Assembly (NCBI GenBank): GCA_030390025.1
Contig: CM059432.1
Coordinates: 83,144,001 to 83,208,000, forward strand
Direction of reading: 5' to 3'
From: Squalus acanthias
Lineage: Eukaryota
Length of the DNA stretch: 64,000 nucleotides
The notes under the pieces were generated by a model. It did not search any database. It worked only from the letters and a program-made list of their open reading frames with translations, and had not been told where the DNA came from. The translations under genes and the position numbers were made by a program. Shown here one piece after another: positions 1 through 64,000 of the stretch; the first letter of the stretch is position 1; every line of letters begins with the position of its first letter.

Positions 1-149
1 ATACAGCCGCCCCAACTAACTCAGCCCAGACTAAGTGTGAACCTAGGGCCATCCTGGTCTTCATGGTTCGGTGCTCACCAGATAGGTCCACTACCCACAG
101 CCATAAGGACATGCCACCTCAGATATATTTATTTTATAGAAGAACAAAC

Positions 150-555
150 AAACTTGCATTTATATAACATCTTTCCTGGCTTCAGGACATCCCAAAGCAT
201 TTTACCCTCAATGAATTATTTTCAAAGTACAGTCACTCTTGTTGTGAACACAAATGTGCACAGCAAGATTTTACAAACAGCAATGAGATGAATGACCAGT
301 TAATCTGTTTTTGGTGGTGTTGATTGAGGGATAAATGTTGTTTAGGACACCAGGAGAACCCCCCTGCTCTTTTTCGAATAGTGCCATGGCATATTTTACA
401 TCCACCTGAGAGTTTTGTGTTTCATCCAAAAGACGGCACCTCCAATAATTCAGTACTAAATTGAAGTGTCAGCCTAGATTATGTGCTCAAATCCTGTTGG
501 GAGTCTTGAACTCACAACCTTCTGACTCAGGCTACGATTGAGCCAAGGCTGACTC
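150..555 (-). mobile_element. tRNA-derived SINE (Deu-domain/SacSINE1-like) with L2-like 3' tail
   Basis: Reverse complement resembles the SINE at 1289-1635 (gagtcagaaggttgtgagttcaag...ggctgacact); tail reads tatataaatgcaagtt on the minus strand. Confidence 0.7.
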
Positions 556-1288
556 TTTTATGACTTGCAGAGTCTGGTTTCTAAACTGCAATGATATTAA
601 CAACTTCATGAAATATATTGTGCCTGGTGCTGTATATTTTTGAAGAAAAACTATAGTAAATAAAACACCTAGTAGTAAAACAACCTATTTATTTTGAAGA
701 GGGTTTTAAACATAGGAAGGAAGTGTTCCGACTATTCGGGTTAGATAGTTGATCACTGCATTTATCTGCATTTTCCAGTGCAGTCTTCATGTGTGTACAG
801 TGTCTACGCAGCAGGTTTTAAAAAAATACTAACCCTTGCTTTCTCACATTTTAAATAAATCTATGAAGGAAATAGTGTCATTTATTTCTGTACTTGCAAG
901 TCTAGGTCATTTGTTCTGATAGGAGTAAAGAAAGCAAGAACATACATATATCAGCATGACAACAACAAGGCAAATCTTTGGGGCATTTAAAATGGCATAG
1001 TATGTTTTAAAATAAAGTCAAGGCCTGGAATTTTCAGCCGCTTGTCTGAATTTTGACTAATTCTAGAGCAAATGTACACAGACAACACACCATCATGTTT
1101 AGTCAATCACAAATTATGTCAGTAATGAAAAAGTGGCAATTGATTTTACCTTTAAAGGGTAAGCACAACACTGTTCAACAGTAAACTAGAACTGAAGAAT
1201 TGTGTGTTCAAAATTAGGTTTTATTATGGAAAAAACATTTTTGTTTCCTTGGTTTTGTAGTTTTCCCCACACGACACACTGTCTCATA

Positions 1289-1635
1289 GGTGTCAGCTGT
1301 GGCTCAGTTGGTAGCACTCTCGCCTGAGTCAGAAGGTTGTGGGTTCAAGTCCATCTCCAGAGACTTGAGCACAAAATCTAGGCTGACACTCTAGTGCAGT
1401 GCTGAGGGAGTGCTGCACTGTCAAGAGTTGCCATCTTTCGAATGAGACTTTAAACCAATGGCCTCTCGGGTGAATGTAAAAGATCTCATGGCACGATTTC
1501 AAAGAATAGCAGGGGAGTTTTCCCCAGTGTCCTGACCAATAGTTATCCCTCAACCAACATCGCTAAAACAGATTATCTGGTCATTATCTCATTGCTGTTT
1601 GTGGGACCTTGCTGTGTGCATATTGGAAGTGTTTC
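1289..1635 (+). mobile_element. tRNA-derived SINE (Deu-domain/SacSINE1-like)
   Basis: Pol III A box tggctcagttgg and B box ggttcaagtcc, then body ggctgacactctagtgcagtgctgagggagtgctgcactgtc. Confidence 0.75.
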
Positions 1636-2639
1636 CAAATTACTTCCTGGGGAGAATTCTCAGTTTCACTGCTAGATTCCACATTATGTCACATAGATTT
1701 AAAACAACTTCCCTATTTTAACAGTTATTCCATCAGAGTTTGCAGACTTGATAAAACAATGCTCCCTTTCCCATCCCAGTAAACCAGTGTTTTGATGATC
1801 TCTAAAGCAGAGATTTATCCAGCAGCACTGGGGGAAATTAGGAAATGCCAGAATGACATCCATGTAACATAACTTCATTTTATTTCATTTTATAATTCAG
1901 AAGCTCACAAGTGAAGAATTGTGCCAAATAGTTACAAGGAGTGCACAAGCCCTCTGGATAAATCCTTGATAAAGTATTGTAAATGTGGGATAATCGTATT
2001 TTTTTTTTATAAATGTAACTGGCATTACCCACATTAAAATAAATAGATTTATAATTATAGCCCGAGTTTAACAAACTGGGCTCGTACTAGTAGATTATGG
2101 AGCTGTGCCTGGCGTGTTAATAGGAATTCTTTCAGCTTTTCCATCTGGCACCAAAGCCTTGAATACATTTGGTAAAATGGCAGCCAGCACAAAAGGCAAG
2201 ATTCCGGGAATGTTGAAAGAGAGAGAAAGGAAAAGCAGGAAAATCAGATCAGGCAGACCGAAGAACATGCCAATGAAAAGCAACAAATATTCCACAGAAA
2301 TTAAACCTTGAAGGTCTGAGACTTTCCATCGTTCATCCTAAAATCGATCCAAAATTGGTACATGTAATTTGCTGATAAGTACTGGTCAGTTTTCCGACCT
2401 TACGAAGACCAAATGACACCCATAGTCAGTTCCTGGTACATGTATTATTCCCAAGATTCACAAAGTGCAAACAACTAACTTCATTTAAGAGGGAAAAAAA
2501 TAGCATTTCTGCCTGATGCTTTAAGAAAGTTTCCAGGTCCCCATAGAGAAAACAGGCCTTTCCTATGGGTTCAAGCTACAAAACACAAATGCAACTCATA
2601 GTCCAGCTACTCATTTAGCAGCAGCAGAAAAATATATAT

Positions 2640-3347
2640 ATTTTTTTACATATTCGGTCATGAGATGTGGGCGTCGCTTGGAAGGCCAGCATTTATTGCA
2701 CATCCCTAGTTGCCCTTGAGAAGGTGGTGTGAGCCGCTTTCTTGAACTGCTGCAGTCCGTGAGGTGAAGGAACTCCCACGGTACTGTTAGGGAGTTCCAG
2801 GATTTTGACCCAGCGACAATGAAGGATCGGCAATATACTTCCAAGTCAGGATGGTGTGCGACTTGAGAGGGGAACTTGGAGGTGGTGGTGTTCCCATGCA
2901 CCTGCTGCCCTTGTCCTTCTAGGTGGTAGAGGTCACGGGTTTGGGAGGTGCTGCAGCCATCTTGTAGATGGTACACACTGCAGCCACGGTACGCCGGTGG
3001 TGGAGTGAGTGAATGTTTAAGGTGGTGGATGGAGTGCCAATCAAGCGGGCTGCTTTGTCTTGGATGGTGTCGAGCTTCTTGAGTGTTGTTGGAGCTGCAC
3101 TCATCCAGGCAAGTGGAGAGTATTCCATCACACTCCTGACTTGTGCCTTGTAGATGGTGGAAAGGCTTTGGGGAGTCAGGAGGTGAGACACTCGCCGCAG
3201 AATATCCAGCCTCTGACCTGCTCTTGTTGCCACAGTATTTATGTGGCTGGTCCAGTTAAGTTTCTGGTCAATGGTGACCCCCAGAATATTCATGGTGGGT
3301 GATTCAGCGATGGTAATGCCGTTGAATGTCAAGGGGCAGTGGTTAGA
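2640..3347 (-). mobile_element. 5'-truncated non-LTR retrotransposon (CR1/L2 group, 'YKAQVRSVMEY' family)
   Basis: ORF 2919-3350 encodes an RT C-terminus (ILGVTIDQKLNW, YKAQVRSVMEY); same family at 13785, 34966 and 63128. Confidence 0.9.
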
Positions 3348-3424
3348 CATTGTATGCAGTTACAGAACATTATTGCTACATAGTAACATGTATTATGTAC
3401 CAGCAAGCTGCGTCAGAGCAATAT

Positions 3425-3800
3425 AATGATCTTATTGAAACATACCAAATTCTTACAGGGCTTGACAGGGTAGATGCAGGGAGGCTGGGGAGTCTGGAAC
3501 TTGGGGTCACAGTCTCAGAATAAGGGGTCGGCCATTTAGGACTGAGATGAGGAGACATTTCTTCACTCAGAGGGTGGTGAATCTTTGGAATTCTCTACTC
3601 CAGAGGGCTGTGGAGGCTCAGTCGTTGAGTATACTCAAGACAGAGACCAATAGATTTTTGAATATTAAAGGGAATCAAGAGATATGGGGATAGTGCAGGA
3701 AAGTGGAGATGAGGTAGAAGATCAGCCATGATCTTATTGAATGGCGGAGCAGGCTCGAGGGGCCGAATGGCCTACTCCTGCTCCTATTATGTTCTTATAA
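3425..3800 (+). mobile_element. CR1 LINE 3' fragment
   Basis: Matches the 3' ends of the CR1s ending near 24334 and 38895 (ggagcaggctcgaggggccgaatggcctactcctgctcct, ttatgttcttat tail). Confidence 0.9.
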
Positions 3801-4242
3801 GCTGCAGAGTTTACATACTATTCCTGTGCTACATTTCTGACCCCAAGCTTTTTTTTTGGAAGGGGGGCGCTGGGAAGGAGTCGACAAAGCAGATATTTCA
3901 TCATGGGGCAGAGGAAGAGAAAACGGGAGAAAAAGTCAAACACGGGCCAGATGTGCCAGTCTCCTCGTTACATATCAACATTGCTAGAAGCCCTGGAATA
4001 GATCTTCTGTACAGTCTCATCCACAGAATACAGCATACCAAGTGGAAAGAGTAAGAAAATATTTTATCTCTAGCAATTCAAAGAGACACATAATTAGTGC
4101 AGCCCCAAAGTTCATTTCTTCCATTAGTGCAACAGCAACCCAAATGAATCACTACTGAAATTATGGTTATTCTATGGGCATGAGAAATTGAATTTCAGGA
4201 GAGCAGACTCCAAGAGGATGAAATGCTATCTGAAAGGAATAA

Positions 4243-4892
4243 AACAACTTGTATTCATATAGTGCCTTTAACATAGTAAAACATCCCAAGGCACTTCACC
4301 GGAGTGTTAAAAGACAAAAATTTGAAACCGAGCCACACAAGAAGAAATTAGGGAAGGTGACCAAAAGCTTGGTCAGAGGTAGGTTTTAAGGAGCGTCTTA
4401 AAGGAGGAAAGAGAGGTAGCGAGGTGGAGAGGTTTAGGGAGAGAGTTCCAGAGCTTGGGGCCTAGGCAGCTGAAGGCACGGCCATCGATGGTTGAGCGAT
4501 TAGATTCAGGGATGCTGAAGAGGGCAGAAATATAGGAGCGCAGATATCTGGAGGGGGGTTGCGGAGCTGAAGGAGATTACAAAAATAGGGAGGGGCGAGG
4601 CCATGGAGGGATTTGAAAACAAGGATGAGAATTTTGAAATCAATGCGCTGCTTAACTGGAAGCCAATGTAGGTCAGCAAGCACGGGGTGATGGGCGAACG
4701 GGACTTGGTGCGAATTAGGACACAGGCAGCCAAGTTTCGGATGACCTCAAGTTTACGTAGGGTAGAACATGGGAAGCCAGCCAGGAGTGCATTGGAATAG
4801 TCAAGTCTAGCGGTAACAAAGGCATCGATGAGGGTTTCAGCAGATGAGCTGAGGTAGGGCGGAGACTGGCGATGTTACGGAGGTGGAAATAT
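4243..4892 (-). mobile_element. L2 LINE 3' fragment
   Basis: LADLHWLPVKQRIDFKILILVFKSLHGLAPPY motif typical of the L2 RT C-terminus. Confidence 0.9.
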
Positions 4893-5139
4893 GAAGAATT
4901 ATTTTTAAAAGGATGTAGAGGGGAAATGGGAGTGCGTTAAGGATATTTAATAAAAATTGTTGAGGCAGCTTATCCCAGAAATAAGTCAAAACGGGCATGA
5001 ATGAAAAGTGGAAGGATTAAGGGAGGAGGAAAGCTGTATAAAGTTCTGAAATGTACAGAGAATAAAGGAGGGGAAGGAGTGGAAAATCAAACAGAAGAAG
5101 ACCGAGACTGAAATATAGGAGCATCGGAATGATACAAGG

Positions 5140-5550
5140 GCTATGGTAGTGTCGTAGTTATACAATTGGACTAGTAATCTAGAGGCCTGGACTAATGATC
5201 CAGAGAACAAGTTCAAATCCTACCATTGCAGTTTAGGAATTTTAATTTAGTTTTTTAAAATATAAATATAAAAAGATGGTATCAGTAAAAGTGACCACAA
5301 TGCTGTTGGATTGTCATAAAAACCAACTAGTTCACTAATGTCCTTTAGGGAAAGAAATCGACCGCCCTTACCCAGTCAGGCCTATGTGTGACTCCAGTCC
5401 TACATCAACACGATTAGCTCTAAACTGCTTTCTGAAGTGGCCATTCAAACCACGTTCAAAAAGGTGGCCCACCCCCACTTTCTCAGGGCAACTAGGGATG
5501 GGTAATAAATGCCAGCCTTGTCACATCCTGAGAATTTTTTTTTTTTAAAA
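5140..5550 (+). mobile_element. tRNA-derived SINE sharing its 3' tail with the YKAQVRSVMEY LINE family
   Basis: B-box-like gttcaaatcc at ~5211; 3' end ttctcagggcaactagggatgggtaataaatgccagcc matches the LINE tail. Confidence 0.7.
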
Positions 5551-6411
5551 AGGAACATAGGAACAGGAGTAGGCACTCAGCCCCTTGAGCTTGTTCCACG
5601 ATTTAGGCAATAGCTGATCTGTACCTCAACACCATGGGGTCTGACCAAGGCCCTGTACAACTGAAGGATAACTTCCTAAATAATAAATATAGCATAAAAT
5701 AATAAATATAGCATGAAATATAAAGGACAGTAACAAAGCATTCTTTAAGGTACAACAGAGGAGTACAGAGTGACACTGAACCATTTAGCAGGGATAGTGG
5801 AGAAGTGGTGTCCGAGGACAGGGAATTGGCAGAATTAAATTATCGTGTTTTTGCCACTGAAAGGGATGGGATTGGGCAAAAGAGACATCCGAGTTGAGTA
5901 TAATGGAGAGAGCGGATTGGAAAGCCTTCGGAAGGCACAGTAGAAACTTTTCTGAAGCTGAAGGTAAACCGGATCAAGGCTGTGACGATTTCCTTTTAAA
6001 GCTGCTAATGGATTTGTCGGAGGAGAATGTAAATCCCTTCACTGATATCTAACTGAATCTGGGTAACATCCCAGTGGATTGGAATGATATAACCCCATCT
6101 TTAGAGGCAAGAGATGAACCCTCAAATTACAGACATGTCAGCCTCATGATTGTGGGGAAAAATGTTTTGAGATTTTGATGAAGGATAGAATAAGGCATCA
6201 TTCAAAAGGACAGTGTCAAAAGGGGCAAGTTGTATCGGACGAGTTTACAGATCTGGTAGATAAAGGTAGGGGTTACTGTACCTGGATTTCAGGAAGGCAT
6301 TTGACATTGCTCCAAATGACAGAATAATTCACATGGAATAGATGGCAAAGTATTAGACTCGATTCATACTTGACTAAAAGGATGAACAAACAAATTTCAA
6401 TTTATGTAGGG

Positions 6412-6920
6412 ACATCAAAGCGCTTCAAAGCCAATAAAGTACTTTTTTGAAGTGTAAACACTCTTGTAATGTAAAAAAAAACAATATGCGCACAACAAGG
6501 TCCTACAAAACATCGATGGGATAAATAACCAGATAATCTGATTTTGGTGGATGGATAAATGTTGGCTCGGACACCGAGAATTCCCGTTAATTATCAAAAA
6601 TGTGCCATGGAGTCTTTTACACCCACCTGAGAGCGCAGGTGGAGCTCGCTTAAACATCTCATTCAACAAATGACACCTCTGACAACAACTACTTGCATTT
6701 ATATAGCAGCTTTAACGTAGTAAAAATTCCCAAAATGCTTTGCAGATGCGTAAATCAGATAAAATTGACACTGAGCCAAAAATGGAGACGTTTGAACAAG
6801 CTTTTGGCCACCTGTCCTAAGAGGTAGGTTTTAAGGAGCACCCTAAAGGAGTAGTGCTTGAACCGGTGACCTTCTAACTCGGAGGCAAGAGTGCTACCTT
6901 TAAGCAGAGGCTGACACCTA
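6412..6920 (-). mobile_element. Deu-type SINE remnant interrupted by a short L2 3' end (~6686-6850)
   Basis: Similar to the SINE at 150-555; the insert resembles L2 tails elsewhere in the window. Confidence 0.6.
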
Positions 6921-8852
6921 GACAACAAAGGATGAAAAGTCAGAATGGAAACTGGTCATCGGTGCAGTCCCACAGGGGTCAGTGCTAGAGCTACTGTTGT
7001 TCATCGGCAGAAGATGGAATATTGGCCAAGCTGTCTAAGTTTGTGGTTGACATAAAATTGGGTGCTAACCAATGTCCAATTAACCAAAGGGATCTGGACA
7101 GGCTCGGTCAATTGGCAGAGGGATGGCAGATACGAGTTCAACACAGATAATATAAAGTCATGAGATTGGGTAGACGCAAAAATATAGATTACAAATTAAA
7201 CAGGAACATGATTGAGGCAACTGAGTAGAAAGTAGTTCAGGGAGGTTTGATGAATATGTCTTTGAAATCTTGAGTTCAGTGTTCACAGGTGTTAAAGAAA
7301 GCAAATAAAATGTTGGGATGTATAACTGAAGTTGGTGATGCAATTTTATTTGGCTTAAGGTTGCACCTTAAGTATGTGCTCTGTTTTGGTCCCTGTATTA
7401 CAGAGAAGATGCAGAAAAATTAGAGGGAGTTCAGAGGAGGCCTATGAGACGTATTCCTAAACTTGAGGGATGAGTTATGAGGAAAGATTATCTGCCTTGG
7501 GGCTTCGTTCTCTAGAGGGTGATGAAGGGAGTCTCTGATTTTCACAGGTATGGAGAATTCCAATACCGTAAAGTAATTCTGTTGGACACAGGATTTGAAG
7601 AGTAGGATACACAGTTTAAAGTTTTGAAAGTCAAAAGAAAATAAGGCTATCTGTTTTAATAAGTGGGTGACAGAATTGTGGAACAGGATACCAGCAGGCC
7701 TGGTGAAAGTCATGGCTGGTTTTGAAAGAGGACTAGATTAGTTCCTATTAGATAATCCAGGGCTATTAGTGGATCATAGCAAACATAAGGCAGCTAGATG
7801 AACCAATGGTCTTTCCTTGATCAAAACATACTATTTGGTTCCTGATAATTGCACCTTTTAATGAATTCTGCAGGATACCCCCACAGTTCAGCTGGTAATT
7901 ATACCACCAATAGAGCCAAACAAGCCGGAAACAGCCCAAATTAACCAGTCTGTGCTGAATTAGCTCATCTTAACCAGGGGAGCAATAGGGCATTATAACT
8001 ACCCATATCTTTTTTTGGGGCAGGGAAGAAAGGGAAAAAAATGTTAACATGGGTTTCTGCTCCGGACACCTGTAAAATTCAGCAAATGCAAAATCAGAGT
8101 CAGCTATGATGCCCTCCATGATCAAATAACCTGTCAAAACTGTCTAGACTGATATGAAGAGTGTGGACCTGGGTTGGGTACCGCAGCATCGCTTGTACCA
8201 ACAGAACGGTAACCCAGTAGCTCAGTATGTTCAGGAAAATAGTTCATTTCGCAATAGTAAGCAATGTTGATCATGCGCACAGATGAATGATTAATCCTGT
8301 GACCAATTAAATATAATTGTGGACCCAGATGGATGTGGTGAGCCAGACCACATTTGAGAAACTTTCCTCTTTTATAACAGCGGAAAAATAGAACAAAATA
8401 TTCTCCAAAATGCAGTGCACTATTAAAGAGAAAAAGGGCAGTAATTTGCAATCACGGAGCATGGAGAGGGTAAGTTTCACAGATTCCCGCAGGGTTTCGA
8501 CAATGGATCCTTGGTGCTTTTCCACTTCTTGTTTGTGAACAGCAACCACCACACTGACGGGGGAATCGAGCTGAAGGCAAAAGAAATCCCGAAAAAAACT
8601 CAGCCAACAAATAAAAGTGGTGCCTGGTGCACATTAGGGAAAATGAGAAAAAAAGTTTCACTCCGCAGTGTGCAGATCAACCGAGAGGCGCTCGTGCAGC
8701 CTCAAAAGAACCAGCTCAGCCGAATGAGGTGGATTGGCCGAGAAGCTGCCATTGGTCCCGGCCTTAATCGCCGTTTTATCTTTCAGGGTAACCCAAAGAC
8801 CCGGCTCTGCCGCTGCCAGTGGGGGAAGGAGGCACAGCACCCCATGCACGCG

Positions 8853-8950
8853 GCATCCTTGGGAGTTGTAGTCCTGCGTCACCCTCCCATCCCACACCGC
8901 ATACCGGAAGAAACCGTCCTATAAAACTACAACTCCCGAGAGACACTGCG
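8853..8950. promoter_or_regulatory. Pair of divergent ZNF143/THAP11 (ACTACAnnTCCC) motifs flanking an ETS site
   Basis: gcatccttgggagttgtagt at 8853-8872 (minus), actacaactcccgagagacactgcg from 8926 (plus), ccggaag at 8904. Confidence 0.75.
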
Positions 8951-9678
8951 AGGTTGACCGGCGCCTGCGCGTTGGACCGCTCTCGGTGTTTATCATTACT
9001 GTTGATGAGCCGTTCAGCGAGCTCCAGTGCAACCTAACTCAAGCCCCGGAGAAAGCTTGGCCCCGCCCTTTCCCGAGCGCTGCCGCCGCCTATTGGCTTC
9101 AATCGCTGCTGCTCGCGGCGTGCCAAGGCACTGGCGGCTTTCCGATTGGTCGATGTTGCTGTCCATCAATGGCGCCGCTCGGATGCTTCCGTTGAAGTTC
9201 GGTGAAGAGCCAAAAGCAAAGCTCGCATTTTAGCGAAATGTTTAACCCAATTAGAGAAAGCGGCGCCTTCCCGTCCCTTCCCGGCAGCGGCAGCAGCGCC
9301 AAACCAGCCCGACAATAAAATACATCGAGTAACATTACAACAGCGAGGCCCCGATACATTTCATGTAAAACACACACACAGACTTTAGTGGTCTCGGCGG
9401 AGAAGTTGAGGGGGAGCCGGCTCTGGAGAGCCCCTGTCCGGGGGCGGCCGGGGAGGTTCCCGAGCCCCTCGCTCACATACGGAGAGGAGGCTGCGGGCCA
9501 GAAGTGGCGGCGGCGGCGGCAGCAGCAGCGAAACCGGGCTCACAGAGCAGCAGCCCCCGCCCGCTGTCGGAACAGACCCACGCCGCCGCCTCGGCTCCCT
9601 CCGTCTCACCTCGAGCAATAAAAATAAAAAGCAGCCGGCCCGTCACGACGAGACCGAGAGCAAGGGCGGCCTACTCAC

Positions 9679-9800
9679 CGGCTGAACGGGCTGGGGGGTC
9701 ACCAAGAGCAGCGATTCACCAGCCTGACCTTCGCTTCTGAAGACGGGCTCTCCGAACTGTCCGCCATGTTGCTCCTTGTGTATTTAAATGGCAACCTCCC
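9679..9800 (-). other. NCOA2: Non-coding first exon of NCOA2 (5' boundary approximate)
   Basis: Strong donor CCG|GTGAGT at 9679/9678; atggcgg...gcgaaggtcag...gtgacc...agccg resembles human NCOA2 exon 1 as I recall it; synteny with TRAM1. Confidence 0.7.
9699..9767 (-). CDS. Upstream ORF, 22 aa (MADSSESPSSEAKVRLVNRCSW) in the first exon
   Basis: ATG in strong Kozak context (AACATGG) at 9767; TGA at 9701-9699, 20 nt before the splice donor. Confidence 0.5.
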   Translation of the reverse strand: MADSSESPSSEAKVRLVNRCSW

Positions 9801-10249
9801 ACAATCGAGCGAGCGGAGCGGAGGGGGAGGGACAGAGAGAGGAGATGGGGGAGGAGGCGAGGGCCGGGCCGGGCCACAACAACAGGTCAGCGCTCAGCCG
9901 CACACACGCTGCTGCTCAGCCGCCTTCATCACCATCTCTGCCATCTCTTTACAAGTTTGTAAACATTCCGCTCCCAGGACTGGTCAGAGCGCCGCGAAAC
10001 CACCTCACCTCACCTCACCTGGCGGCAAGGTGGCCGCTCTGATGGGCGATGTGTCCGAGTATTCGCCATCCTACACTTCCCTAAACAGAGTCCCCCCCCC
10101 CATTGCTGACACCATTCCTTTTAGTGTGGCCAAGGAGGCTATGTGCCTGTAACCGCAGCGAATGGGATGATCTGCAGAATTAAATGTTATGTATTAGAGC
10201 AGCCCCAAGCTGCTTCTCGTGTCTGTTGTCTCTTCCTGAAGTGTGTAAA

Positions 10250-10570
10250 ACAAAAAGTCCCAAAACGATTCACTGAGGCATAGTCAAAAAAGATTGACAA
10301 CCAGCCAAAGAAGGAGGTGTCAGGAGGGGTGTCTCAAAGTTTGGTCAAACAGGCGGGTTTTAAGGAGGAGGTGGCGGGGTTTAGGGAAGGCATTCCAGAG
10401 CACGGGGCCTAGGCAGCTGAAGGCACAGCTGCCAATGGTGGGAGGAAGTGAAAGTGGATGCTCAATAAGCCAGAGTCAGAGGAACGGGGAGTGTTTTGTA
10501 GGGCTGGAGAAGGTTACAGAGATAGGGAGTAACAAGGCCATGGAGGGATTTAAATAGGAGGATGAGAATC
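10250..10570 (-). mobile_element. L2 LINE 3' fragment
   Basis: KILILLFKSLHGLVTPYL motif; similar to 4243-4892. Confidence 0.8.
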
Positions 10571-10774
10571 TTGTGTATTATACAGTTACACTTAAGGGAT
10601 TCTGATGTGTCTTTGGGAGTAAAAACTGTTTGTGTCCTATTAGGAGCAATGTACATTAGTACTGTGGACACAAATAGGTTTGCAAACATGTAACAAATTA
10701 AGAGATTCAGGCTGTAGAAACTTCTCACAACATTTTCAGTGCCAATATAAAAGGGGGAACACTCGCCAGACATA

Positions 10775-11205
10775 TAATAACAACTTGCATTTATACAGTA
10801 TTTTTAAAGTATAAAAACATCTCAAGGCACTTCAGAGACATTAGCAGACAAAAATGGATGCCAAGTCAATGAAGAGATAGTAGAGGGCAAACAGGTGGGC
10901 TTTAAAGATCTTAAAGGAGGAAATGGAGGTTGAGAGGTTTAGGGAGGGAATTCCAGAATGTAGGTTGAGATAGTTGTCGGCATGATCACCAATTTTGGGA
11001 TAAAGAGCAGGTGATGTACAAGAGGCCAAGGTAAGAGGGATGCCATGTTCTGGGGGGGGTTGTTGTAGGCTGGAGAAGGTTACAGAAATAGGGAGGGGTG
11101 AGGCCATAAAGGGATTTACTCACAAGGATAAGAATTTTAAAGTGGAGGAATTGGGGGACCGAGAGCCAATTTAGGTCAGCAAGGACAGGGGTGATTGATG
11201 AGCAG
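10775..11205 (-). mobile_element. L2 LINE 3' fragment
   Basis: caacttgcatttata tail and similarity to other L2 copies. Confidence 0.8.
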
Positions 11206-12059
11206 GAATACAGCTAAAAGTAATATTTACAATCACAGAACATTGAAAAGAGTCAATGGTAATAGCATTTAGGAAAGGAAGAATCTCAGTGAGATATCTG
11301 ATAACAGGAGTAGCAATCAAAAGTGCAGATTCATGCAGTGTTTTCCCCCATAGCCAAGAGATTAATATATATTCTAAATGGTCAATATAGGTGCCTATGT
11401 GGGGTAATGTGACAATCACCAGTTGTTCGGAAGGAATATATTATGTTAAGAATCAGAGCAGGTAGTAGATGGAAATAGAATTGGAATATGATTATGAATG
11501 TACCAAAGTAAAGAGGTTTTCTAATGATTGCCCTTCATTTCCCCAGTTTTTGTACTCAGCACTTAAGAAATGAACATCTACAGTACCCATGACATAAATT
11601 AGCATTGCAGAATTGAAGGCCCATAGAGGCCACGGCTGTCTTAAGATATCTGCAAATCCTGTGGTCGCAGGGAGCTTGCCTCAGTGTTGTGCCGCATATG
11701 TCTTACACAGTTCTGATTTATGTTTTTAATCTTGTTCACTTGCTATATGCGCACTGGCCATCTGTTCAGGGGCCCATAGAGTGAACTGATGAGTTGTAAA
11801 TGGAAAGCTAAATTGAGAAGGATTGTTGAAAGAAAAGATAGCAGTCGAAGATCACTGGATTAAAAAGGAAGAGCCGAGAGATCACAGGAGAAACAACCAA
11901 AAGCAGTCAGAGAGTAACAGAAGGAGAGAAAGGGGAGATTAACTGAGACATCAAGAAAAGAGTAATGAGAGAAGTACAGAGAAAAAGGGAGAGCAACAGG
12001 CACTGAGAAAGAAGGTAAGAAACAAATAAATAATAAAATAAGTAAACACATCAGTCTAG

Positions 12060-13260
12060 GGAGATGGGCAAATGGATTCCTCAAAGTTCCATACATGAAT
12101 GCAAGCAGTCATAGGAACAATATGGGAGACATGGAGGTCCTTGCTGGAGAGGAGGCCATCACAAAGCCCTGGTTAAAAAATGACAAGGGTTAGGTAAACA
12201 TATTGATTATTTTGCAGAGATATAAAAAACAAACTGGAAAGGGGTGTAACCTTTTATGTGGAAGATTACATGATTACTAATGTAGATGGACTTATCTAGT
12301 CTGGATGTGGATAATGTGAACTTTGTGGATATGGATAAGAGATATGAGGGGAAGGCAACTGTTTATGAGTGACTGGTGTTGCTCACCAGGTCAAGAAGAG
12401 GGGTTGGAACAAGAACTTTGCCTTCAAACAAGTGAAGCATGTACTTGAACAGTTGCACTTGTTTTGTATGACTTCAATTTACCAGAGTTGGAAGGGAAAT
12501 TTATAAAAGGTACAAAAGAAGTTAAAACACGATCTTGCACTCAATATTGGATTGTTTTGTGGAACAGTTGGTTAAGGAGCACACATGCAGGGCATGTTGT
12601 TGGACCTGATAGTAAGTAACAACCAAAAAACTAGTAGCACAGGTAAAAGTCAGAGATCATCTTGGCAACAGTGACCATAATATGGTGGAGTTTAAGATGG
12701 CAAAGAAAATGAGTACAAAAGAAACATTCAATTTTAGAAAGGCAGATATTGAGGGGTGAGCTAAGGAAACTGGACTAGACCACATCTGGAGTATATTGTA
12801 CAATTCTAGTCACCATACTACAGCAAGAATATGCAGGCATTGAAGGCAGTGCAGAAAAGGGCAACTGAACTGATACTCAGCTTAAGGATTTTGAGCTATG
12901 GGGACAAGTTGAAGTGCCTAGGCTTGTTTACACCGGAGAAGAGAAGGCTCAAGAAAGATATTAATCAGCTATTCAAGATTCTTAAATGAATAGATAAATT
13001 GAACTCTGGTAATATGTTCAAGATTGTCACAAATTTGAGAATAGGGGACAAAAGCACAAACTTAGAAATGAAAAGGTGCACAGACACTTTACATTTAACT
13101 AATTTACACAGAGGATGGTGAACATATGGAGCAGACTGCGTATGGAGGCAGAATAGGATAGATATTTGAGGAGTAGGCAATTGAGGAGCATTAGTTCTGG
13201 AATTGGCCAGTTGGATTCTGAAGTTGTTACCAGTCCTGTACTTTCCTATGTTCCTATGGG
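12060..13260 (+). mobile_element. Old internally deleted CR1 remnant (endonuclease joined to RT 3' end)
   Basis: tacatgaatgcaag (YMNA), cttggcaacagtgaccataat (LGNSDHN), agaccacatctggagtat (RPHLEY), ttcctatgttcctatg tail. Confidence 0.7.
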
Positions 13261-13784
13261 AGAGTAACAGAGAGAAAGGGAAGAGCATCAGAAAGTAGGA
13301 AGAGAGGCTAAAAAATGTTGTCTCCGCTGAAGGAAACATTGCTTTATACTCACGTGTATTCTTTTATTTAACTAAAAAATACAGGAATTTGATCTCCAGG
13401 AAGAGAAACAGAGAATGTTGAGAGTAACTGGGAGAAATAGGGAGAAAGTTACAGAGATACTTCTATTGATCCAGTAAGGTAGAGTCCCATTCAGACCCAG
13501 TAAGACTGATGAATGAGATAAATGAATCGTCTCTGAATATAATTGAGAACCCCTGCCCCACATTATGTTGTGCTCTTGAACAAAACTAAATGGGGCCAAT
13601 TACTGTGTTGGTTATATTTGGTGTTTACAATTCATGGGGTGAAACGGACTGTAAAAAGGGATAGAGACTCGTAACACCACATACATTTCCAGTGAGACTT
13701 GTGGGGGCAGATGCAGGAAGCTTCCATTTGAAATAACAATAATATTAGAAGGACGCAGAAGTGTCATAATTACACCTTTTTTAA

Positions 13785-14312
13785 ATGTATTCATTTTTGG
13801 GATCTGGGCATCGCTGGCAAGGCCAGTATTTATTTCCCATTACTAATTGCCCTTGAGAAGGTGGTGGTGAGCCACCTTCTTGAACTGCTGCAGTCTGTAT
13901 GGTGAAGGTACTCCCACAGTGCTGTTAAATAGGGAGTTCCAGGATTTTGACTCAGTAACGATGAAGGAACGGCGATATATGTCCAAGTCAGGATGGTGTG
14001 TGACTTGGAGGGGAACTTCCAGATGATGGTGTTCCCATGTACCTGCTGCCCTTGTCCTTCTAAGTGGTAGAGGACAAGGGTTTGTGAGGCGCTATCAAAG
14101 AAGCCTTGGCGAGTTGCTGCAGTCCATCTTGTAGACGGTACACACTGCAGCCATATTGGACTGGTGGTGGAGGGACTGAATGTTTAAAGTGGTGGATGGG
14201 CTGCTGGTCATGCGGCCTGCTTTGTCCTGGATGGTGTCGAGCTTCTTGAGTGTTGTTGGAGCTGCACTCATCCAGGCAAGAGTATTCCATCACACTCTTG
14301 ACTTGTGCCCTG
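13785..14312 (-). mobile_element. YKAQVRSVMEY-family LINE 3' fragment
   Basis: Close similarity to 34966-35500 and 63128-63650. Confidence 0.9.
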
Positions 14313-14699
14313 TGCTTTTTTTCCCAGCCATTCCCAGCTGGTAAAACAACATTTCCTCATTTTGACCATATAAATTGGGTGTGAACGTTGCTGTGCCGGT
14401 AGTTAAAGAGGCAGGCAGCTACTTACACCTGCAATTTTATTTTGTTTGTTCAAATGTGGGTGAGCGTTTTACCATTTTTTCCTTCTGCTCAATTATGAGA
14501 GTCATGGGGCTTTGTACAATAACTTTGAGTTAGATACTGCTACTCCCAACTTACCCCTACACACAGTGGATGTCCCTATGGGAATACCACTTTATTTGTG
14601 TTACTTATAGGATTAAGAAGGAGATGAGAAGGAATGCATGGATGTAAGGGAATCTAGGTTACATTACAAGATAGGGGCTTGTATTTACTAATACCCTTC

Positions 14700-14901
14700 T
14701 AACAGCATCTATCAGCAATAATGGACTTACCTGTACTTTTCTGAGGAGCAACACGTGCAAAGATTTAGGTTCACTAGGGAGGCAGTGACAGAGTTGGTGT
14801 CACGTGCTTCAAGGTGACTCCAGGCAAACTCCAAGGTGGGCACAGCATGGACATTAGGAACATCAATCCACCTGTGATCCACGGATGTGCTGTTTGCCAG
14901 A
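14700..14901 (+). pseudogene. Decayed Harbinger transposase, N-terminal part (continues at 26991)
   Basis: Reads TYLYFSEEQHVQRFRFTREAVTEL...VLFAR, aligning with SYIHMSEELCLRRLRFSKEVVTEL...ALFKR of the intact transposase. Confidence 0.7.
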
Positions 14902-16665
14902 AGAACATAGGAACAGGAGTAGGCCATTCAGCCCCTTGAGCCTGCTCCGCCATTCAATGAGATCATGGCTGATCTGCGACCTAACTCCATATACCCGCCT
15001 TTGCCCCATATCCCTTAATACCTTTGGTTAACAGAAAACTATCAATCTCCGATTTAAAATTAACAATTGATCTAGCATCAATTGCCGTTTGCAGAAGAGA
15101 GTTCCAAAATTCTACCACCCTTTGTGTGTAGAAGTGTTTCCTAATTTCACTCCTGAAAGGTCTGGCTCTAATTTTTAGACTAGGCCCCTAGTCTTAGAAT
15201 CCCCAATCAGTGGAAATAGTTTCTCTCTATCTACCCTATCTGTTCCTTTTAATATCTTGAAAACTTCAATCAGATCACCCCTTAACCTTCTAAATTCTAG
15301 GGAATACAACCCTAATTTGTGTAATCACTCCTCGTAACTTAACCCTTGAAGTCCGGGTATCATTCTGGTAAACCTATGCTGCACTCCCCCCCAAGGCCAA
15401 TATATCCTTCCTAAGGTGTGGTGCCCAGAACTGGTCACAGTACTCCAGGTATGGTCTAACCAGGGTTTTGTATAGCTGCAGCATAACTTCCACCACCATT
15501 GTATTCTAGTCCTCTAGATATAAAGCCAGCATCCCATTGGACTTTTTGATTATTTTCTGTATCTGTTCATGACATTTTAATGATCTATGTACCTGGACCC
15601 CAAGTCTCTTTGCACCTCCACTGTTGTTAGCCTTTCACCATTTAGAAAGTACCCTGTTCTATCCCTTTTAGGTTCAAAGTTGATGACCTCACATTTGCCT
15701 ACATTGAAATCCATTTGTCACAGTTTTGCCCATTCACTTAATCTGTCGATATCCCTTTGTAAATTTATGCTTCCATCTACACTGCCTACAATGCCACCTA
15801 TCTTTGTGTCATCGGCAAATTTGGATATATGACTTTCTATGCCATCATCTAAGTCATTAATAAATACTGTGAATAGTTGAGGCTCCAAAACTGATCCCTG
15901 CGGGACACCACTAGTCACCTCCTGCCAATTTGAGTACCTACCCATTATCCCTACTGCCTGACTCCTGCCGCTCAGCCAATTTCCTAACCAGGTCAATAAT
16001 TTGCCCTCAATTCCATGGACTTCTACCTTAGTTAACAGTCTCTTATGTGGGACTTTATCAAATGACTTCTGGAAGTCCATATAAATAACATCCATAGACA
16101 TTCCCCTGTCCACTACTTTAGTCCACTCCTCAAAAAATAAATTCAGGTTTGTCAGGCATGACCTACCTTTCACAAATCCATGCTGGCTCTCTCTGATCAA
16201 CTGAAAATTTTCGAGGTGTTCAGTTACCCTATCCTTAATTATATAAACTAGCAATTTCCCGACAACAGATGTTAGGCTAACTGGTCTATAATTCCCTGGT
16301 TTCCCTCTCTCACCATTTTTAAATAGCGGAGTGACATGAGCAATTTTCCAATCTAAAGGAATGGTTCCTGAATCGAGAGAACTTTGGAAGATTATAGTTA
16401 GGGCATCTGCAATGTGCTCACCTACTTCCTTTAAAACCCCGAGATGGAAACCATCTAGTCTTGGGGATTTGTCACTCTTTAGTGCCATTATTTTCTTCAT
16501 TACTGTTATTTTACTTACATTAATTTTACTGAGTCCCTGTCCCTGATTCAATATTAGTTTCCTTGGTATTAGATTTTTGGCATGCTATCCTCTTCCTCTA
16601 CTGTAAATACTGACGCAAAGTAATTATTCAACATGTCTGCCATTTCCTTATTATCATTGATAATA

Positions 16666-17770
16666 GGAGCAGGAGATTCTGTGAGTAAACAGAGCGGGAG
16701 ATTCTGTGAGTATGCAGAGCAGGAGATTCTGTGAGTAAACAGAGCGGGAGATTCTGTGAGTATGCAGAGCAGGAGATTCTGTGAGTAAGCAGAGCGGGAG
16801 ATTCTGTGAGTAAACAGAGCGGGAGATTCTGTGAGTAAACAGAGCGGGAGATTCTGTGAGTATGCAGAGCAGGAGATTCTGTGAGTATACAGAGCGGGAG
16901 AATCTGTGAGTATACAGAGCAGGAGATTCTGTGAGTAAACAGAGCGGGAGATTCTGTGAGTATGCAGAGCAGGAGATTCTGTGAGTATGCAGAGCGGGAG
17001 ATTCTGTGAGTAAACAGAGCGGGAGATTCTGTGAGTAAACAGAGCGGGAGATTCTATGAGTAAACAGAGCGGGAGATTCTGTGAGTAAACAGAGCGGGAG
17101 ATTCTGTGAGTAAACAGAGCGGGAGAATCTGTGAGTATGCAGAGCAGGAGATTCTGTGAGTATGCAGAGCAGGAGATTCTGTGAGTAAACAGAGCGGGAG
17201 ATTCTGTGAGTATGCAGAGCAGGAGATTCTGTGAGTAAACAGAGTGGGAGAATCTGTGAGTATGCAGAGCAGGAGATTCTGTGAGTAAACAGAGCGGGAG
17301 ATTCTGTGAGTAAACAGAGCGGGAGATTCTATGAGTAAACAGAGCGGGAGATTCTATGAGTAAACAGAGCGGGAGATTCTGTGAGTAAACAGCGGGAGAA
17401 TCTGTGAGTAAACAGAGCGGGAGATTCTATGAGTAAACAGAGCAGGAGATTCTGTGAGTATACAGAGCGGGAGATTCTGTGAGTAAACAGAGCGGGAGAA
17501 TCTGTGAGTAAACAGAGCGGGAGATTCTATGAGTAAACAGCGGGAGATTCTGTGAGTAAACAGAGCGGGAGATTCTGTGAGTAAACAGAGCGGGAGATTC
17601 TGTGAGTAAACAGAGCGGGAGATTCTATGAGTAAACAGAGCAGGAGATTCTGTGAGTATACAGAGCGGGAGATTCTATGAGTAAAGAGCGGGAGATTCGC
17701 TGAGTATACAGAGCGGGAGATTCACTGAGTATACAGAGCGGGAGATTCACTGAGTATACAGAGTATTTGG
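16666..17770 (+). repeat. Minisatellite, 25-bp unit GAGCGGGAGATTCTGTGAGTAAACA, roughly 44 copies
   Basis: Head-to-tail units with variants (tatgca/taaaca/tataca, gcgg/gcag) and no unique spacers. Confidence 0.97.
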
Positions 17771-17914
17771 TGAGTATTTTTCCTTCTCTTTTTCTCTAAA
17801 CTTGGGCATTGGCTTAAATTAAGAGCCGTGATTATAGATTATAAACTATATATAGACAATTGAGTAATATTCCAAACCTTGAAAACCTAATTAGTTAAAT
17901 AAAATACAATAGAG

Positions 17915-18864
17915 ATGGCAGGGCAGGAGATGTGTTGCAGCTGTAGCATGTGGGAGCTGGTGGACCCCAGTGTGATCCACAGCAACCACATCTGCAGTAA
18001 GTGTTGGCAGCTCGAGGAACTTCGGCTCAGAATTGATGAGCTGGAGTCCGAGCTTCAGACACTGCGATACATCAGGGAGGGAGAAAGTTGCCTGGATACT
18101 TTGTTCCAGGAGGCAGTCACACCCCTTAGGTTAAGTACTTCAAATCTGGTCTGTGGTCAGGGACAGGAGGGTGTGACTGCAAGTGAGGCAGGTATGGGAA
18201 TCCAGGAGTTAGCATTGGAGGAGCCTCAGCCCTTGCACTTGTCCAACAGGTTTGAGGTTCTTGCAGCCTGTGTGGACGAGAGCAGGGACTGCATGGAGGA
18301 TGAGCAAACTGACCACAGCACCGTGGTACAGGGGGCCATTCAAGTTGGGGGAGTGAAAAGGAATGTAGTAATGGTAGGGGACGGTATAGTTAGGGGGATA
18401 GATACTGTTCTCTGCAGCCGAGAGCGTGAGTCCCGAAGGCTGTGTTGCCTACCAGGGTTAAGGACATCTCCTCGGGGCTGGAGAGGAACTTGGAGTGGGA
18501 GGGGAAAGATCCAGTTGTCGTGGTCCACATAGGTACCAACGACATAGGTAGGACTAAGAAAGACATTCTGCTGAGGGAGTATGAGCAGCTAGGGGCCAAA
18601 TTAAAAAGCAGAACCACAAAGGTAATAATCTCTGGATTACTACCTGAGCCACGAGCAAATTGGCATAGGGTCAATAAGATCAGAGAGGTGAATGCGTGGC
18701 TCAAGGATTGGTGTGGGAGAAATGGGTTTTGATTCATGGGGCACTGGCACCAGTATTGGGGAAAGAGGGAGCTGTTCCGTTGGGACGGGCTTCACTTGAA
18801 CCATGCTGGGACCAGTGTCCTGGTGAATCGAATAACTAGGGCGGTAGATAGGGTTTTAAACTAA
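17915..18864 (+). pseudogene. CR1 ORF1: zinc finger/leucine zipper plus SGNH-type esterase, with a frameshift and a stop
   Basis: CCSCSMW...HICSKC; VVMVGDG, VVVHIGTND and WDGLHLN blocks; split over ORFs 17915 and 18442. Confidence 0.85.
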
Positions 18865-19039
18865 ATAGTGGGGGGGGGGGGGGGGGGGTTCAGGTGAAGG
18901 GGAATTTAGAAAGTCAAAGAGAAAGGAGAAGGCAATAGTGCAGGGTAGCGATAGGGGTAATGATAACCAGAGGAGACAGAGCGTACGAACATAAGCGTGC
19001 ACCAGCAAATAGTTTCAGAGTAGGTAAAAATGGTATAAA

Positions 19040-22000
19040 GTAAAAATTAAAAGCTCTTTATCTGAATGCACACAGCATTCATAACAAGATAGATGAGTTG
19101 ACGGCACAAATAGAAATAAATGGGTATGATCTGATAGCCATTGCAGAGACGTGGTTGCAAGGTGACCAAGGCTAGGAACTGAATATTCAGGGGTATTTGA
19201 CACTTCAGAAGGATAGACAGAAAGGAAAAGGAGGTGGGGTAGCTCTTAATAAAGGATGAGATCAGTGCAGTGGTGAGAAATGATATTGGCTCAGAAGAGC
19301 AGGATGTAGAATCAGTTTGGGTGGAGATAAGAAATAGTAAGGGAAAAAAGTCACTGGTGGGAGTAGTCTATAGGCCCCCGAAGAGTAGCTACACTGTAGG
19401 ACAGAGTATAAATCTAGAAATAATAGGGGCTTGTAAGAAAGGTACTGCGATAATCATGGGCGATTTTAATCTTCTTATAGATTGGACAAATCAAATTGGC
19501 AAGGGTAGCCTTGAGGACGAGTTCATAGAATGTATTTGGGATGGTTTCTTAGAACAATACATTGTGGAACCAACCAGGGAGAAGGCAATTTTAGATCTGG
19601 TAATGTGTAATGAGACAGGATTAATTAATGATCTCATAGTAAAGGAACCTCTAGGGAAGAGTGATCATAGCATGATAGAATTTCAAATTCAGTTTGAGGG
19701 TGAGAAACTTGGGTCTGAAACTAGTGTCCTAAACTTAAATAAAGGCAATTACAAAGGTATGAAGACAGAGTTGGCTAAAGTAGACTGGGAAAATAGATTA
19801 AAGGGTAAGACGGTAGATAAGCAGTGGCAGACATTTAAGGAGATATTTCATAACTCTCAGCAAAGGTTTATTCCAGTGAGAAAGAAAGACTACGAGAAGG
19901 ATGAACCATCCGTGGCTAACTAAGGAAGTTAAGGATGGTATCAAATTGAAAGAAAAGGCATACAATGTTGCGAAGATTAGTGGTAGGCCAGAGGATTGGG
20001 AAATTTTTAGACACCAGCAAAGGATGACTAAAAAAATAAAGAGGGAAAAGAGATTATGAAAGTAAACTAGCAAAAAATATAAAAACAGACATTAAGAGCT
20101 TCTACAGGTATATAAAAGGGAAGAGAGTAGCTAAAGTAAACGTTGGTCCCTTAGAGCATGGGACTGGGGAATTAATAATGGGAAACAGGGAAATGGCAGA
20201 GACTTTGAACAAATATTTTGTATCGGCCTTCACGGTAGAAGACCCTAAAAACATCCCAATAATAATTGATAATCAAGGGGCTATAGGGAGGGAGGAACTT
20301 AAAACAATGACTATCACTAGAGAAAAAGTACTAGGCAAACTAATGGGACTAAAGGCTGACAAGTCCCCTGGACCTGATGGCCTACATCCTAGGGTCTTAA
20401 AAGAAGTGGCTGCAGAGATAGTGGATGCGTTGGTTGTAATCTACCAAAATTCCCATGATTCTGGAGAGGTCCCAGCAGATTGGAAAACCGCAAATGAAAG
20501 GAGGGAGGCAAAAAGCAGGAAATAATAGGCCAGTTAGCCTAACCTCTGTCATTGGGAAAATGCTGGAATCCATTATTAAGGAAGTAATAGCAGGACATTT
20601 AGAAAATCATAATACAATCAAGCAGAGTCAACATGGTTTTATGAAAGGGAAATCATGTTTGACAAATTTATTAGAGTTCTTTGAGGATGTAACGAGCAGG
20701 GTGGATAAAGGGAAACCAGTAGATGTCGTGTATTTGGATTTCCAGAAGGCATTCGATAAGGTGCCACATAAAAGGTTAATACACAAGATAAGAGCTCACA
20801 GGGTTGGGGGTAATATATTAGCATGGATAGAGGATTGGCTAACTAACAGAAAACAAAGAGTCGGGATAAATGGGTCATTTTCAGGTTGGCAAACAGAAAC
20901 AACTGGGGTGCCGCAGGGATCAGTGCTGGGGCCTCAACTATTTACAATCTATATTAATGACTTGGATGAAGGGACCGTGTGTACTGTAGCCAAATTTGCT
21001 GATGATACAAAGATAGGTAGGAAAGCAAGTTGTGAGGAGGACACAAAGGGCTCGATTTTAATAGCCCTGAGGAGGCGGGTCAGGTGCGAAAGTCGGAAAA
21101 AATGGCTTCAGACACCCAACCCGCCTCCAATCCGACCCCACGCAATTTTCATGAGTTTCGGGTCAGCCACTCCCAAACTGACCCGACTCCAACCGGTGGG
21201 ACAGGTAATTAAGGCAGTTAAGAGCCTGTTAATTGCCTTGATAATCCTATTTTGATAGAGGTTTCCCATTTTCGTGCCTCTGGTTCCTGTTTCCCGTCTT
21301 GTCAGAAACAGTCCAGCTACAAGGAGACGAGTTTCTCGAGGACATGATCTGTAGTCATTATTGGTGCAGAACTTTAAAAGCGCTCCTGTAACATGGCTGG
21401 CATTCAAATGCAACGACTTTGTTGTTGGAGATTTGGGATAAGATTTTGCAAATCTACTGACATTGTGACTGGTCAAGTTGACACACATCTGCTGTTTGAA
21501 CTGATTGGAATAATTTCAGGCCACTTTGAGTGTGCGCTTGCAAGCTTCTTGCTTCCACTGAAATTTATAACAACAGGATGGGAACCATTTACATCCTCTC
21601 ATCCTGGTCGTCAGATTCGGAGGAAGAGCAGCGTGGCTTAGTGCTGCCAGATGAACAAGTGGCTCAGCACACAGCCTCCTTGGAGGAAGATGAAGAGGAC
21701 GAGGAGGAGGATGAGTAGGAGGACAGGCAGTGACGCCTTGCGGGGCCGGATGTGGCCAATCCAGCAGCAGGCGACCACATTGATGGCCGTCAGGCAAGGG
21801 ATGCACTCACCCATGCCAGATTCGCGTAAGCTAACACTTCAACCACAGGTGGCTGGCACATGGAGATGAATATAAGTCCGACAGTCTCAAAACCCCAGGC
21901 ATCATCTGTCCAATAAACGGTGGTTTGCGCTCAGTGTCACCACCAACATTCTACATGAGCCCTCACTCTTGAACTTCCATTTCCCAGAACAGAGGCCACA

Positions 22001-23442
22001 CTTTAGGTGATCTCAGCAGATCATTAAACCTTTTTCCACACTAAACCCATGTGCGTCTGCACACAGACCTCGAGCTCACCTCCTCAGCAATTTGCAGCCA
22101 AGCTGCCTTGGTTTGCTGAGGAGGCCTCCTCCTTCCACTTCCAGGGAAGAGGAGCTCCTGACGTCCTCTAACTCCCTCAACAAAAGCATGGAGAGAGCTC
22201 TCATTGAACCTGGGTGCAGCCTTAGTTATTGGGGCTGCGATTCCTGCAGCTCCCAGCACCTTTAGGAGAAAAAAGCATTAATATTACTAAGCCAATGATT
22301 GGAACAAATCTGGCATCTTTTTAATTTCATAGTCAGATAATAAAGTCATATATCAAAAAATCATGAATCTCTTTCTGGAATAATATGACCAGCAATATCA
22401 TTCATTAAATTTTGCTCAGAACAGACGCTGTCAACTCCCCTTTCTAGATAATAAAGCACCAAGCCATCCCATTGACATTTGTATGCAAAGGGGACATGGC
22501 CCCTTTAAATTTTCAAACAAACAACGCGTCATCAGACGCGAGAAACTGACATCCTCCAAGCAATTGCCTGGAGGGACCCGCACGTCGGCCGTAATGAGGT
22601 CAATCAATCCAAAATCGGAAGTGCTGGGAGGCGGCAGCCGGGTGCGGGTCTGAAAGCTGCTGAGCAGCGGGCCCGCCCTCAACCCGCCTCCGTTATTAAA
22701 ATCGAGCCCAAAGAGTCTGCAAAGGGCTATAGACAGGTTAAGTGAGTGGGCAAAAATTTGGCAGATAGAGTATAATGTGGGAAAATGTGAGGTTATCCAC
22801 TTTGGTAGGAAAAATAAAAAAGCAAATTATTATTTAAATGGAGAGAGACTACAAAATGCTGCGGTACAGAGGGATCTGGGGGTCCTTGTACATGAAACAC
22901 AAAAAGTTAGCATGCAGGTACAGCAAGTAATTAGGAAGGCAAATGGAATGTTGGCCTTTATTGCAAGGGGGATGGAGTATAAAAGTAGGGAAGTCTTGCT
23001 ACAACTGGACAGGGTGCTGGTGAGACCACACCTGGAGTACTGCGTACAGTTTTGGTCTCCTTATTTAAGGAGGGATATACTTGCATTGGAGGCAGTTCAG
23101 AGAAGGTTCACTAGGTTAATTCCTGAGATGAAGGGGTTGTCTTATGAAGAAAGGTTGAGCAGTTTGGGCCTATATTCAATGGAGTTTAGAAGAATGAGAG
23201 GTGATCTTATTGAAACATAAGATTCTGAGGGGGCTTGACAGGGTAGATGCAGGGAGGATGTTTCCCCTCGTGGGGGAATCTAGAACTAGGGGGCATAGTT
23301 TCAGGATAAGGGGTCGCCCATTTAAAACGGAGATGAGGAGGAATTTCTTCTCTCAGAGGGTCGTGAATCTTTGGAATTCTCTACCCCAGAGAGCTGTGGA
23401 GGCGGAGTCATTGAATATATTCAAGGCGGAGATAGACATATA
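19040..23442 (+). pseudogene. CR1 ORF2 endonuclease-reverse transcriptase, disrupted
   Basis: [42 protein letters not shown] and RPHLEY motifs across several ORFs. Confidence 0.9.
21048..22709. mobile_element. Non-autonomous Harbinger deletion derivative (1662 bp)
   Basis: Perfect 16-bp TIR GGGCTCGATTTTAATA; AAA TSD (21045-47 and 22710-12); removal restores CR1 EEDTKSLQR; Myb remnant at 22041-22259 (minus) and acidic transposase tail at ~21680 (plus). Confidence 0.93.
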
Positions 23443-24174
23443 GGCCCAAAAATTTTTGTTACTACGCGAGAGTACGCACTGTGTACTCTCGCGTATTCTG
23501 TCTCCAATTGCCGGTTTTCTGCATGCGCTGAAAACCGGCACTTGGTGATTTCAAAAGGGGGCGGTTCCTAGGTGAACCGCGTGCGCGCTACAGGCTGCGC
23601 GCACGCAGTGCACTTAGTGCTTTGAACGCGCAGGTAAGCATGGAAGATTTTGCACATAAAGAAAGGAGGCGTAAGACCCTCTTTTAACAAGGTAAGTAGT
23701 TAATTAAGTATTATTTTGAATTTTTTTCAACAGGTATATCTTTTTTAGAGACTTTAAAGAAAGGTAAGTTTATTTTTATAACTTTGTAAAAGATTTTAAA
23801 TTTTTTCAAAAATTTAATTTTTTGTTTAAAGTGGTTAATTTATTTAACTATACTTATTTTATTAATGTGATGGTTTTTTTTAAAATTTAATTGAGGTTTA
23901 GCTGTTCTTTTGAGGGGGTATAGATTCATAGCTTTCACAGCACTTGCTGTGAAAACTATGAATGAAAGATGGTGTGCTGCCATTGGCTCTAACTGAATCA
24001 CGTGATCCCACAGCTCGCACGAATTAACTGCGCCTGTGGGATACGAAAGCACTGCACAGCTGCTGTCTAGAAAATCAAGTTCGTGCGAGCTCGGAATGAA
24101 AAGGCAGGCGCGCAGTGAGATATCGCGGGGAAGCCTTACCCCCGCACGAAGGCTCCGTCATTAATTTCTGGGCC
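23443..24174. mobile_element. MITE, probably Harbinger type (732 bp)
   Basis: TIR GGCCCA(A/G)AAATT; flanks ATA/ATT (imperfect 3-bp TSD); interrupts the CR1 3' end; GC-rich arms and AT-rich core. Confidence 0.8.
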
Positions 24175-25688
24175 ATTTTTGAGCTACAGTGGAGTCAAGG
24201 GTTATGGGCAGCGGGTGGGAAAGTGGGGTTGAGGTCAATATCAGATCAGCCATGATCTTATTGAATGGCGGAGCAGGCTCGAGGGGCCGAATGGCCTACT
24301 CCTGCTCCTATTTCTTATGTTCTTATGTTCTTATCACCGCTTTCAGTTTTTAAGGGGTCAACATTGCTCCTGACTACCCCCTTTTTCCTAATATAATTGT
24401 AAAAAAAAAGTGTTGATTTTTATATCCCTTGCAAGTTTATTTTCATATTCCTTTTTGTTGCTCTTACTATCTGTTTTTCACCCTTTGCTGTTCTTTGTAT
24501 CTTTCCCATTCGCCAGGATCTGGGCTATTTTTTGCATTTTTGTATGCTTTTTGTTTTAGTTTTATGTTGTCCCTTACCTCTTTAGTCGTCCATAGCTGTT
24601 TTTTTGGCAAGTAGCGCTCTTGCCCCTCAGCGGTATAAACTGGTTCTATATCACCTTAAATTCTTTTTTGAACATCTTCCCTGATCTTCTGTCATTTTAC
24701 CCATTAACAGATTGGCCCAGTTTACTGTGGACAGTCTCTGTCTCATCCCTTTGAAGTCGGCCTTACCCAAATCTAGAATCATAGTAGCTGTTTCGCATTT
24801 CTCCCTTTCAAACGCTATGTTGAACTCGATCATGTTATGATCGTTATTGGATAAATGTTCACATACAGTTAGGCTGTGAACTAAATCTGCCTCTTACTCA
24901 TTACTAAATCTAATATGGCATGCCCCCTTGTTGCCTCTAGTACATATTGTTGTAGAAAACTATCCCGGACACACTCAAGAAATTCACTACCTTTCTGACA
25001 GGTGCTAGTCTACTTATCCCAATCTATATGAAAGTTAAAAATCCCCCATTAAAACCACTCTGCCTTTGCTACGCACTTGTCTAATCTCTGCATTTATACA
25101 ATCTAGCACTTCACAGCTGCTACCAGGGAGCCTATACACAACTCGCACTACAGTCTTAAATTCTTTCCTATTTCTTAATTCTACCCATAAAATCTCCACT
25201 GCCTACTTACCTCTCGTTATATCCTCTCTTATCATTGAAGTGATTTCATCCTTAATCACTAAGGCTACTTCTCCCCCTCTGTCATTTCCCCTTTCTTTCC
25301 TGTAGACTTTATAACCTGGTATATTTAGTTCCCAGTCCTGATCATCTTGCAGCCATGTCTCAGTAATGGCTACCATGTCATACCCTCCAATTTGAATTTG
25401 CGCCTGCAGTTCATTCAATTTATTCCTTATACTCCGTGCTTTTGTATAAAGAACGCTTATTTGGGCCACACACCCTAGCCTGTCCTTCGGCTCTAATGTT
25501 TTTCTCACTTGTTCCTTATTTCTCTCACCTGGTTTAATCACTTTACATCTTTTAGTTTTCCCTCTACATGTAGTGCCTAAAGCATAATTTCTGACTGTTA
25601 CTCTACTCTCTTCCCTTTCATTTGTTTTTGAACTACTATTTTTACTACAATTTCCACATGAGCCGCCCCCCCCCCCCCACCCCATTTA

Positions 25689-26642
25689 CTAGTTTAAAGT
25701 CCTTGTGACCGCCCTATTCATCCTTTCCCCTAGGACCCTGGTCCCAGACCGGTTCAGTTGGAGCCCATCCCAATGATACAGTTCCTTCCTGTCCCAATAC
25801 TGGTGCCAGTGCCCCATGAAATGGAACCCTTCTTTCCCACACCACTCCTTTAGCCACGTGTTCGCTTCCCTAACCAGCTTATCCCTACGCCAATTTGCAC
25901 GTGGCTCGGGTAATAATCCAGAGAGTATAACCCTTGAGGTCCTGTTCTTTAATTTAGCTCCTAGTTCCTGGTATTCCCCAAACAGGACCTCTTGCCTACT
26001 CTTCCCTATGTTGTTGGTCTCAACATGGACCACAATGACTGGATCCTCCCCCCTTCCTCTCTAGTATCCTTTCAAGCCAGTTCAAGATGTCCCTTACCCT
26101 GGCACCAGGTAGCCAACATACCTTGATGGACTCTCGATCCTGCTTACAAAGGATGCTATCTGTCCCCCTAATTATAGAATCCCCTACAACTACCACATTA
26201 CACTTCCTCTCCTCCTCCCCCCATAAGACAGCCTACTAATCCAAAGTGCCATGGTCCGCATTCTGGCTGTCCTTCTGACAGTCTTTATCCTTATCCTCAC
26301 AGGTAGCAAGTACATTGTACCTGTTGGATTGGATCAGTTTCTATGGATCCTCGTTCCCTTTCTTACCTGGGTTCCCCTTACTCTGCACAATATTGGTCAC
26401 ACCAACCCTGTTCTGAACCTGCACCTCTCTACAAGGTGTGACCGAAGTCTGGAGCAAACTGTCCAGATACTCTTCTCCCTCCCTTATGTGTCGGAGTGTC
26501 TCCAACTCGCACTCCAGCCCAATGACTCTGAGCCGGAGAGATTGGAGATGGAGACATCTCCTGCAGACATGTTCACTTTGGACAGTCTCACTGTCCACAA
26601 ACTCCCACATACTGCAGTCCAGACACACACCTGCCCTGCCAT
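25689..26642 (-). pseudogene. CR1 copy X ORF1 (zinc finger plus esterase), disrupted
   Basis: CLDCSMWEF...HVCRRC; VILSGLLP, WDGLQLN; homologous to 17915-18864. Confidence 0.85.
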
Positions 26643-26990
26643 ATCTTAGTCTAACCTTTTATTTATTTAATTCGTTAAAATCTTTATTCAATGATTATAT
26701 ATAGTTATATTAATTAGTTTATCTAGTTAAGTTTTTAATTTAATAAAGTACCTTATAGTTTTCCGCTCCTAGTTTAAAGCACTGTCCTAGCTTAGAGAAA
26801 AAAAACATTAATACTCACCCACCAATCACCTACCTGCTGTCCTGTGACGTCAGTCCTTTTTTTTTGTTGTTTTAGAATTCGCCGGATTTGTACCGCCTCC
26901 TCCGGTGCTGACTCCGTTCAGGTCTGCGCTGCCTCTCTTTCCACTCTGTTTATGTTCTGCTGCCTCCTCTGGTGCCGACTCCATTCAGCT

Positions 26991-27436
26991 CAACAAGCAG
27001 CTTCATCACTTTCTCTTTAGACAATCAACAACAGCACAGAGAGAGCCCTTGGGTTTTTTTCAAATGCTTGGATTCCTTAAAGTCCAGGGCATTATTGGTT
27101 ATACACATGGAGCTCTATGTACTCACACACACAATACTGAGACTTTCATGAACCAAATGGACTATATTTCTATCAACGTGCATGGTCTCTGTGATCAACT
27201 GCACAGAATCATGCATTTCAATGCCTGCTTCCCCGACAGCAGTCATGATGCCTTAATTTTATGGCAATCCACCATTCCCCACATATTTGCTCTGCAAAGG
27301 TTGCCTTCTAGGAAGCCAACACCACCGTGGCTCATGATGCTCTATGGCAGCCCCATAAAACTGCTGAGCACAGGTACAATGAGGTGTATGTATCCACCAG
27401 AGCCATTAACGAACACACCCAGTATGGTAAAGCAAA
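26991..27436 (+). pseudogene. Decayed Harbinger transposase, catalytic part
   Basis: GFLKVQGIIGYTH, SINVHGLCD, NACFPDSSHDALIL and RYNE motifs parallel the intact transposase. Confidence 0.8.
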
Positions 27437-28789
27437 GGCCCCAATTTTAAGTTTGGGACGTGTGGGGGGTCCAATAGTGCGCGGGAAACCCGGAAGTAAG
27501 TTCAGCCCATCTACCAGTGGCTTTTTAACTCAGCCACCTCATTATCATTGTACATATATGAAGCCATCTGGGAGAAGGGTGGCAAGATGGTGAAGATGTC
27601 TTGTCATCATGGGAAACAGTAACATCAACATTGGAATTTCAGGTCTGTTCTGGCTCCTGGCCTCCATGTTGATATATGGGCCAGAATACCCCATGGCAGC
27701 AATTACATTATTGAAACTCCTATCAATCACTCTCCCTATTCAATCAGCAAACCTGTCCAAGGAGGAGATGACAGTGTGACCCAAGGCCTATATGGCAGCA
27801 CTCGGATCATTCATGAGAGATGTTAAAACTGTGTGGGTTCCCCAATAACTCTCAACAATTTTTCATGCTCAAAAAGCATCCTTTTTAGAGGTGGGCCCTG
27901 GAGATCAGGATTCCTGTCCTCATCCACTGTGGGTAGATGCAATCTCACCCTCTGTCCTTCTGCTTCCTGCTTCTCCTGTGCATCCGCCACTTGTTCCTAC
28001 TCATTTGTATTCTGTGCGCTATGTTGTGCTCTCCTCAAATTCATTTTTTAAATGCCCCCAGGATGGATGTACCTGTGCTGTTACTTGCCAGGGTGAGACT
28101 GAGTGACGTAATATGTTGCAAGGTGTATGGCTGGTCCTGGTTACTAGCGCCCTCTTCAGCTTCTTCTGCCATACCTGTAGAAACAGGAGAAAAAGAGCTA
28201 CAAATACATCCTCATTACAACTTAGTGACATGCACAATACTGTTTTGAACCTGCTAATCAATGCATGTTTCAATGTCATTGAGTGTTTGACTCAGTCGTA
28301 TGGAGACCAAAGGAAGGATAGTATGCTATGAGCCCTGAGCTGGGCCATACCTCCTGCTTTTCCATCTCCTGCTATTTATTCAAAGTCCCATGTCTGTATT
28401 TGGTGAGCCTGCTCTTCAAAAGTAAAGAGAGAATGCAGGTTTGCCAGTCCTCCTCCTGTTCCCATTCTTTCCATCTTGTTATGCACTCTCTTCTGCAAAA
28501 CCAGTGGCATGCATTGAGTAGTTGACATTGGCAGCATGAGGTGCACTGATACCACTGTATAAGGGTGATATTCATAGGTGTTGGGAAGGAAAACATGTAT
28601 CATGCAAGTGCTATACATGGAAGTATTTAGCAGGGGATTGTACGGTTGAGGCTTCTACTAAAGAAGGCGAGGCTAAGAAAGGGAGGTGTTGGAAAATGTA
28701 CAATGCTGCCTAATGGGCAACCATGGGAAGCTAGCCAAGTACAGAAAGAACATGTGGGCAGGGTGGAACAGTTCATACCATTAATAATT

Positions 28790-29110
28790 GCAGTGCTGCA
28801 TTAATATGAGGTCACAGTGTGGTTGCCTACTATGCTTCCCTTGGTGAGGTCATTGATCTTTTCCCAGTATTGCATCCAGGTCATCTGGACACTGCTGTTG
28901 GCATAGTGATCAGTGATCTGCCATGTCCTCTGACCTACCCTTTGGCTGATCCAACAGAATGGAGGGGGAAAGAAGACATCCCCCTCTGGCGCACATGCTG
29001 CAGCAAAATCTCCAAGGCTTCCTCCAGATCGTGGCACCCTACTGTTGCCACAACTGCTCACTGATATTTTTCTGGACTTCCAGAACAAGATCCAGTAACA
29101 AAAACTCCTG
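28790..29110 (-). pseudogene. Decayed Harbinger Myb/SANT gene exon 1
   Basis: MTWMQYWEKINDLTK resembles RTHTQCRKKFNDLTR; convergent with the transposase remnant. Confidence 0.55.
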
Positions 29111-29484
29111 AACACTTCTGCAGGGCATAAGATTTGTTACAGCACACAAATTCCTGCCTCCTAATAGGTAGGTGCCAAATAGGAAGCATGAATCATGCCT
29201 GACCCTCACCCACATCATGCAAATAAGGTGAACCTGGATATATAGCTGGATTCAGCAAACTGCTCAACATAAGCTGGGGCACTGGGCCACTACAAAAATT
29301 GCACCCAATTGAACTAGAAAATGCACCAGATTGCATAAGTTTACATGTAAATATTCAAATTTTCCAAGTAGATACATGCTTCAGATGTCCCTAGAATAAA
29401 ATACCTAGCCCTTCAATGCTTAACTGGCAAATTTTGGGATGGTGAGGGGCCGCAGAACAGAGCAGCTTTTGTGGGAGACCCCAA

Positions 29485-30248
29485 GGGGGAAAAATTGGGT
29501 ATCGCCCATTTTGGGGCGCTAATATCGGCCGGGCGCAAAGTTTAGCGCCCGGCGCTAATTATCGCCTCCGACTGCAAAATTCACCTCTATTGTCCCTGGA
29601 GGTGATTTGAGCGCTAAATCAAGCATTACACATCTCTCTTAAGGCGTTAATATTGGGGAGTGAGGCGCTAACCTCAGAACGCTAATGAAGCTCAGGCGAT
29701 GTCAGTTACCACGGAAGCCAGACAGACTGGTGCCGTCCAGTTCTTAAAGGGGAGGGGCCATCTTGCTGGCCAGCCACACCCTGCTCATTGCAGCCTTGAA
29801 TCTCGGCCTGGAGAGACCTCTAAAGCAATTGTGTTAGAAGCACTAATGGATAGGCCCAGGGAAAGAGCTCGGTGCTTAGGAACCTCAAAAGTGGTGCTGA
29901 GGGCCAAAACTCCTTAGGACAGCGTTAAATCTTTCCAGACATGTCTCTCCCTCTCAACCTGCGTGTACCAAAAATTTTGCTGACAAGAAAAAGCAGGAAG
30001 CGCCCACCTTTAAATAGCGCTCCCCCAGCCCCTTCCCAACGTGAAAACGTTCCCCTCTACCTGTTATTCCTATCGGCAGGCGCCAAGCAGGGGGCGCGAC
30101 TCAATTTCCGGTCCGGGGTGTTGCACGCTTGCATGACGTCATGATCTGCGGACGCAGGAGATCGTGGCGGTAGTGTTTAGCGCTAGCGCAAAACGACAGG
30201 TCAATTTCGCGAGCAGTGCTAAAATCGCCACACTCCGAATTTTCCCCC
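29485..30248. mobile_element. Harbinger MITE related to the autonomous element at 43053-47436
   Basis: TIR GGGGGAAAA(A)TT, CAA TSD; both arms align with the termini of 43053-47436; no coding capacity. Confidence 0.88.
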
Positions 30249-30274
30249 CAAATCTCTTGATACATCCTGCAAAA

Positions 30275-31125
30275 ACACCATTGCTCCAATTTTCTCCAAT
30301 TAAATATTGGGAAGACCGAAGCCATTGTTTTCGGTCCCCACCACAAACTCTGTTCCCTAGCCACTGACTCCATCCCTCTCCCTAACATCTGTCTGAGGCC
30401 GAACCACACTGTTCGCAACCTTGGTGTCATATCTGACCCTGAAATGAGCTTCCGACCACGTCCTCAGCATAACTAGGACCGCCTATTTCCAACTCCGTAA
30501 CATCGCCCGTCACCGCCCTTGCCTCAGCTCATCCGCTGCTGAAACCCTCATCCATGCCTTTGTTACCTCTAGACTTGACTATTCCAACGCACTCCTGGCT
30601 GGCCTCCCACATTCTACCCTACGTAAACTTGAGGTCATCCAAAACTCGGCTGCCCGTGTCCTAACTCGTACCAAGTCACGTTCACCCATCACTCCTGTGC
30701 TCGCTGACCTACATTGGCTCCCGGTTAAGGACCGCTTCGATTTCAAAATTCTCATCCTTGTTTTCAAATCCCTCCATGGCCTCGCCCCTCCCTATCTCTG
30801 TAATCTCATTCTGCCACAACCCCCTGAGATATCTGCGCTCCTCTAATTCTGCCCTCTTGAGCATCCCTGATTATAATCGCTCAACCATTGGTGGCTGTGC
30901 CTTCTGTTGCCTAGGCCCTACGCTCCGGAATTCCCTGCCTAAACCTCTCCGCCTCGCTACCTCTCTTTCCTCCTTTAAGATGCTCCTTAAAACCTACCTC
31001 TTTGACCAAGCTTTTGGTCACCTGCCCTAATTTCTCTTTTTTGTCTTGTAATACTCCTGTGAAGCACCTTGGGGCATTTTACTACGTTAAAGGCGCTATA
31101 TAAATACAAGTTGTTGTTGTTGTTA
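30275..31125 (+). mobile_element. L2 LINE 3' fragment
   Basis: SRLDYSNALLAGLP and LHWLP motifs; tail ggcgctatataaatacaagttgttgttg. Confidence 0.92.
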
Positions 31126-31954
31126 TTGCTGGACTCTATGGGCATCCTGAAAAAATGGCAGTCTGTGACATTCACTGATGCCATTGCTTTCCCTCCAGTG
31201 CAGATAAAACCATCCCCAGAGGTGGTTGTTAGTGCCCTCAAAGCCAGTAATACCACCTCATCTATATTGTTGCACTGCCACTTGAGTCATTGTTGTCTCC
31301 AGCAGCTATGCTGTAACATCAAAGCAGCACAATGTACCATAAGTTACAGATATAGGGAAATCTTTTGTTATATTTACTTAGAGGCATCAGAATATGAGAA
31401 TGTAAATAGCTGAGATAAAATACACTTTGACTGGAAGAAACTGAGGGCTAAAAATTTGGTTGTGTGGCGCCTGTTGTTTGGTCGCTTCCGGTGCCGTTTT
31501 GGGTCGAAAATGGCGTCCAAGCAGCGCTTGCACACTTCTGGTGCGGGCCGCGCTGGACGCCATTTAGGTAAGGGTGCTAGCGTTGGCGCTGGGAGCATGC
31601 ACCAGAAGTATGCAGAGTACACAGATCATGATGTCAATCATGTAACACTGATTTGATGCCAGTGCTGCCATTTTCGACCTCAACGCTGGAGCTAATGCCC
31701 TCTCTTAACCTCCCACAATTAAACATGCGTTCAGCAGCAGGAAGGACCTTCCACCAGTGTTATTTAAAGGGATCATCACCTACTTACAGGTTAGTTGCTA
31801 ATTGATTTCTACTAGCTGTTGCCAAGTTTGTAGAAGTGTTTGGTGCTTTCTAGATTTCTTTAAAGTTGCCTAAAGTCTACAAGGAGTAGCGTGGCACATG
31901 CTCAAGGACTTGGTACTGACTTGCAAGGGGTCTGCTCAGACCAGTTGCTCCCTG

Positions 31955-33090
31955 ACACAGGTGCAGTAGTTTGTAACCCCCTTGGCCTGCAGCATGACGG
32001 GGAGAATGAGCAGAGGCGACACAGAGCAGGACAAGCTGCATGAAGAGGCAGGAGGAGGAGGAGGGGGAGGGCTCTCAGACGGAGGCCATATCCACCCAGG
32101 GTCTTCAGGGAGCAATTCTCCTACCTCAGCGACAAACAGTGCATGTGATGTCTCGGTTTTACTAAGGAGGTGATCACTAAAATCTGCCACCTGCTGCAGA
32201 CAGACCTGCAGCCTCAGTCCAGGGCGAGGACGGCATTGCCAGAGGCTGTGAAGGTGACCGTGGCCTTGAACTTCTTCGCGTCGGGCTCCTCCAGGCTGGA
32301 GCAGGCGACGTCTGTAACATCTCCCAGTTCACCGTCCACTCAAGGGAGGTGAGTGAGGCTCTGTATACAAAGAAAACTGAATACATTTCATTCTCTTTTG
32401 CCAGAGAGAAGCAGGCGGAGCGAACACACGGCTTTCAACAGGATAGCAGGCTTCCCATGGTGCAAGGTACCATTGACTGAACACATGTCGCTTTGTGGGC
32501 GCTGCATCTCAATTCAGAGATGTACCGCAACCAGAAGAGATTCCGCTCCCTCAATGTCCAGCTGGTGTGCGACCATACTCAGCGCATCATGCAGGTCCAT
32601 GCTCGGTATCCTGGCAGCAGTCATGATGCAGTCATTCTGCGGTAGTCCGCTGTACCATCAGCATTTGAGACACCACAACAAACCAGAGGGTGGCTACTGG
32701 GTGACAAGAGCTATCCGCTGACCACCTGGCTCATGACTCCACTGTGCAACCCACGCACACGTGGGCAGCATGCATACAATGAAAGCAATGCTGCCACACG
32801 GAATCTGATAGAGCAGACCATTGGCCTCCTTAAATGATGCTTCCGCTGCCTGGACCGCTCTGGAGGAGCCCTGCAGTACTTGCCAGAGTGCGTCTCAAGA
32901 TTCGCTGTGGTCTACTGCATGCTCCATAACCTCGCCATCATGAGGGCACAGCCCTTGGCACAAGGCATTCAGCAAACAGCTGAGGAGAAAGAGGAGGAGG
33001 AAGAGGAGGAGGAAGGGAGGAGGCAACTCAAACAGGCCCTTTCCGACCAGGCTGTCGATGATCGACTCATCTGACTGCGGTACCAGTGAA
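31955..33090 (+). pseudogene. Harbinger transposase pseudogene
   Basis: ICHLLQTDLQPQ, VKVTVALNFFASG, RIAGFP, CMLHNLA and acidic tail; frameshifts and stops. Confidence 0.88.
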
Positions 33091-33269
33091 CGCAACCCCA
33101 ATTCCCCCAATCAACAACAATCCCACATCTTACTTTCCCTCTGTTACTGACCATCACAGCGTCATCTTGGCCACAATGCTGAAATAAAAGCCACCACAAA
33201 ACAAACATTCCAAAACAATTTTATGAATCAAATCATTAAAATGCTTTATTCAAAAGTCAACCAATCACC

Positions 33270-36236
33270 CTTGTGCATTCCCTTAGTGCCTGTCTTCCAT
33301 GTGCATTTGCCTGACCTATTGCTCCTACGCAGTGCTACCCCAGTGGCTGCAGCATGGTTGGTGGAAGGCTGCTGACTTCCAATGGGGGAGACTACAGATG
33401 GCCTTGCAGGATGACCTCGAGCAGCTCTGGGTCTAGTAGGCCCGGCTTTGGACTGCACCACCTCATATGGGCAGCGGCAGTCTGGCCTGGCTGACTGACA
33501 GGCAACAGCAGGGGCACTAGCGGAGTGACATTGGTGGGAGGATGAATGTTGTCATCTTGAGAGAGGACAGCATGTTCGTCCTCCATGGAGCCACTGCCAC
33601 ACCCCTGGGGCGGTGCCTCAGCAATCCTAGTACTCTGTTGGACGACAGATTGCTGGACTGCTGTGACATCCTGCAAGCCCCTTTCAACACTGCTAACCGC
33701 AACCCTGATGGCAGCAGTCTGTGCTTGTGTGGCAGCAAGCTGAGCTTGCCTGGCTTCAGTCTGAGTTTCCATTGCAGCACTCAAATGTTGGGTGGCTTCT
33801 GCTTGTGCTGCAGTGGAAGCTGAGACTTTGGCCATCAGACGCTGCATGCAGCCCACAAGTGCGCTAATGGATCTTCCCACCTCTTCCACGCTGGAAAGGA
33901 TGGGCTCCACGCTCTGCGCAAAGCCCTGTGCAAGGTTGGAGCTGGACTCCTCCATGCTCCTTAACTTTGCCTTCAGGCTTTCTGGCAGGCCTGCCAATGC
34001 ACCAAGCATTTTGTTGTGGATACCCATCAGCTTTGTTCTGTAGTCCGCCCCATCAAAGGCCTCATCTGAGTCCTGTGCAGCAGAACTCATGTGCGACCAT
34101 TCCCTCCGGGGAGCTGGCACCTGCGCTACCCTTTCCACCTGTCCTGGCTGTAGCCTACTCGTGCCCGGTGACTCACCATGTGCAGATCCCACCTCTAAGC
34201 TACCCACTAAAGTCCGTGCAGTGCCAGTATCTGAGCTGGTGGCTGCGAGTGTCAGATGGAGTGACGGTGTTTCTTCTTCATCATCACTCTCCTCTTCCTC
34301 TTCCACCACCGCCTGGCCATTTGGATTTCTTGGGTCTCTGAAGTGAGAAAGGCACAAGGGGAGGGTTGTGGTAAGGGGAGGGAGTGGGGGGAGGGGTGCG
34401 GGGAAACAAGAGCTGCATGCTTACACCATGTGCAGCTTGTAACTCTGAAGAGATTGTGGGATGAGAGGGAAGTGGGATGTGAGAAAGAGGTATGAGCATA
34501 CCGTCATCTTCAATGGTTTCAGCGCCGCCGCTGGCCACAGCCACAGTCACAGCCGCTCCAACTATGCCGAGCACCGTCTGCTCAAGCGGGGTCAGGATAT
34601 GGAGGCATGCCTGTCCCCTTCTGGTTAGCTGCTGCTGCCTACGGTTGTGCGCCACCTTGTCCTGCAAGAGAGAGGGAAGTGTGTCAGTGAGTGTGGTTCA
34701 ATGTGTTTGACTGATGTGGCTGTCATGGTTGAATAGCTGGCAGTGTGTGCAAACTGAGAGATGTGGGTGTGAGGCTTGCAGCAGTGGTAAGTGTGTGAGG
34801 GTAAGATGAAGCCTATGAATCTGAGATAGGAGTCACGATTGAGAGAGATTGTTGGAAGGTGAGTGAGAAGGGTGTGGTGCATTGAGCAGTGTCTGAGGCT
34901 AGTGATGCAGTTTCTGGGATATGGCATTTGAAGATGATTTCATTGACCTTGACCACTCATGAGAGTTTTTTTTTAAATTCATTTATGGGATGTGGGCGTC
35001 GCTGGCAAGGCCAGCATTTATTGCCCATCCCTAATTGCCCTTGAGAAGGTGGTGGTGAGCCGCCTTCTTGAACCGCTGCAGTCCATGTGGTGAAGGTGCG
35101 CCCACAGTGCTGTTAGGTAGGGAGTTCCAGGATTTTGACCCAGCGACGATGAAGGATCGGCGATATACTTCTAAGTCAGGATGGTGTGTGACTTGGAGGA
35201 GAACTTGGAGGTGGTGGTGTTCCCATGCGCCTGCTGCCCTTGTCCTTCTAGGTGGAAGAGGTCGCAGGTTTGGGAGGTGCTGCCGAAGAAGCCTTGGCGA
35301 ATTGCTGCAGCGCATCTTGTAGATGGTACACACTGCAGCCACAGTACGCCGGTGGTGGAGGGAGTGAATGTTTAAGGTGGTGGATGGGGTACCAATCAAG
35401 CGGGCTGCTTTGTCCTGGATGGTGTTGAGCTTCTTGAGTGTTGTTGGAGCTGCACTCATGCAGGCAAGTGGAGAGTATTCCATCACACTCCTTACTTGTG
35501 CCTTGTAGATGGTAGAAAGGCTTTGGGGAGTCAGGAGGTGAGACACTCGCCACAGAATACCTAGCCTCTGACCTGTTCTTGTTGCCACAGTATTTGTGTG
35601 GCTGGTCCAGTTAAGTTTCTGGTCAATGGTGACCCCCCAGGATGTCGATGGTGGGAGATTCGGCGATGGTAATGCCGTTGAATGTCAAGGGGCGGTGGTT
35701 AGACTCTCGCTTGTTGGAGATAGTCATTGCCTGGCACTTGTGTGGCGCGAATGTTACCTGCCACTTATCAGCCCAAGCCTGAACGTGGTCCAGGTCTTGT
35801 TGCATGCGGGCATGGACTGCTTCATTATCTGAGGAGTTGTGAATGGCACTGAACACTGTGCAGTCATCAGCGAACATCCCCATTTCTGACTTTATGTTGG
35901 AGGGAAGGTCATTGATGAAGCAGCTGAAGATGGTTGGGCCTAGGACATGCCCTGAGGAACTCCTGCAGTGATGTCCTGGGGCTGTGATGATTGACCTTCA
36001 ACCACCACAACCACAAGAGGTCATTGAACTTCTTCCGGCACTGCATCCAGGTCTTCGGGGCAACGCTGTTGGCACTGACCTCCATGGCTATCTGCTCCCA
36101 CTGCCTTCGCCGTGTCTGTCTGGAGGGCCTCCTGCCCCCCCGCCTGTGGAAACAGGACCTCTCTCCTCCTCTCCACCTCCTGTACTAAGACTCCAGTGCT
36201 GCACCTGAGAACCCTCTCTCTGGCCTGTTGCGCCAT
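33270..36236 (-). pseudogene. Harbinger Myb/SANT gene, three-exon remnant interrupted by a LINE
   Basis: ATG at 36236 (MAQQARER..EVERRREVLFP), exon 2 DKVAHNRRQQQ (~34500-34662), exon 3 ORF 33392-34357; homologous to 43411-45447. Confidence 0.85.
34966..36014 (-). mobile_element. YKAQVRSVMEY-family LINE, 5'-truncated, inserted in Myb exon 1
   Basis: MFADD and RT C-terminal motifs, A-rich tail; splits the KKFNDL/VVK coding sequence. Confidence 0.92.
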
Positions 36237-36259
36237 TGCTGAATGCTTCCCAGTTGAAA

Positions 36260-38895
36260 GTAGAATCAGTATGGGTGGAGATAAGGAATAACAAGGGGCA
36301 GAAAACACTGGTAGGAGTAGTATATAGGCCCCCTAACAGTAGCTATACCGTTGGACAGAATATTAATCAAGAAATAGTACGAGCTTGCAACAAAGTTAAT
36401 GTAATAATCTTGGGGGACTTTAATCTTCATATAGACTGGACAAATCAAATTGGCAAAGGTATTCTGGAGGACAAGTTCATGGAATGCATTCGGGACAGTT
36501 TCCTGAAACAATATGTCATGGAACCAACCAGGGAACAGGCTATTTTAGATCTTGTATTGTGTAATGAGACAGGGTTAATTCGCAATCTCATAGTAAAGGA
36601 TCCTCTGGGGCAGAGTGATCATAATATGATAGAATTTCACATTAATTTTGAGAGTGACTTGCCTAAGTCCAAAACTAGAGTCTTAAACTCAAATAAGCCA
36701 ATTACATAGGTATGAGGGGCAAGTTGGCTAAGGTAGATTGGAAAAATAGATTAAAAGGTATGTTGGTAGATAAGCAGTGGTTAGCATTTCAAGAAATATT
36801 TCATAATTCTCAATAAAAATACATTCCATTGAAAACAAAAACTCCATGGGAAAAGTGATCCAATCGTGGCTAACTAAAGAAGTTAAGGATAGCAGTAGAT
36901 TGAAAGAAGAAGCTTATAATGTTGCAAAGAACAATAGTAAGCCTGAGGATTGGGAGAGTTTCAGAAACCAGCAAAAGTTGACCAAAAAATTGATAAAAAG
37001 GGAAAAAATAGAATGAGAGAAAACTAGCAAGAAATATAAAAGCAGATTGTAAGAGTTTCTACAAGTATGTAAAAAGGAAAAGAGTAGCAAAAGTAAACGT
37101 TGGTCCCTTAGAGGCTGAGACAGGAGAAATTATTATGGGGAATAAGGAAATGGCAGAAACGTTAAACAAATCTTTTGTATCTGTCTTCACAGTAGAAGAC
37201 ACAAAAAGCGTACCAAAAATGGTGGGGAACCAAGGGTCTAATGAGGGTGAGGAACTTAACGTAATTAATATAAGTAGAGAAAAAGTACTAGAGAAACTAA
37301 TGGGACTAAAAGCTGACAAATCCCCTGGACCTGATGGCCTACATCCTAGGGTTCTAAAAGATGTGGCTGAATAGATAGTGGATGCATTGGTTTTGATCTT
37401 CCAAAATACCCTAGATTCTGGAATGGTCCCAGCGGATTGGAAGGTCGCAAATGTAACACCGCTATTCAAGAAAGGAGGGAGAGAAAAAACAGGGAACTAC
37501 AGGCCAGTTAGCCTGACATCAGTCATCGGGAAAATGCTGGAATCCATTGTTAAGGAAGTGGTATCAGGGCACTTAGAAAATCATAACATGATTAAACAGG
37601 GTCAACATGGTTTTATGAAAGGGAAATCGTGTTTGACAAATTTATTAGAGTTTTTTGAGGATGTAACTAGCAAGGTAGATAAAGGGGAACCAGTGGATGT
37701 AGTATATTTGGATTTCCAAAAGGCATTCGATAAGGTGCCACATAACAGGTTATTGCACAAGATTAGGGCTCATGGGATTGGGGGTAATATAGTAGCATGG
37801 ATAGAGGATTGGTTAACGGACAGAAAACAGAGAGTAGGGATAAACGGATCTTTTTCAGGTTGGCAGGCTGTAACTAGTGGGGTGCCGCAAGGATCAGTGT
37901 TGGGGCCTCAGCTATTTACAATCTATATTAATGACCTGGATGAAGGGACCAAGTGTAATATATCCAAGTTTGCTGATGATACAAAGCTAGGTGGGACAGT
38001 AAGCTGTGAGGAGAACAAAGAGTTTGCAAAGGGATATAGATAGACTAAGTGAGTGGGCAGTAAGGTGGCAGATGGAGTATAATGTAGGGAAATGTGAGGT
38101 TATTCACTTTGGTAGGAAGAATAGAAAAACAGAATATTTTTTAAATGGTGAGAAACTTTCAAATGTTGGTGTTCAGAGAGATTTGGGTGTCCTCGTGCAA
38201 GAAACACAGAAAGCTAGCATACAGGTACAGCAAGCAATAAGGAAGGCAAATGGCATGTTGGCCTTTATTGCAAGGGGGTTGGAGTATAAGAGTATGGAAG
38301 TCTTGCTACAATTGTACAGGGCCTTGGTGAGACCACACCTGGAGTACTGTGCACAGTTTTGGTCTCCTTATCTAAGGAAGGATATACTTGCCTTGGAGGC
38401 GGTGCAACGAAGGTTCACTAGATTGATTCCTGGGATGAGAGGGCTGTCCTATGATGAGAGATTGTGTAGAATGGGCCTATACTCTCTGGAGTTTCGAAGA
38501 ATGAGAGGGGATCTCATTGAAACATACAATATTCTGAAGGGGATTGACAGGGTAGATGCTGAGAGGTTGTTTCCCCTGGCTGGAGTGTCTAGAACTAGGG
38601 GGCATAGTCTCAGGATAAGGGGTAGGCCGTTTAAGACTGAGATGAGGAGGAATTTCTTCACTCAGAGGGTTGTGAATCTTTGGAATTCTCTGCCCCAGAG
38701 GGCTGTGAATGCTGAGTCTTTGAGTATATTCAAGGCTGAGATAGATAGATTTTTGGACACTAGGGGAATCAAGGGATATGGGGATCGGGCGGGAAAGTGG
38801 AGTTGAGGTCGATGATCAGCCATGATCGCATTGAATGGCGGAGCAGGCTCGAGGGGCCGTATGGCCTACTCCTGCTCTTATTTCTTATGTTCTTA
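36260..38895 (+). mobile_element. 5'-truncated CR1 LINE (EN-RT) with few disruptions
   Basis: ORFs 36236-36709, 37135-38043 and 38006-38806; ttcttatgttcttat tail; TGAAA duplicated at 36255-59 and 38896-900. Confidence 0.95.
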
Positions 38896-39884
38896 TGAAA
38901 CTGCCTTCTGGAATGACTTCCAGCACCTGGTCTCGTCAAACTGCACCTCCCCCTTAAGAGGTGCAGCTTGGCTTTAAGAACGGAAAGCTAGCTTTAATTG
39001 GTGCTAGCCTCGCCCGAACTTGGGCCTATGCTGAGCGTGCAGCCACTCAGCAGCGTGTTCAGTGCTGGGCTGCACGCCACTATCATTTAAATTAGCAGAT
39101 AGCACCAAGTATGCGTGCTGCCTGCATTACTTTGAACGGGCACAGGTTAATCGCGCATCGTGATCCCCGTGCCCATTTTCGGGGGCTATCAAATTTTTAG
39201 CCCTGAATATTTAAATAAAACCAATGTTTGTAAAGGATTTGAATTAACCTATTTCCTTTTAATTATAGCTTCCTAATGTGTTGTACAGATGGCTTTTTAG
39301 TGTGCCAAACTTTTGAGAAGAGGAATCCCTGAGAATATGTTTTTAAATACCATATACTTTATTTATAATACTCTTAAGAAGACTGGTAATTATCAACTAC
39401 TCGTACGTGAAGTCAGGCAATGTGAAAAGCTTCCTCATTATTGATGGATAATGGGGAAATGGTTGGACATGAATTGCTTTGATATTAGGGTATATTTTTC
39501 AGCCAGTGGGATTGGTCTCACTGCCACAGAAGAAGCGAGCAAGTGCCAGGATATTGGGCACAGAATTCCTTTCTCCAGATCTTTGGCCTGTAAAAATCCA
39601 GCAGATCACCCTTTAAAAAAACACTTGCTGAAATCAGGGATCCAGCAAAGGAGATTCCCCACCCCATATGCCAAAATGGGTGTTGAAGGCCAGGCAAGTG
39701 GCCTTTCAGCAAGTGACTTTTGAAAGGGTGACCTGCTGGATTTTTCACAGGAGTAATTTTGACTGTGGAATTAACAATGTGTTTTTGACAGCTGGATTTG
39801 TGATGATTTTGTTATATTTTTGTGTGTTGTATTTTTTGGGCAGGATTTTTGGTAGCAAGCTATTCCTCTCTTTTTTAGTTTTTG

Positions 39885-40080
39885 TGAGAAGTCGCACAAC
39901 ACCAGGTTATAGTCCAACAGCTTTATTTGAAATCACAAGCTTTCGGAGCGCTGCTCCTTCGTCAGGTGAAGGCTCCAAAAGCTTGTGATTTCAAATAAAG
40001 CTGTTGGACTATAACCTGGTGTTGTGCGACTTCTCACATTAGTCCACCCCAGTCCAACACCGGCATCTCCACATCATGGC
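39885..40080. mobile_element. Short Penelope-like insertion with long inverted repeat
   Basis: Inverted arms of about 65 bp (39883-39949 and 39972-40038); 12-bp TSD TTTTAGTTTTTG (39873-84 and 40081-92); contains a hammerhead motif. Confidence 0.8.
39933..39969 (-). ncRNA. Minimal type I hammerhead ribozyme motif
   Basis: UCAC-CUGACGA-A-GGAGC-AGC-GCUCC-GAAA-GC-UU-GUGA: intact core, stems I and II pair, palindromic stem III AAGCUU. Confidence 0.75.
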
Positions 40081-40129
40081 TTTTAGTTTTTGGGCAAACA
40101 AAAAAAAATACAAAAGGAGCTGTGTAAGG

Positions 40130-40465
40130 GAGGTTTGCTTCCACTGCCCTTGATAAGGAGGCTGCTCTTACCCAGGCCTGTGTGCAAACCCAGTTGACAC
40201 CTACCTGGAAATGTCCAAGGAGCACTTTTCAGAGGCTCTGCTTCACCAGGGAGGTTGTAGTGGAGTGCCATCTGCTGGAATCTGACCTGCAGGTAACCTG
40301 CACGACAGCGATGGCACAGCCAGCCACTGTCAAGTTCTCCACAGTCCTAAACCTTTATGTCTCAGAGACTCATTTCAAACTAAAGACATCAGCAACATCT
40401 ATCAGTCCACAGTGGAAGATGCATCAAGTATTAATTGCCAGAACAAACAAAATCACTTTCCATTG
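40130..40465 (+). pseudogene. Decayed Harbinger transposase N-terminal fragment
   Basis: QRLCFTREVVVECHLLESDLQ resembles RRLRFSKEVVTELCHLLQPDLQ. Confidence 0.65.
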
Positions 40466-40469
40466 GAAA

Positions 40470-42017
40470 AATGGCAAGTGAGTACGAGAAAAGAATAGCA
40501 GGGAACATAAAAGGGAATCCAAAAATCTTTTATAAACAAATAAAAAGTTAGTTAAAGGAATGGTGGGGCCAATTAGGGACAAAAAAGGAAATCTTGTGGA
40601 GGCAGAGGGCATGACTGAGGTACTGAATGAGTACTTTCATCCATTCCCTTTCCACTGATTCGATCTCTCTCCCCGGCAACTGTCTAGGGCTGACCAAGTC
40701 TGTTTGCAACCTTGGTGACATATTTGATCACGAATTGAGCTTCCTACCTCATACCTGTATTATCACTAAGATCGCCCATTTCCACCTTCGTTATATCATC
40801 TGTCTCCGCTTTTACCTCAACTTATCTGCTGCTGAAATCTTCATCCATGTCTTTATCACCTCTAGACTTGACTATTTCAATGCGCTCCTGCCGGCCTCCC
40901 TCGTTCTACCCTCCATAAACTCGAGGTCATCAAAAACTCTGCCGCCTGTGTGCTAACTCACACCAAGTCCCGCTCACCCATCTCCCCTGTGCTTGCTGAC
41001 CTACATTGGCTCCCAGTTAAGTAATGCCTCAAGTTTAAAATTCTCATCCTTGTTTTCAAAGCCCTCCATGACCTCGCTCCTCCTTATCTCTGTAATCTCC
41101 TCCAGCCCTATAATCCCCCTCGACCTCTGCGCTCCGCCTATTCTGGTCTTTTGAACATCCCCGATTTTAAATGCTCCATTATTGGCGGTCGTGCCTTCAG
41201 CTGCCTAGGTCCTAAGCTCTGGAATTCCCTCCCTAAACCTCTCGTCTCTCCACTTCTCTTTCCTCCTTTAAGACGCTCCTTAAATTTTACCTCTTCGACC
41301 AAGCTTTTGGTCATCTGACTTAACATTTCCTTATATGGCTTGGTGTCAAAACTTTTTTTTGATAACACTCCTGTGAAGTGCCTTGGGATGTTTTATTACG
41401 TTAAAGGCGCTATATAAATATAAGTTGCTGTTGTCTTCACAAAATAAGAGGTTGAAGTTAATGTTGGAGTAGAGGAGGGGGGGAGTGGAGATATCGGATA
41501 GGATAAAAATAGATAGAAAGGAGGTGCTAAATAGTTTAGGTGGCATCACTCAAAGTTAATAAGTCACCTGATCCAGATGAGATACATACTAGGTTGCTGA
41601 GGGAAGCTAGGATGGAGCTAGCAGAAGCTCCAACCACAATTTTTTAATCCTCCTTGGATATTGGAGTGGTGCCAGAGGACTGGAGGATTGCAAATGTTAC
41701 ACCCCTGCTCAAAAAAGGGAAGAGGGAACACTTGGTAACTACAGACCAATCAGTCTAATGTCAGTGGTAAGAAAACTACTGGAGACTATTATGAAGGACA
41801 AAATTAATTCTCACTTGGAGAGCATGGGTTAATAAGCGACAGCCAGCATGGATTTATTAAAGGCAAATCATGTCTGACTAACCTGATTGAGTTCTTTGGT
41901 GAAGTAACAGAGAAGGTTGATGAAGGTAGTGCAGTAGATGTTTTATATATGGACTTTCAAAGGGCATTCAGTAAAGTGCCTCATAACAGACTTATTCGGA
42001 AAATAGAAGCACATGGG
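40470..42017 (+). mobile_element. CR1 ORF2 fragment interrupted by an L2 (40640-41433)
   Basis: GPIRD, NYRPISL, QHGFIKG and YMDFQ motifs on either side of the L2. Confidence 0.8.
40640..41433 (+). mobile_element. L2 LINE 3' fragment
   Basis: FITSRLDYFNALL, LHWLP; tail ggcgctatataaatataagttg. Confidence 0.9.
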
Positions 42018-43410
42018 CTGAGAACAGAACTTGGGAAAATAAAATGGACAACAATATTGGCAAACAATTATGTAGAATAGCAATGGGAAACATTTAAAAG
42101 GGTGTTCAACAGAGTCCAGGAAAAATATATTCCGCTAAAAAACAAGAACAAGCTAAACACTAATAAGACACCATGGATGAATAAAGACATAAGGGAAAAA
42201 TTGAGGGTAAGGAAAGAGACATACACTGAGTACATGGACAGCAGGGGAGAGCATAACACTCGAATACGAAGAGATTAGGAGAGAATTCAAAAGAACAATT
42301 AGGAAGGCAAAGGGGAACTATGAAATTAAATTATCAAGGAACATAAAACAAAATAGTAAAAGATTCTACAGGCACATGAATAAAAAAAGGAAAGTTGGGA
42401 TAGGAATAGGGTCACTAAGGGACGGTCAGGATAAAATCACAGGCAGTGATAGTGAAATGGCAGAAATATTAAATTACTTTTCTTCAGTATTTACCAGGGA
42501 GACAGATCAGGTGGACATGATATAATGGCATTTAAAATAAAAAGGAGAAATATTAAATAAACTAATCAAACTCAAAGAGTGTAAACCCCCTGGTCCGGAT
42601 GGATTACATCCGTGCATTTTAAAAGAATCTAGGGAAGAGATAGCAGAGGCACTATTACACATATTTAATAATTCATTAGAAAAAGGTGTAGTGCCAGAGG
42701 ACTGGTGGATCGCTAACGTAATACCTGTATTTAAGAAGGGAGATAGAACATGTCCAGGGAACTATAGACCAGTCAGCTGAACATCGGTGGTCGGAAAAAT
42801 AATGGAATCCCTACTAAAGGAAAAAAATAGAACAGCTAGAAACCAAAAATATAATAATGAATAGTCAGCATGGATTTCAAAAGGGAAAGTCATAGAGTCA
42901 TATGGGCACAGAAGGAGGCCATTCGGCCCATCGAGTCCGTGCCGGCTCTCTGTAGAGCAATCCAGTCAGACCCATTCTGCCGCTCTATCCCCGTAGCCCT
43001 GCAAGTTTATTTCCCTCAAATGCCTATCCAGTCTCCCCTTGAAAACATTGAGGGGGAAAAATTAGGTCGCGTCCCATTTGGGGCGCAAATATCGTCTGGA
43101 CGCAAATATTAGCGCCTGGCGCTAATTATCGCCACTGACTGGAAACTTCACTTTTACCGCCCCGGGAGGTGAGTGGAGCGCTAAATCAGGCGCTGCACAC
43201 CTGTCTTAAGGCGCAAAGGCCGAGCAGTGAGGCGCTAACTCAGCGCGCGAGCGCAGCGCAGGTGCTGCCAGTTAGCGAGGGAACACAGACACACTGGCGC
43301 CGGCCACTTCTTAAAGCGGGGGGGGCCAACTTGCTCCCCAGCCACACCCTGCTCATTGCAGCCTTAAATCTCGGCCTGGAGAGACCTGTGAATCCATTTT
43401 GCTGCCAAGG

Positions 43411-43647
43411 ATGGAGAGGGTGAGAGAACGAGCTCATCGCTTCACCGAGCGGGCCTTGGATGCTCTGGTTGGCGCGGTGGAGCGCAGAAGATGTATACTC
43501 TTCCCTGAGAGTGGCAGGAGGCCTTTGCCATGCGAGTACAGAAGAGTGTGGAGGGAGGTGGCTCAGAGCGTCTCCTCCAGGAGCATGGTGCCCAGGACCC
43601 ATACTCAATGCCGCAAAAAGTTCAACGACCTCACTCGGGTCGTCAGG
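43411..43647 (+). CDS. Harbinger Myb/SANT-like DNA-binding protein, exon 1
   Basis: MERVRERAHRFTERALDALV...WREVAQSV...QCRKKFNDL; donor AGG|GTGAGT, phase 0. Confidence 0.88.
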
Positions 43648-43790
43648 GTGAGTGGCTTTTTCTCAATACCTCTCCATCCCTCCATCTCAACCTCACTCTA
43701 TGGCCAGAGGGTCTTAAAACCCAATGCACAACACTCATCCAACACCTATGGCCCTTTCATGAAACACACACACACACATTCCACACTTTG

Positions 43791-44114
43791 CATACAGTAA
43801 GGGCTATTCACCTATGGGAGGCACATCAGGCAAGACCATGGCTGCATACAGTAAGGGCTATTCACCTATGGGAGGCACATCAGGCAAGACCATGGCTGTA
43901 GACAGTAAGGGCTATTCACCTATGGGAGGCACATCAGGCAAGACCATGGCTGTAGACAGTAAGGGCTATTCACCTATGTGAGGCACATCAGGCAAGACCA
44001 TGGCTGTAGACAGTAAGGGCTATTCACCTATGGGAGGCACATCAGGCAAGACCATGGCTGCATACAGTAAGGGCTATTCACCTATGGGAGGCACATCAGG
44101 CAAGACCATGGCTG
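43791..44114 (+). repeat. Intronic tandem repeat, 54-bp unit x6
   Basis: catacagtaagggctattcacctatgggaggcacatcaggcaagaccatggctg repeated at 54-bp spacing. Confidence 0.95.
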
Positions 44115-44148
44115 TATATTTACTCAGATGCTGTCCTTTTTCTTACAG

Positions 44149-44311
44149 GCCAAGCTTGCGCATAATCGGAGACAGCAGCAACGGACAGGTGGAGGGCGGC
44201 CTCAGCTGCAACCCCTCAGCGATCTTGAGGAGCGCGTCCACAGGATTGTGGCAAGCCGGGTGATCGGTCCCGTCGCCACTGGAGACGCCGACCCCGTTCT
44301 GGACAGCAATG
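44149..44311 (+). CDS. Harbinger Myb/SANT-like protein, exon 2
   Basis: Acceptor tttcttacag|, AKLAHNRRQQQRTGGG motif, donor G|GTAAGG, phase 1. Confidence 0.88.
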
Positions 44312-44470
44312 GTAAGGTCATCACCTTTTTGTCCTCTGTCCTTCCACTTGTCCCTCACAACACCAGCCTTTGACACTTTCAATCCAACTTGCTAACTCGC
44401 TGCACTTATTCCTCCCTTACTGCCACCCTGTCCTCACGCTAAAGCCACTCTTGTACCTCCCTGCTTTCAG

Positions 44471-45447
44471 ATGGTGATTCACCAGCTGAGGAGACGGGCC
44501 CTGAAGCAGCCAGTGGGAGTGAAGCTGCAGCCGAGGAGGAAGAGGAAGCCGGAGCATCAGTGCCACCCTCTCCCGAGGAAGCCCATGCCCACACTGGGAA
44601 CACGCCTTCCCTGGAGGGGAGCAGGGGGGAAGGGTCTGATGAGGGTGAAGCTCCAGGACCCAGCGGGCTGCAGCAACGCCATGGGGGTAGGGAAGAACGG
44701 GGGCCTTCTCCCCAGAGGGAGAGTAGGCCAGAGACTCCTACTGCAATGGACGCAGAGGAGGAGCGGCTGATCGCAGAAATGAACACCCAGGCGGTGGGCA
44801 TGCACACTGAGCTCATGGGTGCAGTGGGAAGGGTGCCCGAATGCATTGAGTCACTGGCAAGGAGTGTGGAGCACTTCGCTGTAGCACAGGCGGATGCCAC
44901 ACTAACGCTTAGTGCTGCAATTCAGTCACTGGCTGCCGTGATCCCATCTCTGACTGCTCTCATGCAGACTCAGATTGAGGCCACGCGAGCACAGACTGCT
45001 GCCAACCTCGATGGTTCGTTCACATGTCCCCGGGGCTGTCACCGCGCCGCAGCAGGCCAGCAATCTGTTCTCCAGCAGATTGCTCCGGATGCTGAAGTGC
45101 TGCCCCGTGGGAGTGCCAGTGTGTCGGGCGAGCAGGGAGTTGCTGTCCTCTCTCACGATGACAGCATTCCTGCTGCCAACACTGTCACTTCTCCACTGCA
45201 CTTGCCACCGCCTGTAGGACAGACTGCTGCCGCCCATGCAGAGTTGGTGCAGTCTGCAGCCGGGCCCTCCAGGCCCAGAACTGGTCGAGGCCGTCCTTCA
45301 GGGGCATCTGCAGTGTCCGGGTCTGACGAGCAGCAGCCTTCCACCAGCCTTGCTGCAGCCACTGAGGTCCCATTACGGAGGAGCAGTAGGGTTAGAAGGG
45401 GGGAAGTGCGCAAGGGAAGGAGATCACCCTTGAAGGGCAAAAAGTAG
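44471..45447 (+). CDS. Harbinger Myb/SANT-like protein, exon 3 (spliced product 458 aa)
   Basis: Acceptor ctgctttcag|; in frame with ORF 44560-45447; acidic region, coiled-coil-like segment and basic C-terminus. Confidence 0.85.
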
Positions 45448-45759
45448 GAGGTGTGACAAAATGCTGGTCATTTTTTTATTAAAGGTCGAGGTTCATGGTC
45501 CAACTTTTGTTTAGTGTTTTGGACATTATCTCCAGGTTGTGAGAACCAGTTATGTTATTGACTGTTTTTTTGTGTTTATTTCTATGAGTTTGTCATGAGG
45601 AATTGACACACACAGAGTTTGTAAAATAAATAAGTTTCTGTATTCAAAATATACATGGTTGGTGGTTGGAATTATTGGTGCCTTGGCCGGCTTAGGGGTT
45701 GCGTGCTGGGTTCATTGATGTTGTTAGCAATGGCAGAAGCCATTTCCACAGCAGGGGCC

Positions 45760-46926
45760 CTAGAAGCGGCTTGCTATTAGCCGTTGACGGACGGCCCTTG
45801 CTGTTTCACCATTGTGGGCCGCCCTCCCACCTTGGTGCTGCTGATGATCATCCTCCTCGTCCTCTTCCTCCTCTTCCTCCTCCTCCTCCTCCTCTGGTGG
45901 TGCTCCAAGGCCTGGTGGCATTGGCTGGGTCCTGAGGATTGCCATGTTATGCAACATGCAGCACACAACTACGAAGTTGGATACTCGCTCAGGCGAATAC
46001 TGCAGGGCTCCTCCAGAATGGTCGAGACAGCGGAACCGTTGCTTCAACACGCCGATTGTGCGCTCAATTATGTTCCTGGTAGCTTGATGGCTCTCATTGT
46101 ACCGCAGCTCAGCAGGGGTGTTGGGCGTACGGAGCAGTGTCATCAGCCAGGTGCTCAATGCATACCCCTTGTCCCCGAGAAGCCAACCAACTGGCTGATG
46201 CGGTGCCTCGAAAAGTTCTGCCACAGTAGTCTGGCGCAGGATAAAAGCATCGTGGCAGCTGCCAGGATAGTGGGCATTGACAGCGAGTATCAGCTGTCTG
46301 TGGTCACAGACCAACTGAACATTCAAGGAATGGAACCCCTTTCTGTTCCGGAATTCCTCGGCATTCTCATGCGGAGCACGCAAAGCCACATGCGTGCAGT
46401 CAATGGCGCCCTGCACCATGGGGAAGCCCGCTATCCTCGCAAAGCCCAGAGCGCGGTCACGCTGCTTGTCTGGGGTCATGGGGAAAGAGATGAACTCTCG
46501 TCTCCTTTTAAAGAGGGCATTTGTGACCTGCCGGATGCAGCAATGCACCGCGAACTGGGAGATATTGGCGAGGTCCCCAGCAGCAGCTTGAAATGAGCCA
46601 GTAGCGTAGAAGTTGAGAGCCACTGTGACCTTCACTGCCACCGACAGAGACGTCCTGGACCTCAGTTGAGGCTGCAGATCTGGCTGCAGCAGGTGGCAGA
46701 GCTCAGTGACCACCTCCTTGCTGAATCGCAGCCTTCGCAAACACAGCTCCTCAGACATATGAATGTAGGAGAGCTGTTCACGATATACCCTGGGAGGGTA
46801 AGCTCTCCTGTACATACGCCTGTTGGCCCTCCTCCGTCTGGCCATCATTGCCACTCTCTCTCTGCGTCTCTGTGTCCTCCGATTCAGCTGGAGCAGGACG
46901 ACGCCCCCAATCAGTGCAGCCCCCAT
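45760..46926 (-). CDS. PIF/Harbinger DDE transposase (HARBI1-like family), 388 aa
   Basis: Open frame from MGAALIGG; GAIDCTH, NRKGFHSLNVQ, PGSCHD, GDKGY, IERTIGVLKQRF and CCMLHN motifs; catalytic D-D-E intact. Confidence 0.95.
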   Translation of the reverse strand: MGAALIGGVVLLQLNRRTQRRRERVAMMARRRRANRRMYRRAYPPRVYREQLSYIHMSEELCLRRLRFSKEVVTELCHLLQPDLQPQLRSRTSLSVAVKVTVALNFYATGSFQAAAGDLANISQFAVHCCIRQVTNALFKRRREFISFPMTPDKQRDRALGFARIAGFPMVQGAIDCTHVALRAPHENAEEFRNRKGFHSLNVQLVCDHRQLILAVNAHYPGSCHDAFILRQTTVAELFEAPHQPVGWLLGDKGYALSTWLMTLLRTPNTPAELRYNESHQATRNIIERTIGVLKQRFRCLDHSGGALQYSPERVSNFVVVCCMLHNMAILRTQPMPPGLGAPPEEEEEEEEEEEDEEDDHQQHQGGRAAHNGETARAVRQRLIASRF

Positions 46927-49900
46927 AGTCTCTTTGCAAGCAAAGTAATGAAGGACAGCAACTGAAGTACTAGCGAAGTTAGGATCAGTAGGCAAAACTA
47001 CCTCACAAAGCGTTGAGTCAATGCAGAAGTCTCTGTTTCTCTCTCTCCGAATCTCTCTCTCTCTCTCAGAAAGAGTGGTGCAAAAATGTCCACCACAGAA
47101 AAAGACAGGAAGAGGCCCCCTTTAAATAGCGCCCCCCCCAGCCCCACAGCGATTGATAGCGTTCCAGTCTTCCGGTCGTTGGATGCGCCAGGCGGTAAGG
47201 CAGGGGGCGCCACTCAATTTCCGCTCTGGGGCGCCACAAGGGCGTTGCACCATGGAATGACGTCACAATCTGCGCGCGCAGGTGGTCGCAGCGGTAAGGT
47301 TTAGCGCCGCCGCACAATCTCTTGTTAAGTTACCGAGCGGCGCAAACATCGCTGCGCCCGGGCGTTAGCGGCTTTGCGCCCCATTAGCGCCCTCTTAAGG
47401 CGCTAACGGGAGGCGGAACCAACTGAATTTTTACCCGAGTGTCTCCGCTTCCACCACTTCCGTCGGCAGCGAGTTCCAGGTCCTCACCACTTGCTGCGTA
47501 CATTTTTTTTCCTCACATCCCCCCTGTATCTCTTGCCCAAAACCTTAAATCTGTGTCCCCTAGTCCTTGTACCATCAACTAGTGGGAACAGCCTTTCCCC
47601 TTCTAGCCTATCCAAACCCGTCATAATCTTGTACACTTCTATCAAATCACCCCTCAACCTCCTTTGCTCTAATGAAAACAAATCCAGCTTCTCCAACCTG
47701 TCCTTGTAGCTAAGATTCCCCCATCCCCGGAACCATTCTGGTATATCTCCTCTGCACCCTTTCAAGTGCCTTCACGTCCTTCCTAAAGTGTGGTGACCAG
47801 AACTAGACGCAATACTCCAGTTGTGGCCTAACCAGCGCTTTATAAAGGTTCAGCATAACTTCTCTACTTTTGTACTCAATACCTCTATTTATGAAGCCCA
47901 AGATCCCATATGCTTTGCTAACCACTCTCTCAATATGTCCTGCCACCTTCAGGGACCTATGCACATTAACTCCCAGGTCCCTCTGTCCCTGCACACTCTT
48001 TAAAACTGTGCCATTAAGTGCATATTGCCTCTCCCTGTTCCTTCTGCCAAAATGCATCACCTCACACTTCTCTATTAAATTCCATCTGCCACTTGTCTGC
48101 CCATTCTGCTAGCCTTTCTATGTCCTGTTGCAGTCGATTGGTATCATCCTCAGTTTGCCACATCCCCAAGTTTGGTGTCATCAGCAAATTTTGAAATTCT
48201 ACTCTGTATTTCAATATCCAGGTCATTTATACATATCAAAAAAAGCAGTGGCCCCAGCACTGACCCTTGGGGAACACCACTGTCTACCATCCTCCAGTCT
48301 GAAAAACAGCCATTTACCACAACTCACTGTTTTCTGTCCTTAAGCCAATTCCTTATCCAAGCTGCCACTGATCCACCAATTCCATGAGCCTCAATTTTGT
48401 TAACCAGCCTTCTATGTGGTACTTTGTCAAACGCCTTCCGAAAATCCATGTAGACAACATCCATTGCATTCCCTTCATCAATCCTTCCTGTTACTTCATC
48501 AAAAAATTCAATTAGATTAGTCAAACACAATCTGCCTTTTACAAATCCATGTTGGCTCTCCTTAATTAGCTTAAACCTCTCCAAGCGCCTGTTAATTTTT
48601 CCCTTGATTATTGTTTCTAAAACTTTATCCACCACTGATGTTAAACTGACCGGCCTGTAGTTACTAGGATTGTCCTTGCACCTTTTCTTGAACAATGGTG
48701 TCATATTTGCCACTTTCCAATCCTCAGGCACCTCCCCCTCATCTAGGGAAGATTGGAAAATTATGGCAAGCCCTTCCGCTATCTCCTCCCCCAATTCCCT
48801 TAGCAACCTGGGATGCAAGCCATCTGGACCAGGCGACTTATCCACTCTAAGCATACCCAGTCTTTCTAGTACACCCTGTCTATCAATTTTCACCCCTTCC
48901 ATTGCTTCTACCGTTTCCACTTTTACCGATATTTTGTCAGCATCCACCTCCATAGTAAACACCAATACAAAGTACTCATTGAGTATTCCAGCCTTGCCCT
49001 GCACCTCTAAGCATATATCACCTTCTTTGTCCCTAATAGGCCCCACCCCGCCTCTTACTACCCGCTTACTGTTTACATGCAGGTAGTTACAAGTTTTGCT
49101 TGACCAACGTTATTGAATTCTTTGAAGAGGTAACAGAGAGTAGACAAGGGTAATGTAGTAGATGTAAGTTATCTAGATTTCCAAAAGGCTTTCGATAAAG
49201 GTACCACATAATAGACTAACGAATAAGATCAGAGAATGCGGAGTCAGGGGACAAGCAGAAGAATGGATAGCTAGCTGGCTTCAAGACAGAAAGCAGAGAG
49301 TAGGGGTAAAGGGTAGCTATTCAGAGTGGCAGAAGGTGGAAAGTGGGGTCCCACAAGATCAGCGCTGGCCTGGGACCACTGTTGTTCACAATTTATATTA
49401 ATGATTTAGACCTTGGATGACACCAAATTGGCAGGGTGGATAGTCAATACTGAGGAGGACTGCAACAAATTACAGGAAGACATTAATAAGCTTGCAGAAT
49501 GGGCATATAATTGGCAAATGAAATTCAACACAGATAAATGTGAGGTATTACATTTTGTCAAGAAAAATAAGGAGGTCACATATTACTTGGAAAATAAGAA
49601 TCTAAATGGGGCAAAGGAATCTCAGAGTACAAATACACAAATCACTAAAATTAGCGACACAGGTTAATAAGGCCATAAAAAAAGCAAATCAAGCACTGGG
49701 GTTTATTTCTAGATGGATAGAATTGAAAAGTGGAGAAGTTATGCTAAACTTGTATCAAACCTTGGTTAGACCACACTTGGAGTACTGTGTACAATTCTGG
49801 TCGCCATATTATAAAAAGGATGTAGAGGCACTGGAGAGGGTGCAAAAATGATTTACAAGGATGATACCAAAAATGCGAGGTTATATCCATCAGGAAAGGA

Positions 49901-50944
49901 AGAACAGGCTGGGTCTCTTTTCTCTTGAAAAGAGAAGGCTGAGGGGTGATCTAATAAAGGTCTTTAAATTTATGAAAGGTTTTTTTGTAGAGTAGAGCAA
50001 AACTAGAGGCCCTCAATCTAAGATAGTCACCAAGAAATCAAATAGCGAATTCAGAATAAACTTCTTCACCCAGAGAGTGGTGAGAATGTGGAACTCGCTA
50101 CAACAGGGAGTGGTTGAAGCAAATAGCATAGATGTATTTAAGGGGAGGCTAGCTAAGCACATGAGGGAGAAGGGAATAGAAGGTTATGCAGATAGAGTTA
50201 GATGAGGGAAGTTGGGAGGAGGCTCGAGTGGAGCATAAACACCAGCATGAATTGTTTGGGCCGAATGCCATTTCTCTGCTGTATATCTTATGTAATCCTA
50301 TGTCATCCAATTCAGCAAAGGGTGACGGAGGAGTTCTGAAGGATGAGTGGCACCAGCAGCCACAGGAAGCAATGGGAAAACAGCAAAGCAGAGATCTTTT
50401 AGTAGCAAGGGAGCAGAATCCAGAGCAGGAACGGAAATCAGCAGGAACAGATCAGAGGTAACAGTGTAGAGTGAAAAATTCCCAGCAAAGGAGGGGATAA
50501 CTGAGTCCGCAGAAATAGACCAGGTACCGGAATAGAGGCAGATAACAGAGAATACAGTCTCAGTAGAAAGCGGCGAAGGTGGAGGTCACAATAAAGCCCA
50601 GATGTCAGCAGAGAAATGGACTTCGGCCCAAGAGTAGATGGATTTCTGTTCAGGACTCAACACAGCAGCAGAGTAAAGCTGAGAAGCCAGGAGTGCATTG
50701 AAGTACAGTCCTGAAGTTCAGCAGGTAACAGCATTAGGTGGGGTGAGGGGGGTGGGCACTGTAGGCTGGAACAGGTTACCTTAAACTTGAAGCGATTGAA
50801 TGGCAGAACAGTCACAACAGCTGAGGCAAACAATGTAGTCCAGCAGAGTAGTGCAGTCCTGATGGCAGAGGAGTTCAGAAGTCCAAGAAAGCAAACATGA
50901 GCAGAGTTCCAGGTATTGAAAAGAACACAGAACAAACTGGGCCA

Positions 50945-51345
50945 GGAGATGTTAAACTGAGGCCCCGTCTGCCCTCTCAGGTGGACATAAACGATCCTAA
51001 GACACACAGGAGTTAGTCCCGGTGTCCTGGCCAATATTTATGCCTCAACCAACATCACTAAAACAGAAAATCTGGTTATTATTTCATTGCTGTTTGTGGG
51101 ACTTTGCTGTGTGCAAATTGGCTACCATGCTTCCCTACATTGTAACCGAGACTACACTTCAAAAGTACTTAACAGAAAACGCTGGAAAAACTCAGCAGGC
51201 CAGGCAGCATCCGTGGAGAGAGAAAGAGAGTTAACGTTTTAGGTCGAAGACCTTACGTCAGAACTTCAAAAGTACTTCATTGGTTGTAAAGCACTTTGGG
51301 ACATTCTGAGTTGGTGAAAGGCGCTATATAAATGCAAGTCTTTCT
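50945..51345 (+). mobile_element. Deu-type SINE body and L2-like tail, interrupted at 51171-51262
   Basis: gagatgttaaactgaggccccgtctgccctctcaggtgga body; tail gtgaaaggcgctatataaatgcaagt. Confidence 0.75.
51171..51262 (-). mobile_element. 92-bp Penelope-like insertion with degenerate hammerhead
   Basis: 15-bp TSD ACTTCAAAAGTACTT (51156-70 and 51263-77); homologous to 52589-52724; core mutated to CUGACGU/AAAA. Confidence 0.8.
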
Positions 51346-51534
51346 TTTATTTTTTTTGAGGCCTATAAAACAGAAGATAGGTCATAATGTTAGCACCAAG
51401 AAGTACCTTCAAACAATGCTTGCATAACAATATACTGTGTGTGATATTTTCATGGTTGATTTTATGTCTGTATCAGTGAGAAGGAGACAAGAGCAGGACG
51501 GGACTAGCTCTGAGTTTGGATGGGCCTTAGGCTT

Positions 51535-52230
51535 CACCCTCCTCCTATTCCTTTGATATTCTTGTGCCCAATCATGTCCAGGGTAGCCTTCTCAAATAAA
51601 GTCAAGGATTTGTGGTGTCCGTGACCTCCTCCAGTTCTGGTCTGTCCCTTGCTATTATGTGACATCTTGTCCTGCAAGCAGAGGTTTCTGATTTTGCAAG
51701 TTTTGAGAGTGCACAGTGACGTACACGTGTCACCTTGCAGACCATCTTGTCTGACAGTAAATGAACACACATCCTGCAGCTAGGTAGTTTTACAAGGATT
51801 TCCTACATCAAACCCCTTCATGTTTTAGGCCGTCAACATTGCTAGTTCTAGGTTGCTGATTTTATTTGTGCCACGCATAGAAAGCATTCAGTAGGCTGTT
51901 CATCTTCTGGCAGGATCGCACAGGATAAGCTGGTATGAAGGGTTAGGATAAGGCAGCACTAAATGACTTGCAGATTAGAACAGTATACTTTTATACTTTG
52001 TGCCATTCATAGTTGGAGCATATACCTGGCAAACAAAGCTTTCATCAGATCTGCGGTCTTCTTCCTGATCTGCATCCAGGGCCTTTGGGTTGTGCAGACA
52101 GCACTGACCCTTTCTGCTGCTTTTGAGAAAGATGCCCTGCCTCATATAAATAATGTGGAGCTGTCCTTTCCCACACTTCTTGTATCAGCAGCTCCAGCGC
52201 TGCCTCATCAAAGCAAGAAGCTGCCATCTT
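51535..52230 (-). pseudogene. Decayed Harbinger Myb/SANT gene exons 1-2
   Basis: FDEAALELLIQEV and QDKMSHN..RTGGG..LTLFE motifs match the other Myb genes in the window. Confidence 0.7.
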
Positions 52231-52588
52231 ACAATATTAAAACTTAACCCCTGCTTTGCTGTGGCCTGCACAAAGGCAGCAGTTTAAATGGCTGTCGAAG
52301 CTGCTGAAATACTGCACAGCTGCTTAATATCACAGAGCAGGTGTTCCATTAGCAGCCTGCTGTGTGGGCAGGAGCAGCACAATTTAACCAATTTGATTGA
52401 AAAACCAGCAGTATTGGGATGGGGGAGTTAACTAGTAGTAGGCTAGCATTCTGCAGTAATGCTCCTAATTCACACAGCTATAGAGTTTTCCAGACTTAAA
52501 GAGGGAATGCGCATTAAATGGAACAGTGGCCTGATTAGAATAAAGAACAAAATGGTTTCACTTTTAGAAACCAGACTGTTAATCTTGA

Positions 52589-52724
52589 ATAACAACAGAA
52601 AACGCTAGAAAAACTCAGCAGGCGAGGCAGCATCCGTGGAGAAACAGTTAACGTTTCAGGTCGATGACCTTTCATCAGAACTGGAGACAGCAGGAAATCA
52701 AATAGATTTAAGGCAAGGATAAAG
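52589..52724 (-). mobile_element. 136-bp Penelope-like insertion
   Basis: 13-bp TSD CTGTTAATCTTGA (52576-88 and 52725-37); contains an intact hammerhead motif. Confidence 0.82.
52645..52683 (-). ncRNA. Minimal type I hammerhead ribozyme motif
   Basis: CAGUU-CUGAUGA-A-AGGUC-AUC-GACCU-GAAA-CG-UU-AACUG: perfect core, 5-bp stems I and II, palindromic stem III AACGUU. Confidence 0.8.
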
Positions 52725-52895
52725 CTGTTAATCTTGACATCTTTTTATTTTAACAGCAAGGGTGAGTTCATTCAGTTCAATTTCATTACCACCAAACACC
52801 TGGTCAATGAAGATTCACCTGTACTACTCTTGACTTACACATTTTATATGGCTTAACAGCCACTTATCTATCTAGTCAAGTATAATCCAAAGACA

Positions 52896-53652
52896 GGCTG
52901 TAATTTGTGGTCAGCGGCATTCGCCATTGGCCCCGAAGTAAGCTTCACAAAGATCTCGTGATCTCTGTGGCGAAGAATTTGGCTTTTCCGACGTGCAGTT
53001 GAAATCAGCGTAGTTTAGTGGGAATCCCCTAGTGCGAGCTGCTGTGACGTCAACAAGCTGTCTAAGCAGTCAATCACATTGCAGAATTCTCACAGATAGG
53101 GAACCAGGAAATAGAAAGCACAAATAATCAATCATTTTAAAAAAATTACAGAGAGCAAAATAAAGATTGGGACATACACATTGGGTTAAGGTAGAAGCTG
53201 AAACATCATGGACAAACATTAATTTTTAAAATCTAATAATTTTTAACTTAATGGAGAATTTGACATTCTGCTAATATAAAATTAGTTTTTCAGGACCAGA
53301 ACTGTTGTTTATCAGTAGTTAATACTTAGATCGCCGTTAAAATCTCAGTTACACTTCATTTGAATGGGTCTAACTTTTTATGGGGTTTCTAACAGCGATA
53401 TTTGTTTGGAAAAGGGGAATTTTTCGTCAGATCAGTGATTTCACTAACTGGCAGCTCGGTGTGGGAGGAGGGGGGGGGGGGGGGTGTGTCCACAGTGCAG
53501 CCTGTGGAGGAGCAGTGAATGACAGACCGTAACTTCAGGATTTCCACGTTAGGCTGCCCATGCACTAAATCCTGAAGTTGCGGTCAGTTTCAAAGGCGAA
53601 ATGACGGCGGACGCTGCCAGTTCACCGTCATCAGGACCGCAAGTTCCGGGCC
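52896..53652. mobile_element. Probable MITE with GGCCC-type terminus (left end at 52896 or 52929)
   Basis: Right end gaccgcaagttccgggcc; left candidates ggctgtaatttgtggtc or ATT-ggccccgaagt (giving an ATT TSD); architecture like 23443-24174. Confidence 0.5.
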
Positions 53653-53980
53653 ATTAATCCAGTGGAAAACTGTAAGAAATTCGGCACAGCAGTGAATTTA
53701 TACAAACCAATTGACTGGATTTTGAAAGAATTATTTATAGATTTATAGAGATTAGAATATTTGCTCTTAGGTGTGTAATCAAAGCTGAATTTATAAATCA
53801 AAAATAAAGATTAAACTGCAATTCAAGCTTTAAAAATTGTATGTGTTGCCCTCTTGTGTGTAGATTTAATTGAAAATAGTATTTAAATTAACTTTCTGGT
53901 TAGTTTTGGCATTCTTCGTGCTCAACGATTTATTTACTGACCAAATCTTCAATTTGAATTTGCTTTATGGAATGTTTGTT

Positions 53981-53996
53981 GCTGCCATCTAGTGGT
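53981..53996 (-). promoter_or_regulatory. CTCF core motif
   Basis: ACCACTAGATGGCAGC on the minus strand closely matches the CTCF consensus, in non-repetitive sequence. Confidence 0.6.
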
Positions 53997-56900
53997 GATT
54001 TTGGTAATGTCCAAATCAGTGGTAATTTAAGAAGCCTGACAAGATGAGCTAGTTGTTACTTGAAGCAAGCAGCAATGATTTCATAAACCTTGCTGGCGAC
54101 TCCGTTGAAAAACGGCCAGATAGTTACCCTGTCATTCAGCAGAATAGAATGTTCGGAGATTACATGGGGTGAGTAACAGGATTTCAAACTAGATCCCTTA
54201 TGCTACTGCAGATGGAGGTTGTGAGGGTCAATTTCACTGTCTGCTTCCAGTCTTCCCATTAGTGGGTGGTCTAGTTCTCACTCTCAGGCAGTGATCTCCC
54301 CAGCAGAGACATCTCATCCTGCCACTCCATTCAATACTCTCCAAAACCAGAAAACACAGAAAACCTACTTACCAGTTTACTTCTGTGATTATATTCACAA
54401 ACAAAATCTCAATTTCACAAATCTTCCATTTATGGACTTTTTGATCAGTTACAAGCACTTGATAGGGATTGTCTAAACACTCACAGAACTGCCATGAATA
54501 AGATGAATTGATTTCAAGAGAACTCATTTGTTCAGTAATATTATGATTTGCATATTTAGATTTTGAGATACTGTATTCATTTTTCACTTAGTTTAATAGT
54601 AAAGAAAGTCCTGATGTTTTTAGAAATAAGTCTTCGGGTTCAAGTCTCAGTTTCAAACTAAAATATAAGAATGTTAAGCACTGCAATTATATAGATATAC
54701 TCTCAGAACTGTAAAATAATGCACAGATTAATGTTTTGGGGAATTAACAGTGAACTCCTTTTGATTAATTTAAAACAAGGTGTAGTTTTACTCGACACAA
54801 TAATCCCATTACTTGGGAAACAATGGATTGTCAAGGAATCACTGTGCAACAGAATTATAAATCATATGAAATAAAAAAAACTACAATGCTTCTCTAAAAA
54901 CTGACTATGACACATCCAGCACAGTATTTGGTATTTTCTGGTTCTACAACAGATAGCACAGCCAATGACTGAACGGTAATAATGCTCTGCAACTAATGAT
55001 GATACAAATACATTAGACAGATGTGGAGGCACACCAAAACAAATACTGATAGGGGAGACCAGCCACAAAATTAAATTTCATAAAAGTTCTTAATACAATT
55101 GACTTTTAAGTGAATTCCCATATTACATATATTAACCAACCAAATTTAACTAGAAAATTAAAAAAAGACAAGAATGTTCTTATTTTCATCTTGTGAAAGA
55201 TAAGCAATGAAGAAATAAGATATGCTCTCACTGTTAACTAGCAACTGCAGAATGAAGAGATCCAGTCTTGAAAACGCAAAGCAGCAATGCTCTCAGCTGG
55301 ATCTGCAGTAGAGAAGGTACAGCTGAGCTCAGTATATCTGGATGACAGAGATCATCAGCCAGCCAGGGTTGCTGCTTCGGATTGCTACCCAGTGATCTCT
55401 ACTGGAAAACATACAGGTGTGAAAGTAGGGCAGGATCAGGCTTAGCTCTGATGACCTCCGTGACCAGATAACCTGCAATTACTCACCATCTTGGCTCACA
55501 TAGAAAGGTCACATGTGAGTTATTGGGGGTGGGGGGCTGGTGCTTGTGGAACCGTACTTCAACATCTGCCAGCTTCTTCAAGAGGGCAGAAACTTTCTAG
55601 CCTGAAGCCACCGACTGGAAGCACCCCAGTTCCTGGCCCAAGTGGCCATTCTTCTTGTATGAGCAGAGACAGAATATTGGCAGGCTATTCAAATCATAGA
55701 GTACATAACAGTAAAGCCCAAATCTGTCTCGCACACATTTTCCAACGATACATGACTCACTGCCTTAATTGTGACTGGACCATTTTCAGTGACTATCATC
55801 TAATTACCTGGTGCATTGATCCCAGAAGTTTGTTTGAGTACCTTTTTTTCAGCAGGTCAGAAAAGTGCATCATGAGCACTTGCCCCAGAATCTAGGCAAA
55901 TTCAGGTTGCCGTTTGTTGCTAATCCAGAGGATTTGTCTGTATTGCCGCAGTATCAGAACTACTACTTACAATTGGTTTAAAGTTCGTCAGGTTTCAGTT
56001 GGAAAAAAATTGAAGTGAGGTCAGGACCAAACCACAAATAGCCTTTTCCAAAAAGACCCCCCACCACACACTGCAGCCAGCCAGAGGTTTTGTATGTTAC
56101 TTTCAGAACCTGTTTTTGTAATTGAAATTAAAAGAATCAGATTCACATTCACAAATAGTACCGGTTTAAAATCCGTCAGGAGGAGGAGTAAGAGAGAATG
56201 AAGGGGTAAAGGAGAAATAAATATAGCACTCTGATGTGAACTCCAAGGGTCACATCTCTAAACTAGCTGTGGATGTAGGGCTACAAGGACCAGGATCAAG
56301 TTGATGGTGTAAACATAATGAAGTGTAAATGTGATGAGTTAGCGGTGGCAAGATTTCTTTATCTCAGGATGGTCATTTACGCATCTGCCATCTCCACCCC
56401 ACATTCATAGGAACTACACACAAAGATATCACCATGTATAGAATATTTAATATCGGAATCCTTTCAGAAAAATCTAAATATCTAGCTGAGAATGGGATTG
56501 GAGGTTATGGAGATAAGCGTACACAGAGATAATCAAATACTCCAGGGACACAATAGTTTCCGTGCTGATGATGATTGTTTCATCTGTGGAGGGCAGTAAT
56601 TATAGTGAAAATAGATAATGTGGAATTTCACTCTACTGCCTTTGGGAATCAGGGTGGATTCTTCCATGACTTTCTCTCAGGGATTAAATAGCAGGGAATA
56701 GCCCGTGACGGTAAGTTCTGATGGAAGTGTACACATCTGAAATGTCATAACCTGTCCTTTCTCTTTCCAGATTATAGGGTAGATTCTACATGATTAATGG
56801 AGGGAGTGAAGTTGATGAACCAAATTATTTTTTCTCATTCCCCGATTTCTTATGTAAATCAGATAGAAGATACTAAATGGCCAGGAGCAAGTAATCTAAT

Positions 56901-57789
56901 CAAGGGTATCAGTGCTTTGTGTCATTGATGCATCACCAAATTATTTACAATTGTAACATTACTTCAAGTCCTTTTTTTCTCCCCGTTTCCCTCAGCTCTA
57001 ACTCCCTCAGTGGGGTCCAACTCCACGGACAGTGAGCTTGAGGGTTCCCTTGACAACACTCCACAGCAGGGTGATTGAAATAAGAATCCACTGCACATTG
57101 GTCATTATAACTCTCAGGTCATATTACACAATATAGTTTGACTATTTACTTTTTCTGCGGTTGTATAATTAAGAGGATTTTAAGAAATCTAATAAATGAT
57201 TAGATGTGCCTATGCTGCATGAAATAAACAAATTCAGTCACAAAGTAGGATGGACAGTTTTACTTCACATTTACTCTGCAATTAATGCAGTTACAGTAAT
57301 CCAGGCTGCTCTTATAACTGAAATTACAATTCTTAGACAATGCATTAAAAATAAAACCATCTCTCCTATATTGTGATCAGAAACTTGATCTCTTTAGCTC
57401 GGTAAGACACATTGCATCTTAATGTAGTACTCAACAACAGATGCTAGTCGAGAAAAAGGTCACTTGTGTCCAGCGATTTTGACAGTGTCTAAGATAATAA
57501 TCTGTATCAAGCAAACTTGAAGTTAGGTTAAAGAAATAATCCCTAGATATTCCATTCAAAAATACAGCCCTGGACTTATTATTTACAAGTATATTTTGGC
57601 AAAAAGATGAACTTGTGTGCTCACTGATGTGAGGGAGGGTAGCACTTGTGAAGAAAATATTTCTCCACTTTGAGCAACAATCAGTCCCAGGTCAGGTTTA
57701 ACACAGTAAGGTACAATATAAAGCTGCCTCTATTCTGTTGCTAATCTTGACAATGTGCCTTAGTCCCAACCTCAAAAGAGAATTCCACA

Positions 57790-57995
57790 CTCCCAACCCA
57801 CCTTGTGGCCACTCAAGACTGTCCATTTAATGTCAAATTATGGTCAGTTTTGTGCTTTGGGTCATTAAATGGGTTAAGAATACCTAAACTCACATCACAT
57901 AGGAAACCACAGCCAGAAAGAGACCTTCAGCTCATTAGTCTGGGCTCAATTCAGAGGTGAAGAGATTAACCCCCACTGTGCCACCCAGTCCCAGT
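57790..57995 (-). mobile_element. Ancient SINE remnant (LF-SINE-like)
   Basis: Minus strand gggactgggtggcacagtgg...ctttcacctctg...cctatgtgatgtgagtt resembles the LF-SINE head as I recall it. Confidence 0.4.
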
Positions 57996-58544
57996 GACCT
58001 CTGCATCAGAGAGTGATCATCTTCCACCTGGTCCAGGCTGCATCTGCAGATTATCCTCGATTTCTAGCCCCTTGCCCCTCACGCACACGGAAGTTATATC
58101 CAAACTATATACAGGACTGTATTTTCAAACTCTCCAGGAAAAGGTTATTGAAGTGCTTCATCCAGGAGCATTCCTTAATTTACAAAAAGAAAATGCATTG
58201 TCACAAGGCTCCACCAATAGTTAGCAATCTAGGAATGTCTTTAAGCTTAATGGTAACAAAGATCTTTATATATGAAATTCTCATTTATATTCAAATTATT
58301 TTATAAAATTAATAAAATTCTTTTGAAATCAGCAATTCCCTATGTAAAGAATGTTGTGCAATAAAGGTCCCCTTAATAATAGTCACGTGATTATCTATTA
58401 CATCTGCAGTACTGCCATACTAAGGCCTAGCATAAGTTTTATAAAACTGCTATTAAAATTTGGCAGTCTTTTGGGGTCTTTCATTAGAGTAAAAAAATAA
58501 AAAGAATATTTCTCCTCTTTGAAGTTCTACTGCAATTTCTTTGT

Positions 58545-60028
58545 TGCTTTCTTAAAAAAAAAAACTTTATTGCAGTGGTCTCTTTACAGACTGCCCCTGT
58601 TCAAAATTAACCTGAGAACACAGAGTTTGGCTTTGAAGTTATAAAACTGACTGAAAATAGACAAGTAGATTAGTGGAGAAGAATATTGCAGTTCTAATCA
58701 CGACAAATTAAGGCATAGAGAATTAATTTGATATTAGCAGCCAATCTGTCATATGAACTTGCATTTATTTTAATCCAATAGCCTGAAAAACCTATTTAGC
58801 TTTCAAAATACACATATCTCTTCTTTGATATCACTTTCAAAATCATTTCCCATAAGTACCAGTACCAACTATGAACAATAATTAGAGACTTGTACAGAAT
58901 TACAGATTATTTCTCAATTTACAGCATTTAAAATTGGAATTTTGGTGCTGAGTTGTTAACTTAAAATACTCAAGTGACTAGTAATATAATCAAGCCTGTG
59001 ATAGGGAAAATAACATTTCCTTCAGGCTGCAATGGATTCCAAAATATAAAATGAAAAGATGCTAGCCACATAACTCAACACACGCGATAGGTGAAAACAA
59101 GCACGATGTTAGAAAGCATTTTATTTTTCATATGGGGTCACTGCCTGAATTCCATTTCTGCAGCCCATCGCTGTTTAACACGATGCTTGCAAAATTGTTC
59201 TTACCAATTTAGTGGCACATGGCACCTGTTACCTACTGCCAGAACAGTTGCTGGCAATGTTAAAAGTACTCTACTAAGGGGAAGTAAGGATGATTCTGTG
59301 ATCCAGCACTCCTTGGGGGCAGATCTTGACAAATTAGGGGCTGAGCGCCTGCAGATGTGCCCCCTGCAAATACTGCTCCCCACAGGGAAAGCCGGATCGC
59401 TGAATCACCTATGTAAAGTCTAGGCTGAGTACGTTTTCTGTCCGAGTATGTCTGAGCAGAAGTTTGTTTTGCCACTTTAGCACAAACGACAAGGATCTCT
59501 GTGTCAGTAAGAAACTTAAGTGCAGTCCTCTACACTCCTAGACATCACACTCTGTCCTGAAGTGGTTCCATTAAAAAAAATCAGGGGAGTGTGGTTCCCT
59601 GATGAGTTTATGAGTCACAATAGAGCTTTTCTGGCCCTGGGAAACATCACTAGAGGTTAGGAAACCTGAACCCTAGCTATAGCGTGGTTTGTCAAGGCTG
59701 GCAGTTCTGGATCAATTTGAAGTTGCCCTCCCCTCCATATTTCCTATGGAGCTGCTCTGGGAGGCAGAATTTTACTAAAACATCAAAAAAAAAATCTGCT
59801 CAAACTACTATTTTCTTTTATAAAATGGAGGAATTATTTGAATAAAGAGTACCCCCCCAACAAGCTTTTCTTTCCCTTTAGCTTTATTTGCTTTTGAATG
59901 CACACCGTTCACAAGTACTTAGAAGTAAATGTTGCTTGCTGCTGGAAGTTCAGTAATGTTTATGGGGAAATTGTCAAAGAAAAATCAAATCATGAAATTG
60001 GCAATTTGTGTACTGATGTAATCAACTT
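58545..60028 (-). other. TRAM1: TRAM1 3' UTR (end approximate)
   Basis: Repeat-free AT-rich sequence after the stop; minus-strand AATAAA candidates at ~59120, ~58765 and 58566-71. Confidence 0.55.
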
Positions 60029-60102
60029 TCAAGAAGATTTGACTTTTCTTGAACGTGGAGAGTCTCTATCTTCAGAAGTGACGGTCCCATTTACTCCATT
60101 AG
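60029..60102 (-). CDS. TRAM1: TRAM1 last coding exon (ANGVNGTVTSEDRDSPRSRKVKSS*)
   Basis: Acceptor ctgtcttgcag|, phase 1 fits the previous exon; resembles the TRAM1 C-terminus NGVNGT...DSPR..K.KSS; KxKxx ER-retrieval signal. Confidence 0.92.
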
Positions 60103-60925
60103 CTGCAAGACAGAAAGACCAGTTACTGTTATTTCTTTCCTGTGGAGACCTGGGACTGAAATATGATATTTACAATTTCGATTAATTAGAGTGTGGACTG
60201 CAACCAGTCTGTACAATGGGGAATACAGACAGAAATTGTACCCAGTATAAAGCAGAGGAAGTGGTAATAAAGTACAGGCTAAATCATACAGGGCAGAACT
60301 TTCAACTTCAGCAGGGACATAAACTGGCAGTATCAGGTGAAGTCAATGTAAAAGAAAAGTGGGCAGGGTGTAGAACGGGCGGCCGATTGGATAGCGCTAG
60401 CTTGCGTCCCCAACCGAGGTTCCGCACAGACTATTTTGGTTCAAAGAAGAAACTATAACATGCAAGGGGGAAAAAATGTGATCTTAGAATACATTTCAGA
60501 CATAGCACAGTATTATTCTCAATAAGGTTGCAGCCAGAGTCAAAAACCATTTCTTCATGTGGGTGAAAATGCAGTTGCTCTTCTAGAAGCACCTATAGAG
60601 GAAGAGCCTAAAGAGAAGTTAGGGCAGGCTAGAGGCTAAAAAGATTCAGAAATGGTACAAATCTGAAATGAAAACAGAAAATGCCGGAAATTTGCAGATC
60701 AGTCAGCACCTGTAAAGAGAAATAATAGATTAAATAAAGAGTTCAACCTTTATTTTCCCTTCCCCGTGTCAATTTACAGCACTTTCTGTTTTCACCTCAG
60801 TGAGAGACCACTGTAACATGCCAGAGAAAACGATATTCAACAGGTTGAACATTACTAAATGATTTGCATTACCACAGTATGGTATCAAATGCCATTTTTG
60901 TATTGTTTTAAATGAATAAACTAAC

Positions 60926-61086
60926 CTTTGTTTTCTCCTTTTTTAGCTGCTTTGCTCTTTGTATTGGTAGCTTTCTTTTTCAGAGCCTGAATTTGTGCAT
61001 GCTCTTTCCATCTCTTAAGCTGGAAATGAATGAACTTCCACATCATATACGCTTGCGTTAGGCAAATGGCAGCCAGGGCACTTATT
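60926..61086 (-). CDS. TRAM1: TRAM1 penultimate coding exon, translocating chain-associated membrane protein 1
   Basis: ISALAAICLTQAYMMWKFIHFQLKRWKEH resembles TRAM1 [29 protein letters not shown]; ttccag| acceptor and G|GTTAG donor; 161 bp. Confidence 0.95.
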
Positions 61087-63127
61087 CTGGAATTAATAAT
61101 AGAATTATATATGTGGTTAAATTTCTTCAGCTTCAATTTTATTAGCTATATTATATATATATATATTTATTTTGTTTATTAAAAACAAAAGTCTGTCTTA
61201 TTATGGACATGTCATGATATGCCTTAGTATATTAATTTATACAATCTGCGACTAAAAGTTTTAAAACAATTCTCCAATTTTCTTCCCTCCTGCCCATAAA
61301 AAGCGTTGTTCCTGCTGGAGTACAGTTCAACAGGCAGGCCTCCTTCATGTCTGAGCCCCTATAGTGAGCCTATTCCACTGCAGAAGGCATCACAGTTGAG
61401 TTCGACCCTGCTCTCACATGGTATATACACATACTCCCCAGCAATGATCACTGGATAACAGCCAGGAGCAGGAACTCTGGCTTATTTTTCCTTTCCATAG
61501 TCCATAGCACCAAGGTCAATTATAGCTCCCCAATTGCTGCTCAGCTAACTTGGTACAGATCGAGGATTGTACCTGGGACTTCTTGGCTTAGTACTATACC
61601 ACTTGGTACCTTTACCAATGGGCCATTGAGGGATGCGTAATTGAAAATAGTTCTAAACCAATATAAAACCAGACAGGTAGTTTGGTGGCATTCTCTGTTG
61701 GGAAGCAGGCTTATACTCTTGATTCCTCAAAATTGTAAAGAGGGCACAACTCAGCAGGTAGAATGGCAAAAAAGCCCATTAATAAGGAATTGGTACAGAT
61801 GATGAAGAGGAGGAAAATAGAAAAATTAACAGTGTTTCAGTTCCTACCCACCCCCATCCAACCTCACAAAGGCAGTGACAGCCGCTATCTGAGCTCCTAT
61901 TTTGAGAGACTGGCAAAATCGATGCCGGGAATGGCTGGTTGAACGACCCGAGCTAGCCCACAGGGCATTGAGGGGGCTGTGCCCAATTTTGCAGGATTAG
62001 CTCATTTTAAAATAATTAGTATGTGCTCCTAGCACAGCTTTGGCCTTGCACTGACAGCTAACTTAAATGGAGAAATTCCAAAACTCAGCCAGCAGCTCAA
62101 ATTTAAGGGAATGTGCATACTTAAGGTAAATGTTGTTTCAGCCTTTGTAAAGATTTAAAATGGATTTGAAATATTTGTCACCCTTTGCCAAGGCTCGGGA
62201 GTGGGCGAGAGGAAGTGGTGCCAGGCAGAAATGAAGTGACAGAAATTCCTCTCGAAGCATAAAACTGAGTCTATTGTTAAGTGACCACGCGGGCAACATT
62301 CTTACTGGTTTGATAGCTAGCAAAGTGGATGTGCTGCATGAGGTGGGTGTGAGGGGCCCTACCCTGTTTGGCACTTCAGGGCACCCTCCCAGAGAACATC
62401 AGTGGATATCGTCGGTCAGATGGCAGCCAGACTCAACGGTGTGTACTATACATGGGTCAGCAATACAGCAACCTGTACTCCCAGAAACCCCAGCACTCAG
62501 CAAATGTTCTGTGCCATCAAGCTGATGCCTCTTTTCCAGAGGGAAAGTGATGAATGTGTTGTCTCTTGAAAACAAGGCTTCCATCACTTGCTTGATGCAT
62601 CTGGGAGAATGACTGACTGATTTAGTGCAAGTCACTGGAGATAGCTTGGAAGGATCCGGTGCCATGGAAATGTAATTCACGCTCACAAGAGCTGTTTCTA
62701 AGGTGTAAGTTGTCTGCAGGTAGCTTCCAAGAGGCAGCATAACTATATGGCAGCACTCATATCAAGTAAAGGCACCAAAAATAGGTCTCTTCTGTCTAGG
62801 CCAGTAAATGCAGGTATTGGACTAAGGACAGGTGTATACATAAGTACTATCACAACATTTATTGTGCTCACCACGGAATTACTGTTTATCGAAGATTTTC
62901 TGTAAATGTTTCTCCCTGCCTCTCCAAGAGGTATTGACACTGGCTATGATATAGTTACACAGTCATAGGCAGCCATCCAGTACCTTGTGCAACTAGTGGT
63001 TCTTCATGTGTATGCCTAAAAGAGAGTGTTGGTTGGCTATTTATGCACAGAGGACATTAGAACACAAGCCGGATTCTGTTCTCATCCAGCAGTCACACTT
63101 GCATTTTGCAGCAGGGGCCACTGGATA

Positions 63128-63870
63128 GTTTTTTTTATTCGTTTATGGGATGTGGGCGTCGCTAGCAAGGCCAGCATTTACTGCCCATCCCTAATTGCCC
63201 TCGAGAAGGTGGTGGTGAGCCGCCTTCTTGAACTGCTGCAGTCCATGTGGTGAAGGTTCTCCCCCAGTGCTGTTAGGGAGGGAGTTCCAGGATTTTGACC
63301 TAGCGACGATGAAGGATCGGCGATATACTTCTAAGTCAGGATGATGTGTGACTTGGAGGGGAACTTGGAGGTGGTAGTGTTCCCATGCGCCTGCTGCCCT
63401 TGTCCTTTTAGGTGGAAGAGATCGCAGGTTTGGGAGGTGCTGCCAAAGAAGCCTTGGCGAGTTGCTGCAGTGCATCTTGCAGATGGTACACACTGCAGCC
63501 ACGGTATGCCGGTGGTGGAGGGAGTGAATGTTTAAGGTGGTGGATGGGGTGCCAATCAAACGTGCTGCTTTGTCCTGGATGGTGTCGAGCTTCTTGAGTG
63601 TTGTTGGAGCTGCACTCATCCAGGCAAGTGGAGATTATTCCATCACACTCCTTACTTGTGCCTTGTAGATGGTGGAAAGGCTTTGGGGAGTCAGGAGGTG
63701 AGACACTCGCCGCAGAATACCCAGCCTCTGACCTGCTCTTGTTGCCACAGTATTTATGTGGCTGGTCCAGTTAAGTTTCTGGTCAATGGTGACCCCCAGG
63801 ATGTTGATGGTGGGGGATTCGGCGATGGTAATGCTGTTGAATGTCAAGGGGAGGTGGTTAGACTCTCCCT
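63128..63870 (-). mobile_element. YKAQVRSVMEY-family LINE, 5'-truncated, in a TRAM1 intron
   Basis: ORFs 63635-63898 and 63191-63619 encode the RT C-terminus; A-rich tail at ~63130. Confidence 0.92.
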
Positions 63871-64000
63871 CCTCCTTAGCCCAGGGGTGCTGAAACAAAT
63901 AGTATTATGCAAATGTCACACTGACCAAGATCAGCTTGTTCAGCACAGACCAGGAATTGAACCCAGGACCTTTTTGTCCATATGGCTTGACACCCCAACT

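Follow-up and report, generated by a model that had tools for sequence, protein, structure and literature searches.

Transposition of Harbinger elements needs both of the proteins that they encode, the Myb protein binding the element ends (PMC2836001), and this two-protein mechanism is also set out in PMC9392472. We asked whether a two-gene Harbinger in a 64,000-nucleotide stretch of the Squalus acanthias genome (contig CM059432.1; hereafter the window, position 1 being its first letter) is the intact, young and possibly mobile copy that a sequence-only reading had taken it to be. The answer that we favour, with moderate confidence, is that it is a full-length, coding-competent and probably dormant copy of an abundant, comparatively young cartilaginous-fish Harbinger family.

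Insertion site and element boundaries

The element lies in a nest of LINEs, which we take to be of CR1 type. The outer LINE (42040..50290, + strand, limits approximate) is split at 42893/49087, within the reverse transcriptase motif KGKS/CLTN, by a 5′-truncated host LINE with a decayed reverse transcriptase (RVT_1; 42894..49086, − strand, limits likewise approximate). The Harbinger sits near the 3′ end of this host LINE and is, as had been proposed, the innermost layer of a CR1-in-CR1 nest. Paralogues of the interrupted LINE show the empty site: a joint from 43049 to 47437, skipping 4387 nt (4384 + 3), was found in all four sequencing runs compared and was carried by 34 contigs in run X1, which bears out the earlier claim that the empty site can be restored. 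The skip accommodates a 3-bp target duplication, as in PIF/Harbinger elements, with the choice of triplet left to inference.

Two triplets give the same empty site. The sequence-only reading had set the limits at 43053–47436, between two copies of GAG (the left one at 43050–43052). That arrangement requires no mutation, places GAG on both sides of the element and lets one 11-nt register be read at both termini, so that the TIRs would be symmetrical, the duplication perfect though off-consensus and the junction undamaged. One base leftward, the duplication would be TGA, with its left copy at 43049..43051 (+ strand; flanks AAACAT/TGA/GTGTCT) and a remnant GA on the right at 47437..47438 (+ strand). 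We compared both registers with the palindromic target AAACAC...GTCTTT given in PMC3016246 for the zebrafish element Harbinger3_DR. The TGA register matched at 9/12 flanking positions and the GAG register at 3/12, which is within the background median range; fits of at least 9/12 and at least 8/12 have background frequencies of 0.09% and 0.65%. At the positions A-N-N-Y/nnn/R-N-N-T the TGA register agreed at 4/4 and the GAG register at 1/4, and both neighbouring Harbingers of the window scored 8/12 on the flanks and 4/4 on these positions. The left end of the neighbouring MITE carries five G, and so does the window element when counted from 43052. A G follows the triplet in the target site and another opens the element, so that dropping the T is enough by itself to produce what looks like a GAG duplication. 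The better flank fit places the element start at 43052, and we conclude that the duplication is probably TGA rather than GAG; the GAG limits are quite unlikely. By the preferred limits (43052..47436, no strand assigned) the element is 4385 bp long, or about 4.4 kb. An ATT register (8/12 flanks) was rejected, as it would require loss of the entire right duplication and a non-GGG start. The case cautions that a 'perfect' 3-bp duplication can arise as a one-base register artefact.

Judged from one sequence, the right junction probably lost the T of its TGA copy, or CT including the terminal base of the element; in the first case nothing is missing from the element proper. The missing base or bases may instead reflect misassembly of the C run at this junction. 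The TIRs that had been reported are present but short and imperfect, pairing at 10/11 and 11/14 positions. The left one, GGGGGAAAAATT (43052..43063, + strand), is the same over 12 nt as the left end of the MITE at 29485, and the right one, GGGTAAAAATT (47426..47436, − strand), is one base short of the 12-nt terminal register seen at four of the five other ends compared. The 10/11 repeat, in keeping with PIF/Harbinger termini, is common to the two neighbouring elements.

These neighbours are related Harbingers. The MITE (29485..30248, + strand; duplication CAA) is a non-autonomous deletion derivative of 764 bp, 80% like the left end and 71% like the right subterminal region of the window element; mobilization of this 70–80% relative by the window family is putative. 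The other (31445..39203, opposite orientation, no strand assigned) is older and decayed, a two-gene Harbinger from a sister family; it has a perfect 14-nt TIR, the duplication TGA, about 70% identity and two LINE inserts. A TNA-type duplication, TGA, is thus read both here and at the window element.

Two convergent genes and subterminal motif arrays

The transposase gene (45760..46926, − strand) is open from its ATG (46926–45760) with no internal stop and encodes 388 aa, as the sequence-only reading had it. The product matches Pfam DDE_Tnp_4 (E 5.9e-39) and carries all three catalytic residues of the PIF/Harbinger DDE triad, D176, D252 and E288, in an RNase H-like fold. Of the alignment columns conserved to 90% or more in the 120 matches listed, it agrees with 31/31. 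The complete triad is shared by 54 of the 109 covering matches among those listed. The predicted model (pLDDT 87.9) has its best fold matches in the transposases of piggyBac (Z 9.8, rmsd 4.9, 235 aligned) and Tn5 (Z 9.2); no Harbinger structure is among the best 50 fold matches listed, a Foldseek search gave no match at E ≤ 0.001 and a PDB sequence search gave low-complexity matches only. A metagenome scan with the transposase query returned 622 pattern matches, none of them confirmed, and a scan with a 20-nt end pattern returned no stretches.

The best 73 of the 120 transposase matches listed are all chondrichthyan gene models, the top one with 67% local identity, and a tree of database matches places the transposase within a set of chondrichthyan sequences that takes up 19 of the 42 rows and has support 100/100. 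The nearest gene model, P0001 of Pristiophorus japonicus, belongs to the same clade (64% identity over 387 columns) and lacks the catalytic E that the window transposase has. Many of the chondrichthyan 'putative nuclease HARBI1' models share an MG start at the first ATG of the window frame. Such labels, together with several cross-species groups among the matches that look domesticated and the synonymous excess described below, would suit a domesticated, host-serving HARBI1/NAIF1-like gene pair. However, the names are automatic labels without element annotation, and the tree holds no short-branch partner from another species, the nearest row being 64% identical. The gene pair is neither single-copy nor free of TIRs and duplication, nor orthologous across species: it has TIRs and MITE relatives, belongs to a highly repeated family and sits within a LINE for which paralogues with the empty site occur in 4/4 runs. 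Domestication is thus largely refuted already, and we consider it highly improbable.

The second gene encodes a Myb/SANT protein. Exon 1 (43411..43647, + strand, 79 codons) matches Myb_DNA-bind_5 (E 5.8e-09), which supplies the second gene of a PIF/Harbinger element. It is followed by intron 1 (43648..44148, + strand, phase 0), exon 2 (44149..44311, + strand), intron 2 (44312..44470, + strand, phase 1) and exon 3, which runs to the stop codon (44471..45447, + strand). Both introns are GT-AG, and the predicted three-exon join is in frame, giving 458 aa with one terminal stop, so the gene structure proposed earlier stands. The splice model is homology-based: both intron positions and phases recur in the ~70%-identical older Harbinger of the window, whose last exon exon 3 resembles by homology, and the alignment of protein P0008 runs through junction 1 with no gap. 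No Pfam match was obtained for exon 3, and a search with it found no match among 8000 sequences scored; exon 1 had just one match among 144 longer candidate proteins. Intron 1 holds a 54-bp × 6.1 tandem array (43792–44118), beyond which self-BLAST of the element found no other insert. The two genes converge on a 3′ region (45448..45759, no strand assigned) with AATAAA at 45625 on the + strand and at 45575 and 45475 on the − strand, which may be used as poly(A) signals.

Outside the genes, the left subterminal region (43064..43410, + strand) has six GCGC(A/C/T)AA motifs and a TATA-like TTAAAG at 43311, and the right one (47131..47425, − strand) has five, with a TATA-like TTTAAA just inside it near 47125. 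The motif occurs 11 times in 664 subterminal bases and once in 3720 interior bases; the best 7-mer was counted 13 times, whereas 500 shuffles never gave more than 9. We take the arrays to be candidate Myb-binding sites. The subterminal regions are indeed CpG-rich, with observed/expected ratios of 0.83 and 1.09 versus 0.39 for the window, and every motif site retains its CpG. This richness had been read as a sign of youth. It comes largely from the 11-motif array, and the array is kept in a MITE that is 20–30% diverged, which makes a functional origin more likely than a recent one; we therefore dropped CpG retention as an age marker.

Family abundance, age and transcript evidence

In run X1, of which 55% was read, 69,248 contigs aligned to a 5.7-kb stretch that includes the CR1 flanks, and 15,390 of these short contigs, flanks again included, were at least 99% alike, a point against the reading that we favour. 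The Harbinger family is highly repeated and very abundant. The window copy differs from the family majority sequence by ~0.7–1.2%, and at eight sites inside the element its own letter accounts for 0–0.8% of X1 depth, with the proviso that run contigs drop rare variants. If the differences arose after insertion, this divergence would correspond to 5–17 million generations at the epaulette-shark mutation rate or its upper bound, a rate from another species (PMC10587355). The copy is young in sequence terms, as claimed, but in time it would be millions of generations old. In simulations the two frames remained open through 1% divergence with a probability of 0.07–0.18; in a family of many copies, open frames at this distance are nothing unusual, and intactness is no sign of activity.

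Some of the variation points another way. Four of the five near-fixed coding differences from the family are synonymous (P 0.017–0.036, from the 40 of 284 variants listed), which hints that the differences may come from a selected, replicating sub-lineage and that the insertion may be much younger than 1% suggests. A minor sub-lineage would then be transposing still, or have been until very recently, its differences would derive from a selected master copy, and the window copy, having lost only a T or suffered an assembly error, would be able to produce the two proteins and to move. Both open frames, the intact triad and 31/31 strongly conserved columns, and the CpG kept at all motif sites accord with this, as do four of the eight transposase-overlapping pieces of runs X14 and X8 listed, which differ by 0–1 letter in 149–167 bp; the other four differ by 9–13 letters. 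However, with the window letter at no more than 0.8% of X1 depth at the eight near-fixed sites, no large sister group is visible. The lone near-fixed amino-acid change, C41 for the family's R, falls in the Myb domain, and the right end lacks one base of the usual register.

The transcript evidence comes from runs X8 and X14, whose RNA label is guessed. Their reads cover the whole element, as an active sub-lineage would have it, whereas their depth peaks on the CR1 flanks. No splice joint was present among the 15 of 111 joints listed, and one X14 contig (43605–43760) runs through donor 1 without splicing. At acceptor 2 an X8 contig stops at 44499 and one of X14 begins at 44470. A spliced path with 31-letter words would produce such ends, but a variant at 44500 would do so equally, and X14 depth falls downstream; we rejected them as splice evidence. 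An X8 contig over intron 2 has fewer than 31 exon letters on each side and was not counted as bridging. Taken together, a still-mobile sub-lineage is possible though unlikely, and we prefer a dormant copy whose frames have stayed open largely by chance.

Strong matches occurred in 18 of 23 runs, with eight organism codes among them; none of the matching runs is recorded as RNA, to which we gave no weight. We drew no inference of horizontal transfer from the matches, as close kin or carried-over shark DNA explains them equally. Coverage in run X15 looks shallow and confined to repeats, and in another run from organism D the words of the element are almost absent.

Relation to known Harbingers and proposed mode of action

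We compared the element with published Harbingers. Harbinger3_DR of zebrafish, called NuwaI-2_DRer by Han et al. 2015 (PMC4482050), is alike in length (4204 bp versus 4385 bp), TIR (12 bp versus 11–12), GGG start, combination of DDE_Tnp_4 with Myb_DNA-bind_5 and target flanks (9/12). It differs in its CWG triplet, against TGA (or GAG) here and TGA and CAA in the neighbours, in its Myb protein (221 aa versus 458 aa) and in being a reconstruction rather than a natural copy; the likeness is one of features. The GGG start, the DDE_Tnp_4 and Myb/SANT genes and the ~4.4-kb length are those of NuwaI, whereas its CWG duplication is not found at any of the three sites. The NuwaII Harbingers of the painted turtle (PMC4482050) share a TNA-type duplication, two open reading frames, a length of 4–5 kb and a GG start, but have the target C/TNA/G, against T/TGA/G here and C/TGA/A and C/CAA/A in the neighbours (three sites only), and are listed with Myb_DNA-bind_4, against Myb_DNA-bind_5 as the best Pfam match here. 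Nor does any of the three window sites have the TAA or TTA duplication of strict PIF/Harbinger elements in Han et al. 2015. Of the sequence-only reading, the superfamily, two-gene anatomy, frames, splice model and nest position survive; the GAG boundary and CpG as a sign of youth probably do not.

The supposed novelty of an intact vertebrate Harbinger is weakened by Harbinger-Snek (PMC8437027), of which one sea krait has 269 natural copies that are fully intact, while the intact copy in the other sea krait has RNA reads over both genes; what stands is that the window copy is natural and unreconstructed. Harbinger-Snek is likewise an abundant vertebrate two-gene family with non-autonomous derivatives, natural copies intact in both genes and suspected activity, but its hosts are sea kraits and horizontal transfer has been argued for it. 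For cartilaginous fishes, a survey found no Harbingers in the elephant shark and urged testing of other species (PMC9179366), and whale-shark and grey-reef-shark papers name them only as repeat classes.

By analogy with Harbinger3_DR, the two convergent genes would be transcribed inward from the element ends, and the spliced Myb/SANT protein would bind the GCGC(A/C/T)AA arrays beside the short TIRs and recruit the DDE transposase, which would cut at the GGG termini. The element would insert into the middle of a palindrome similar to AAACAC-nnn-GTCTTT, with duplication of 3 bp, and MITEs would be moved in trans by the same two proteins. The window copy would have entered the CR1 3′ region at AAACAT/TGA/GTGTCT, most likely millions of generations ago, later losing one or two bases at its right junction and gaining a few substitutions.

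We think it unlikely, though of consequence, that a selected sub-lineage is still transposing in a shark and that the window copy, or a sister almost identical to it, is a functional natural member. It would stand for an elasmobranch clade that combines Harbinger3_DR-type recognition of palindromic flanks, a relaxed central triplet (TGA and CAA instead of CWG) and a GCGC(A/C/T)AA Myb code. Vertebrates would then offer a two-component system that is guided to its targets by sequence and needed no reconstruction. As it stands, this is one well-preserved copy and a good protein donor for an assay, which the two open genes, the candidate binding motif and the target consensus make easy for this family. 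Harbingers of cartilaginous fishes have barely been described so far, and this family might contribute a two-protein transposon of vertebrates that has a target preference, a finding that would weigh more if activity were demonstrated.

Coding capacity and position in the nest

The two-gene Harbinger element (probably 43052–47436) encodes on its minus strand an uninterrupted transposase of 388 aa (first ATG at 46926, stop at 45760) that matches DDE_Tnp_4 (Pfam, E 5.9e-39) and keeps D176, D252 and E288, bearing out the open D-D-E reading frame of the sequence-only reading. The three-exon Myb/SANT gene that it had proposed on the plus strand also held: exons at 43411–43647, 44149–44311 and 44471–45447 have GT-AG at the intron borders and join into a product of 458 aa with one terminal stop, and exon 1 matches Myb_DNA-bind_5 (Pfam, E 5.8e-09). 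The two genes are convergent; AATAAA occurs on each strand of the stretch separating them, and a TATA-like box lies just within either end of the element, signals that we infer these genes use. The element splits a minus-strand LINE, which itself splits a plus-strand LINE between the RT residues KGKS and CLTN (both LINEs we take to be CR1-type); because it interrupts a LINE that interrupts another, it is the innermost layer of the nest, as claimed. A 54-bp tandem array (x6.1, 97% matches) lies at 43792–44118 within Myb intron 1, and one contig each from sequencing runs X15 and X8 ends inside it, at 43818. A 271-codon ORF at 45781–46596 (+), antisense to the transposase, is probably a by-product of codon use.

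We compared the splice model with an older, decayed Harbinger in the window (31445–39203), which is about 70% identical and has introns at matching places and phases. The intron 1 site falls between VVK and DKVAHNRRQQQ versus VVR and AKLAHNRRQQQ, and intron 2 has a phase-1 GT donor after DDG versus DSN (window copy and older element compared). In global alignment, identity to the older element was 51–59% for introns and 58% for exon 2; since the introns are not below exon 2, the support is positional. The alignment of P0008, a database protein match, was gap-free over junction 1. We sought both junctions in contigs of 4 of the 23 runs, two of them (X8 and X14) guessed to be RNA, and found no splice joint among the 15 of 111 joints listed. 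One X14 contig spans donor 1 in unspliced form, and X8 and X14 depth peaks on the CR1 flanks, a pattern consistent with either read-through of dispersed copies or DNA. In X14 (organism B), the bin with intron 2 was about 4x deeper than most of exon 3.

Ends, target duplication and subterminal motifs

The sequence-only reading had bounded the element at 43053–47436 with a GAG duplication and a restorable empty site. The empty site stood: its joint (43049 to 47437) was present in 4/4 runs, with 34 contigs in X1, most simply from paralogous LINE copies without the insert. This one site has two derivations, GAG with a start at 43053, or TGA with a start at 43052 and a right T lost. Nine registers here, along with two neighbouring elements whose duplications are unambiguous, were scored against the Harbinger3_DR target AAACACCWGGTCTTT reported in PMC3016246 (12 flank positions) and against A-N-N-Y–nnn–R-N-N-T (four positions). 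The TGA register matched 9/12 and 4/4, whereas GAG matched 3/12 and 1/4; a MITE at 29485–30248 (TSD CAA) and the older element (TSD TGA) each matched 8/12 and 4/4. Among background sites in the window, 0.09% score 9 or more, 0.65% score 8 or more and 1.9% score 4/4. The ATT register also reached 8/12 and was rejected. Starting at 43052, the left end reads GGGGGAAAAATT, the same as that of the MITE. Four of the five other ends compared are one base longer than the right end, so the loss at the right junction is T alone, or CT with the terminal base; an assembly error is also possible. We conclude that the duplication is very probably TGA and the start 43052, and regard the original boundaries as improbable. 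The terminal inverted repeats do exist but are imperfect in the original register (10/11 and 11/14).

GCGC(A/C/T)AA occurs six times in the left and five times in the right subterminal region, against once in 3,720 interior bases, and nine times in the MITE ends. As a control for a data-chosen pattern, the best one-wildcard 7-mer was observed 13 times versus a maximum of 9 in 500 shuffles. Since about 620 end bases of the older element contain just one site, the motif is family-specific; the array accounts for much of the subterminal CpG richness. The Harbinger3_DR Myb protein is described as binding the ends and bringing the transposase to the nucleus (PMC2836001, PMC9392472), and the array is the obvious candidate for a Myb-binding site here.

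The 764-bp MITE is an internal-deletion derivative from a sister family: the two motif arrays survive in it, as do both TATA-like boxes and the opening Myb codons. The older element is full-length, with a perfect 14-nt TIR and both genes broken; a LINE fragment (~34961–35711, 94% like 63124–63870) sits in its Myb exon 1, and a second, CR1-type insert lies at ~36250–38900. More decayed Myb or transposase fragments were found by tblastn at 22011–22217, 27037–27432, 40227–40424, 62516–62758 and 14725–14868; the window holds many generations of the superfamily. It also contains a 25-bp x44 tandem array (16667–17763) inserted into a CR1-type reading frame, and a CpG-island-like stretch (9001–10150; GC 0.61, CpG o/e 0.91) that may represent the promoter or first exon of a host gene.

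Family size and age

Eighteen of the 23 listed runs contained half or more of the words sampled. In X1 (55% of the run), 69,248 contigs matched over 5.7 kb, CR1 flanks included: 15,390 at ≥99% identity, 26,142 at 95–99% and 27,716 at 90–95%. At eight sites within the element the window's letter makes up 0–0.8% of X1 depth. We infer a many-copy family, probably of hundreds or more, depth not being a copy number.

Long pieces differed from the window by 1.1% in X15 (6/6 pieces), 1.4% in X14 (seven pieces; 0.7% minus one at 7%) and 2.7% in X8 (seven pieces; 1.2% minus two at ~7%), the omitted pieces being regarded as other sub-families. Under simulated neutral decay, the chance that both frames stay open is 0.07–0.18 at 1%, 0.003–0.025 at 2% and about 0 at 5%. 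At the epaulette-shark mutation rate given in PMC10587355 (7e-10 per generation, upper bound 14.1e-10), 0.7–1.2% would correspond to 5–17 million generations if the differences arose after insertion. Counter to such an age, four of the five near-fixed differences are synonymous (P of at least four, 0.017–0.036), the other being C41 for R in the Myb domain; these five came from 14 coding rows among 40 listed of 284 variant rows, and no row touches a catalytic residue. This hint, from a small sample, that the copy descends from a sub-lineage under selection favours a functional member of a recent sub-lineage, which we consider rather unlikely overall.

Relatives in sharks and other animals

Among the 120 transposase matches listed, the top 73 are all shark or ray gene models (best local identity 67%), which points to a cartilaginous fish as host. 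In a midpoint-rooted tree of 42 proteins (the window transposase and 41 matches hand-picked for length and spread), it falls inside a chondrichthyan set of 19 rows with support 100/100, nearest to a Pristiophorus japonicus gene model (P0001, 64% identity). It agrees with 31/31 columns conserved at ≥90%; the full triad is present in 54 of 109 covering matches. The predicted structure (pLDDT 87.9) places D176 in a strand, D252 directly after a strand and E288 in a helix, and its closest folds are the piggyBac (Z 9.8, rmsd 4.9, 235 aligned) and Tn5 (Z 9.2) transposases.

Five well-supported short-branch groups of transposase models span different shark and ray genera (P0026/P0028/P0069; P0006/P0014/P0015/P0016/P0017/P0021; P0011/P0012; P0004/P0005; P0037/P0041). 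Catalytic E is absent from aligned members in 4/5, and to judge from sequence the groups look like candidate elasmobranch-specific domesticated genes; the consulted part of PMC9392472 names only HARBI1 as transposase-derived. That the window's own genes are a domesticated pair seems to us very improbable.

The element is a PIF/Harbinger member by every feature tested and, by analogy, would work like Harbinger3_DR (NuwaI-2_DRer; 4,204 bp, 12-bp TIR, CWG, DDE_Tnp_4 and Myb_DNA-bind_5; PMC4482050). It differs from NuwaI, characterized by CWG duplications, and from the strict PIF/Harbinger group, characterized by TWA. Set against the C|TNA|G target of NuwaII, the three sites compared read T|TGA|G in this element and C|TGA|A and C|CAA|A in its two neighbours. 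The PMC4482050 survey counts 11 NuwaI and 22 NuwaII families as potentially active, Laticauda colubrina has 269 intact natural copies (PMC8437027), and natural mobility of an animal Harbinger has been reported in a nematode (PMC13668399). Repeat listings for the whale shark and the grey reef shark include Harbingers, which are given as undetected in elephant shark in the consulted part of PMC9179366. In the literature searched, which took in few subscription papers, we found none devoted to elasmobranch Harbinger families and none demonstrating present-day mobility of a vertebrate Harbinger.

The genes, domains and empty site of the sequence-only reading thus stand with a corrected boundary and duplication, and its view of a young, possibly mobile copy is supported in part. 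The reading we favour, and think reasonably probable, is that this copy can still encode both proteins but is probably dormant, that its right junction is damaged, and that it belongs to an abundant Harbinger family of sharks.
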